The notes beneath the pieces were generated by a model. That model did not search any database, had not been told where the DNA came from, and saw nothing but the letters and a program-made list of their open reading frames with translations. The position numbers were made by a program, and so were the translations under genes. A stretch of 64,000 bases of DNA from Eledone cirrhosa (Eukaryota): NCBI GenBank assembly GCA_964016885.1, contig OZ024741.1:403806001-403870000 (forward strand), written 5' to 3'. Numbering within the stretch: position 1 is the stretch's first letter; every line of letters starts with the position of its first letter. This document shows, piece after piece, positions 1-64,000 of this stretch.

Positions 1-3000
1 AATTTTTCCAGCCAGCCATCCACCTAATCTACGAAGGTATTTTAGCCTACATATTGTCGTTAATATTATGATGTTCCCTGCTGTATTAGCGTTAAATTTT
101 CCCTGCTGTATTAGCGATAAATTTTCGAGGGTTTCTCTTAGTAGCTTTTTCATGTCGTTAATATTATGATGTTCCCTGCTGTATTAGCGTTAAATTTTCC
201 CTGCTGTATTAGCGATAAATTTTCGAGGGTTTCTCTTAGTAGCTTTTTCATGTCGTTAATATTATGATGTTCCCTGCTGTATTAGCGTTAAATTTTCCCT
301 GCTGTATTAGCGATAAATTTTCGAGGGTTTCTCTTAGTAGCTTTTTTCATGACGTTATTATTGTTATTTTACTGATGTAGTATTAACTTATTAACTTGGA
401 TATTTACCATGCGGTATTCTAATCCTATTGTATCTCTCTCAGTTATTTACCATGCGACCCTCAGTTCCTACCCCCCCCCCTCTATGCACTTCTTTAAGGC
501 TTACTACCCTGTCTTTAACCTAATTCATTCAATCTGAAAATATTGAAGAGATAAGACACTTTGCCATTCTTCTCTGCTAAAATGTACCACTAGAGCTGAT
601 TCAAATTTTCCCAGCCAGCCATCCACCTAATCTACGAAGGTATTTTAGCCTACATATTGTCGTTAATATTATGATGTTCCCTGCTGTATTAGCGTTAAAT
701 TTTCCCTGCTGTATTAGCGATAAATTTTCGAGGGTTTCTCTTAGTAGCTTTTTCATGTCGTTAATATTATGATGTTCCCTGCTGTATTAGCGTTAAATTT
801 TCCCTGCTGTATTAGCGATAAATTTTCGAGGGTTTCTCTTAGTAGCTTTTTTCATGACGTTATTATTGTTAATTTTACTGATGTAGTATTAACTTATTAA
901 CTTGGATATTTACCATGCGGTATTCTAATCCTATTGTATCTCTCTCAGTTATTTACCATGCGACCCTCAGTTCCTACCCCCCCCTCTATGCACTTCTTTA
1001 AGGCTTACTACCCTGTCTTTAACCTAATTCATTCAATCTGAAAATATTGAAGAGATAAGACACTTTGCCATTCTTCTCTGCTAAAATGTACCACTAGAGC
1101 TGATTCAAATTTTCCCAGCCAGCCATCCACCTAATCTACGAAGGTATTTTAGCCTACATATTGTCGTTAATATTATGATGTTCCCTGCTGTATTAGCGTT
1201 AAATTTTCCCTGCTGTATTAGCGATAAATTTTCGAGGGTTTCTCTTAGTAGCTTTTTCATGTCGTTAATATTATGATGTTCCCTGCTGTATTAGCGTTAA
1301 ATTTTCCCTGCTGTATTAGCGATAAATTTTCGAGGGTTTCTCTTAGTAGCTTTTTCATGTCGTTAATATTATGATGTTCCCTGCTGTATTAGCGTTAAAT
1401 TTTCCCTGCTGTATTAGCGATAAATTTTCGAGGGTTTCTCTTAGTAGCTTTTTTCATGACGTTATTATTGTTAATTTTACTGATGTAGTATTAACTTATT
1501 AACTTGGATATTTACCATGCGGTATTCTAATCCTATTGTATCTCTCTCAGTTATTTACCATGCGACCCTCAGTTCCTACCCCCCCCCTCTATGCACTTCT
1601 TTAAGGCTTACTACCCTGTCTTTAACCTAATTCATTCAATCTGAAAATATTGAAGAGATAAGACACTTTGCCATTCTTCTCTGCTAAAATGTACCACTAG
1701 AGCTGATTCAAATTTTCCCAGCCAGCCATCCACCTAATCTACGAAGGTATTTTAGCCTACATATTGTCGTTAATATTATGATGTTCCCTGCTGTATTAGC
1801 GTTAAATTTTCCCTGCTGTATTAGCGATAAATTTTCGAGGGTTTCTCTTAGTAGCTTTTTCATGTCGTTAATATTATGATGTTCCCTGCTGTATTAGCGT
1901 TAAATTTTCCCTGCTGTATTAGCGATAAATTTTCGAGGGTTTCTCTTAGTAGCTTTTTCATGTCGTTAATATTATGATGTTCCCTGCTGTATTAGCGTTA
2001 AATTTTCCCTGCTGTATTAGCGATAAATTTTCGAGGGTTTCTCTTAGTAGCTTTTTTCATGACGTTATTATGGTTAATTTTACTGATGTAGTATTAACTT
2101 ATTAACTTGGATATTTACCATGCGGTATTCTAATCCTATTGTATCTCTCTCAGTTATTTACCATGCGACCCTCAGTTCCTACCCCCCCCCCTCTATGCAC
2201 TTCTTTAAGGCTTACTACCCTGTCTTTAACCTAATTCATTCAATCTGAAAATATTGAAGAGATAAGACACTTTGCCATTCTTCTCTGCTAAAATGTACCA
2301 CTAGAGCTGATTCAAATTTTCCCAGCCAGCCATCCACCTAATCTACGAAGGTATTTTAGCCTACATATTGTCGTTAATATTATGATGTTCCCTGCTGCAT
2401 TAGCGTTAAATTTTCCCTGCTGTATTAGCGATAAATTTTCGAGGGTTTCTCTTAGTAGCTTTTTCATGTCGTTAATATTATGATGTTCCCTGCTGTATTA
2501 GCGTTAAATTTTCCCTGCTGTATTAGCGATAAATTTTCGAGGGTTTCTCTTAGTAGCTTTTTCATGTCGTTAATATTATGATGTTCCCTGCTGTATTAGC
2601 GTTAAATTTTCCCTGCTGTATTAGCGATAAATTTTCGAGGGTTTCTCTTAGTAGCTTTTTTCATGACGTTATTATTGTTAATTTTACTGATGTAGTATTA
2701 ACTTATTAACTTGGATATTTACCATGCGGTATTCTAATCCTATTGTATCTCTCTCAGTTATTTACCATGCGACCCTCAGTTCCTACCCCCCCCCCTCTAT
2801 GCACTTCTTTAAGGCTTACTACCCTGTCTTTAACCTAATTCATTCAATCTGAAAATATTGAAGAGATAAGACACTTTGCCATTCTTCTCTGCTAAAATGT
2901 ACCACTAGAGCTGATTCAAATTTTCCCAGCCAGCCATCCACCTAATCTACGAAGGTATTTTAGCCTACATATTGTCGTTAATATTATGATGTTCCCTGCT

Positions 3001-6000
3001 GTATTAGCGTTAAATTTTCCCTGCTGTATTAGCGATAAATTTTCGAGGGTTTCTCTTAGTAGCTTTTTCATGTCGTTAATATTATGATGTTCCCTGCTGT
3101 ATTAGCGTTAAATTTTCCCTGCTGTATTAGCGATAAATTTTCGAGGGTTTCTCTTAGTAGCTTTTTTCATGACGTTATTATTGTTAATTTTACTGATGTA
3201 GTATTAACTTATTAACTTGGATATTTACCATGCGGTATTCTAATCCTATTGTATCTCTCTCAGTTATTTACCATGCGACCCTCAGTTCCTACCCCCCCCC
3301 CCCCCTCTATGCACTTCTTTAAGGCTTACTACCCTGTCTTTAACCTAATTCATTCAATCTGAAAATATTGAAGAGATAAGACACTTTGCCATTCTTCTCT
3401 GCTAAAATGTACCACTAGAGCTGATTCAAATTTTCCCAGCCAGCCATCCACCTAATCTACGAAGGTATTTTAGCCTACATATTGTCGTTAATATTATGAT
3501 GTTCCCTGCTGTATTAGCGTTAAATTTTCCCTGCTGTATTAGCGATAAATTTTCGAGGGTTTCTCTTAGTAGCTTTTTCATGTCGTTAATATTATGATGT
3601 TCCCTGCTGTATTAGCGTTAAATTTTCCCTGCTGTATTAGCGATAAATTTTCGAGGGTTTCTCTTAGTAGCTTTTTCATGTCGTTAATATTATGATGTTC
3701 CCTGCTGTATTAGCGTTAAATTTTCCCTGCTGTATTAGCGATAAATTTTCGAGGGTTTCTCTTAGTAGCTTTTTTCATGACGTTATTATTGTTAATTTTA
3801 CTGATGTAGTATTAACTTATTAACTTGGATATTTACCATGCGGTATTCTAATCCTATTGTATCTCTCTCAGTTATTTACCATGCGACCCTCAGTTCCTAC
3901 CCCCCCCCCCCCTCTATGCACTTCTTTAAGGCTTACTACCCTGTCTTTAACCTAATTCATTCAATCTGAAAATATTGAAGAGATAAGACACTTTGCCATT
4001 CTTCTCTGCTAAAATGTACCACTAGAGCTGATTCAAATTTTCCCAGCCAGCCATCCACCTAATCTACGAAGGTATTTTAGCCTACATATTGTCGTTAATA
4101 TTATGATGTTCCCTGCTGTATTAGCGTTAAATTTTCCCTGCTGTATTAGCGATAAATTTTCGAGGGTTTCTCTTAGTAGCTTTTTCATGTCGTTAATATT
4201 ATGATGTTCCCTGCTGTATTAGCGTTAAATTTTCCCTGCTGTATTAGCGATAAATTTTCGAAGGTTTCTCTTAGTAGCTTTTTCATGTCGTTAATATTAT
4301 GATGTTCCCTGCTGTATTAGCGTTAAATTTTCCCTGCTGTATTAGCGATAAATTTTGGAGGGTTTCTCTTAGTAGCTTTTTTCATGACGTTATTATTGTT
4401 AATTTTACTGATGTAGTATTAACTTATTAACTTGGATATTTACCATGCGGTATTCTAATCCTATTGTATCTCTCTCAGTTATTTACCATGCGACCCTCAG
4501 TTCCTACCCCCCCCCCTCTATGCACTTCTTTAAGGCTTACTACCCTGTCTTTAACCTAATTCATTCAATCTGAAAATATTGAAGAGATAAGACACTTTGC
4601 CATTCTTCTCTGCTAAAATGTACCACTAGAGCTGATTCAAATTTTCCCAGCCAGCCATCCACCTAATCTACGAAGGTATTTTAGCCTACATATTGTCGTT
4701 AATATTATGATGTTCCCTGCTGTATTAGCGTTAAATTTTCCCTGCTGTATTAGCGATAAATTTTCGAGGGTTTCTCTTAGTAGCTTTTTCATGTCGTTAA
4801 TATTATGATGTTCCCTGCTGTATTAGCGTTAAATTTTCCCTGCTGTATTAGCGATAAATTTTCGAGGGTTTCTCTTAGTAGCTTTTTCATGTCGTTAATA
4901 TTATGATGTTCCCTGCTGTATTAGCGTTAAATTTTCCCTGCTGTATTAGCGATAAATTTTCGAGGGTTTCTCTTAGTAGCTTTTTTCATGACGTTATTAT
5001 TGTTAATTTTACTGATGTAGTATTAACTTATTAACTTGGATATTTACCATGCGGTATTCTAATCCTATTGTATCTCTCTCAGTTATTTACCATGCGACCC
5101 TCAGTTCCTACCCCCCCCCCCTCTATGCACTTCTTTAAGGCTTACTACCCTGTCTTTAACCTAATTCATTCAATCTGAAAATATTGAAGAGATAAGACAC
5201 TTTGCCATTCTTCTCTGCTAAAATGTACCACTAGAGCTGATTCAAATTTTCCCAGCCAGCCATCCACCTAATCTACGAAGGTATTTTAGCCTACATATTG
5301 TCGTTAATATTATGATGTTCCCTGCTGTATTAGCGTTAAATTTTCCCTGCTGTATTAGCGATAAATTTTCGAGGGTTTCTCTTAGTAGCTTTTTCATGTC
5401 GTTAATATTATGATGTTCCCTGCTGTATTAGCGTTAAATTTTCCCTGCTGTATTAGCGATAAATTTTCGAGGGTTTCTCTTAGTAGCTTTTTCATGTCGT
5501 TAATATTATGATGTTCCCTGCTGTATTAGCGTTAAATTTTCCCTGCTGTATTAGCGATAAATTTTCGAGGGTTTCTCTTAGTAGCTTTTTTCATGACGTT
5601 ATTATTGTTAATTTTACTGATGTAGTATTAACTTATTAACTTGGATATTTACCATGCGGTATTCTAATCCTATTGTATCTCTCTCAGTTATTTACCATGC
5701 GACCCTCAGTTCCTACCCCCCCCCCCCCTCTATGCACTTCTTTAAGGCTTACTACCCTGTCTTTAACCTAATTCATTCAATCTGAAAATATTGAAGAGAT
5801 AAGACACTTTGCCATTCTTCTCTGCTAAAATGTACCACTAGAGCTGATTCAAATTTTCCTAGCCAGCCATCCACCTAATCTACGAAGGTATTTTAGCCTA
5901 CATATTGTCGTTAATATTATGATGTTCCCTGCTGCATTAGCGTTAAATTTTCCCTGCTGTATTAGCGATAAATTTTCGAGGGTTTCTCTTAGTAGCTTTT

Positions 6001-9000
6001 TCATGTCGTTAATATTATGATGTTCCCTGCTGTATTAGCGTTAAATTTTCCCTGCTGTATTAGCGATAAATTTTCGAGGGTTTCTCTTAGTAGCTTTTTC
6101 ATGTCGTTAATATTATGATGTTCCCTGCTGTATTAGCGTTAAATTTTCCCTGCTGTATTAGCGATAAATTTTCGAGGGTTTCTCTTAGTAGCTTTTTTCA
6201 TGACGTTATTATTGTTAATTTTACTGATGTAGTATTAACTTATTAACTTGGATATTTACCATGCGGTATTCTAATCCTATTGTATCTCTCTCAGTTATTT
6301 ACCATGCGACCCTCAGTTCCTACCCCCCCCCCCTCTATGCACTTCTTTAAGGCTTACTACCCTGTCTTTAACCTAATTCATTCAATCTGAAAATATTGAA
6401 GAGATAAGACACTTTGCCATTCTTCTCTGCTAAAATGTACCACTAGAGCTGATTCAAATTTTCCCAGCCAGCCATCCACCTAATCTACGAAGGTATTTTA
6501 GCCTACATATTGTCGTTAATATTATGATGTTCCCTGCTGTATTAGCGTTAAATTTTCCCTGCTGTATTAGCGATAAATTTTCGAGGGTTTCTCTTAGTAG
6601 CTTTTTCATGTCGTTAATATTATGATGTTCCCTGCTGTATTAGCGTTAAATTTTCCCTGCTGTATTAGCGATAAATTTTCGAGGGTTTCTCTTAGTAGCT
6701 TTTTTCATGACGTTATTATTGTTAATTTTACTGATGTAGTATTAACTTATTAACTTGGATATTTACCATGCGGTATTCTAATCCTATTGTATCTCTCTCA
6801 GTTATTTACCATGCGACCCTCAGTTCCTACCCCCCCCCCCTCTATGCACTTCTTTAAGGCTTACTACCCTGTCTTTAACCTAATTCATTCAATCTGAAAA
6901 TATTGAAGAGATAAGACACTTTGCCATTCTTCTCTGCTAAAATGTACCACTAGAGCTGATTCAAATTTTCCCAGCCAGCCATCCACCTAATCTACGAAGG
7001 TATTTTAGCCTACATATTGTCGTTAATATTATGATGTTCCCTGCTGTATTAGCGTTAAATTTTCCCTGCTGTATTAGCGATAAATTTTCGAGGGTTTCTC
7101 TTAGTAGCTTTTTCATGTCGTTAATATTATGATGTTCCCTGCTGTATTAGCGTTAAATTTTCCCTGCTGTATTAGCGATAAATTTTCGAGGGTTTCTCTT
7201 AGTAGCTTTTTTCATGACGTTATTATTGTTAATTTTACTGATGTAGTATTAACTTATTAACTTGGATATTTACCATGCGGTATTCTAATCCTATTGTATC
7301 TCTCTCAGTTATTTACCATGCGACCCTCAGTTCCTACCCCCCCCCCCCCCTCTATGCACTTCTTTAAGGCTTACTACCCTGTCTTTAACCTAATTCATTC
7401 AATCTGAAAATATTGAAGAGATAAGACACTTTGCCATTCTTCTCTGCTAAAATGTACCACTAGAGCTGATTCAAATTTTCCCAGCCAGCCATCCACCTAA
7501 TCTACGAAGGTATTTTAGCCTACATATTGTCGTTAATATTATGATGTTCCCTGCTGCATTAGCGTTAAATTTTCCCTGCTGTATTAGCGATAAATTTTCG
7601 AGGGTTTCTCTTAGTAGCTTTTTCATGTCGTTAATATTATGATGTTCCCTGCTGTATTAGCGTTAAATTTTCCCTGCTGTATTAGCGATAAATTTTCGAG
7701 GGTTTCTCTTAGTAGCTTTTTCATGTCGTTAATATTATGATGTTCCCTGCTGTATTAGCGTTAAATTTTCCCTGCTGTATTAGCGATAAATTTTCGAGGG
7801 TTTCTCTTAGTAGCTTTTTTCATGACGTTATTATTGTTAATTTTACTGATGTAGTATTAACTTATTAACTTGGATATTTACCATGCGGTATTCTAATCCT
7901 ATTGTATCTCTCTCAGTTATTTACCATGCGACCCTCAGTTCCTACCCCCCCCCCCCTCTATGCACTTCTTTAAGGCTTACTACCCTGTCTTTAACCTAAT
8001 TCATTCAATCTGAAAATATTGAAGAGATAAGACACTTTGCCATTCTTCTCTGCTAAAATGTACCACTAGAGCTGATTCAAATTTTCCCAGCCAGCCATCC
8101 ACCTAATCTACGAAGGTATTTTAGCCTACATATTGTCGTTAATATTATGATGTTCCCTGCTGTATTAGCGTTAAATTTTCCCTGCTGTATTAGCGATAAA
8201 TTTTCGAGGGTTTCTCTTAGTAGCTTTTTCATGTCGTTAATATTATGATGTTCCCTGCTGTATTAGCGTTAAATTTTCCCTGCTGTATTAGCGATAAATT
8301 TTCGAGGGTTTCTCTTAGTAGCTTTTTTCATGACGTTATTATTGTTAATTTTACTGATGTAGTATTAACTTATTAACTTGGATATTTACCATGCGGTATT
8401 CTAATCCTATTGTATCTCTCTCAGTTATTTACCATGCGACCCTCAGTTCCTACCCCCCCCCCCTCTATGCACTTCTTTAAGGCTTACTACCCTGTCTTTA
8501 ACCTAATTCATTCAATCTGAAAATATTGAAGAGATAAGACACTTTGCCATTCTTCTCTGCTAAAATGTACCACTAGAGCTGATTCAAATTTTCCCAGCCA
8601 GCCATCCACCTAATCTACGAAGGTATTTTAGCCTACATATTGTCGTTAATATTATGATGTTCCCTGCTGTATTAGCGTTAAATTTTCCCTGCTGTATTAG
8701 CGATAAATTTTCGAGGGTTTCTCTTAGTAGCTTTTTCATGTCGTTAATATTATGATGTTCCCTGCTGTATTAGCGTTAAATTTTCCCTGCTGTATTAGCG
8801 ATAAATTTTCGAGGGTTTCTCTTAGTAGCTTTTTTCATGACGTTATTATTGTTAATTTTACTGATGTAGTATTAACTTATTAACTTGGATATTTACCATG
8901 CGGTATTCTAATCCTATTGTATCTCTCTCAGTTATTTACCATGCGACCCTCAGTTCCTACCCCCCCCCCTCTATGCACTTCTTTAAGGCTTACTACCCTG

Positions 9001-12000
9001 TCTTTAACCTAATTCATTCAATCTGAAAATATTGAAGAGATAAGACACTTTGCCATTCTTCTCTGCTAAAATGTACCACTAGAGCTGATTCAAATTTTCC
9101 CAGCCAGCCATCCACCTAATCTACGAAGGTATTTTAGCCTACATATTGTCGTTAATATTATGATGTTCCCTGCTGCATTAGCGTTAAATTTTCCCTGCTG
9201 TATTAGCGATAAATTTTCGAGGGTTTCTCTTAGTAGCTTTTTCATGTCGTTAATATTATGATGTTCCCTGCTGTATTAGCGTTAAATTTTCCCTGCTGTA
9301 TTAGCGATAAATTTTCGAGGGTTTCTCTTAGTAGCTTTTTCATGTCGTTAATATTATGATGTTCCCTGCTGTATTAGCGTTAAATTTTCCCTGCTGTATT
9401 AGCGATAAATTTTCGAGGGTTTCTCTTAGTAGCTTTTTTCATGACGTTATTATTGTTAATTTTACTGATGTAGTATTAACTTATTAACTTGGATATTTAC
9501 CATGCGGTATTCTAATCCTATTGTATCTCTCTCAGTTATTTACCATGCGACCCTCAGTTCCTACCCCCCCCTCTATGCACTTCTTTAAGGCTTACTACCC
9601 TGTCTTTAACCTAATTCATTCAATCTGAAAATATTGAAGAGATAAGACACTTTGCCATTCTTCTCTGCTAAAATGTACCACTAGAGCTGATTCAAATTTT
9701 CCCAGCCAGCCATCCACCTAATCTACGAAGGTATTTTAGCCTACATATTGTCGTTAATATTATGATGTTCCCTGCTGTATTAGCGTTAAATTTTCCCTGC
9801 TGTATTAGCGATAAATTTTCGAGGGTTTCTCTTAGTAGCTTTTTCATGTCGTTAATATTATGATGTTCCCTGCTGTATTAGCGTTAAATTTTCCCTGCTG
9901 TATTAGCGATAAATTTTCGAGGGTTTCTCTTAGTAGCTTTTTCATGTCGTTAATATTATGATGTTCCCTGCTGTATTAGCGTTAAATTTTCCCTGCTGTA
10001 TTAGCGATAAATTTTCGAGGGTTTCTCTTAGTAGCTTTTTTCATGACGTTATTATTGTTAATTTTACTGATGTAGTATTAACTTATTAACTTGGATATTT
10101 ACCATGCGGTATTCTAATCCTATTGTATCTCTCTCAGTTATTTACCATGCGACCCTCAGTTCCTACCCCCCCCCCTCTATGCACTTCTTTAAGGCTTACT
10201 ACCCTGTCTTTAACCTAATTCATTCAATCTGAAAATATTGAAGAGATAAGACACTTTGCCATTCTTCTCTGCTAAAATGTACCACTAGAGCTGATTCAAA
10301 TTTTCCCAGCCAGCCATCCACCTAATCTACGAAGGTATTTTAGCCTACATATTGTCGTTAATATTATGATTTTCCCTGCTGTATTAGCGTTAAATTTTCC
10401 CTGCTGTATTAGCGATAAATTTTCGAGGGTTTCTCTTAGTAGCTTTTTCATGTCGTTAATATTATGATGTTCCCTGCTGTATTAGCGTTAAATTTTCCCT
10501 GCTGTATTAGCGATAAATTTTCGAGGGTTTCTCTTAGTAGCTTTTTCATGTCGTTAATATTATGATGTTCCCTGCTGTATTAGCGTTAAATTTTCCCTGC
10601 TGTATTAGCGATAAATTTTCGAGGGTTTCTCTTAGTAGCTTTTTTCATGACGTTATTATTGTTAATTTTACTGATGTAGTATTAACTTATTAACTTGGAT
10701 ATTTACCATGCGGTATTCTAATCCTATTGTATCTCTCTCAGTTATTTACCATGCGACCCTCAGTTCCTACCCCCCCCCCCTCTATGCACTTCTTTAAGGC
10801 TTACTACCCTGTCTTTAACCTAATTCATTCAATCTGAAAATATTGAAGAGATAAGACACTTTGCCATTCTTCTCTGCTAAAATGTACCACTAGAGCTGAT
10901 TCAAATTTTCCCAGCCAGCCATCCACCTAATCTACGAAGGTATTTTAGCCTACATATTGTCGTTAATATTATGATGTTCCCTGCTGTATTAGCGTTAAAT
11001 TTTCCCTGCTGTATTAGCGATAAATTTTCGAGGGTTTCTCTTAGTAGCTTTTTCATGTCGTTAATATTATGATGTTCCCTGCTGTATTAGCGTTAAATTT
11101 TCCCTGCTGTATTAGCGATAAATTTTCGAGGGTTTCTCTTAGTAGCTTTTTTCATGACGTTATTATTGTTAATTTTACTGATGTAGTATTAACTTATTAA
11201 CTTGGATATTTACCATGCGGTATTCTAATCCTATTGTATCTCTCTCAGTTATTTACCATGCGACCCTCAGTTCCTACCCCCCCCCCTCTATGCACTTCTT
11301 TAAGGCTTACTACCCTGTCTTTAACCTAATTCATTCAATCTGAAAATATTGAAGAGATAAGACACTTTGCCATTCTTCTCTGCTAAAATGTACCACTAGA
11401 GCTGATTCAAATTTTCCCAGCCAGCCATCCACCTAATCTACGAAGGTATTTTAGCCTACATATTGTCGTTAATATTATGATGTTCCCTGCTGTATTAGCG
11501 TTAAATTTTCCCTGCTGTATTAGCGATAAATTTTCGAGGGTTTCTCTTAGTAGCTTTTTCATGTCGTTAATATTATGATGTTCCCTGCTGTATTAGCGTT
11601 AAATTTTCCCTGCTGTATTAGCGATAAATTTTCGAGGGTTTCTCTTAGTAGCTTTTTTCATGACGTTATTATTGTTAATTTTACTGATGTAGTATTAACT
11701 TATTAACTTGGATATTTACCATGCGGTATTCTAATCCTATTGTATCTCTCTCAGTTATTTACCATGCGACCCTCAGTTCCTACCCCCCCCCCTCTATGCA
11801 CTTCTTTAAGGCTTACTACCCTGTCTTTAACCTAATTCATTCAATCTGAAAATATTGAAGAGATAAGACACTTTGCCATTCTTCTCTGCTAAAATGTACC
11901 ACTAGAGCTGATTCAAATTTTCCCAGCCAGCCATCCACCTAATCTACGAAGGTATTTTAGCCTACATATTGTCGTTAATATTATGATGTTCCCTGCTGCA

Positions 12001-15000
12001 TTAGCGTTAAATTTTCCCTGCTGTATTAGCGATAAATTTTCGAGGGTTTCTCTTAGTAGCTTTTTCATGTCGTTAATATTATGATGTTCCCTGCTGTATT
12101 AGCGTTAAATTTTCCCTGCTGTATTAGCGATAAATTTTCGAGGGTTTCTCTTAGTAGCTTTTTCATGTCGTTAATATTATGATGTTCCCTGCTGTATTAG
12201 CGTTAAATTTTCCCTGCTGTATTAGCGATAAATTTTCGAGGGTTTCTCTTAGTAGCTTTTTTCATGACGTTATTATTGTTAATTTTACTGATGTAGTATT
12301 AACTTATTAACTTGGATATTTACCATGCGGTATTCTAATCCTATTGTATCTCTCTCAGTTATTTACCATGCGACCCTCAGTTCCTACCCCCCCCCCTCTA
12401 TGCACTTCTTTAAGGCTTACTACCCTGTCTTTAACCTAATTCATTCAATCTGAAAATATTGAAGAGATAAGACACTTTGCCATTCTTCTCTGCTAAAATG
12501 TACCACTAGAGCTGATTCAAATTTTCCCAGCCAGCCATCCACCTAATCTACGAAGGTATTTTAGCCTACATATTGTCGTTAATATTATGATGTTCCCTGC
12601 TGTATTAGCGTTAAATTTTCCCTGCTGTATTAGCGATAAATTTTCGAGGGTTTCTCTTAGTAGCTTTTTCATGTCGTTAATATTATGATGTTCCCTGCTG
12701 TATTAGCGTTAAATTTTCCCTGCTGTATTAGCGATAAATTTTCGAGGGTTTCTCTTAGTAGCTTTTTTCATGACGTTATTATTGTTAATTTTACTGATGT
12801 AGTATTAACTTATTAACTTGGATATTTACCATGCGGTATTCTAATCCTATTGTATCTCTCTCAGTTATTTACCATGCGACCCTCAGTTCCTACCCCCCCC
12901 CCCCTCTATGCACTTCTTTAAGGCTTACTACCCTGTCTTTAACCTAATTCATTCAATCTGAAAATATTGAAGAGATAAGACACTTTGCCATTCTTCTCTG
13001 CTAAAATGTACCACTAGAGCTGATTCAAATTTTCCCAGCCAGCCATCCACCTAATCTACGAAGGTATTTTAGCCTACATATTGTCGTTAATATTATGATG
13101 TTCCCTGCTGTATTAGCGTTAAATTTTCCCTGCTGTATTAGCGATAAATTTTCGAGGGTTTCTCTTAGTAGCTTTTTCATGTCGTTAATATTATGATGTT
13201 CCCTGCTGTATTAGCGTTAAATTTTCCCTGCTGTATTAGCGATAAATTTTCGAGGGTTTCTCTTAGTAGCTTTTTTCATGACGTTATTATTGTTAATTTT
13301 ACTGATGTAGTATTAACTTATTAACTTGGATATTTACCATGCGGTATTCTAATCCTATTGTATCTCTCTCAGTTATTTACCATGCGACCCTCAGTTCCTA
13401 CCCCCCCCCCTCTATGCACTTCTTTAAGGCTTACTACCCTGTCTTTAACCTAATTCATTCAATCTGAAAATATTGAAGAGATAAGACACTTTGCCATTCT
13501 TCTCTGCTAAAATGTACCACTAGAGCTGATTCAAATTTTCCCAGCCAGCCATCCACCTAATCTACGAAGGTATTTTAGCCTACATATTGTCGTTAATATT
13601 ATGATGTTCCCTGCTGCATTAGCGTTAAATTTTCCCTGCTGTATTAGCGATAAATTTTCGAGGGTTTCTCTTAGTAGCTTTTTCATGTCGTTAATATTAT
13701 GATGTTCCCTGCTGTATTAGCGTTAAATTTTCCCTGCTGTATTAGCGATAAATTTTCGAGGGTTTCTCTTAGTAGCTTTTTCATGTCGTTAATATTATGA
13801 TGTTCCCTGCTGTATTAGCGTTAAATTTTCCCTGCTGTATTAGCGATAAATTTTCGAGGGTTTCTCTTAGTAGCTTTTTTCATGACGTTATTATTGTTAA
13901 TTTTACTGATGTAGTATTAACTTATTAACTTGGATATTTACCATGCGGTATTCTAATCCTATTGTATCTCTCTCAGTTATTTACCATGCGACCCTCAGTT
14001 CCTACCCCCCCCCTCTATGCACTTCTTTAAGGCTTACTACCCTGTCTTTAACCTAATTCATTCAATCTGAAAATATTGAAGAGATAAGACACTTTGCCAT
14101 TCTTCTCTGCTAAAATGTACCACTAGAGCTGATTCAAATTTTCCCAGCCAGCCATCCACCTAATCTACGAAGGTATTTTAGCCTACATATTGTCGTTAAT
14201 ATTATGATGTTCCCTGCTGTATTAGCGTTAAATTTTCCCTGCTGTATTAGCGATAAATTTTCGAGGGTTTCTCTTAGTAGCTTTTTCATGTCGTTAATAT
14301 TATGATGTTCCCTGCTGTATTAGCGTTAAATTTTCCCTGCTGTATTAGCGATAAATTTTCGAGGGTTTCTCTTAGTAGCTTTTTCATGTCGTTAATATTA
14401 TGATGTTCCCTGCTGTATTAGCGTTAAATTTTCCCTGCTGTATTAGCGATAAATTTTCGAGGGTTTCTCTTAGTAGCTTTTTTCATGACGTTATTATTGT
14501 TAATTTTACTGATGTAGTATTAACTTATTAACTTGGATATTTACCATGCGGTATTCTAATCCTATTGTATCTCTCTCAGTTATTTACCATGCGACCCTCA
14601 GTTCCTACCCCCCCCCCTCTATGCACTTCTTTAAGGCTTACTACCCTGTCTTTAACCTAATTCATTCAATCTGAAAATATTGAAGAGATAAGACACTTTG
14701 CCATTCTTCTCTGCTAAAATGTACCACTAGAGCTGATTCAAATTTTCCCAGCCAGCCATCCACCTAATCTACGAAGGTATTTTAGCCTACATATTGTCGT
14801 TAATATTATGATTTTCCCTGCTGTATTAGCGTTAAATTTTCCCTGCTGTATTAGCGATAAATTTTCGAGGGTTTCTCTTAGTAGCTTTTTCATGTCGTTA
14901 ATATTATGATGTTCCCTGCTGTATTAGCGTTAAATTTTCCCTGCTGTATTAGCGATAAATTTTCGAGGGTTTCTCTTAGTAGCTTTTTCATGTCGTTAAT

Positions 15001-18000
15001 ATTATGATGTTCCCTGCTGTATTAGCGTTAAATTTTCCCTGCTGTATTAGCGATAAATTTTCGAGGGTTTCTCTTAGTAGCTTTTTTCATGACGTTATTA
15101 TTGTTAATTTTACTGATGTAGTATTAACTTATTAACTTGGATATTTACCATGCGGTATTCTAATCCTATTGTATCTCTCTCAGTTATTTACCATGCGACC
15201 CTCAGTTCCTACCCCCCCCCCCTCTATGCACTTCTTTAAGGCTTACTACCCTGTCTTTAACCTAATTCATTCAATCTGAAAATATTGAAGAGATAAGACA
15301 CTTTGCCATTCTTCTCTGCTAAAATGTACCACTAGAGCTGATTCAAATTTTCCCAGCCAGCCATCCACCTAATCTACGAAGGTATTTTAGCCTACATATT
15401 GTCGTTAATATTATGATGTTCCCTGCTGTATTAGCGTTAAATTTTCCCTGCTGTATTAGCGATAAATTTTCGAGGGTTTCTCTTAGTAGCTTTTTCATGT
15501 CGTTAATATTATGATGTTCCCTGCTGTATTAGCGTTAAATTTTCCCTGCTGTATTAGCGATAAATTTTCGAGGGTTTCTCTTAGTAGCTTTTTTCATGAC
15601 GTTATTATTGTTAATTTTACTGATGTAGTATTAACTTATTAACTTGGATATTTACCATGCGGTATTCTAATCCTATTGTATCTCTCTCAGTTATTTACCA
15701 TGCGACCCTCAGTTCCTACCCCCCCCCCTCTATGCACTTCTTTAAGGCTTACTACCCTGTCTTTAACCTAATTCATTCAATCTGAAAATATTGAAGAGAT
15801 AAGACACTTTGCCATTCTTCTCTGCTAAAATGTACCACTAGAGCTGATTCAAATTTTCCCAGCCAGCCATCCACCTAATCTACGAAGGTATTTTAGCCTA
15901 CATATTGTCGTTAATATTATGATGTTCCCTGCTGTATTAGCGTTAAATTTTCCCTGCTGTATTAGCGATAAATTTTCGAGGGTTTCTCTTAGTAGCTTTT
16001 TCATGTCGTTAATATTATGATGTTCCCTGCTGTATTAGCGTTAAATTTTCCCTGCTGTATTAGCGATAAATTTTCGAGGGTTTCTCTTAGTAGCTTTTTT
16101 CATGACGTTATTATTGTTAATTTTACTGATGTAGTATTAACTTATTAACTTGGATATTTACCATGCGGTATTCTAATCCTATTGTATCTCTCTCAGTTAT
16201 TTACCATGCGACCCTCAGTTCCTACCCCCCCCCCCCTCTATGCACTTCTTTAAGGCTTACTACCCTGTCTTTAACCTAATTCATTCAATCTGAAAATATT
16301 GAAGAGATAAGACACTTTGCCATTCTTCTCTGCTAAAATGTACCACTAGAGCTGATTCAAATTTTCCCAGCCAGCCATCCACCTAATCTACGAAGGTATT
16401 TTAGCCTACATATTGTCGTTAATATTATGATGTTCCCTGCTGCATTAGCGTTAAATTTTCCCTGCTGTATTAGCGATAAATTTTCGAGGGTTTCTCTTAG
16501 TAGCTTTTTCATGTCGTTAATATTATGATGTTCCCTGCTGTATTAGCGTTAAATTTTCCCTGCTGTATTAGCGATAAATTTTCGAGGGTTTCTCTTAGTA
16601 GCTTTTTCATGTCGTTAATATTATGATGTTCCCTGCTGTATTAGCGTTAAATTTTCCCTGCTGTATTAGCGATAAATTTTCGAGGGTTTCTCTTAGTAGC
16701 TTTTTTCATGACGTTATTATTGTTAATTTTACTGATGTAGTATTAACTTATTAACTTGGATATTTACCATGCGGTATTCTAATCCTATTGTATCTCTCTC
16801 AGTTATTTACCATGCGACCCTCAGTTCCTACCCCCCCCTCTATGCACTTCTTTAAGGCTTACTACCCTGTCTTTAACCTAATTCATTCAATCTGAAAATA
16901 TTGAAGAGATAAGACACTTTGCCATTCTTCTCTGCTAAAATGTACCACTAGAGCTGATTCAAATTTTCCCAGCCAGCCATCCACCTAATCTACGAAGGTA
17001 TTTTAGCCTACATATTGTCGTTAATATTATGATGTTCCCTGCTGTATTAGCGTTAAATTTTCCCTGCTGTATTAGCGATAAATTTTCGAGGGTTTCTCTT
17101 AGTAGCTTTTTCATGTCGTTAATATTATGATGTTCCCTGCTGTATTAGCGTTAAATTTTCCCTGCTGTATTAGCGATAAATTTTCGAGGGTTTCTCTTAG
17201 TAGCTTTTTCATGTCGTTAATATTATGATGTTCCCTGCTGTATTAGCGTTAAATTTTCCCTGCTGTATTAGCGATAAATTTTCGAGGGTTTCTCTTAGTA
17301 GCTTTTTTCATGACGTTATTATTGTTAATTTTACTGATGTAGTATTAACTTATTAACTTGGATATTTACCATGCGGTATTCTAATCCTATTGTATCTCTC
17401 TCAGTTATTTACCATGCGACCCTCAGTTCCTACCCCCCCCCCTCTATGCACTTCTTTAAGGCTTACTACCCTGTCTTTAACCTAATTCATTCAATCTGAA
17501 AATATTGAAGAGATAAGACACTTTGCCATTCTTCTCTGCTAAAATGTACCACTAGAGCTGATTCAAATTTTCCCAGCCAGCCATCCACCTAATCTACGAA
17601 GGTATTTTAGCCTACATATTGTCGTTAATATTATGATTTTCCCTGCTGTATTAGCGTTAAATTTTCCCTGCTGTATTAGCGATAAATTTTCGAGGGTTTC
17701 TCTTAGTAGCTTTTTCATGTCGTTAATATTATGATGTTCCCTGCTGTATTAGCGTTAAATTTTCCCTGCTGTATTAGCGATAAATTTTCGAGGGTTTCTC
17801 TTAGTAGCTTTTTCATGTCGTTAATATTATGATGTTCCCTGCTGTATTAGCGTTAAATTTTCCCTGCTGTATTAGCGATAAATTTTCGAGGGTTTCTCTT
17901 AGTAGCTTTTTTCATGACGTTATTATTGTTAATTTTACTGATGTAGTATTAACTTATTAACTTGGATATTTACCATGCGGTATTCTAATCCTATTGTATC

Positions 18001-21000
18001 TCTCTCAGTTATTTACCATGCGACCCTCAGTTCCTACCCCCCCCCCCTCTATGCACTTCTTTAAGGCTTACTACCCTGTCTTTAACCTAATTCATTCAAT
18101 CTGAAAATATTGAAGAGATAAGACACTTTGCCATTCTTCTCTGCTAAAATGTACCACTAGAGCTGATTCAAATTTTCCCAGCCAGCCATCCACCTAATCT
18201 ACGAAGGTATTTTAGCCTACATATTGTCGTTAATATTATGATGTTCCCTGCTGTATTAGCGTTAAATTTTCCCTGCTGTATTAGCGATAAATTTTCGAGG
18301 GTTTCTCTTAGTAGCTTTTTCATGTCGTTAATATTATGATGTTCCCTGCTGTATTAGCGTTAAATTTTCCCTGCTGTATTAGCGATAAATTTTCGAGGGT
18401 TTCTCTTAGTAGCTTTTTTCATGACGTTATTATTGTTAATTTTACTGATGTAGTATTAACTTATTAACTTGGATATTTACCATGCGGTATTCTAATCCTA
18501 TTGTATCTCTCTCAGTTATTTACCATGCGACCCTCAGTTCCTACCCCCCCCCCTCTATGCACTTCTTTAAGGCTTACTACCCTGTCTTTAACCTAATTCA
18601 TTCAATCTGAAAATATTGAAGAGATAAGACACTTTGCCATTCTTCTCTGCTAAAATGTACCACTAGAGCTGATTCAAATTTTCCCAGCCAGCCATCCACC
18701 TAATCTACGAAGGTATTTTAGCCTACATATTGTCGTTAATATTATGATGTTCCCTGCTGTATTAGCGTTAAATTTTCCCTGCTGTATTAGCGATAAATTT
18801 TCGAGGGTTTCTCTTAGTAGCTTTTTCATGTCGTTAATATTATGATGTTCCCTGCTGTATTAGCGTTAAATTTTCCCTGCTGTATTAGCGATAAATTTTC
18901 GAGGGTTTCTCTTAGTAGCTTTTTTCATGACGTTATTATTGTTAATTTTACTGATGTAGTATTAACTTATTAACTTGGATATTTACCATGCGGTATTCTA
19001 ATCCTATTGTATCTCTCTCAGTTATTTACCATGCGACCCTCAGTTCCTACCCCCCCCCCTCTATGCACTTCTTTAAGGCTTACTACCCTGTCTTTAACCT
19101 AATTCATTCAATCTGAAAATATTGAAGAGATAAGACACTTTGCCATTCTTCTCTGCTAAAATGTACCACTAGAGCTGATTCAAATTTTCCCAGCCAGCCA
19201 TCCACCTAATCTACGAAGGTATTTTAGCCTACATATTGTCGTTAATATTATGATGTTCCCTGCTGCATTAGCGTTAAATTTTCCCTGCTGTATTAGCGAT
19301 AAATTTTCGAGGGTTTCTCTTAGTAGCTTTTTCATGTCGTTAATATTATGATGTTCCCTGCTGTATTAGCGTTAAATTTTCCCTGCTGTATTAGCGATAA
19401 ATTTTCGAGGGTTTCTCTTAGTAGCTTTTTCATGTCGTTAATATTATGATGTTCCCTGCTGTATTAGCGTTAAATTTTCCCTGCTGTATTAGCGATAAAT
19501 TTTCGAGGGTTTCTCTTAGTAGCTTTTTTCATGACGTTATTATTGTTAATTTTACTGATGTAGTATTAACTTATTAACTTGGATATTTACCATGCGGTAT
19601 TCTAATCCTATTGTATCTCTCTCAGTTATTTACCATGCGACCCTCAGTTCCTACCCCCCCCCTCTATGCACTTCTTTAAGGCTTACTACCCTGTCTTTAA
19701 CCTAATTCATTCAATCTGAAAATATTGAAGAGATAAGACACTTTGCCATTCTTCTCTGCTAAAATGTACCACTAGAGCTGATTCAAATTTTCCCAGCCAG
19801 CCATCCACCTAATCTACGAAGGTATTTTAGCCTACATATTGTCGTTAATATTATGATGTTCCCTGCTGTATTAGCGTTAAATTTTCCCTGCTGTATTAGC
19901 GATAAATTTTCGAGGGTTTCTCTTAGTAGCTTTTTCATGTCGTTAATATTATGATGTTCCCTGCTGTATTAGCGTTAAATTTTCCCTGCTGTATTAGCGA
20001 TAAATTTTCGAGGGTTTCTCTTAGTAGCTTTTTTCATGACGTTATTATTGTTAATTTTACTGATGTAGTATTAACTTATTAACTTGGATATTTACCATGC
20101 GGTATTCTAATCCTATTGTATCTCTCTCAGTTATTTACCATGCGACCCTCAGTTCCTACCCCCCCCTCTATGCACTTCTTTAAGGCTTACTACCCTGTCT
20201 TTAACCTAATTCATTCAATCTGAAAATATTGAAGAGATAAGACACTTTGCCATTCTTCTCTGCTAAAATGTACCACTAGAGCTGATTCAAATTTTCCTAG
20301 CCAGCCATCCACCTAATCTACGAAGGTATTTTAGCCTACATATTGTCGTTAATATTATGATGTTCCCTGCTGCATTAGCGTTAAATTTTCCCTGCTGTAT
20401 TAGCGATAAATTTTCGAGGGTTTCTCTTAGTAGCTTTTTCATGTCGTTAATATTATGATGTTCCCTGCTGTATTAGCGTTAAATTTTCCCTGCTGTATTA
20501 GCGATAAATTTTCGAGGGTTTCTCTTAGTAGCTTTTTCATGTCGTTAATATTATGATGTTCCCTGCTGTATTAGCGTTAAATTTTCCCTGCTGTATTAGC
20601 GATAAATTTTCGAGGGTTTCTCTTAGTAGCTTTTTTCATGACGTTATTATTGTTAATTTTACTGATGTAGTATTAACTTATTAACTTGGATATTTACCAT
20701 GCGGTATTCTAATCCTATTGTATCTCTCTCAGTTATTTACCATGCGACCCTCAGTTCCTACCCCCCCCCTCTATGCACTTCTTTAAGGCTTACTACCCTG
20801 TCTTTAACCTAATTCATTCAATCTGAAAATATTGAAGAGATAAGACACTTTGCCATTCTTCTCTGCTAAAATGTACCACTAGAGCTGATTCAAATTTTCC
20901 CAGCCAGCCATCCACCTAATCTACGAAGGTATTTTAGCCTACATATTGTCGTTAATATTATGATGTTCCCTGCTGTATTAGCGTTAAATTTTCCCTGCTG

Positions 21001-24000
21001 TATTAGCGATAAATTTTCGAGGGTTTCTCTTAGTAGCTTTTTCATGTCGTTAATATTATGATGTTCCCTGCTGTATTAGCGTTAAATTTTCCCTGCTGTA
21101 TTAGCGATAAATTTTCGAGGGTTTCTCTTAGTAGCTTTTTTCATGACGTTATTATTGTTAATTTTACTGATGTAGTATTAACTTATTAACTTGGATATTT
21201 ACCATGCGGTATTCTAATCCTATTGTATCTCTCTCAGTTATTTACCATGCGACCCTCAGTTCCTACCCCCCCCCTCTATGCACTTCTTTAAGGCTTACTA
21301 CCCTGTCTTTAACCTAATTCATTCAATCTGAAAATATTGAAGAGATAAGACACTTTGCCATTCTTCTCTGCTAAAATGTACCACTAGAGCTGATTCAAAT
21401 TTTCCCAGCCAGCCATCCACCTAATCTACGAAGGTATTTTAGCCTACATATTGTCGTTAATATTATGATGTTCCCTGCTGTATTAGCGTTAAATTTTCCC
21501 TGCTGTATTAGCGATAAATTTTCGAGGGTTTCTCTTAGTAGCTTTTTCATGTCGTTAATATTATGATGTTCCCTGCTGTATTAGCGTTAAATTTTCCCTG
21601 CTGTATTAGCGATAAATTTTCGAGGGTTTCTCTTAGTAGCTTTTTCATGTCGTTAATATTATGATGTTCCCTGCTGTATTAGCGTTAAATTTTCCCTGCT
21701 GTATTAGCGATAAATTTTCGAGGGTTTCTCTTAGTAGCTTTTTTCATGACGTTATTATTGTTAATTTTACTGATGTAGTATTAACTTATTAACTTGGATA
21801 TTTACCATGCGGTATTCTAATCCTATTGTATCTCTCTCAGTTATTTACCATGCGACCCTCAGTTCCTACCCCCCCCCCTCTATGCACTTCTTTAAGGCTT
21901 ACTACCCTGTCTTTAACCTAATTCATTCAATCTGAAAATATTGAAGAGATAAGACACTTTGCCATTCTTCTCTGCTAAAATGTACCACTAGAGCTGATTC
22001 AAATTTTCCCAGCCAGCCATCCACCTAATCTACGAAGGTATTTTAGCCTACATATTGTCGTTAATATTATGATTTTCCCTGCTGTATTAGCGTTAAATTT
22101 TCCCTGCTGTATTAGCGATAAATTTTCGAGGGTTTCTCTTAGTAGCTTTTTCATGTCGTTAATATTATGATGTTCCCTGCTGTATTAGCGTTAAATTTTC
22201 CCTGCTGTATTAGCGATAAATTTTCGAGGGTTTCTCTTAGTAGCTTTTTCATGTCGTTAATATTATGATGTTCCCTGCTGTATTAGCGTTAAATTTTCCC
22301 TGCTGTATTAGCGATAAATTTTCGAGGGTTTCTCTTAGTAGCTTTTTTCATGACGTTATTATTGTTAATTTTACTGATGTAGTATTAACTTATTAACTTG
22401 GATATTTACCATGCGGTATTCTAATCCTATTGTATCTCTCTCAGTTATTTACCATGCGACCCTCAGTTCCTACCCCCCCCTCTATGCACTTCTTTAAGGC
22501 TTACTACCCTGTCTTTAACCTAATTCATTCAATCTGAAAATATTGAAGAGATAAGACACTTTGCCATTCTTCTCTGCTAAAATGTACCACTAGAGCTGAT
22601 TCAAATTTTCCCAGCCAGCCATCCACCTAATCTACGAAGGTATTTTAGCCTACATATTGTCGTTAATATTATGATGTTCCCTGCTGTATTAGCGTTAAAT
22701 TTTCCCTGCTGTATTAGCGATAAATTTTCGAGGGTTTCTCTTAGTAGCTTTTTCATGTCGTTAATATTATGATGTTCCCTGCTGTATTAGCGTTAAATTT
22801 TCCCTGCTGTATTAGCGATAAATTTTCGAGGGTTTCTCTTAGTAGCTTTTTTCATGACGTTATTATTGTTAATTTTACTGATGTAGTATTAACTTATTAA
22901 CTTGGATATTTACCATGCGGTATTCTAATCCTATTGTATCTCTCTCAGTTATTTACCATGCGACCCTCAGTTCCTACCCCCCCCCCTCTATGCACTTCTT
23001 TAAGGCTTACTACCCTGTCTTTAACCTAATTCATTCAATCTGAAAATATTGAAGAGATAAGACACTTTGCCATTCTTCTCTGCTAAAATGTACCACTAGA
23101 GCTGATTCAAATTTTCCCAGCCAGCCATCCACCTAATCTACGAAGGTATTTTAGCCTACATATTGTCGTTAATATTATGATGTTCCCTGCTGTATTAGCG
23201 TTAAATTTTCCCTGCTGTATTAGCGATAAATTTTCGAGGGTTTCTCTTAGTAGCTTTTTCATGTCGTTAATATTATGATGTTCCCTGCTGTATTAGCGTT
23301 AAATTTTCCCTGCTGTATTAGCGATAAATTTTCGAGGGTTTCTCTTAGTAGCTTTTTTCATGACGTTATTATTGTTAATTTTACTGATGTAGTATTAACT
23401 TATTAACTTGGATATTTACCATGCGGTATTCTAATCCTATTGTATCTCTCTCAGTTATTTACCATGCGACCCTCAGTTCCTACCCCCCCCTCTATGCACT
23501 TCTTTAAGGCTTACTACCCTGTCTTTAACCTAATTCATTCAATCTGAAAATATTGAAGAGATAAGACACTTTGCCATTCTTCTCTGCTAAAATGTACCAC
23601 TAGAGCTGATTCAAATTTTCCCAGCCAGCCATCCACCTAATCTACGAAGGTATTTTAGCCTACATATTGTCGTTAATATTATGATGTTCCCTGCTGCATT
23701 AGCGTTAAATTTTCCCTGCTGTATTAGCGATAAATTTTCGAGGGTTTCTCTTAGTAGCTTTTTCATGTCGTTAATATTATGATGTTCCCTGCTGTATTAG
23801 CGTTAAATTTTCCCTGCTGTATTAGCGATAAATTTTCGAGGGTTTCTCTTAGTAGCTTTTTCATGTCGTTAATATTATGATGTTCCCTGCTGTATTAGCG
23901 TTAAATTTTCCCTGCTGTATTAGCGATAAATTTTCGAGGGTTTCTCTTAGTAGCTTTTTTCATGACGTTATTATTGTTAATTTTACTGATGTAGTATTAA

Positions 24001-27000
24001 CTTATTAACTTGGATATTTACCATGCGGTATTCTAATCCTATTGTATCTCTCTCAGTTATTTACCATGCGACCCTCAGTTCCTACCCCCCCCTCTATGCA
24101 CTTCTTTAAGGCTTACTACCCTGTCTTTAACCTAATTCATTCAATCTGAAAATATTGAAGAGATAAGACACTTTGCCATTCTTCTCTGCTAAAATGTACC
24201 ACTAGAGCTGATTCAAATTTTCCCAGCCAGCCATCCACCTAATCTACGAAGGTATTTTAGCCTACATATTGTCGTTAATATTATGATGTTCCCTGCTGTA
24301 TTAGCGTTAAATTTTCCCTGCTGTATTAGCGATAAATTTTCGAGGGTTTCTCTTAGTAGCTTTTTCATGTCGTTAATATTATGATGTTCCCTGCTGTATT
24401 AGCGTTAAATTTTCCCTGCTGTATTAGCGATAAATTTTCGAGGGTTTCTCTTAGTAGCTTTTTTCATGACGTTATTATTGATAATTTTACTGATGTAGTA
24501 TTAACTTATTAACTTGGATATTTACCATGCGGTATTCTAATCCTATTGTATCTCTCTCAGTTATTTACCATGCGACCCTCAGTTCCTACCCCCCCCCCCT
24601 CTATGCACTTCTTTAAGGCTTACTACCCTGTCTTTAACCTAATTCATTCAATCTGAAAATATTGAAGAGATAAGACACTTTGCCATTCTTCTCTGCTAAA
24701 ATGTACCACTAGAGCTGATTCAAATTTTCCCAGCCAGCCATCCACCTAATCTACGAAGGTATTTCAGCCTACATATTGTCGTTAATATTATGATGTTCCC
24801 TGCTGTATTAGCGTTAAATTTTCCCTGCTGTATTAGCGATAAATTTTCGAGGGTTTCTCTTAGTAGCTTTTTCATGTCGTTAATATTATGATGTTCCCTG
24901 CTGTATTAGCGTTAAATTTTCCCTGCTGTATTAGCGATAAATTTTCGAGGGTTTCTCTTAGTAGCTTTTTCATGTCGTTAATATTATGATGTTCCCTGCT
25001 GTATTAGCGTTAAATTTTCCCTGCTGTATTAGCGATAAATTTTCGAGGGTTTCTCTTAGTAGCTTTTTTCATGACGTTATTATTGTTAATTTTACTGATG
25101 TAGTATTAACTTATTAACTTGGATATTTACCATGCGGTATTCTAATCCTATTGTATCTCTCTCAGTTATTTACCATGCGACCCTCAGTTCCTACCCCCCC
25201 CCCCCCCCTCTATGCACTTCTTTAAGGCTTACTACCCTGTCTTTAACCTAATTCATTCAATCTGAAAATATTGAAGAGATAAGACACTTTGCCATTCTTC
25301 TCTGCTAAAATGTACCACTAGAGCTGATTCAAATTTTCCCAGCCAGCCATCCACCTAATCTACGAAGGTATTTTAGCCTACATATTGTCGTTAATATTAT
25401 GATGTTCCCTGCTGTATTAGCGTTAAATTTTCCCTGCTGTATTAGCGATAAATTTTCGAGGGTTTCTCTTAGTAGCTTTTTCATGTCGTTAATATTATGA
25501 TGTTCCCTGCTGTATTAGCGTTAAATTTTCCCTGCTGTATTAGCGATAAATTTTCGAGGGTTTCTCTTAGTAGCTTTTTCATGTCGTTAATATTATGATG
25601 TTCCCTGCTGTATTAGCGTTAAATTTTCCCTGCTGTATTAGCGATAAATTTTCGAGGGTTTCTCTTAGTAGCTTTTTTCATGACGTTATTATTGTTAATT
25701 TTACTGATGTAGTATTAACTTATTAACTTGGATATTTACCATGCGGTATTCTAATCCTATTGTATCTCACTCAGTTATTTACCATGCGACCCTCAGTTCC
25801 TACCCCCCCCCTCTATGCACTTCTTTAAGGCTTACTACCCTGTCTTTAACCTAATTCATTCAATCTGAAAATATTGAAGAGATAAGACACTTTGCCATTC
25901 TTCTCTGCTAAAATGTACCACTAGAGCTGATTCAAATTTTCCCAGCCAGCCATCCACCTAATCTACGAAGGTATTTTAGCCTACATATTGTCGTTAATAT
26001 TATGATGTTCCCTGCTGTATTAGCGTTAAATTTTCCCTGCTGTATTAGCGATAAATTTTCGAGGGTTTCTCTTAGTAGCTTTTTCATGTCGTTAATATTA
26101 TGATGTTCCCTGCTGTATTAGCGTTAAATTTTCCCTGCTGTATTAGCGATAAATTTTCGAGGGTTTCTCTTAGTAGCTTTTTCATGTCGTTAATATTATG
26201 ATGTTCCCTGCTGTATTAGCGTTAAATTTTCCCTGCTGTATTAGCGATAAATTTTCGAGGGTTTCTCTTAGTAGCTTTTTTCATGACGTTATTATTGTTA
26301 ATTTTACTGATGTAATATTAACTTATTAACTTGGATATTTACCATGCGGTATTCTAATCCTATTGTATCTCTCTCAGTTATTTACCATGCGACCCTCAGT
26401 TCCTACCCCCCCCCCTCTATGCACTTCTTTAAGGCTTACTACCCTGTCTTTAACCTAATTCATTCAATCTGAAAATATTGAAGAGATAAGACACTTTGCC
26501 ATTCTTCTCTGCTAAAATGTACCACTAGAGCTGATTCAAATTTTCCCAGCCAGCCATCCACCTAATCTACGAAGGTATTTTAGCCTACATATTGTCGTTA
26601 ATATTATGATTTTCCCTGCTGTATTAGCGTTAAATTTTCCCTGCTGTATTAGCGATAAATTTTCGAGGGTTTCTCTTAGTAGCTTTTTCATGTCGTTAAT
26701 ATTATGATGTTCCCTGCTGTATTAGCGTTAAATTTTCCCTGCTGTATTAGCGATAAATTTTCGAGGGTTTCTCTTAGTAGCTTTTTCATGTCGTTAATAT
26801 TATGATGTTCCCTGCTGTATTAGCGTTAAATTTTCCCTGCTGTATTAGCGATAAATTTTCGAGGGTTTCTCTTAGTAGCTTTTTTCATGACGTTATTATT
26901 GTTAATTTTACTGATGTAGTATTAACTTATTAACTTGGATATTTACCATGCGGTATTCTAATCCTATTGTATCTCTCTCAGTTATTTACCATGCGACCCT

Positions 27001-30000
27001 CAGTTCCTACCCCCCCCTCTATGCACTTCTTTAAGGCTTACTACCCTGTCTTTAACCTAATTCATTCAATCTGAAAATATTGAAGAGATAAGACACTTTG
27101 CCATTCTTCTCTGCTAAAATGTACCACTAGAGCTGATTCAAATTTTCCCAGCCAGCCATCCACCTAATCTACGAAGGTATTTTAGCCTACATATTGTCGT
27201 TAATATTATGATGTTCCCTGCTGTATTAGCGTTAAATTTTCCCTGCTGTATTAGCGATAAATTTTCGAGGGTTTCTCTTAGTAGCTTTTTCATGTCGTTA
27301 ATATTATGATGTTCCCTGCTGTATTAGCGTTAAATTTTCCCTGCTGTATTAGCGATAAATTTTCGAGGGTTTCTCTTAGTAGCTTTTTTCATGACGTTAT
27401 TATTGTTAATTTTACTGATGTAGTATTAACTTATTAACTTGGATATTTACCATGCGGTATTCTAATCCTATTGTATCTCTCTCAGTTATTTACCATGCGA
27501 CCCTCAGTTCCTACCCCCCCCCCCCCTCTATGCACTTCTTTAAGGCTTACTACCCTGTCTTTAACCTAATTCATTCAATCTGAAAATATTGAAGAGATAA
27601 GACACTTTGCCATTCTTCTCTGCTAAAATGTACCACTAGAGCTGATTCAAATTTTCCCAGCCAGCCATCCACCTAATCTACGAAGGTATTTTAGCCTACA
27701 TATTGTCGTTAATATTATGATGTTCCCTGCTGTATTAGCGTTAAATTTTCCCTGCTGTATTAGCGATAAATTTTCGAGGGTTTCTCTTAGTAGCTTTTTC
27801 ATGTCGTTAATATTATGATGTTCCCTGCTGTATTAGCGTTAAATTTTCCCTGCTGTATTAGCGATAAATTTTCGAGGGTTTCTCTTAGTAGCTTTTTTCA
27901 TGACGTTATTATTGTTAATTTTACTGATGTAGTATTAACTTATTAACTTGGATATTTACCATGCGGTATTCTAATCCTATTGTATCTCTCTCAGTTATTT
28001 ACCATGCGACCCTCAGTTCCTACCCCCCCCCCTCTATGCACTTCTTTAAGGCTTACTACCCTGTCTTTAACCTAATTCATTCAATCTGAAAATATTGAAG
28101 AGATAAGACACTTTGCCATTCTTCTCTGCTAAAATGTACCACTAGAGCTGATTCAAATTTTCCCAGCCAGCCATCCACCTAATCTACGAAGGTATTTTAG
28201 CCTACATATTGTCGTTAATATTATGATGTTCCCTGCTGCATTAGCGTTAAATTTTCCCTGCTGTATTAGCGATAAATTTTCGAGGGTTTCTCTTAGTAGC
28301 TTTTTCATGTCGTTAATATTATGATGTTCCCTGCTGTATTAGCGTTAAATTTTCCCTGCTGTATTAGCGATAAATTTTCGAGGGTTTCTCTTAGTAGCTT
28401 TTTCATGTCGTTAATATTATGATGTTCCCTGCTGTATTAGCGTTAAATTTTCCCTGCTGTATTAGCGATAAATTTTCGAGGGTTTCTCTTAGTAGCTTTT
28501 TTCATGACGTTATTATTGTTAATTTTACTGATGTAGTATTAACTTATTAACTTGGATATTTACCATGCGGTATTCTAATCCTATTGTATCTCTCTCAGTT
28601 ATTTACCATGCGACCCTCAGTTCCTACCCCCCCCTCTATGCACTTCTTTAAGGCTTACTACCCTGTCTTTAACCTAATTCATTCAATCTGAAAATATTGA
28701 AGAGATAAGACACTTTGCCATTCTTCTCTGCTAAAATGTACCACTAGAGCTGATTCAAATTTTCCCAGCCAGCCATCCACCTAATCTACGAAGGTATTTT
28801 AGCCTACATATTGTCGTTAATATTATGATGTTCCCTGCTGTATTAGCGTTAAATTTTCCCTGCTGTATTAGCGATAAATTTTCGAGGGTTTCTCTTAGTA
28901 GCTTTTTCATGTCGTTAATATTATGATGTTCCCTGCTGTATTAGCGTTAAATTTTCCCTGCTGTATTAGCGATAAATTTTCGAGGGTTTCTCTTAGTAGC
29001 TTTTTTCATGACGTTATTATTGATAATTTTACTGATGTAGTATTAACTTATTAACTTGGATATTTACCATGCGGTATTCTAATCCTATTGTATCTCTCTC
29101 AGTTATTTACCATGCGACCCTCAGTTCCTACCCCCCCCCCCTCTATGCACTTCTTTAAGGCTTACTACCCTGTCTTTAACCTAATTCATTCAATCTGAAA
29201 ATATTGAAGAGATAAGACACTTTGCCATTCTTCTCTGCTAAAATGTACCACTAGAGCTGATTCAAATTTTCCCAGCCAGCCATCCACCTAATCTACGAAG
29301 GTATTTCAGCCTACATATTGTCGTTAATATTATGATGTTCCCTGCTGTATTAGCGTTAAATTTTCCCTGCTGTATTAGCGATAAATTTTCGAGGGTTTCT
29401 CTTAGTAGCTTTTTCATGTCGTTAATATTATGATGTTCCCTGCTGTATTAGCGTTAAATTTTCCCTGCTGTATTAGCGATAAATTTTCGAGGGTTTCTCT
29501 TAGTAGCTTTTTCATGTCGTTAATATTATGATGTTCCCTGCTGTATTAGCGTTAAATTTTCCCTGCTGTATTAGCGATAAATTTTCGAGGGTTTCTCTTA
29601 GTAGCTTTTTTCATGACGTTATTATTGTTAATTTTACTGATGTAGTATTAACTTATTAACTTGGATATTTACCATGCGGTATTCTAATCCTATTGTATCT
29701 CTCTCAGTTATTTACCATGCGACCCTCAGTTCCTACCCCCCCCCCCCCTCTATGCACTTCTTTAAGGCTTACTACCCTGTCTTTAACCTAATTCATTCAA
29801 TCTGAAAATATTGAAGAGATAAGACACTTTGCCATTCTTCTCTGCTAAAATGTACCACTAGAGCTGATTCAAATTTTCCCAGCCAGCCATCCACCTAATC
29901 TACGAAGGTATTTTAGCCTACATATTGTCGTTAATATTATGATGTTCCCTGCTGTATTAGCGTTAAATTTTCCCTGCTGTATTAGCGATAAATTTTCGAG

Positions 30001-33000
30001 GGTTTCTCTTAGTAGCTTTTTCATGTCGTTAATATTATGATGTTCCCTGCTGTATTAGCGTTAAATTTTCCCTGCTGTATTAGCGATAAATTTTCGAGGG
30101 TTTCTCTTAGTAGCTTTTTCATGTCGTTAATATTATGATGTTCCCTGCTGTATTAGCGTTAAATTTTCCCTGCTGTATTAGCGATAAATTTTCGAGGGTT
30201 TCTCTTAGTAGCTTTTTTCATGACGTTATTATTGTTAATTTTACTGATGTAGTATTAACTTATTAACTTGGATATTTACCATGCGGTATTCTAATCCTAT
30301 TGTATCTCACTCAGTTATTTACCATGCGACCCTCAGTTCCTACCCCCCCCCCTCTATGCACTTCTTTAAGGCTTACTACCCTGTCTTTAACCTAATTCAT
30401 TCAATCTGAAAATATTGAAGAGATAAGACACTTTGCCATTCTTCTCTGCTAAAATGTACCACTAGAGCTGATTCAAATTTTCCCAGCCAGCCATCCACCT
30501 AATCTACGAAGGTATTTTAGCCTACATATTGTCGTTAATATTATGATGTTCCCTGCTGTATTAGCGTTAAATTTTCCCTGCTGTATTAGCGATAAATTTT
30601 CGAGGGTTTCTCTTAGTAGCTTTTTCATGTCGTTAATATTATGATGTTCCCTGCTGTATTAGCGTTAAATTTTCCCTGCTGTATTAGCGATAAATTTTCG
30701 AGGGTTTCTCTTAGTAGCTTTTTCATGTCGTTAATATTATGATGTTCCCTGCTGTATTAGCGTTAAATTTTCCCTGCTGTATTAGCGATAAATTTTCGAG
30801 GGTTTCTCTTAGTAGCTTTTTTCATGACGTTATTATTGTTAATTTTACTGATGTAATATTAACTTATTAACTTGGATATTTACCATGCGGTATTCTAATC
30901 CTATTGTATCTCTCTCAGTTATTTACCATGCGACCCTCAGTTCCTACCCCCCCCCCTCTATGCACTTCTTTAAGGCTTACTACCCTGTCTTTAACCTAAT
31001 TCATTCAATCTGAAAATATTGAAGAGATAAGACACTTTGCCATTCTTCTCTGCTAAAATGTACCACTAGAGCTGATTCAAATTTTCCCAGCCAGCCATCC
31101 ACCTAATCTACGAAGGTATTTTAGCCTACATATTGTCGTTAATATTATGATGTTCCCTGCTGCATTAGCGTTAAATTTTCCCTGCTGTATTAGCGATAAA
31201 TTTTCGAGGGTTTCTCTTAGTAGCTTTTTCATGTCGTTAATATTATGATGTTCCCTGCTGTATTAGCGTTAAATTTTCCCTGCTGTATTAGCGATAAATT
31301 TTCGAGGGTTTCTCTTAGTAGCTTTTTCATGTCGTTAATATTATGATGTTCCCTGCTGTATTAGCGTTAAATTTTCCCTGCTGTATTAGCGATAAATTTT
31401 CGAGGGTTTCTCTTAGTAGCTTTTTTCATGACGTTATTATTGTTAATTTTACTGATGTAGTATTAACTTATTAACTTGGATATTTACCATGCGGTATTCT
31501 AATCCTATTGTATCTCTCTCAGTTATTTACCATGCGACCCTCAGTTCCTACCCCCCCCTCTATGCACTTCTTTAAGGCTTACTACCCTGTCTTTAACCTA
31601 ATTCATTCAATCTGAAAATATTGAAGAGATAAGACACTTTGCCATTCTTCTCTGCTAAAATGTACCACTAGAGCTGATTCAAATTTTCCCAGCCAGCCAT
31701 CCACCTAATCTACGAAGGTATTTTAGCCTACATATTGTCGTTAATATTATGATGTTCCCTGCTGTATTAGCGTTAAATTTTCCCTGCTGTATTAGCGATA
31801 AATTTTCGAGGGTTTCTCTTAGTAGCTTTTTCATGTCGTTAATATTATGATGTTCCCTGCTGTATTAGCGTTAAATTTTCCCTGCTGTATTAGCGATAAA
31901 TTTTCGAGGGTTTCTCTTAGTAGCTTTTTTCATGACGTTATTATTGTTAATTTTACTGATGTAGTATTAACTTATTAACTTGGATATTTACCATGCGGTA
32001 TTCTAATCCTATTGTATCTCTCTCAGTTATTTACCATGCGACCCTCAGTTCCTACCCCCCCCCCCCTCTATGCACTTCTTTAAGGCTTACTACCCTGTCT
32101 TTAACCTATTTCATTCAATCTGAAAATATTGAAGAGATAAGACACTTTGCCATTCTTCTCTGCTAAAATGTACCACTAGAGCTGATTCAAATTTTCCCAG
32201 CCAGCCATCCACCTAATCTACGAAGGTATTTTAGCCTACATATTGTCGTTAATATTATGATGTTCCCTGCTGTATTAGCGTTAAATTTTCCCTGCTGTAT
32301 TAGCGATAAATTTTCGAGGGTTTCTCTTAGTAGCTTTTTCATGTCGTTAATATTATGATGTTCCCTGCTGTATTACCGTTAAATTTTCCCTGCTGTATTA
32401 GCGATAAATTTTCGAGGGTTTCTCTTAGTAGCTTTTTTCATGACGTTATTATTGTTAATTTTACTGATGTAGTATTAACTTATTAACTTGGATATTTACC
32501 ATGCGGTATTCTAATCCTATTGTATCTCTCTCAGTTATTTACCATGCGACCCTCAGTTCCTACCCCCCCCTCTATGCACTTCTTTAAGGCTTACTACCCT
32601 GTCTTTAACCTAATTCATTCAATCTGAAAATATTGAAGAGATAAGACACTTTGCCATTCTTCTCTGCTAAAATGTACCACTAGAGCTGATTCAAATTTTC
32701 CCAGCCAGCCATCCACCTAATCTACGAAGGTATTTTAGCCTACATATTGTCGTTAATATTATGATGTTCCCTGCTGTATTAGCGTTAAATTTTCCCTGCT
32801 GTATTAGCGATAAATTTTCGAGGGTTTCTCTTAGTAGCTTTTTCATGTCGTTAATATTATGATGTTCCCTGCTGTATTAGCGTTAAATTTTCCCTGCTGT
32901 ATTAGCGATAAATTTTCGAGGGTTTCTCTTAGTAGCTTTTTTCATGACGTTATTATTGTTAATTTTACTGATGTAGTATTAACTTATTAACTTGGATATT

Positions 33001-34638
33001 TACCATGCGGTATTCTAATCCTATTGTATCTCTCTCAGTTATTTACCATGCGACCCTCAGTTCCTACCCCCCCCCTCTATGCACTTCTTTAAGGCTTACT
33101 ACCCTGTCTTTAACCTAATTCATTCAATCTGAAAATATTGAAGAGATAAGACACTTTGCCATTCTTCTCTGCTAAAATGTACCACTAGAGCTGATTCAAA
33201 TTTTCCCAGCCAGCCATCCACCTAATCTACGAAGGTATTTTAGCCTACATATTGTCGTTAATATTATGATGTTCCCTGCTGCATTAGCGTTAAATTTTCC
33301 CTGCTGTATTAGCGATAAATTTTCGAGGGTTTCTCTTAGTAGCTTTTTCATGTCGTTAATATTATGATGTTCCCTGCTGTATTAGCGTTAAATTTTCCCT
33401 GCTGTATTAGCGATAAATTTTCGAGGGTTTCTCTTAGTAGCTTTTTCATGTCGTTAATATTATGATGTTCCCTGCTGTATTAGCGTTAAATTTTCCCTGC
33501 TGTATTAGCGATAAATTTTCGAGGGTTTCTCTTAGTAGCTTTTTTCATGACGTTATTATTGTTAATTTTACTGATGTAGTATTAACTTATTAACTTGGAT
33601 ATTTACCATGCGGTATTCTAATCCTATTGTATCTCTCTCAGTTATTTACCATGCGACCCTCAGTTCCTACCCCCCCCCCCTCTATGCACTTCTTTAAGGC
33701 TTACTACCCTGTCTTTAACCTAATTCATTCAATCTGAAAATATTGAAGAGATAAGACACTTTGCCATTCTTCTCTGCTAAAATGTACCACTAGAGCTGAT
33801 TCAAATTTTCCCAGCCAGCCATCCACCTAATCTACGAAGGTATTTTAGACTACATATTGTCGTTAATATTATGATGTTCCCTGCTGTATTAGCGTTAAAT
33901 TTTCCCTGCTGTATTAGCGATAAATTTTCGAGGGTTTCTCTTAGTAGCTTTTTCATGTCGTTAATATTATGATGTTCCCTGCTGTATTAGCGTTAAATTT
34001 TCCCTGCTGTATTAGCGATAAATTTTCGAGGGTTTCTCTTAGTAGCTTTTTTCATGACGTTATTATTGTTAATTTTACTGATGTAGTATTAACTTATTAA
34101 CTTGGATATTTACCATGCGGTATTCTAATCCTATTGTATCTCTCTCAGTTATTTACCATGCGACCCTCAGTTCCTACCCCCCCCCCCCCCCTCTATGCAC
34201 TTCTTTAAGGCTTACTACCCTGTCTTTAACCTAATTCATTCAATCTGAAAATATTGAAGAGATAAGACACTTTGCCATTCTTCTCTGCTAAAATGTACCA
34301 CTAGAGCTGATTCAAATTTTCCCAGCCAGCCATCCACCTAATCTACGAAGGTATTTTAGCCTACATATTGTCGTTAATATTATGATGTTCCCTGCTGTAT
34401 TAGCGTTAAATTTTCCCTGCTGTATTAGCGATAAATTTTCGAGGGTTTCTCTTAGTAGCTTTTTCATGTCGTTAATATTATGATGTTCCCTGCTGTATTA
34501 GCGTTAAATTTTCCCTGCTGTATTAGCGATAAATTTTCGAGGGTTTCTCTTAGTAGCTTTTTTCATGACGTTATTATTGTTAATTTTACTGATGTAGTAT
34601 TAACTTGGATATTTACCATGCGACCCTCAGTTCCTACC
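1..34638. repeat. Complex tandem satellite A, about 62 head-to-tail monomers of ~504-510 bp (2 subrepeats) or ~601-608 bp (3 subrepeats); extends beyond the left edge
   Basis: The marker GCCAGCCATC recurs at 11, 614, 1118 and 1721 (spacings 603, 504, 603). Monomers differ only in 98-bp subrepeat number, poly-C length and rare substitutions. Identity to the monomer ends at ...CAGTTCCTACC, 34638. Confidence 0.98.
55..348. repeat. 98-bp internal subrepeat of satellite A (example, 3 copies), itself containing a 25-bp tandem duplication
   Basis: TGTCGTTAATATT starts at 55, 153 and 251. Each subrepeat holds TTCCCTGCTGTATTAGCGTTAAATT followed by TTCCCTGCTGTATTAGCGATAAATT. Confidence 0.95.
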
Positions 34639-34881
34639 TCACAATTTCCCTCCCCCCCACCCCCACACACCACCATAGCCTATTCGACCAATCAAACCTA
34701 GCATGCCATTTCCACTGCTGCTGCTGCTACTACCTGCCTAACTAACTCTCTCCTCCTCTGGCGCATCCCAACACACCCTGCCATTACCCCACCACCACTG
34801 TCCTTCTAGCCCTCAATTTTCCCACCGTTAGGGATGGATGAGCTGGGAATACACGAGCAACTCTGACTCAATAGATGAAAT

Positions 34882-37800
34882 ATGAATCTGCGAGCTACCA
34901 AGCACCCACGTGAAGCGCCAACCCAGAGACCCTCCCCTACGAGTGTCGACAAATGCCCAAAACTCCGAGTTGGTACCATCAATGTAGGCTCAATGAAAGG
35001 AAGAGCAGGAGAAATCGTAGAAATGCTAGAGCGAAAGGAAGTTGATGTATGCTGTGTGCAAGAGACTAGATGGAGAGGAGGGTCTGCTAGAGTCCTTGTA
35101 GGAAAAAGCCAGTGCTACAAATTTTTCTGGGTGGGAAATGACGATGGGATGGGTGGTGTAGGTATACTATTAGCTGACAAGTGGGTAGATAAAGTAATCT
35201 CAGTGTACAGGGTAAATGCAAGAATCATTAAACTCAGACTAGTCCTGAATAAGACAATTACCACAATAATATCAGCTTACGCACCCCAATCGGGGCTGCC
35301 AGACGAACTTAAGGATAGGTTTTACGAGTCCCTAATACACACTACTGCTCTAACAGACGACAAGGACTTCCTAATCATTGCAGGAGATTTTAACGGACAC
35401 GTAGGTAAACACTGCGACGGCTTCAATAGAGTACATGGAGGCCATGGAGTTGGCACAAGGAATGAGGAAGGATTCAGACTTCTAGAATTCTGCGACGCCA
35501 ATGACATGTCGATATGTAACACAAACTTTAAAAAACCCGACAACCACCTGATCACCTATAGATCAGGGGAGCACTCTAGTCAGTTAGATTTTATCCTCAT
35601 CAGAGGACGTGACAGATGGACGGTCGTAAACACAAAAGCCTTCCCTAGTGAGGAATGTACATCCCAACATAGCTTAGTTGTCAGCGACCTCACGGTCAGA
35701 ACTAGACGAGCCCTGAAACAGAGGCCAACCTGGAGAAGAAAGATCTGGAAGCTGAAAGTCCCCTCAACCAGTAACAGATTTAAAGATATTTTACTCAACG
35801 CCTACGACAGTAAAGAAGAACAGATAGAGACATTTAACGTAGAAGAGAACTGGGAGTTCCTAAAAAATAACTTACTAGAGGCGACGGATGAGGTTTGTGG
35901 CTGGAGTAAGACCTCAAGCAGGAGGAGAGTGACTTGGTGGTGGAACAATAAGGTAGATGAAGCAGTCAAGGCCAAGAGACAGGCATGGAAAGAATGGAAG
36001 AACGGGGGGAGCAGGGTACATTACATAGAGACCAAGAGGGAAGCTAGGCGACAAGTATACTTAGCTAGGAGGGAAGCAGAGGATAGAAAATTCAAGCATG
36101 TTTTACAACGTGAGGACCAGAAACAGGAGGTATTCAAGATTGCGAGGCAGTGTGTCAGAGATAGTTGTGATGTCATTGGAGAGAAGTGTATCCGGAATGA
36201 TAAAGGTGAGCTTGCCCTCACAAGTGCTGAGAAGAAAGATGCATGGAAGAGTCATTATGATAGATTACTAAATGAGGAGAATGCATGGGAAGAAGAGACC
36301 CTACCCCACGTAGACCCTATAGAGGGACCAGCAGTACAAGTCAGCGGCAGCGTAGTAAGTAAGGCAATCAGAGATATGAAGATAGGGAAGGCAACCGGTC
36401 CATCGGGTATAGCTGCCGAGATGCTGAAGGCATCTGGGTCTGTAGGTCACACTATAACCACACGTATCGTTAACCAGGTAATACTAGAGGGGGCCATACC
36501 AAAAGATTGGTGCAGTAGCATCATTGTCAACTGCTACAAAGGTAAAGGCGATGCACTAGATAGAGGAAACTATAGAGGTATAAAGTTGATGGACCAGGTC
36601 ATGAAAGTAACAGAAAGAGTTATAGCACAGCTGATTAGGGACCGGGTGAATATAGACGAGATGCAATTTGGGTTTGTTCCAGGGAAAGGCACCACTGATG
36701 CGCTCTTCCTTGTGAGGCAATTACAGGAAAAGTACCTAGCTAAAAGTAAGCCACTCTACTTGGCATTTGTCGACCTTGAGAAAGCCTTTGACAGAGTTCC
36801 ACGTGCAGTAATCTGGTGGGCTCTTAGAAAACTAGGAGTAGATGAATGGCTTGTGAAAGCGGTACAAGCCATGTATAGGGGAGCAGTCAGCAAAGTTAGG
36901 ATTGGCAATGAGTATAGCGAGGAATTTAGCGTACAGGTTGGGGTCCACCAGGGCTCTGTTCTTAGCCCTCTCCTGTTCATCATAGTCCTGCAGGCAATAA
37001 CGGAGGAGTTTAAGACCGGATGCCCATGGGAACTCCTGTATGCTGATGACCTCGCACTCATAGCTGAATCTATGGTAGAACTAGAGAATAAATTCCAAAC
37101 CTGGAAGCAGGGACTAGAGAGAAAGGGCCTCAAAGTCAACATGACAAAGACTAAGGTCCTTATAAGTAGACGAGAAAACAGAACCCAGATCCCCTCAGGG
37201 AAATGGCCTTGCTCAGTATGTAGGAAAGGTGTAGGTAGGAACTCCATTCTTTGCCCCAAATGCAAACAATGGGTACACAAGAGATGTAGCGGGATCTCAG
37301 GAAGCTTAATTAAGAATGTAGGATTCACATGCAGCAGCTGTGCTGAAACAGCAAGCAAACAGCCACAGGAAACAAGTACCACCAATCTCTGGGAGGGCCC
37401 TGTAGAAACAGTAGACAGCTTCTGCTACCTAGGTGACCGAATTAGCAACGGAGGTGGGTGCTCAGAAAGTACAATAACTAGGGTAAGAACGGGATGGAAG
37501 AAGTTTAGGGAACTACTACCACTGCTAGCTGCAAAAGGCTTCTCCCTCAGAATGAAAGGCAGACTGTATGATGCGTGTATCCGAACAGCGATGTTGCATG
37601 GTAGTGAGACCTGGGCGCTGAAGGTGGAAGACTTACGTAGATTAGAGAGAAACGAAGCCTGCATGCTCCGATGGATGTGTAACAGTAATATACGTGAACG
37701 ACAAAGCATAAATGAATTGAGAGAGAGACTGAGCATAAGAGGAATCAAATGCTGCGTGCAGGAGAGGCGGTTACGCTGGTATGGACATGTGATGCGTATG

Positions 37801-38001
37801 AAGGATGACAGCTGCATAAAAAGGTGCAGAGCACTAGAAGTTGATGGAAACCGCGGAGTGGGGAGACCCAAGATGACTTGGGATGAGGTGATAAAAGCCG
37901 ACCTTACCCAACTACACCTCTCAAAGTCAATGACACACGACCGTGACTTCTGGCGTCACGCAGTAATACAGGGTACCCGACCTCCCATGGGTACATGCTG
38001 A
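34882..38001 (+). CDS. LINE ORF2-type protein: APE endonuclease + reverse transcriptase with inserted PHD-like zinc finger
   Basis: APE motifs GTINVG, CVQETRW, SAYAP, GDFNGH, LDFIL and SQHSLV. RT motifs GKATGPSG, NYRGIKL, QFGF, FVDLEKAFD, GVHQGSVLSP, LYADDL and FCYLG. RTE-type C-terminus RRLRWYGHVMR...GRPK. No stops or frameshifts. Confidence 0.95.
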   Translation: MNLRATKHPREAPTQRPSPTSVDKCPKLRVGTINVGSMKGRAGEIVEMLERKEVDVCCVQETRWRGGSARVLVGKSQCYKFFWVGNDDGMGGVGILLADKWVDKVISVYRVNARIIKLRLVLNKTITTIISAYAPQSGLPDELKDRFYESLIHTTALTDDKDFLIIAGDFNGHVGKHCDGFNRVHGGHGVGTRNEEGFRLLEFCDANDMSICNTNFKKPDNHLITYRSGEHSSQLDFILIRGRDRWTVVNTKAFPSEECTSQHSLVVSDLTVRTRRALKQRPTWRRKIWKLKVPSTSNRFKDILLNAYDSKEEQIETFNVEENWEFLKNNLLEATDEVCGWSKTSSRRRVTWWWNNKVDEAVKAKRQAWKEWKNGGSRVHYIETKREARRQVYLARREAEDRKFKHVLQREDQKQEVFKIARQCVRDSCDVIGEKCIRNDKGELALTSAEKKDAWKSHYDRLLNEENAWEEETLPHVDPIEGPAVQVSGSVVSKAIRDMKIGKATGPSGIAAEMLKASGSVGHTITTRIVNQVILEGAIPKDWCSSIIVNCYKGKGDALDRGNYRGIKLMDQVMKVTERVIAQLIRDRVNIDEMQFGFVPGKGTTDALFLVRQLQEKYLAKSKPLYLAFVDLEKAFDRVPRAVIWWALRKLGVDEWLVKAVQAMYRGAVSKVRIGNEYSEEFSVQVGVHQGSVLSPLLFIIVLQAITEEFKTGCPWELLYADDLALIAESMVELENKFQTWKQGLERKGLKVNMTKTKVLISRRENRTQIPSGKWPCSVCRKGVGRNSILCPKCKQWVHKRCSGISGSLIKNVGFTCSSCAETASKQPQETSTTNLWEGPVETVDSFCYLGDRISNGGGCSESTITRVRTGWKKFRELLPLLAAKGFSLRMKGRLYDACIRTAMLHGSETWALKVEDLRRLERNEACMLRWMCNSNIRERQSINELRERLSIRGIKCCVQERRLRWYGHVMRMKDDSCIKRCRALEVDGNRGVGRPKMTWDEVIKADLTQLHLSKSMTHDRDFWRHAVIQGTRPPMGTC

Positions 38002-38282
38002 AGCATATAAACAATATGCCCCCCCCCCCACCGCAAGGTGGTCGTGGAGGTGCCACGGCAAAAAAGCACCCAGCCCACACTGTAAAGTGGACGTGTAGGC
38101 GCCACGAAAAAGCACCCAGCACTCACTGTAAATGAGGTTGGTGTTAGGAAGGGCATCCAGCTGTAGAAATCAAGCCAGATCAGTTCCTGTATGAGCAAGG
38201 CATGGTCAGCCGACCAGACACTGCCCACAACAGGACAACCCGTCTAACCCATGCTAGCGTGGAAGAACGGACGTAAAACGGT

Positions 38283-38300
38283 GATGATGATGATGATGAT
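38283..38300 (+). repeat. (GAT)6 3' tail of RTE copy 1
   Basis: ...AAAACGGT-GATGATGATGATGATGAT-CCTATTG; the last GAT is also the first GAT of a satellite B monomer. Confidence 0.9.
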
Positions 38301-41300
38301 CCTATTGTCTCTGTGATATAGCTGATTAGGTAGAGTGATAGATCCTAGTGTCTCTGTTATATAGTTGATTAGTTAGAGTGATAGATCCTAGTGTCTCTGT
38401 GATATAGTTGATTAGTTAGAGTGATAGATCCTAGTGTCTCTGTGATATAGTTGATTAGTTAGAGTGATAGATCCTAGTGTCTCTGTGATATAGTTGATTA
38501 GTTAGAGTGATAGATCCTAGTGTCTCTGTGATATAGTTGATTAGTTAGAGTGATAGTTCCTCGTGTCTCTGTGATATAGTTGATTAGTTAGATTGATAGA
38601 TCCTAGTGTCTCTGTGATATGGTTGATTAGTTAGAGTGATAGATACTAGTGTCTCTGTGATATAGCTGATTAGTTACAGTGATAGATCCTAGTGTCTCTG
38701 TGATATAGCTGATTAGTTAGATTGATAGATCCTAGTGTCTCTGTGATATAGTTGATTAGTTAGAGTGATAGATCCTAGTGTCTCTGTGATATAGCTGATT
38801 AGTTAGAGTGATAGATCCTAGTGTCTCTGTGATATAGTTGATTAGTTAGAGTGATAGATCCTAGTGTCTCTGTGATACAGTTGATTAGTTAGAGTGATAG
38901 ATCCTAGTGTCTCTGTGATATAGTTGATTAGTTAGAGTGATAGATCCTAGTGTCACTGTGATATAGTTGATTATATAGAATGATAGATCCTAGTGTCTCT
39001 GTGATATAGCTGATTAGTTACAGTGATAGATCCTAATGTCTCTGTGATATAGTTGATTAGTTAGAGTGACAGATCCTAGTGTCTCTGTGATATAGCTGAT
39101 TAGTTAGAGTGATAGATCCTAGTGTTTCTGTGATATAGTTGATTAGTTAGAGTGATAAATCTTAGTGTCTCTGTGATATGGTTGATTAGTTAGAGTGATA
39201 GATCCTAGTGTCTCTGTGATACAGTTGATTAGTTAGAGTGATAGATCCTAGTGTCTCTGTGATATAGTTGATTAGTTAGAGTGATAGATCCTAGTGTCTC
39301 TGTGATATAGCCGATTAGTCAGAGTGATAGATCCTAGTGTCTCTGTGATATGGTTGATTAGTTAGAGTGATAGATCCTAATGTCTCTGTGATATAGCCGA
39401 TTAGTCAGAGTGATAGATCCTAGTGTCTCTGTGATATGATTGATTAGTTAGAGTGATAGATGCTAGTGGCACTGTGATATAGGTGATTAGTTAGAGTGAT
39501 AGTTCCTAGTGTCTCTCTGATATAGTTGATTAGTTAGAGTGATAGATCCTAGTGTCTCTGTGATATAGTTGATTAGTTAGAGTGATAGCTCCTAGTGTCT
39601 CTGTGATATAGTTGATTAGTTAGAGTGATAGATCCTAGTGTCACTGTGATATAGTTGATTATATAGAGTGATAGATCCTAGTGTCTCTGTGATATAGTTG
39701 ATTAGTTAGAGTGATAGATACTAGTGTCTCTGATATAGTTGATTAGTTAGAGTGATAGATCCTAGTGTCTCTGTGATATGGTTGATTAGTTAGAGTGATA
39801 GATCCTAGTGTCTCTGTTATATAGCTGATTAGTTAGAGTGATAGATCCTAGTGTCTCTGTGATATGGTTGATTAGTTAGAGTGATAGATCCTAGTGTCTC
39901 TGTGATATGGTTGATTAGCTAGAGTGATAGATCCTAGTGTTTCTGTGATATAGTTGATTAGTTAGAGTGATAGATCCTAGTGTCTCTGTGATATGGTTGA
40001 TTAGTTAGAGTGATAGATCCTAGTGTTTCTGTGATATAGTTGATTAGTTAGAGTGATAGATCCTAGTGTCTCTGTGATATAGCTGATTAGTTAGAGTGAT
40101 AGATCCTAGTGTCTCTGTGATATAGTTGATTAGTTAGAGTGATAGATCCTAGTGTCTTTGTGATATGGTCGATTAGTTAGAGTGATAGATCCTAGTGTTT
40201 CTGTGATATGGTTGATTATATAGAGTGATAGATCCTAGTGTCTCTGTGATATAGCTGATTAGTTAGAGTGATAGATCCTAGTGTTTCTGTGATATAGTTG
40301 ATTAGTTAGAGTGATAGATCCTAGTGTCTTTGTGATATGGTCGATTAGTTAGAGTGATAGATCCTAGTGTCTCTGTGATATGGTTGATTAATTAGAGTGA
40401 TAGATCCTAGTGTCTCTGTGATATAGCTGATTAGTTAGAGTGATAGATCCTAGTGTCTCTGTGATATAGTTGATTAGTTAGAGTGATAGATCCTAGTGTT
40501 TCTATGATATAGTTGATTATTTAGAGTGATAGATCCTAGTGTCTCTGTGATATAGCTGAGTAGTTAGAGTGATAGATCCTAGTGTTTCTGTGATATGGTT
40601 GATTAGTTAGAGTGATAGATCCTAGTGTCTCTGTGATATGGTTGATTAATTAGAGTGATAGATCCTAGTGTCTCTGTGATATAGCTGATTAGTTAGAGTG
40701 ATAGATCCTAGTGTCTCTGTGATATAGTTGATTAGTTAGAGTGATAGATCCTAGTGTTTCTGTGATATAGTTGATTATTTAGAGTGATAGATCCTAGTGT
40801 CTCTGTGATATAGCTGAGTAGTTAGAGTGATAGATCCTAGTGTCTCTGTGATATAGTTAATTAGTTAGAGTGATAGATCCTAGTATCTCTGTGATATAGT
40901 TAATTAGTTAGAGTGATAGATCCTAGTGTCTCTGTGATATAGTTGATTAGTTAGAGTGATAGATCCTAGTGTCTCTGTTATATAGCTGATTAGTTAGAGT
41001 GATAGATCCTAGTGTCTCAGTGATATAGTTGATTAGTTAGAGTGATAGATCCTAGTGTCTCTGTGATATAGCCGATTAGTCAGAGTGATAGAACCTAGTG
41101 TCTCTGTTATATAGGTGATTAGTTAGAGTGATAGATCCTAGTGTCTCTGTGATATAGTTAATTAGATGGAGTGATAGATCCTAGTGTCTCTGTGATATAG
41201 CTGATTAGTTAGAGTGATAGATCCTTGTCTCTCTGTGTTATAGTTGATTAGTTAGAGTGATAGATCCTAGTGTCTCTGTGATATAGTTGATTAGTTAGAG

Positions 41301-44300
41301 TGATAGATTCAAGTGTCTCTGTGATATAGCTGATTAGTTAGAGTGAAAGATCCTAGTGTCTCTGTGATATAGCTGATTAGTTAGAGTGATAGATCCTAGT
41401 GTCTCTGTGATATAGTTGATTAGTTAGAGTGATAGATCCTAGTGTCTCTGTGATATAGCTGATTAGTTAGAGTGATAGATCCTAGTGTCTCTGTGATATA
41501 GCTGATTATTTAGTGTGATAGATCCTAGTGTCTCTGTTATATAGCTGATTAGTTAGAGTGATAGATCCTAGTGTCTCTGTGATATAGCTGATTAGTTAGA
41601 TTGATAGATCCTAGTGTCTCTGTTATATAGCTGATTTGTTAGAGTGATAGATCCTAGTGTCTCTGTGATATAGCTGATTAGTTAGAGTGATAGATCCTAG
41701 TGTCTCTGTGATATAGTTAATTAGATGGAGTGATAGATCCTAGTGTCTCTGTGACATAGTTGAATAGTTAGAGTGACAGATCCTAGTGTCTCTGTGATAT
41801 AGTTGATTAGTTAGAGTGATAGATCCTAGTGTCTCTTTGATATAGCTGATTAGTTCGAGTGATAGATCCTAGTGTCTCTGTGATATAGCTGATTAGTCAG
41901 AGTGATAGATCCTAGTGTCTCTGTGATATAGTTGATTAGTTAGAGTGATAGATCCTAGTGTCTCTGTGATATAGCTGATTAGTTAGAGTGATAGATCCTA
42001 GTGTCTCTGTGATATAGCTGATTAGTTAGAGTGATAGATCCAAGTGTCTCTGTGATATAGTTGATTAGTTAGAGTGATAGATCCTAGTGTCTCTGTTATA
42101 TAGGTGATTAGTTAGAGTGATAGATTCTAGTGTCTCTGTGATATGGTTGATTAGTTAGAGTGTTAGATCCTAGTGTCTCTGTGGTATAGCTGATTAGTTA
42201 GAGTGATAGATCCTAGTGTCTCTGTGATATAGTTGATTAGTTAGAGTGATTGATCCTAGTGTCACTGTGATATTGTTGATTAGTTAGAGTGATAGATCCT
42301 AGTGTCTCTGAGATATAGCTGATTAGTTAGAGTGATAGATCCTAGTGTCTCTGTGATATAGCTGATTAGTTAGAGTGATAGATCCTAGTGTCTCTGTGAT
42401 ATAGTTAATTAGATAGAGTGATAGATCCTAGTGTCTATGTGATATAGCTGATTAGTTAGAGTGATAGATCCTTGTCTCTCTGTGTTATAGTTGATTAGTT
42501 AGAGTGATAGATCCTAGTGTCTCTGTGATATAGTTGATTAGTTAGAGTGATAGATCCAAGTGTCTCTGTGATATAGCTGATTAGTTAGAGTGATAGATCC
42601 TAGTGTCTCTGTGATATAGCTGATTAGTTAGAGTGATAGATCCTAGTGTCTCTGTGATATAGTTGATTAGTTAGAGTGATAGATCCTAGTGTCTCTGTGA
42701 TATAGCTGATTAGTTAGAGTGATAGATCCTAGTGTCTCTGTGATATAGCTGATTAGTTAGAGTGATAGATCCTAGTGTCTCTGTTATATAGCTGAGTAGT
42801 TAGAGTGATAGATCCTAGTGTCTCTGTTATATAGCTGATTAGTTAGAGTGATAGATCCTAGTGTCTCTGTGATATAGCTGATTATTTAGTGTGATAGATC
42901 CTAGTGTCTCTGATATATAGCTGATTAGTTAGAGTGATAGATCCTAGTGTCTCTGTGATATAGCTGATTAGTTAGATTGATAGATGCTAGTGTCTCTGTT
43001 ATATAGCTGATTAGTTAGAGTGATAGATCCTAGTGTCTCTGTGATATAGTTGATTAGTTAGAGTGATAGATCCTAATGTTTCTGTTATATTCTTGATTAG
43101 TTAGAGTGATAGATCCTAGTGTCTCTGTGACATAGTTGAATAGTTAGAGTGACAGATCCTAGTGTCTCTGTGATATAGCTGATTAGTTAGAGTGATAGAT
43201 CCTAGTGTCTCTGTGATATAGTTGATTAGTTAGAGTGATAGATCCTAGTGTCTCTGTGATATAGTTGATTAGTTAGAGTGATAGATCCTAGTGTCTCTGT
43301 GATATAGGTGATTAGTTAGAGTGATAGATCCTAGTGTCTCTGTGATATGGTTGATTAGTTAGAGTGATAGATCCTAGAGTCTCTGTGATATAGTTGATTA
43401 GTTAGAGTGATAGATCCTAGTGTCTCTGTGATATAGTTGATTAGTTAGCGTGATAGTTCCTAGTGTCTCTGTGATATAGTTCATTAGTTAGTGTGATAGA
43501 TCCTAGTGTCTCTGTGATATAGCCGATTAGTCAGAGTGATAGAACCTAGTGTCTCTGTTATATAGGTGATTAGTTAGAGTGATAGATCCTAGTGTCTCTG
43601 TGATATAGTTAATTAGATAGAGTGATAGATCCTAGTGTTTCTGTGATATAGCTGATTAGTTAGAGTGATAGATCCTTGTCTCTCTGTGTTATAGTTGATT
43701 AGTTAGAGTGATAGATCCTAGTGTCTCTGTGATATAGTTGATTAGTTAGAGTGATAGATCCAAGTGTCTCTGTGATATAGTTGATTAGTTAGAGTGATAG
43801 ATCCTAGTGTCTCTGTGATATAGCTGATTAGTTAGAGTGATAGATCCTAGTGTCTCTGTGATATAGCTGATTAGTTAGAGTGATAGATCCTAGTGTCTCT
43901 GTGATATAGCTGATTAGTTAGAGTGATAGATCCTAGTGTCTCTGTTATATAGCTGAGTAGTTAGAGTGATAGATCCTAGTGTCTCTGTTATATAGCTGAT
44001 TAGTTAGAGTGATAGATCCTAGTGTCTCTGTGATATAGCTGATTATTTAGTGTGATAGATCCTAGTGTCTCTGTTATATAGCTGATTAGTTAGAGTGATA
44101 GATCCTAGTGTCTCTGTGATATAGCTGATTAGTTAGATTGATAGATCCTAGTGTCTCTGTTATATAGCTGATTAGTTAGAGTGATAGATCCTAGTGTCTC
44201 TGTGATATAGTTGATTAGTTAGAGTGATAGATGCTAATGTTTCTGTTATATACTTGATTAGTTAGAGTGATAGATCCTAGTGTCTCTGTGATATAGTTGA

Positions 44301-45135
44301 TTAGTTGGAGTGATAGATCCAAGTGTCTCTGTGACATAGTTGAATAGGTAGAGTGATAGATCCTAGTGTCTCTGTGATATAGTTGATTAGTTAGAGTGAT
44401 AGATCCTAGTGTCTCTTTGATATAGCTGATTTGTTCGAGTGATAGATCCTAGTGTCTCTGTGATATAGTTGATTAGTTAGAGTGATAGATCCTAGTGTCT
44501 CTGTTATATAGCTGATTAGTTAGAGTGATAGATCCTAGTGTCTCTGTTATATAGCTGATTAGTTAGAGTGATAGATCCTAGTGTCTCTGTTATATAGCTG
44601 ATTAGTTGGAGTGATAGATCCTAGTGTCTCTCTCATATGGTTGATTAGTTCGAGTGATAGATCCTAGTGTCTCTGTGATATAGTTGATTAGTTAGAGTGA
44701 TAGATCCTAGTGTCACTGTGATATAGCCGATTAGTCAGAGTGATAGATCCTAGTGTCTCTGTGATAAGGTTGATTAGTTAGAGTGATAGATTCTAGTGTC
44801 TCTGTGATATAGTTGATTAGTTAGAGTGATAGATCCTAGTGTCTCTGTGATATAGTTGATTAGTTAGAGTGATAGTACCTAGTGTCACTGTGATATAGCC
44901 GATTAGTCAGAGTGATAGATCCTAGTGTCTCTGTGATATAGTTGATTAGTTAGAGTGATAGATCCTAGTGTCTCTGTGATATAGTTGATTAGTTAGTGTG
45001 ATAGTTCCTAGTGTCTCTGTGATATAGTTCATTATTTAGTGTGATAGATCCTAGTGTCTCTGTGATATAGTTGATTAGTTAGAGTGATAGATCCTAGTGT
45101 CTCTGTGATATTGTTGATTAGTTAGAGTGATAGAT
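38301..45135. repeat. 43-bp satellite B, left block (consensus GATCCTAGTGTCTCTGTGATATAGYTGATTAGTTAGAGTGATA)
   Basis: GATCCTAG recurs every 43 bp (e.g. 38341, 38384). About 159 monomers with scattered substitutions and almost no indels (one 2-bp deletion near 39730). Confidence 0.98.
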
Positions 45136-48100
45136 GGGATGGGTGGTGTAGGTATACTATTAGCTGACAAGTGGGTAGATAAAGTAATCTCAGTGTACAG
45201 GGTAAATGCAAGAATCATTAAACTCAGACTAGTCCTGAATAAGACAATTACCACAATAATATCAGCTTACGCACCCCAATCGGGGCTGCCAGACGAACTT
45301 AAGGATAGGTTTTACGAGTCCCTAATACACACTACTGCTCTAACAGACGACAAGGACTTCCTAATCATTGCAGGAGATTTTAACGGACACGTAGGTAAAC
45401 ACTGCGACGGCTTCAATAGAGTACATGGAGGCCATGGAGTTGGCACAAGGAATGAGGAAGGATTCAGACTTCTAGAATTCTGCGACGCCAATGACATGTC
45501 GATATGTAACACAAACTTTAAAAAACCCGACAACCACCTGATCACCTATAGATCAGGGGAGCACTCTAGTCAGTTAGATTTTATCCTCATCAGAGGACGT
45601 GACAGATGGACGGTCGTAAACACAAAAGCCTTCCCTAGTGAGGAATGTACATCCCAACATAGCTTAGTTGTCAGCGACCTCACGGTCAGAACTAGACGAG
45701 CCCTGAAACAGAGGCCAACCTGGAGAAGAAAGATCTGGAAGCTGAAAGTCCCCTCAACCAGTAACAGATTTAAAGATATTTTACTCAACGCCTACGACAG
45801 TAAAGAAGAACAGATAGAGACATTTAACGTAGAAGAGAACTGGGAGTTCCTAAAAAATAACTTACTAGAGGCGACGGATGAGGTTTGTGGCTGGAGTAAG
45901 ACCTCAAGCAGGAGGAGAGTGACTTGGTGGTGGAACAATAAGGTAGATGAAGCAGTCAAGGCCAAGAGACAGGCATGGAAAGAATGGAAGAACGGGGGGA
46001 GCAGGGTACATTACATAGAGACCAAGAGGGAAGCTAGGCGACAAGTATACTTAGCTAGGAGGGAAGCAGAGGATAGAAAATTCAAGCATGTTTTACAACG
46101 TGAGGACCAGAAACAGGAGGTATTCAAGATTGCGAGGCAGTGTGTCAGAGATAGTTGTGATGTCATTGGAGAGAAGTGTATCCGGAATGATAAAGGTGAG
46201 CTTGCCCTCACAAGTGCTGAGAAGAAAGATGCATGGAAGAGTCATTATGATAGATTACTAAATGAGGAGAATGCATGGGAAGAAGAGACCCTACCCCACG
46301 TAGACCCTATAGAGGGACCAGCAGTACAAGTCAGCGGCAGCGTAGTAAGTAAGGCAATCAGAGATATGAAGATAGGGAAGGCAACCGGTCCATCGGGTAT
46401 AGCTGCCGAGATGCTGAAGGCATCTGGGTCTGTAGGTCACACTATAACCACACGTATCGTTAACCAGGTAATACTAGAGGGGGCCATACCAAAAGATTGG
46501 TGCAGTAGCATCATTGTCAACTGCTACAAAGGTAAAGGCGATGCACTAGATAGAGGAAACTATAGAGGTATAAAGTTGATGGACCAGGTCATGAAAGTAA
46601 CAGAAAGAGTTATAGCACAGCTGATTAGGGACCGGGTGAATATAGACGAGATGCAATTTGGGTTTGTTCCAGGGAAAGGCACCACTGATGCGCTCTTCCT
46701 TGTGAGGCAATTACAGGAAAAGTACCTAGCTAAAAGTAAGCCACTCTACTTGGCATTTGTCGACCTTGAGAAAGCCTTTGACAGAGTTCCACGTGCAGTA
46801 ATCTGGTGGGCTCTTAGAAAACTAGGAGTAGATGAATGGCTTGTGAAAGCGGTACAAGCCATGTATAGGGGAGCAGTCAGCAAAGTTAGGATTGGCAATG
46901 AGTATAGCGAGGAATTTAGCGTACAGGTTGGGGTCCACCAGGGCTCTGTTCTTAGCCCTCTCCTGTTCATCATAGTCCTGCAGGCAATAACGGAGGAGTT
47001 TAAGACCGGATGCCCATGGGAACTCCTGTATGCTGATGACCTCGCACTCATAGCTGAATCTATGGTAGAACTAGAGAATAAATTCCAAACCTGGAAGCAG
47101 GGACTAGAGAGAAAGGGCCTCAAAGTCAACATGACAAAGACTAAGGTCCTTATAAGTAGACGAGAAAACAGAACCCAGATCCCCTCAGGGAAATGGCCTT
47201 GCTCAGTATGTAGGAAAGGTGTAGGTAGGAACTCCATTCTTTGCCCCAAATGCAAACAATGGGTACACAAGAGATGTAGCGGGATCTCAGGAAGCTTAAT
47301 TAAGAATGTAGGATTCACATGCAGCAGCTGTGCTGAAACAGCAAGCAAACAGCCACAGGAAACAAGTACCACCAATCTCTGGGAGGGCCCTGTAGAAACA
47401 GTAGACAGCTTCTGCTACCTAGGTGACCGAATTAGCAACGGAGGTGGGTGCTCAGAAAGTACAATAACTAGGGTAAGAACGGGATGGAAGAAGTTTAGGG
47501 AACTACTACCACTGCTAGCTGCAAAAGGCTTCTCCCTCAGAATGAAAGGCAGACTGTATGATGCGTGTATCCGAACAGCGATGTTGCATGGTAGTGAGAC
47601 CTGGGCGCTGAAGGTGGAAGACTTACGTAGATTAGAGAGAAACGAAGCCTGCATGCTCCGATGGATGTGTAACAGTAATATACGTGAACGACAAAGCATA
47701 AATGAATTGAGAGAGAGACTGAGCATAAGAGGAATCAAATGCTGCGTGCAGGAGAGGCGGTTACGCTGGTATGGACATGTGATGCGTATGAAGGATGACA
47801 GCTGCATAAAAAGGTGCAGAGCACTAGAAGTTGATGGAAACCGCGGAGTGGGGAGACCCAAGATGACTTGGGATGAGGTGATAAAAGCCGACCTTACCCA
47901 ACTACACCTCTCAAAGTCAATGACACACGACCGTGACTTCTGGCGTCACGCAGTAATACAGGGTACCCGACCTCCCATGGGTACATGGTGAAGCATATAA
48001 ACAATATGCCCCCCCCCCCCACCGCAAGGTGTTCGTGGAGGTGCCACGGCAAAAAAGCACCCAGCCCACACTGTAAAGTGGACGTGTAGGCGCCACGAAA

Positions 48101-48291
48101 AAGCACCCAGCACTCACTGTAAATGAGGTTGGTGTTAGGAAGGGCATCCAGCTGTAGAAATCAAGCCAGATCAGTTCCTGTATGAGCAAGGCATGGTCAG
48201 CCGACCAGACACTGCCCACAACAGGACAACCCGTCTAACCCATGCTAGCGTGGAAGAACGGACGTAAAACGGTGATGATGATGATGATGAT
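45133..48291 (+). mobile_element. RTE-clade LINE copy 2, 5'-truncated, nearly identical to copy 1 (35143-38300)
   Basis: Matches copy 1 at offset 9990 from 45133. It begins at a 3-bp GAT microhomology with the satellite and has the same (GAT)6 tail (48274-48291). The only differences I saw were 47988 (C>G), one extra C in the poly-C run and 48032 (G>T). Confidence 0.95.
45139..47991 (+). pseudogene. N-terminally truncated EN-RT ORF of copy 2 (lacks residues 1-89; remainder open)
   Basis: The ORF-track start at 45127 is a satellite-derived GTG. The first element-derived in-frame ATG is at 45139 (M90 of copy 1). The GTINVG and QET endonuclease motifs are missing. Confidence 0.85.
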
Positions 48292-51200
48292 CCTATTGTC
48301 TCTGTGATATAGCTGATTAGGTAGAGTGATAGATCCTAGTGTCTCTGTTATATAGTTGATTAGTTAGAGTGATAGATCCTAGTGTCTCTGTGATATAGTT
48401 GATTAGTTAGAGTGATAGATCCTAGTGTCTCTGTGATATAGTTGATTAGTTAGAGTGATAGATCCTAGTGTCTCTGTGATATAGTTGATTAGTTAGAGTG
48501 ATAGATCCTAGTGTCTCTGTGATATAGTTGATTAGTTAGAGTGATAGTTCCTCGTGTCTCTGTGATATAGTTGATTAGTTAGATTGATAGATCCTAGTGT
48601 CTCTGTGATATGGTTGATTAGTTAGAGTGATAGATACTAGTGTCTCTGTGATATAGCTGATTAGTTACAGTGATAGATCCTAGTGTCTCTGTGATATAGC
48701 TGATTAGTTAGATTGATAGATCCTAGTGTCTCTGTGATATAGTTGATTAGTTAGAGTGATAGATCCTAGTGTCTCTGTGATATAGCTGATTAGTTAGAGT
48801 GATAGATCCTAGTGTCTCTGTGATATAGTTGATTAGTTAGAGTGATAGATCCTAGTGTCTCTGTGATACAGTTGATTAGTTAGAGTGATAGATCCTAGTG
48901 TCTCTGTGATATGGTTGATTAGTTGGAGTGATAGATCCTAGTGTCTCTGTTATATAGCTGATTAGTTAGAGAGATAGATCCTAGTGTCTCTGTGATATAG
49001 CTGATTAGTTAGAGTGATAGATCCTAGTGTCTCTGTGATATGGTTGATTAGTTGGAGTGATAGATCCTTGTGTCTCTGTTATATAGCTGATTAGTTAGAG
49101 TGATAGATCCTAGTGTCACTGTGATATAGTTGATTAGTTAGAGTGATAGATCCTAGTGTCTCTGTGATATAGTTGATTAGTTAGAGTGATAGATCCTAGT
49201 GTCTCTGTGATATGGTTGATTAGTTAGAGTGATAGATGCTAGTGTCACTGTGATATAGCCAATTAGTCAGAGTGATAGATCCTAGTGTCTCTGTTATATA
49301 GTTGATTAGTTAGAGTGATAGATCCTAGTGTCTCTGTGATATAGTTGATTAGTTAGAGTGATAGATCCTAGTGTCTCTGTTATATAGCTGATTAGTTAGA
49401 GTGATAGATACTAGTGTCTCTGTTATATAGCGGATTAGTTAGAGTGATAGATCCTAGTGTCTCTGTGATATAGCTGATTAGTTAGAGTGATAGATCCTAG
49501 TGTCTCTGTTATATAGCTGATTAGTTAGAGTGATAGATCCTAGTGTCTCTGTTATATAGCTGATTAGTTAGAGTGATAGATCCTAGTGTCTCTGTGATAT
49601 GGTTGATTAGTTAGAGTGATAGATCCTAGTGTCTCTGTGATATGGTTGATTAGTTAGAGTGATAGTTCCTAGTGTCTCTGTGATATAGTTGATTAGTTAG
49701 AGTGATAGATCCTAGTGTCTCTGTGATATAGTTGATTAGTTAGAGTGATAGATCCTAGTGTCACTGTGATATAGCCGATTAGTCAGAGTGATAGATCCTA
49801 GTGTCTCTGTGATATAGTTGATTAGTTAGAGTGATAGATCCTAGTGTCTCTGTGATATAGCTGATTAGTTAGAGTGATAGTTCCTAGTGTCTCTGTGATA
49901 TAGTTGATTAGTTAGAGTGATAGATCCTAGTGTCACTGTGATATAGTTGATTAGTTAGAGTGATAGATCCTAGTGTCTCTCTGATATAGCTGATTAGTTA
50001 GAGTGATACATCCTAATGTCTCTGTGAGATAGCTGATTAGTTAGAGTTATAGATCCTAGTGTCTCTGTGATATAGCTGATTAGTTAGAGTGATAGATCCT
50101 AGTGTCTATGTGATATGGTTGATTAGTTAGTGTGATAGATCCTAGTGTCTCTGTGATATAGCTGATTAGTTAGAGTGATATATCCTAGTGTCTCTGTGAT
50201 ATAGTTGATTAGTTAGAGTGATAGATCCAAGTGTCTCTGTGATATAGCTGATTAGTTAGAGTGATAGATCCTAGTGTCTCTGTGATATAGCTGATTAGTT
50301 AGAGTGATAGATCCTAGTGTCTCTGTGATATAGTTGATTAGTTAGAGTGATAGATCCTAGTGTCTCTGTGATATAGCTGATTAGTTAGAGGGATAGATCC
50401 TAGTGTCTCTGTGATATAGCTGATTAGTTAGAGTGATAGATCCTAGTGTCTCTGTTATATAGCTGAGTAGTTAGAGTGATAGATCCTAGTGTCTCTGTTA
50501 TATAGCTGATTAGTTAGAGTGATAGATCCTAGTGTCTCTGTGATATAGCTGATTATTTAGTGTGATAGATCCTAGTGTCTCTGTTATATAGCTGATTAGT
50601 TAGAGTGATAGATCCTAGTGTCTCTGTGATATAGCTGATTAGTTAGATTGATAGATGCTAGTGTCTCTGTTATATAGCTGATTAGTTAGAGTGATAGATC
50701 CTAGTGTCTCTGTGATATAGTTGATTAGTTAGAGTGATAGATCCTAATGTTTCTGTTATATTCTTGATTAGTTAGAGTGATAGATCCTAGTGTCTCTGTG
50801 ACATAGTTGAATAGTTAGAGTGACAGATCCTAGTGTCTCTGTGATATAGTTGATTAGTTAGAGTGATAGATCCTAGTGTCTCTGTGATATAGTTGATTAG
50901 TTAGAGTGATAGATCCTAGTGTCTCTGTGATATAGTTGATTAGTTAGAGTGATAGATCCTAGTGTCTCTGTGATATAGGTGATTAGTTAGAGTGATAGAT
51001 CCTAGTGTCTCTGTGATATGGTTGATTAGTTAGAGTGATAGATCCTAGTGTCTCTGTGATATAGTTGATTAGTTAGAGTGATAGATCCTAGTGTCTCTGT
51101 GATATAGTTGATTAGTTAGCGTGATAGTTTCTAGTGTCTCTGTGATATAGTTCATTAGTTAGTGTGATAGATCCTAGTGTCTCTGTGATATAGCCGATTA

Positions 51201-54200
51201 GTCAGAGTGATAGAACCTAGTGTCTCTGTTATATAGGTGATTAGTTAGAGTGATAGATCCTAGTGTCTCTGTGATATAGTTAATTAGATAGAGTGATAGA
51301 TCCTAGTGTTTCTGTGATATAGCTGATTAGTTAGAGTGATAGATCCTTGTCTCTCTGTGTTATAGTTGATTAGTTAGAGTGATAGATCCTAGTGTCTCTG
51401 TGATATAGTTGATTAGTTAGAGTGATATATCCAAGTGTCTCTGTGATATAGTTGATTAGTTAGAGTGATAGATCCTAGTGTCTCTGTGATATAGCTGATT
51501 AGTTAGAGTGATAGATCCTAGTGTCTCTGTGATATAGCTGATTAGTTAGAGTGATAGATCCTAGTGTCTCTGTGATATAGCTGATTAGTTAGAGTGATAG
51601 ATCCTAGTGTCTCTGTTATATAGCTGAGTAGTTAGAGTGATAGATCCTAGTGTCTCTGTTATATAGCTGATTAGTTAGAGTGATAGATCCTAGTGTCTCT
51701 GTGATATAGCTGATTATTTAGTGTGATAGATCCTAGTGTCTCTGTTATATAGCTGATTAGTTAGAGTGATAGATCCTAGTGTCTCTGTGATATAGCTGAT
51801 TAGTTAGATTGATAGATCCTAGTGTCTCTGTTATATAGCTGATTAGTTAGAGTGATAGATCCTAGTGTCTCTGTGATATAGTTGATTAGTTAGAGTGATA
51901 GATCCTAATGTTTCTGTTATATACTTGATTAGTTAGAGTGATAGATCCTAGTGTCTCTGTGATATAGTTGATTAGTTAGAGTGATAGATCCTAGTGTCTC
52001 TGTTATATAGCTGATTAGTTAGAGTGATAGATCCTAGTGTCTCTGTTATATAGCTGATTAGTTAGAGTGATAGATCCTAGTGTCTCTGTTATATAGCTGA
52101 TTAGTTGGAGTGATAGATCCTAGTGTCTCTCTCATATGGTTGATTAGTTCGAGTGATAGATCCTAGTGTCTCTGTGATATAGTTGATTAGTTAGAGTGAT
52201 AGATCCTAGTGTCACTGTGATATAGCCGATTAGTCAGAGTGATAGATCCTAGTGTCTCTGTGATAAGGTTGATTAGTTAGAGTGATAGATTCTAGTGTCT
52301 CTGTGATATAGTTGATTAGTTAGAGTGATAGATCCTAGTGTCTCTGTGATATAGTTGATTAGTTAGAGTGATAGTACCTAGTGTCACTGTGATATAGCCG
52401 ATTAGTCAGAGTGATAGATCCTAGTGTCTCTGTGATATAGTTGATTAGTTAGAGTGATAGATCCTAGTGTCTCTGTGATATAGTTGATTAGTTAGTGTGA
52501 TAGTTCCTAGTGTCTCTGTGATATAGTTCAATATTTAGTGTGATAGATCCTAGTGTCTCTGTGATATAGTTGATTAGTTAGAGTGATAGATCCTAGTGTC
52601 TCTGTGATATTGTTGATTAGTTAGAGTGATAGATCTTAGTGTCTCTGAGATATAGTTGATTAGTTAGAGTGATAGATCCTAGTGTCTCTGTGATATAGCC
52701 GATTAGTCAGAGTGATAGAACCTAGTGTCTCTGTGATATAGTTGATTAGTTAGAGTGATAGATCCTAGTGTCTCTGTGATATAGTTGATTAGTTAGAGTG
52801 ATAGATCCAAGTGTCTCTGTGATATAGTTGATTAGTTAGAGTGATAGATCCTAGTGTCTCTGTGATATAGCTGATTAGTTAGAGTGATAGATCCTAGTGT
52901 CTCTGTGATATAGCTGATTAGTTAGAGTGATAGATCCTAGTGTCTCTGTGATATAGCTGATTAGTTAGAGTGATAGATCCTAGTGTCTCTGTTATATAGC
53001 TGAGTAGTTAGAGTGATAGTTCCTAGTGTCTCTGTTATATAGCTGATTAGTTAGAGTGATAGATCCTAGTGTCTCTGTGATATAGTTCAATATTTAGTGT
53101 GATAGATCCTAGTGTCTCTGTGATATAGTTGATTAGTTAGAGTGATAGATCCTAGTGTCTCTGTGATATTGTTGATTAGTTAGAGTGATAGATCTTAGTG
53201 TCTCTGTTATATAGCTGATTAGTTAGAGTGATAGATCCTAGTGTCTCTGTGATATAGTTCAATATTTAGTGTGATAGATCCTAGTGTCTCTGTGATATAG
53301 TTGATTAGTTAGAGTGATAGATCCTAGTGTCTCTGTGATATTGTTGATTAGTTAGAGTGATAGATCTTAGTGTCTCTGAGATATAGTTGATTAGTTAGAG
53401 TGATAGATCCTAGTGTCTCTGTGATATGGTTGATTAGTTGCAGTGATAGATCCTAGTGTCTCTGTTATATAGCTGATTAGTTAGAGAGATAGATCCTAGT
53501 GTCTCTGTGATATAGCTGATTAGTTAGAGTGATAGATCCTAGTGTCTCTGTGATATGGTTGATTAGTTGGAGTGATAGATCCTTGTGTCTCTGTTATATA
53601 GCTGATTAGTTAGAGTGATAGATCCTAGTGTCACTGTGATATAGTTGATTAGTTAGAGTGATAGATCCTAGTGTCTCTGTGATATAGTTGATTAGTTAGA
53701 GTGATAGATCCTAGTGTCTCTGTGATATAGTTGATTAGTTAGAGTGATAGATCCTAGTGTCTCTGTAATATGGTTGATTAGTTAGAGTGATAGATGCTAG
53801 TGTCACTGTGATATAGCCAATTAGTCAGAGTGATAGATCCTAGTGTCTCTGTTATATAGTTGATTAGTTAGAGTGATAGATCCTAGTGTCTCTGTGATAT
53901 AGTTGATTAGTTAGAGTGATAGATCCTAGTGTCTCTGTTATATAGCTGATTAGTTAGAGTGATAGATACTAGTGTCTCTGTTATATAGCGGATTAGTTAG
54001 AGTGATAGATCCTAGTGTCTCTGTGATATAGCTGATTAGTTAGAGTGATAGATCCTAGTGTCTCTGTTATATAGCTGATTAGTTAGAGTGATAGATCCTA
54101 GTGTCTCTGTTATATAGCTGATTAGTTAGAGTGATAGATCCTAGTGTCTCTGTCATATGGTTGATTAGTTAGAGTGATAGATCCTAGTGTCTCTGTGATA

Positions 54201-57200
54201 TGGTTGATTAGTTAGAGTGATAGTTCCTAGTGTCTCTGTGATATAGTTGATTAGTTAGAGTGATAGATCCTAGTGTCTCTGTGATATAGTTGATTAGTTA
54301 GAGTGATAGATCCTAGTGTCACTGTGATATAGCCGATTAGTCAGAGTGATAGATCCTAGTGTCTCTGTGATATAGTTGATTAGTTAGAGTGATAGATCCT
54401 AGTGTCTCTGTGATATAGCTGATTAGTTAGAGTGATAGTTCCTAGTGTCTCTGTGATATAGTTGATTAGTTAGAGTGATAGATCCTAGTGTCACTGTGAT
54501 ATAGTTGATTAGTTAGAGTGATAGATCCTAGTGTCTCTCTGATATAGCTGATTAGTTAGAGTGATACATCCTAATGTCTCTGTGAGATAGCTGATTAGTT
54601 AGAGTTATAGATCCTAGTGTCTCTGTGATATAGCTGATTAGTTAGAGTGATAGATCCTAGTGTCTATGTGATATGGTTGATTAGTTAGTGTGATAGATCC
54701 TAGTGTCTCTGTGATATAGCTGATTAGTTAGAGTGATATATCCTAGTGTCTCTGTGATATAGTTGATTAGTTAGAGTGATAGATCCAAGTGTCTCTGTGA
54801 TATAGCTGATTAGTTAGAGTGATAGATCCTAGTGTCTCTGTGATATAGCTGATTAGTTAGAGTGATAGATCCTAGTGTCTCTGTGATATAGTTGATTAGT
54901 TAGAGTGATAGATCCTAGTGTCTCTGTGATATAGCTGATTAGTTAGAGGGATAGATCCTAGTGTCTCTGTGATATAGCTGATTAGTTAGAGTGATAGATC
55001 CTAGTGTCTCTGTTATATAGCTGAGTAGTTAGAGTGATAGATCCTAGTGTCTCTGTTATATAGCTGATTAGTTAGAGTGATAGATCCTAGTGTCTCTGTG
55101 ATATAGCTGATTATTTAGTGTGATAGATCCTAGTGTCTCTGTTATATAGCTGATTAGTTAGAGTGATAGATCCTAGTGTCTCTGTGATATAGCTGATTAG
55201 TTAGATTGATAGATGCTAGTGTCTCTGTTATATAGCTGATTAGTTAGAGTGATAGATCCTAGTGTCTCTGTGATATAGTTGATTAGTTAGAGTGATAGAT
55301 CCTAATGTTTCTGTTATATTCTTGATTAGTTAGAGTGATAGATCCTAGTGTCTCTGTGACATAGTTGAATAGTTAGAGTGACAGATCCTAGTGTCTCTGT
55401 GATATAGTTGATTAGTTAGAGTGATAGATCCTAGTGTCTCTGTGATATAGTTGATTAGTTAGAGTGATAGATCCTAGTGTCTCTGTGATATAGTTGATTA
55501 GTTAGAGTGATAGATCCTAGTGTCTCTGTGATATAGGTGATTAGTTAGAGTGATAGATCCTAGTGTCTCTGTGATATGGTTGATTAGTTAGAGTGATAGA
55601 TCCTAGTGTCTCTGTGATATAGTTGATTAGTTAGAGTGATAGATCCTAGTGTCTCTGTGATATAGTTGATTAGTTAGCGTGATAGTTTCTAGTGTCTCTG
55701 TGATATAGTTCATTAGTTAGTGTGATAGATCCTAGTGTCTCTGTGATATAGCCGATTAGTCAGAGTGATAGAACCTAGTGTCTCTGTTATATAGGTGATT
55801 AGTTAGAGTGATAGATCCTAGTGTCTCTGTGATATAGTTAATTAGATAGAGTGATAGATCCTAGTGTTTCTGTGATATAGCTGATTAGTTAGAGTGATAG
55901 ATCCTTGTCTCTCTGTGTTATAGTTGATTAGTTAGAGTGATAGATCCTAGTGTCTCTGTGATATAGTTGATTAGTTAGAGTGATATATCCAAGTGTCTCT
56001 GTGATATAGTTGATTAGTTAGAGTGATAGATCCTAGTGTCTCTGTGATATAGCTGATTAGTTAGAGTGATAGATCCTAGTGTCTCTGTGATATAGCTGAT
56101 TAGTTAGAGTGATAGATCCTAGTGTCTCTGTGATATAGCTGATTAGTTAGAGTGATAGATCCTAGTGTCTCTGTTATATAGCTGAGTAGTTAGAGTGATA
56201 GATCCTAGTGTCTCTGTTATATAGCTGATTAGTTAGAGTGATAGATCCTAGTGTCTCTGTGATATAGCTGATTATTTAGTGTGATAGATCCTAGTGTCTC
56301 TGTTATATAGCTGATTAGTTAGAGTGATAGATCCTAGTGTCTCTGTGATATAGCTGATTAGTTAGATTGATAGATCCTAGTGTCTCTGTTATATAGCTGA
56401 TTAGTTAGAGTGATAGATCCTAGTGTCTCTGTGATATAGTTGATTAGTTAGAGTGATAGATCCTAATGTTTCTGTTATATACTTGATTAGTTAGAGTGAT
56501 AGATCCTAGTGTCTCTGTGATATAGTTGATTAGTTAGAGTGATAGATCCTAGTGTCTCTGTTATATAGCTGATTAGTTAGAGTGATAGATCCTAGTGTCT
56601 CTGTTATATAGCTGATTAGTTAGAGTGATAGATCCTAGTGTCTCTGTTATATAGCTGATTAGTTGGAGTGATAGATCCTAGTGTCTCTCTCATATGGTTG
56701 ATTAGTTCGAGTGATAGATCCTAGTGTCTCTGTGATATAGTTGATTAGTTAGAGTGATAGATCCTAGTGTCACTGTGATATAGCCGATTAGTCAGAGTGA
56801 TAGATCCTAGTGTCTCTGTGATAAGGTTGATTAGTTAGAGTGATAGATTCTAGTGTCTCTGTGATATAGTTGATTAGTTAGAGTGATAGATCCTAGTGTC
56901 TCTGTGATATAGTTGATTAGTTAGAGTGATAGTACCTAGTGTCACTGTGATATAGCCGATTAGTCAGAGTGATAGATCCTAGTGTCTCTGTGATATAGTT
57001 GATTAGTTAGAGTGATAGATCCTAGTGTCTCTGTGATATAGTTGATTAGTTAGTGTGATAGTTCCTAGTGTCTCTGTGATATAGTTCAATATTTAGTGTG
57101 ATAGATCCTAGTGTCTCTGTGATATAGTTGATTAGTTAGAGTGATAGATCCTAGTGTCTCTGTGATATTGTTGATTAGTTAGAGTGATAGATCTTAGTGT

Positions 57201-59976
57201 CTCTGAGATATAGTTGATTAGTTAGAGTGATAGATCCTAGTGTCTCTGTGATATAGCCGATTAGTCAGAGTGATAGAACCTAGTGTCTCTGTGATATAGT
57301 TGATTAGTTAGAGTGATAGATCCTAGTGTCTCTGTGATATAGTTGATTAGTTAGAGTGATAGATCCAAGTGTCTCTGTGATATAGTTGATTAGTTAGAGT
57401 GATAGATCCTAGTGTCTCTGTGATATAGCTGATTAGTTAGAGTGATAGATCCTAGTGTCTCTGTGATATAGCTGATTAGTTAGAGTGATAGATCCTAGTG
57501 TCTCTGTGATATAGCTGATTAGTTAGAGTGATAGATCCTAGTGTCTCTGTTATATAGCTGAGTAGTTAGAGTGATAGTTCCTAGTGTCTCTGTTATATAG
57601 CTGATTAGTTAGAGTGATAGATCCTAGTGTCTCTGTGATATAGTTCAATATTTAGTGTGATAGATCCTAGTGTCTCTGTGATATAGTTGATTAGTTAGAG
57701 TGATAGATCCTAGTGTCTCTGTGATATTGTTGATTAGTTAGAGTGATAGATCTTAGTGTCTCTGTTATATAGCTGATTAGTTAGAGTGATAGATCCTAGT
57801 GTCTCTGTGATATAGTTCAATATTTAGTGTGATAGATCCTAGTGTCTCTGTGATATAGTTGATTAGTTAGAGTGATAGATCCTAGTGTCTCTGTGATATT
57901 GTTGATTAGTTAGAGTGATAGATCTTAGTGTCTCTGAGATATAGTTGATTAGTTAGAGTGATAGATCCTAGTGTCTCTGTGATATGGTTGATTAGTTGCA
58001 GTGATAGATCCTAGTGTCTCTGTTATATAGCTGATTAGTTAGAGAGATAGATCCTAGTGTCTCTGTGATATAGCTGATTAGTTAGAGTGATAGATCCTAG
58101 TGTCTCTGTGATATGGTTGATTAGTTGGAGTGATAGATCCTTGTGTCTCTGTTATATAGCTGATTAGTTAGAGTGATAGATCCTAGTGTCACTGTGATAT
58201 AGTTGATTAGTTAGAGTGATAGATCCTAGTGTCTCTGTGATATAGTTGATTAGTTAGAGTGATAGATCCTAGTGTCTCTGTGATATAGTTGATTAGTTAG
58301 AGTGATAGATCCTAGTGTCTCTGTAATATGGTTGATTAGTTAGAGTGATAGATGCTAGTGTCACTGTGATATAGCCAATTAGTCAGAGTGATAGATCCTA
58401 GTGTCTCTGTTATATAGTTGATTAGTTAGAGTGATAGATCCTAGTGTCTCTGTGATATAGTTGATTAGTTAGAGTGATAGATCCTAGTGTCTCTGTTATA
58501 TAGCTGATTAGTTAGAGTGATAGATACTAGTGTCTCTGTTATATAGCGGATTAGTTAGAGTGATAGATCCTAGTGTCTCTGTGATATAGCTGATTAGTTA
58601 GAGTGATAGATCCTAGTGTCTCTGTTATATAGCTGATTAGTTAGAGTGATAGATCCTAGTGTCTCTGTTATATAGCTGATTAGTTAGAGTGATAGATCCT
58701 AGTGTCTCTGTCATATGGTTGATTAGTTAGAGTGATAGATCCTAGTGTCTCTGTGATATGGTTGATTAGTTAGAGTGATAGTTCCTAGTGTCTCTGTGAT
58801 ATAGTTGATTAGTTAGAGTGATAGATCCTAGTGTCTCTGTGATATAGTTGATTAGTTAGAGTGATAGATCCTAGTGTCACTGTGATATAGCCGATTAGTC
58901 AGAGTGATAGATCCTAGTGTCTCTGTGATATAGTTGATTAGTTAGAGTGATAGATCCTAGTGTCTCTGTGATATAGCTGATTAGTTAGAGTGATAGTTCC
59001 TAGTGTCTCTGTGATATAGTTGATTAGTTAGAGTGATAGATCCTAGTGTCACTGTGATATAGTTGATTAGTTAGAGTGATAGATCCTAGTGTCTCTCTGA
59101 TATAGCTGATTAGTTAGAGTGATACATCCTAATGTCTCTGTGAGATAGCTGATTAGTTAGAGTTATAGATCCTAGTGTCTCTGTGATATAGCTGATTAGT
59201 TAGAGTGATAGATCCTAATGTCTATGTGATATGGTTGATTAGTTAGTGTGATAGATCCTAGTGTCTCTGTGATATAGCTGATTAGTTAGAGTGATAGATC
59301 CTAATGTCTCTGTGATATAGCTGATTAGTTAGAGTGATAGATCCTAATGTCTCTGTGATATAGTTGATTAGTTAGAGTGATAGATCCTTGTGTCTCTGTG
59401 ATATAGTTGAATAGTTAGAGTGATAGATCCTAGTGTCTCTGTGATATAGCTGATTAGTTAGAGTGATAGATCCTAATGTCTCTGTGATATAGCTGATTAG
59501 TTAGAGTGATAGATCCTAGTGTCTCTGTGATATGGTTGATTAGTTAGAGTGATAGATCCTTGTGTCTCTGTGATATAGTTGATTAGTTAGAGTGATAGAT
59601 CCTAGTGTCTCTGTGATATAGTTAATTAGTTAGAGTGATAGATCCTTGTGTCTCTGTAATATAGTTGATTAGTTAGAGTGGTAGATCCTAGTGTCTCTGT
59701 GATATAGTTGATTAGTTAGAGTGATAGATCCTTGTGTCTCTGTGACATAGTTGAATAGTTAGTGTGATAGATCCTAGTTTCTCTGTGATATAGTTGATTA
59801 GTTAGAGTGATAGATCCTAGTGTCTCTGTGATATAGTTGATTAGTTAGAGTGATAGATCCTAATGTATAGGTGATATAGTTGATTAGTTAGAGTGATAGA
59901 TCCTAGTGTCTCTGTGATATGGTTGATTAGTTAGAGTGATAGATCCTAGTGTCTCTGTGATATAGTTGATTAGTTA
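48292..59976. repeat. 43-bp satellite B, right block, with a 4558-bp (106-monomer) higher-order repeat
   Basis: Rare variants recur at exact 4558-bp spacing: AG-CGG-ATTAG at 49431/53989/58547, CTCATATGG at 52131/56689, TTCTTG at 50761/55319. The array ends at ...GATTAGTTA, 59976. Confidence 0.98.
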
Positions 59977-60044
59977 TCAAAGAAAAAATGTTATTTATAA
60001 ATTCAAACCCAAGCTAAATGAACAATAATAATGCTTAGGGGTAT

Positions 60045-60120
60045 TACTTCTACTATGACTATGACTACGACCATGTCTACTACGACCACTAATAATAACA
60101 ACAATAATAATAATAATAAT
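60045..60120. repeat. Degenerate trinucleotide simple repeat (ACT/ATG/ACG, then AAT/AAC)
   Basis: TACTATGACTATGACTACGACC...AATAATAACAACAATAATAATAAT seen directly. Confidence 0.85.
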
Positions 60121-60564
60121 AAAAGTGACGTTGATGGTGATGATTACTAGAAAATGCTATTTTCATCATTTCTAAAAATAGAAAAACAATTGCTATTTTG
60201 GATAGGATCAATTAGTGGTCGTTAGACATGCTCAACCAACCGTGATGCCTAAACCAATCAGCTTTAGTAATTCAGTGAAACTACACACCGATTGGTCGAA
60301 ATACAGTTTGCCAGATTTAGCATTCTGGAGCCACTTTTCACTGTATATAAGGTACACAATTTACCCATCTCATTACAGTAGAAAATTGCAAACTTGACTG
60401 TCACCACACATTATGAACCTGAAGATTGCGAAAGCATGAAAGTACTTGTTCAATTAACACTTAACATTTAATATTCTCTCATACCATTTCATTATAATAC
60501 CATTATAAATTTTAAAGGATTGTAAATAAAACGAGTAAATCAGACAAAGTTGGAATTCCTCTTA

Positions 60565-60567
<3 letters not shown>

Positions 60568-60609
<42 letters not shown>
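60568..60609. repeat. (AT)n microsatellite
   Basis: About 21 perfect AT units. Confidence 0.95.
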
Positions 60610-60611
<2 letters not shown>

Positions 60612-60621
60612 GGGGATGTTT

Positions 60622-62141
60622 ACTTTGATAACTTTGATAGGTTTCGGACAGTATTGGCACAGGCCATGTCTAACTTAATAGCATCACCTGGCGAAGTCTT
60701 ACAAATCAGTGTTTGGGCACCATGGCCCACTTGAGCAGAGAGTTATTGTTTACGGAGGCATATCCAGGTGTAGGAGGCTTATCCAGGATTTCTTGAAGGA
60801 ATTTATCCAAAGACTTCTCGAACTTGATGGGGCCTTTTTCTGCTTTGATGTGTTTTGGTTTAATGTTAAAGAGAGCAGGGCCAATTGAGGTGAAATAATT
60901 GTGCCGTATTCTTGTTATGAGATGCGAGTGAGATTTTTGTCGTGGGCGGATAGCACGGGGCTCAAGCCTTGGGTGTACATTAAAGGTGATGCCAACATCA
61001 TTTGGGAAAAGCTGATGGAATATTTTCCACATCATACAGATAATGTAGCGCTCACGGCAACGTTGGAGAGAATAAAGGTTGAGCTTTTCTAATCGACCCC
61101 AATAGTCAAGGCCTGTCATGCCAACTATCTTTTTTGTAATTGACCTTTGGGGTGCTTCAACTTTCATGATACTTTGTTTCGTATGGGGTGACCACAGTGG
61201 ACAACAGTATTCAAGGTGGGGTCGGGCAAAAGTAGAGAAGAGAAGGATAATAGTGTGGATATTTCTCGACTGGAAAGTTCTGAGAATCCAGGAACACATT
61301 CTGTGGGCCATATCAACTTTGTTGTTTATATGAGTGGCCCAACTTATGTTGTTGTCCGCAATTACCCCCAGGTCTCTGACGTTATTGGATGCCACCCGAA
61401 GGAAGAGAGTATGGTAGTTTTAGGGCATCCTTTTTTCCAAAGTGGATTAATTCAAACTTATCCTCATTCAACAGCATATTATTCTTTTCTGCCCATTGGA
61501 TAGCAACCAGTAGGTCTGACTGAAGGCAAGTCCGGTCACCCACCTCATTGATGACCCTTTGGAGCTTGGAATCATCTGCGAATATTCTTACGTTGCTGTG
61601 CTTGATGATGTCAGTAAGGTCATTAATGTAGATGATGAAAAGAAGTGGGCCCAACAGAGTGCCATGTGGGACACCACTACTGACTTTGGTAGGGCTTGAT
61701 TTTACTCCTTCGACTACAACATGTTGGGTTCTGTCTGTCAGGAAACATTTGATCCACTGTAGTAACTTTCCAGAGACAGCAATATTGGATAGTTTTTTCA
61801 GTAGAATCTTATGATCAACCCTGTCAAAGGCCTTGCTGAAATCAAGGTAGATGACATCAGTTTTGGAGCCCTCTCCCAAGGCTCTCAAAACATCGTCAAA
61901 GTGATGCAGGAGCTGTGTTAGGCACTCCCTTCCATTACGGAACCCATGTTAGTTGTAGTTCAGCAGGCCGTTGCTTTCAAGAAAGTGGGTTATTCGTGAT
62001 CTCACCACACTCTCAAATAACTTGATATTATGAGAGGTGAGTGAGATCGGACGGTAGTTCACTGCAAGGGACTAATTTCCCTTTTTGAAGACTGGGGCAA
62101 CGGACTGGGACAGAAAGTTTTCAGGAATATAGCTAGTATCC
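60622..62141 (-). mobile_element. Decayed, 5'-truncated CR1-type LINE (RT domain + 3' UTR)
   Basis: Minus-strand translation gives PVFKKGN*...NYRPISLTS...N*HGFR...DVIYLDFSKAFDRVDH...SGVPHGTLLGP...FADD...RDLGV...RPHLEYCCPLWSP. There are in-frame stops at 62072-62074 and 61949-61951 and a frameshift near 61390. It ends in a (TATCAAAGT)2 tail at 60622-60639. Confidence 0.9.
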
Positions 62142-62731
62142 TTTTTAAGACTTTTGAGGAGAAGAAATAATGGGATCAACACCAGAGTTAAGTCCTGTTT
62201 TTTTTTTGTTTCTTGGTTGTTTTTTTTGTACTCATTTTTTTTTCAGAAATAACATTTTTTTTTTTTAAAGTTTTCTCTTTTTTTTTTCGAGTGTTGTGTG
62301 AAAGGAAGAAGAATTAAGAAAGAAAGAAAAAATGTTAAAGACAAATAAAGTTTTTTTTCAAGTGTCACATGAAGAGTTTAGGGGGGAGAAGGAGGAGGGT
62401 GGTGCCATCACCAGTGGGAAGGGGGAGGAGGGGAGAAGAGAGAGGGTGTTTAGAGACAGCAGAGTACTGCCCACCCCCCCAAAAACAGTCAAGTTCACCT
62501 TTTTAGTTTTATCAACACTGGAGGGTGTGTTTTATTTTATTATTGTTGTTGTTGTGAGGATATAATTTAAAAAATAAAATAAAAATCCCAGGAAGATTAA
62601 AAAAATAATTAAAATACAGGGAGGGGGGGAGGGGAGAAATGATCTAAAAAAACAATTATTTTCCCACCCACCCATAACCCCATTCCCACCCCCAACCATC
62701 AAAGGAAAATAATTTCTTCTTTCTGCTTTAG

Positions 62732-62819
62732 ATTTTGTCCTGTTTGGTCAAATCTTCCTGTCTGCAGTCATATCCCCAAACCAGTGGTCACAAATAGAAT
62801 TATTTCACATAGAGGGAAG
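62732..62819 (+). other. Candidate isolated 88-bp exon (unverified)
   Basis: Pyrimidine tract TTTCTTCTTTCTGCTTTAG| upstream and AAG|GTAAGG downstream. One frame is open (FVLFGQIFLSAVISPNQWSQIELFHIEG) but no homology was recognised. Confidence 0.2.
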
Positions 62820-62978
62820 GTAAGGAAAAGGATGGGGATATGGGGATAAGGGTCTTTTTGCTAATTTTCTTTTATAAAAATTTCCTGTTTTCTGTAGCTT
62901 AGAGTTGATGAAATATTTTGCATTATAGTGAATATTTTAGGTTTTTTTTAAACTCTTCTATATTATTATTCTTTTTTA

Positions 62979-63166
62979 GGCGGTGGATTGGCAGTATCGG
63001 TAGAGAGTCAGACGCCATGCTTTGATGCAAAGAGTTACGGCCCTTTCCATTCTGAGTTCAAATCCCGCCGAGGTTAACTTTGCCTTTCATCCTTACGGGG
63101 GTCGATAAAATAAAGTACCAGTAATACACTGGGATAATTGCTGGCCTTGTGCCAAAAGTAGAAACA
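62979..63166 (+). mobile_element. tRNA-derived SINE with Pol III A/B boxes, a Nin-like central domain and a 16-bp TSD
   Basis: A box TGGCAGTATCGG (62989-63000) and B box GAGTTCAAATCCC (63054-63066). The core GCCTTTCATCCTTACGGGGGTCGATAAAATAAAGTACCAG resembles, from recall, the Nin domain of mollusc SINEs. ATTATTATTCTTTTTT flanks both sides (62962-62977 and 63167-63182). Confidence 0.85.
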
Positions 63167-63339
63167 ATTATTATTCTTTTTTTAAAGGGGGGAGGACAAA
63201 TCCTTGGATTAAACAAGGCACTTATCAGCTATATTTCAATTTCACAGCAAAGTGGAAAACCTTTTTTTTCTTTTTTCAGTGGATAAGCAAACAAATAAGG
63301 ACTGGTCTGTTGTATGAAAAATGGTGGTGTTGGGATGTG

Positions 63340-63382
63340 TATATATATATATATATATAAATATATGCATATATATATATAT
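63340..63382. repeat. Interrupted (TA)n microsatellite
   Basis: TATATATATATATATATATAAATATATGCATATATATATATAT. Confidence 0.9.
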
Positions 63383-63990
63383 GTCAGGTCACCAGTTGGT
63401 GCTACTGGTAACATGTATCCCAGTACAACCTGTCTCATGGTCGGGTCGTTGGCGACTAAACTGGCAACCCCACCAAGGTTTCTTGGTGAAGAGGGTGACT
63501 TTGGACATCCTTCAGGACTAAAAACAAAACCTGTCAAAGGGCAAAGGAGCTCTTAAGAGTCAATGGCCATCCAAAATCACCGGGAGAGATGACCCCTTAG
63601 CCTTTGTCAAGGCAGAATTCTAGGAGAAGGAAAGCCCTGATATAACACCTGCAAGCCTGATGGTATCCAATGATGTTGACTTGTTCTTCTTTTTGGTAAA
63701 TATCATCTTGGTTAAGAGAGTGGGACTGGCTTTGTGCAGTGCCTTTGCTCACTATAAAAGCTTCACGGCACAGGCATTGCTTTATATTTGGAGATCTCTC
63801 TGCACTTGTCGTCACATGGTACCATGGGCCCAGCACTATGTGTCAATAATTGTCACAAGTGTAGTGTTTGTACCAGAGTTTTCAAGTCGCTGGCTGGACT
63901 AAAACGTCACACTCGTTCAGCGCATTGGTGAGGGTTCTCCTACATGGATATAAAGTAGTGGCCGTACTCGAAAACGAGTTGGCAGCCATC
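63383..63990 (+). mobile_element. Short non-autonomous LINE (probably RTE)-derived element ending in a C2H2 zinc-finger remnant
   Basis: GC-richer segment inside a TA tract, with ATATATGCAT at both 63361-63370 and 63991-64000 (candidate TSD). 63854-63931 reads HKCSVCTRVFKSLAGLKRHTRSAHW*. The 5' part is hairpin-rich and a CTCG-AAAA-CGAG hairpin lies near the 3' end. Confidence 0.6.
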
Positions 63991-64000
63991 ATATATGCAT

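Follow-up and report, generated by a model that had tools for sequence, protein, structure and literature searches.

Local duplication of a LINE and its satellite flank within a 43-bp satellite array of Eledone cirrhosa

In the 64,000-nt stretch of the Eledone cirrhosa assembly analysed here (G000:C2:403,806,001-403,870,000, hereafter the window), the 3' part of a LINE and the satellite units behind it are present twice in one array. The match of the second copy (copy 2) to the first (copy 1) and its flank is far above chance and is real in the assembly, and we regard it as a local duplication of a known kind. The alignment supports the view that copy 1 was the template for the tail and the 14-unit flank of copy 2. 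Our preferred explanation, which holds about half of our confidence, is that the host copied the DNA of copy 1's 3' part together with 14 satellite units (3.78 kb) in one step; that host DNA processes of one sort or another were responsible we consider quite probable. These gradings are judgements and not computed values. The features on which the argument depends are as follows.

1..34640, + strand: 62 monomers, most of them 504-609 bp long, forming the 5' array of copy 1
34879..38001, + strand: the one open frame of copy 1, 1040 aa between stops
35143..35145, + strand: GAT microhomology in copy 1 where copy 2 starts
38283..38300, + strand: (GAT)6 tail of copy 1, the last GAT doubling as satellite-unit start
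38298..38899, + strand: block P (A0-A13), the putative donor flank, 14 units of the 43-bp satellite
38879..38921, + strand: donor-side end of the copied tract, a 43-bp window of perfect identity
42553..45132, + strand: block Y' (A99-A158), the 5' flank of copy 2, first and most diverged higher-order-repeat copy
45133..45135, + strand: 5' junction of copy 2, 3-bp GAT common to satellite and LINE
45133..48291, + strand: copy 2, 5'-truncated LINE without the monomer array and the first 88 codons, ending in (GAT)6
47988..48032, + strand: sites where copy 2 departs from copy 1 (47988G, extra C, 48032T)
48289..48890, + strand: block P as copied (B0-B13), followed by neither tail nor poly(A)
48870..48912, + strand: 3' junction of the copied segment, a homologous, in-register return to resident block X
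48891..59976, + strand: resident array X-Y-Z-X-Y-Z-X, a 106-unit (4,558-bp) higher-order repeat
53320..53448, + strand: empty-site model (units 23T, 5T/17A, start of X)

The LINE family, the satellite array and the two copies

Copy 1 is a 38-kb (38.3-kb) element carrying 62 monomers of its own upstream of a single frame, which encodes an APE-type endonuclease, a reverse transcriptase (RT) and a PHD-like finger. Its monomer array, in which monomer variants are doubled 4.5 kb apart, begins at position -19, where it is joined to the 43-bp satellite. Because monomer sequence lies upstream of all 13 copies found by a 5'-UTR pattern (0.27-3.7 kb in the other 12), positions 1-34640 are taken as the LINE's own 5' region and not as host satellite; a reading of this region as a second host satellite, with copy 1 a recombinant of two arrays, was rejected since monomers precede dispersed family copies too. 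A single ORF with endonuclease and RT and a short tandem-repeat tail are features of the RTE clade, and the element has both, with an APE endonuclease and a (GAT)n tail; going by this architecture, we take it to be a putative RTE element. Some of these clade features are also given in the accessible portions of PMC9115989 and PMC6007223, the latter reporting target-site duplications of 7-15 bp for the clade.

The family is a young one with many copies (10,395 exact 3' 40-mers in the assembly; genome-wide counts here rest on exact sequence patterns) and inserts throughout the genome, mostly into (TA)n. Ordinary insertions are near-blunt; of 24 insertions on C1 that could be scored, 14 have 5'-to-3' offsets between +1 and +5, and most targets there are microsatellite or satellite. 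No 5' truncation hot spot at 35143 was seen among 30 copies selected to reach at least 35146, whose 5' ends were scattered. LINE clusters at C1 58-64 and 158-160 Mb were considered as satellite arrays and set aside, as their targets are microsatellite or unique and their best shared flank is 49 bp of (TA)n.

The 43-bp satellite extends from about 52.7 kb before the window to position 59976 and makes up 71 kb, or 2.4e-5 of the assembly; the surrounding repeat region measures 113 kb and contains near-identical blocks. Across the whole assembly, a 48-mer and a 25-mer of the satellite have 192 and 727 matches, respectively, every one of them in this array; diverged or very short satellite pieces elsewhere would escape such exact matching. 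Kilobase-scale duplication is abundant at the locus, with 111 identical runs of at least 8 units and 117 consecutive identical units at offset 106 in the resident array. The 5' flank of copy 2, block Y', differs from Y2 by 8 substitutions and 4 extra units, while Y2 equals Y3; its 3' flank, block X1, differs from the next copy by 3 substitutions, and the two later higher-order-repeat copies differ by 0, 0 and 1. By this divergence, the blocks on both sides of copy 2 belong to the oldest repeat copy. An origin of Y' and Y2 in the same event as copy 2 is disfavoured by the substitution counts (8 in 2,408 bp versus 2 in 3,780).

At the base level, 35143-38921 and 45133-48912 are two substitutions and one poly-C base apart: 37998C in copy 1 is 47988G in copy 2, 38041G is 48032T, and the poly-C run of copy 2 near 48009 has one extra C. 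These differences span 45 bp and all lie left of 38042. Both tails read GGT(GAT)6, and satellite units A0-A13 and B0-B13 are the same letter for letter and in the same order, confirming by exact alignment the first-pass annotation's statement that 48292-48912 reproduces 38301-38921 in order. Among 1,493 14-unit blocks of the array, three match A0-A13 with zero mismatches, the next best having 13 and the mean being 37.6, and the junction of tail and satellite occurs exactly twice in the assembly (3.0 Gb). Several statements of the same annotation need to be narrowed. The flank variants it called private also occur, as the same 14 units without a LINE, at G000:C2:403,782,632. The equal tail length holds, both copies having (GAT)6, but is weak evidence, since 14 of 47 dispersed copies have six GAT units as well. 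The divergence of the flanks beyond the segment likewise stands, beginning at 38922A in copy 1 and 48913G in copy 2, yet the 56 units that precede copy 2 are met again behind it, at B45-B100 and at B151-B206.

Identity within the LINE is weakly informative, as no more than two substitutions separate copy 1 from 11 of 20 other long copies. Over 35146-37997, however, copy 2 has no difference from copy 1, which is true of two of the 20 only; this rarity favours copying of the whole segment, as far as the alignment can suggest. Copy 2 carries no lineage marker relative to copy 1. Its two substitutions, 47988G and 48032T, have 4 and 6 genomic matches, copy 2 being the sole locus in both lists, and are each found in one copy among 39 and 41 aligned family copies, respectively; their use as sub-lineage markers was rejected, as the genomic matches (7 of 10 loci read) show no sub-lineage. 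The cluster of differences around the poly-C run may reflect one mutation event or a polishing error.

Junctions of copy 2 and the proposed copying event

The two ends of copy 2 differ in kind. At the 5' end, a 3-bp GAT is common to satellite and LINE, and at the 3' end the segment returns in register to the resident array through 43 bp of perfect identity, which agrees with the DNA-repair option of the first-pass annotation (one homologous and one microhomology end). The 5' junction has the same unit phase as the tail junction of copy 1; this phase accounts for 2.7% of the chances for a 3-nt microhomology and is much less rare if a window of several bases is allowed. No second tail stands behind the carried flank, where 48912 runs directly into satellite; such a tail is not expected under priming by homology. 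Likewise, no target-site duplication was found around the whole insert, and target bases are lost instead. The order 23T, 5T/17A, X of the empty-site model at 53320-53448 recurs at 57878-58006, and in comparison with both models the site of copy 2 lacks the middle unit, 5T/17A. Copy 2 thus probably replaced at least part of one satellite unit; the loss would amount to 19-62 bp if only 5T/17A was present and to about 18 units if block Z was present, estimates that derive from paralogous blocks and not from an empty allele. One homologous and one microhomology junction, a donor 10 kb away, the absence of an added tail and the loss of target bases are together what a templated insertion shows. 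A plain host duplication would share the 5' junction and both flanks, whereas copy 2 has a 5' junction and a 5' flank of its own. These junctions would be expected from break repair and from homology-primed reverse transcription alike.

Copy 1 is most likely the donor, sitting where it inserted, because block P, together with the units preceding copy 1, roughly follows the order of the LINE-free block; this collinearity is broken by a 4-unit patch at the 5' junction of copy 1. The opposite direction, with copy 2 as donor, was rejected, its flanks belonging to another repeat family. The LINE-free block P (U681-U694, G000:C2:403,782,632-403,783,233) lies outside the window, about 23 kb before it, and a more diverged version lies 11 kb beyond. 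The three perfect copies of block P (LINE-free, copy 1 and copy 2) exit within the same 45 bp by three different continuations. Array 1 contains 26 clean 43-bp windows, 8 of them among its first 23 units, and by our own estimate a common exit would arise by chance roughly one time in ten. A fixed RNA end would explain two of the three exits only if copy 1 were itself a daughter, which is disfavoured because its 5' flank argues against it.

Under our preferred explanation, a break near 45135 in the satellite array would have been followed by resection, and strand invasion by the right end would have targeted the satellite that follows copy 1, a donor 10 kb off that lies in this array in matching orientation. 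Synthesis would then have run leftward across 14 units and the tail into the LINE, copying 3.16 kb of it, until the new strand was released and joined at GAT to the left end. Candidate routes are one-sided invasion, a known mechanism, with its other end closed at a microhomology, or template switching during replication. The outcome would be equivalent if a tandem duplication at a microhomology were followed by contraction of the satellite, and we count this variant with the explanation. Besides the junctions and the near donor, the abundance of kilobase-scale duplication at the locus, including the 4.56-kb repeat and the doubled monomer variants of copy 1, speaks for it, as do the confinement of the satellite to 71 kb, the DNA duplications on C1 and the precedents in maize and a bird satellite discussed below. 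Several observations tell against one-step copying: none of the six plain duplications on C1 described below breaks inside the LINE, the single C1 pair sharing only its 3' side is a mosaic that is better fitted by independent insertion and conversion, the junction phase shared with the tail of copy 1 leans the other way, and a 5' cut with a carried 3' flank is a shape that reverse transcription also gives.

LINE pairs in a second satellite and alternative explanations

An 18-bp satellite on C1 (7.23-9.58 Mb) was surveyed through 40 stretches around listed 3' ends, comprising 43 tails. Six pairs among these 43 LINE 3' ends share the 5' junction and both flanks at distances of 3.8-15 kb; these are plain duplications at the DNA level, and the copying of a LINE with its satellite in this way is accordingly routine here. 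One pair, L123 (C1:8,646,438) and L124 (C1:8,723,103), 77 kb apart, has the 3' flank alone in common. They begin at different points (L123 at the equivalent of 34445, L124 at 35947) and agree without a difference for 1,882 bp, made up of 614 bp of LINE, the tail and 1,268 bp of flank. In the 1,744 bp before this stretch, 6 sites differ (p=0.012 for the split), one of them being 37251C, a family-wide marker present in 13 of 33 copies. An empty paralogue of the L123 site lies nearby. Because the bodies carry different variants, L124 appears to have inserted independently and to have had its 3' end overwritten, with the mosaic body characteristic of gene conversion. Overwriting of this kind also has an RNA version, in which cDNA anneals to a resident copy, as is known from L1; it would predict more simple pairs sharing only the 3' side, and none was found among the 43 tails. 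Pairs sharing the 5' side alone were absent among the 43 3' ends, a number too small to test symmetry and a survey to which tailless copies are invisible. On C1, fixed satellite phases are used by 23 of the 26 plus-strand rows and by all 6 minus-strand rows (32 of the 43 rows, after removal of duplicates and of rows without satellite on both sides).

The L123/L124 pair bears directly on how copy 2 may be read. The first-pass annotation held that copy 2 is not an independent insertion, which overstates the case, as L123 and L124 share 1,268 bp of flank yet differ in their bodies. Copy 2 could have arisen as an independent 5'-truncated insertion at GAT whose 3' end and flank were later overwritten from copy 1 by gene conversion, a possibility that we consider less likely than one-step copying. 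Conversion between two 3.16-kb direct repeats would have two homologous ends and is also host DNA repair, so that only the origin of the LINE body differs from that under one-step copying. The pair on C1 is an in-genome precedent for it, the fixed-phase, near-blunt insertion of the family into satellite fits the way copy 2 begins, the three differences between the copies are all found to the left of 38042, and half of the long copies (10 of 20) lack any variant shared relative to copy 1. Conversion nevertheless requires two events, and only 856 copies in the genome extend 5' as far as the start of copy 2, one per 3.5 Mb; the perfect match over 35146-37997 is, as noted, rare in long copies, and the two substitutions of copy 2 mark no sub-lineage. 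An artefact of assembly or library, with copy 2 absent in reality, is very unlikely in our judgement. The 113-kb repeat region with its near-identical blocks would allow for one, but the 5' junction is a new join with a 3-bp overlap, unlike a misjoin in long repeats, copy 2 has variants of its own, and its flanks Y' and X1 both come from the older repeat copy, as a real insertion site predicts. No piece bridging 45133 was present among the matches listed in the contigs of X1, X2, X4, X5, X7, X8 and X10 (here sources of contigs, not satellite blocks). In X4 and X5, satellite and LINE are present separately and the common LINE variants differ from those of this genome, which is neutral with regard to copy 2.

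It is improbable, in our view, that copy 2 came from a read-through transcript of copy 1 that ended in satellite, was primed by homology without a tail and was cut short at GAT. The arrangement is that of 3' transduction, a full-length source with an intact frame and 5' monomers and a 5'-truncated daughter carrying its 3' flank; polarity and the microhomology at the 5' end match retrotransposition, and in both cases sharing only the 3' side the donor is a long copy that reaches into the 5' monomers, with the recipient downstream. The accessible portions of PMC7265360 and PMC6007223 report RNA-target annealing and 3' transduction for site-specific elements, and those of a review (PMC6947457) propose transduction of satellite by LINEs. 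Read-through RNA should, however, leave satellite at other sites because the family inserts everywhere, and none was seen: no daughter carrying the flank was found at another locus, none of the 727 satellite matches lies outside the array, and the junction is present twice only. Neither orphan tails nor shared unique flanks were found in 47 and 33 sampled dispersed 3' flanks (12 loci overlap), the matches checked in the sample of 47 being other repeat ends. The carried flank also lacks a second tail, near-blunt integration does not explain the loss of 5T/17A unless that unit was never present, and the second case, L124, has a body not derived from its donor. This route thus has no positive support beyond its shape. 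The RT-driven spread of satellite envisaged in the first-pass annotation does not agree with the confinement of all 192 and 727 matches to one array; the genome search that it proposed returned the junction twice only, the outcome that it had itself named as favouring a one-off DNA event, and a shared flank with a different truncation, which it took as a sign of RNA, occurs in L123/L124 with bodies of different origin. Explanations other than these four seem to us highly improbable.

Relationship to described systems and meaning for satellite growth

Host copying of LINEs in satellite arrays and duplications at microhomologies are already described. In a centromere atlas (bioRxiv 10.64898/2026.09.17.752431), 11 LINE copies in a bird satellite are read as one integration followed by host copying, and the likeness to our case lies in near-identical LINE copies on the same strand of one satellite array with a shared flank. 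The six C1 pairs match this host-copying class exactly. The atlas copies share target-site duplications or flanks, whereas copy 2 shares the 3' flank alone and is truncated at a new 5' point within the LINE. The accessible portion of the report on maize CEN10 (PMC4806543) describes a duplication of 22.7 kb in which parts of retrotransposons meet at a 5-nt junction; local duplication, a short microhomology junction inside retrotransposon sequence, higher-order repeats formed by adjacent duplication and the loss of single monomers by homology are common ground, but the maize elements are LTR elements and the duplication is adjacent, whereas here a non-LTR segment of 3.78 kb stands 6.2 kb past the end of its donor. 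The same combination of homologous and microhomology ends, local template and target loss is described for SDSA and FoSTeS/MMBIR in the accessible text of PMC4888836. One-sided invasion leaves this combination too. The homologous end here is a 43-bp satellite unit, the passenger is a LINE, and the comparison is drawn from sequence. L1/SVA 3' transduction (PMC12350158) and R1-type read-through priming (PMC7265360), as far as the available parts of these sources describe them, resemble copy 2 in joining a 5'-truncated element to the 3' flank of a full-length source, and differ from it in that copy 2 is a single local copy without a second tail, a target-site duplication or daughters elsewhere.

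The LINE itself resembles octopus RTE-clade elements such as RTE-2_OV (accessible portions of PMC9115989 and PMC13282606) in its one ORF (1040 aa here versus 1109 aa), endonuclease, RT, zinc finger, short tandem 3' end and membership of a young, high-copy family, a likeness between descriptions only. Its 5' monomer array and PHD-type finger are not among the octopus RTE features described in those portions. In a literature search that most subscription papers lay outside, we found no report of tail-free, homology-primed transduction of satellite by RTE elements, and none of 5' monomer arrays in such elements.

Were the RNA route correct, copy 2 would be a case of tail-free, homology-primed retrotransposition feeding satellite in place, with a bearing on satellite expansion. 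We think it doubtful that read-through RNA of full-length copies is reverse-transcribed, tail-free, into its own satellite by long RNA-DNA homology; in that event a LINE and tens of units would be added and a resident copy sometimes overwritten, both copy 2 and the L123/L124 pair would be products of this process, each lying downstream of a donor with monomers, and the growth of the satellite would be driven locally by RT. As it stands, the copied segment is placed within the array, with no spread of satellite. The finding carries a warning that the same 3' flank with a different 5' truncation inside a satellite is no proof of transduction. As host DNA copying, copy 2 would be an ordinary, well-resolved example of the growth of a satellite array with embedded LINEs.

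Satellite junctions around copy 1 and its block of units

Block P, the 14 units of 43-bp satellite that lie behind the tail of copy 1 (the donor LINE), behind the truncated copy 2 and, LINE-free, elsewhere on the same contig (G000:C2), was compared at its ends, as was the array at the 5' junction of copy 1.

Window 38879-38923; window 48870-48912; G000:C2:403,783,212-403,783,257: endings of the three block P copies
G000:C2:403,805,813-403,805,981: four-unit patch (array units U1220-U1223), immediately upstream of the copy 1 5' junction
Window 60706-61948, minus strand: remnant of a different LINE, broken and with RT sequence in two frames, just beyond the array end

All three copies of block P terminate inside one 45 bp stretch, and the sequence continues differently in each. 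The four-unit patch repeats array units that lie 13 places further upstream, and none of eight paralogous blocks besides this one is followed by it. Possibly it is filler that was copied as copy 1 integrated. The broken remnant beyond the array is presumably CR1-like.

Other insertions of the LINE family

Two features on another sequence of the assembly (G000:C1) concern insertions of this family into satellite.

G000:C1:7,230,000-9,580,000 (fetched stretches L106-L145): 18-bp satellite region with LINE copies
L123:4826-6707 (G000:C1:8,646,438) and L124:4191-6072 (G000:C1:8,723,103): second pair of copies with a common 3' satellite flank

The 18-bp satellite region holds at least 43 LINE 3' ends (32 plus, 11 minus), approximately five times the genome-wide density, with an insertion phase that is fixed on each strand, and it includes six duplicated LINE pairs. 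The L123/L124 copies, separated by 77 kb, have 1,268 bp of 3' satellite flank in common, together with unlike 5' truncations and a mosaic body, and a 72-bp tandem duplication abuts the 5' junction of L124 on its upstream side.

Family copies, arranged head to tail or tail to tail, are also found nested in one another's (GAT)n/(ATC)n tails (L125:221-5449; 3' flanks of L025, L060 and L164). A long copy in L064 (G000:C25:20,784,500-20,794,499) is a near-blunt insertion in yet another tandem repeat, the third, of roughly 41 bp.

ORF and 5' monomers of copy 1

Window 37189-37341 (ORF residues 778-821): PHD-type finger, directly C-terminal to the RT domain
Window 1-34640, starting at -19: 5' region, an array of 500-600-bp monomers

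In the two nearest atlas clusters, about half of the members have such a finger. Each 5' monomer of the LINE contains two or three 98-bp sub-repeats, an arrangement comparable to that of mouse L1 promoter monomers. Copy 1 carries 62 monomers (34.6 kb); the longest run outside it, among the 63 matches listed before the copy 1 locus, is 11, and exact monomer heads number 308 across the genome. Monomer variants in the copy 1 array occur doubled at a spacing of 4.5 kb, which suggests that the array expanded in situ, with the 5' end of a LINE becoming satellite.
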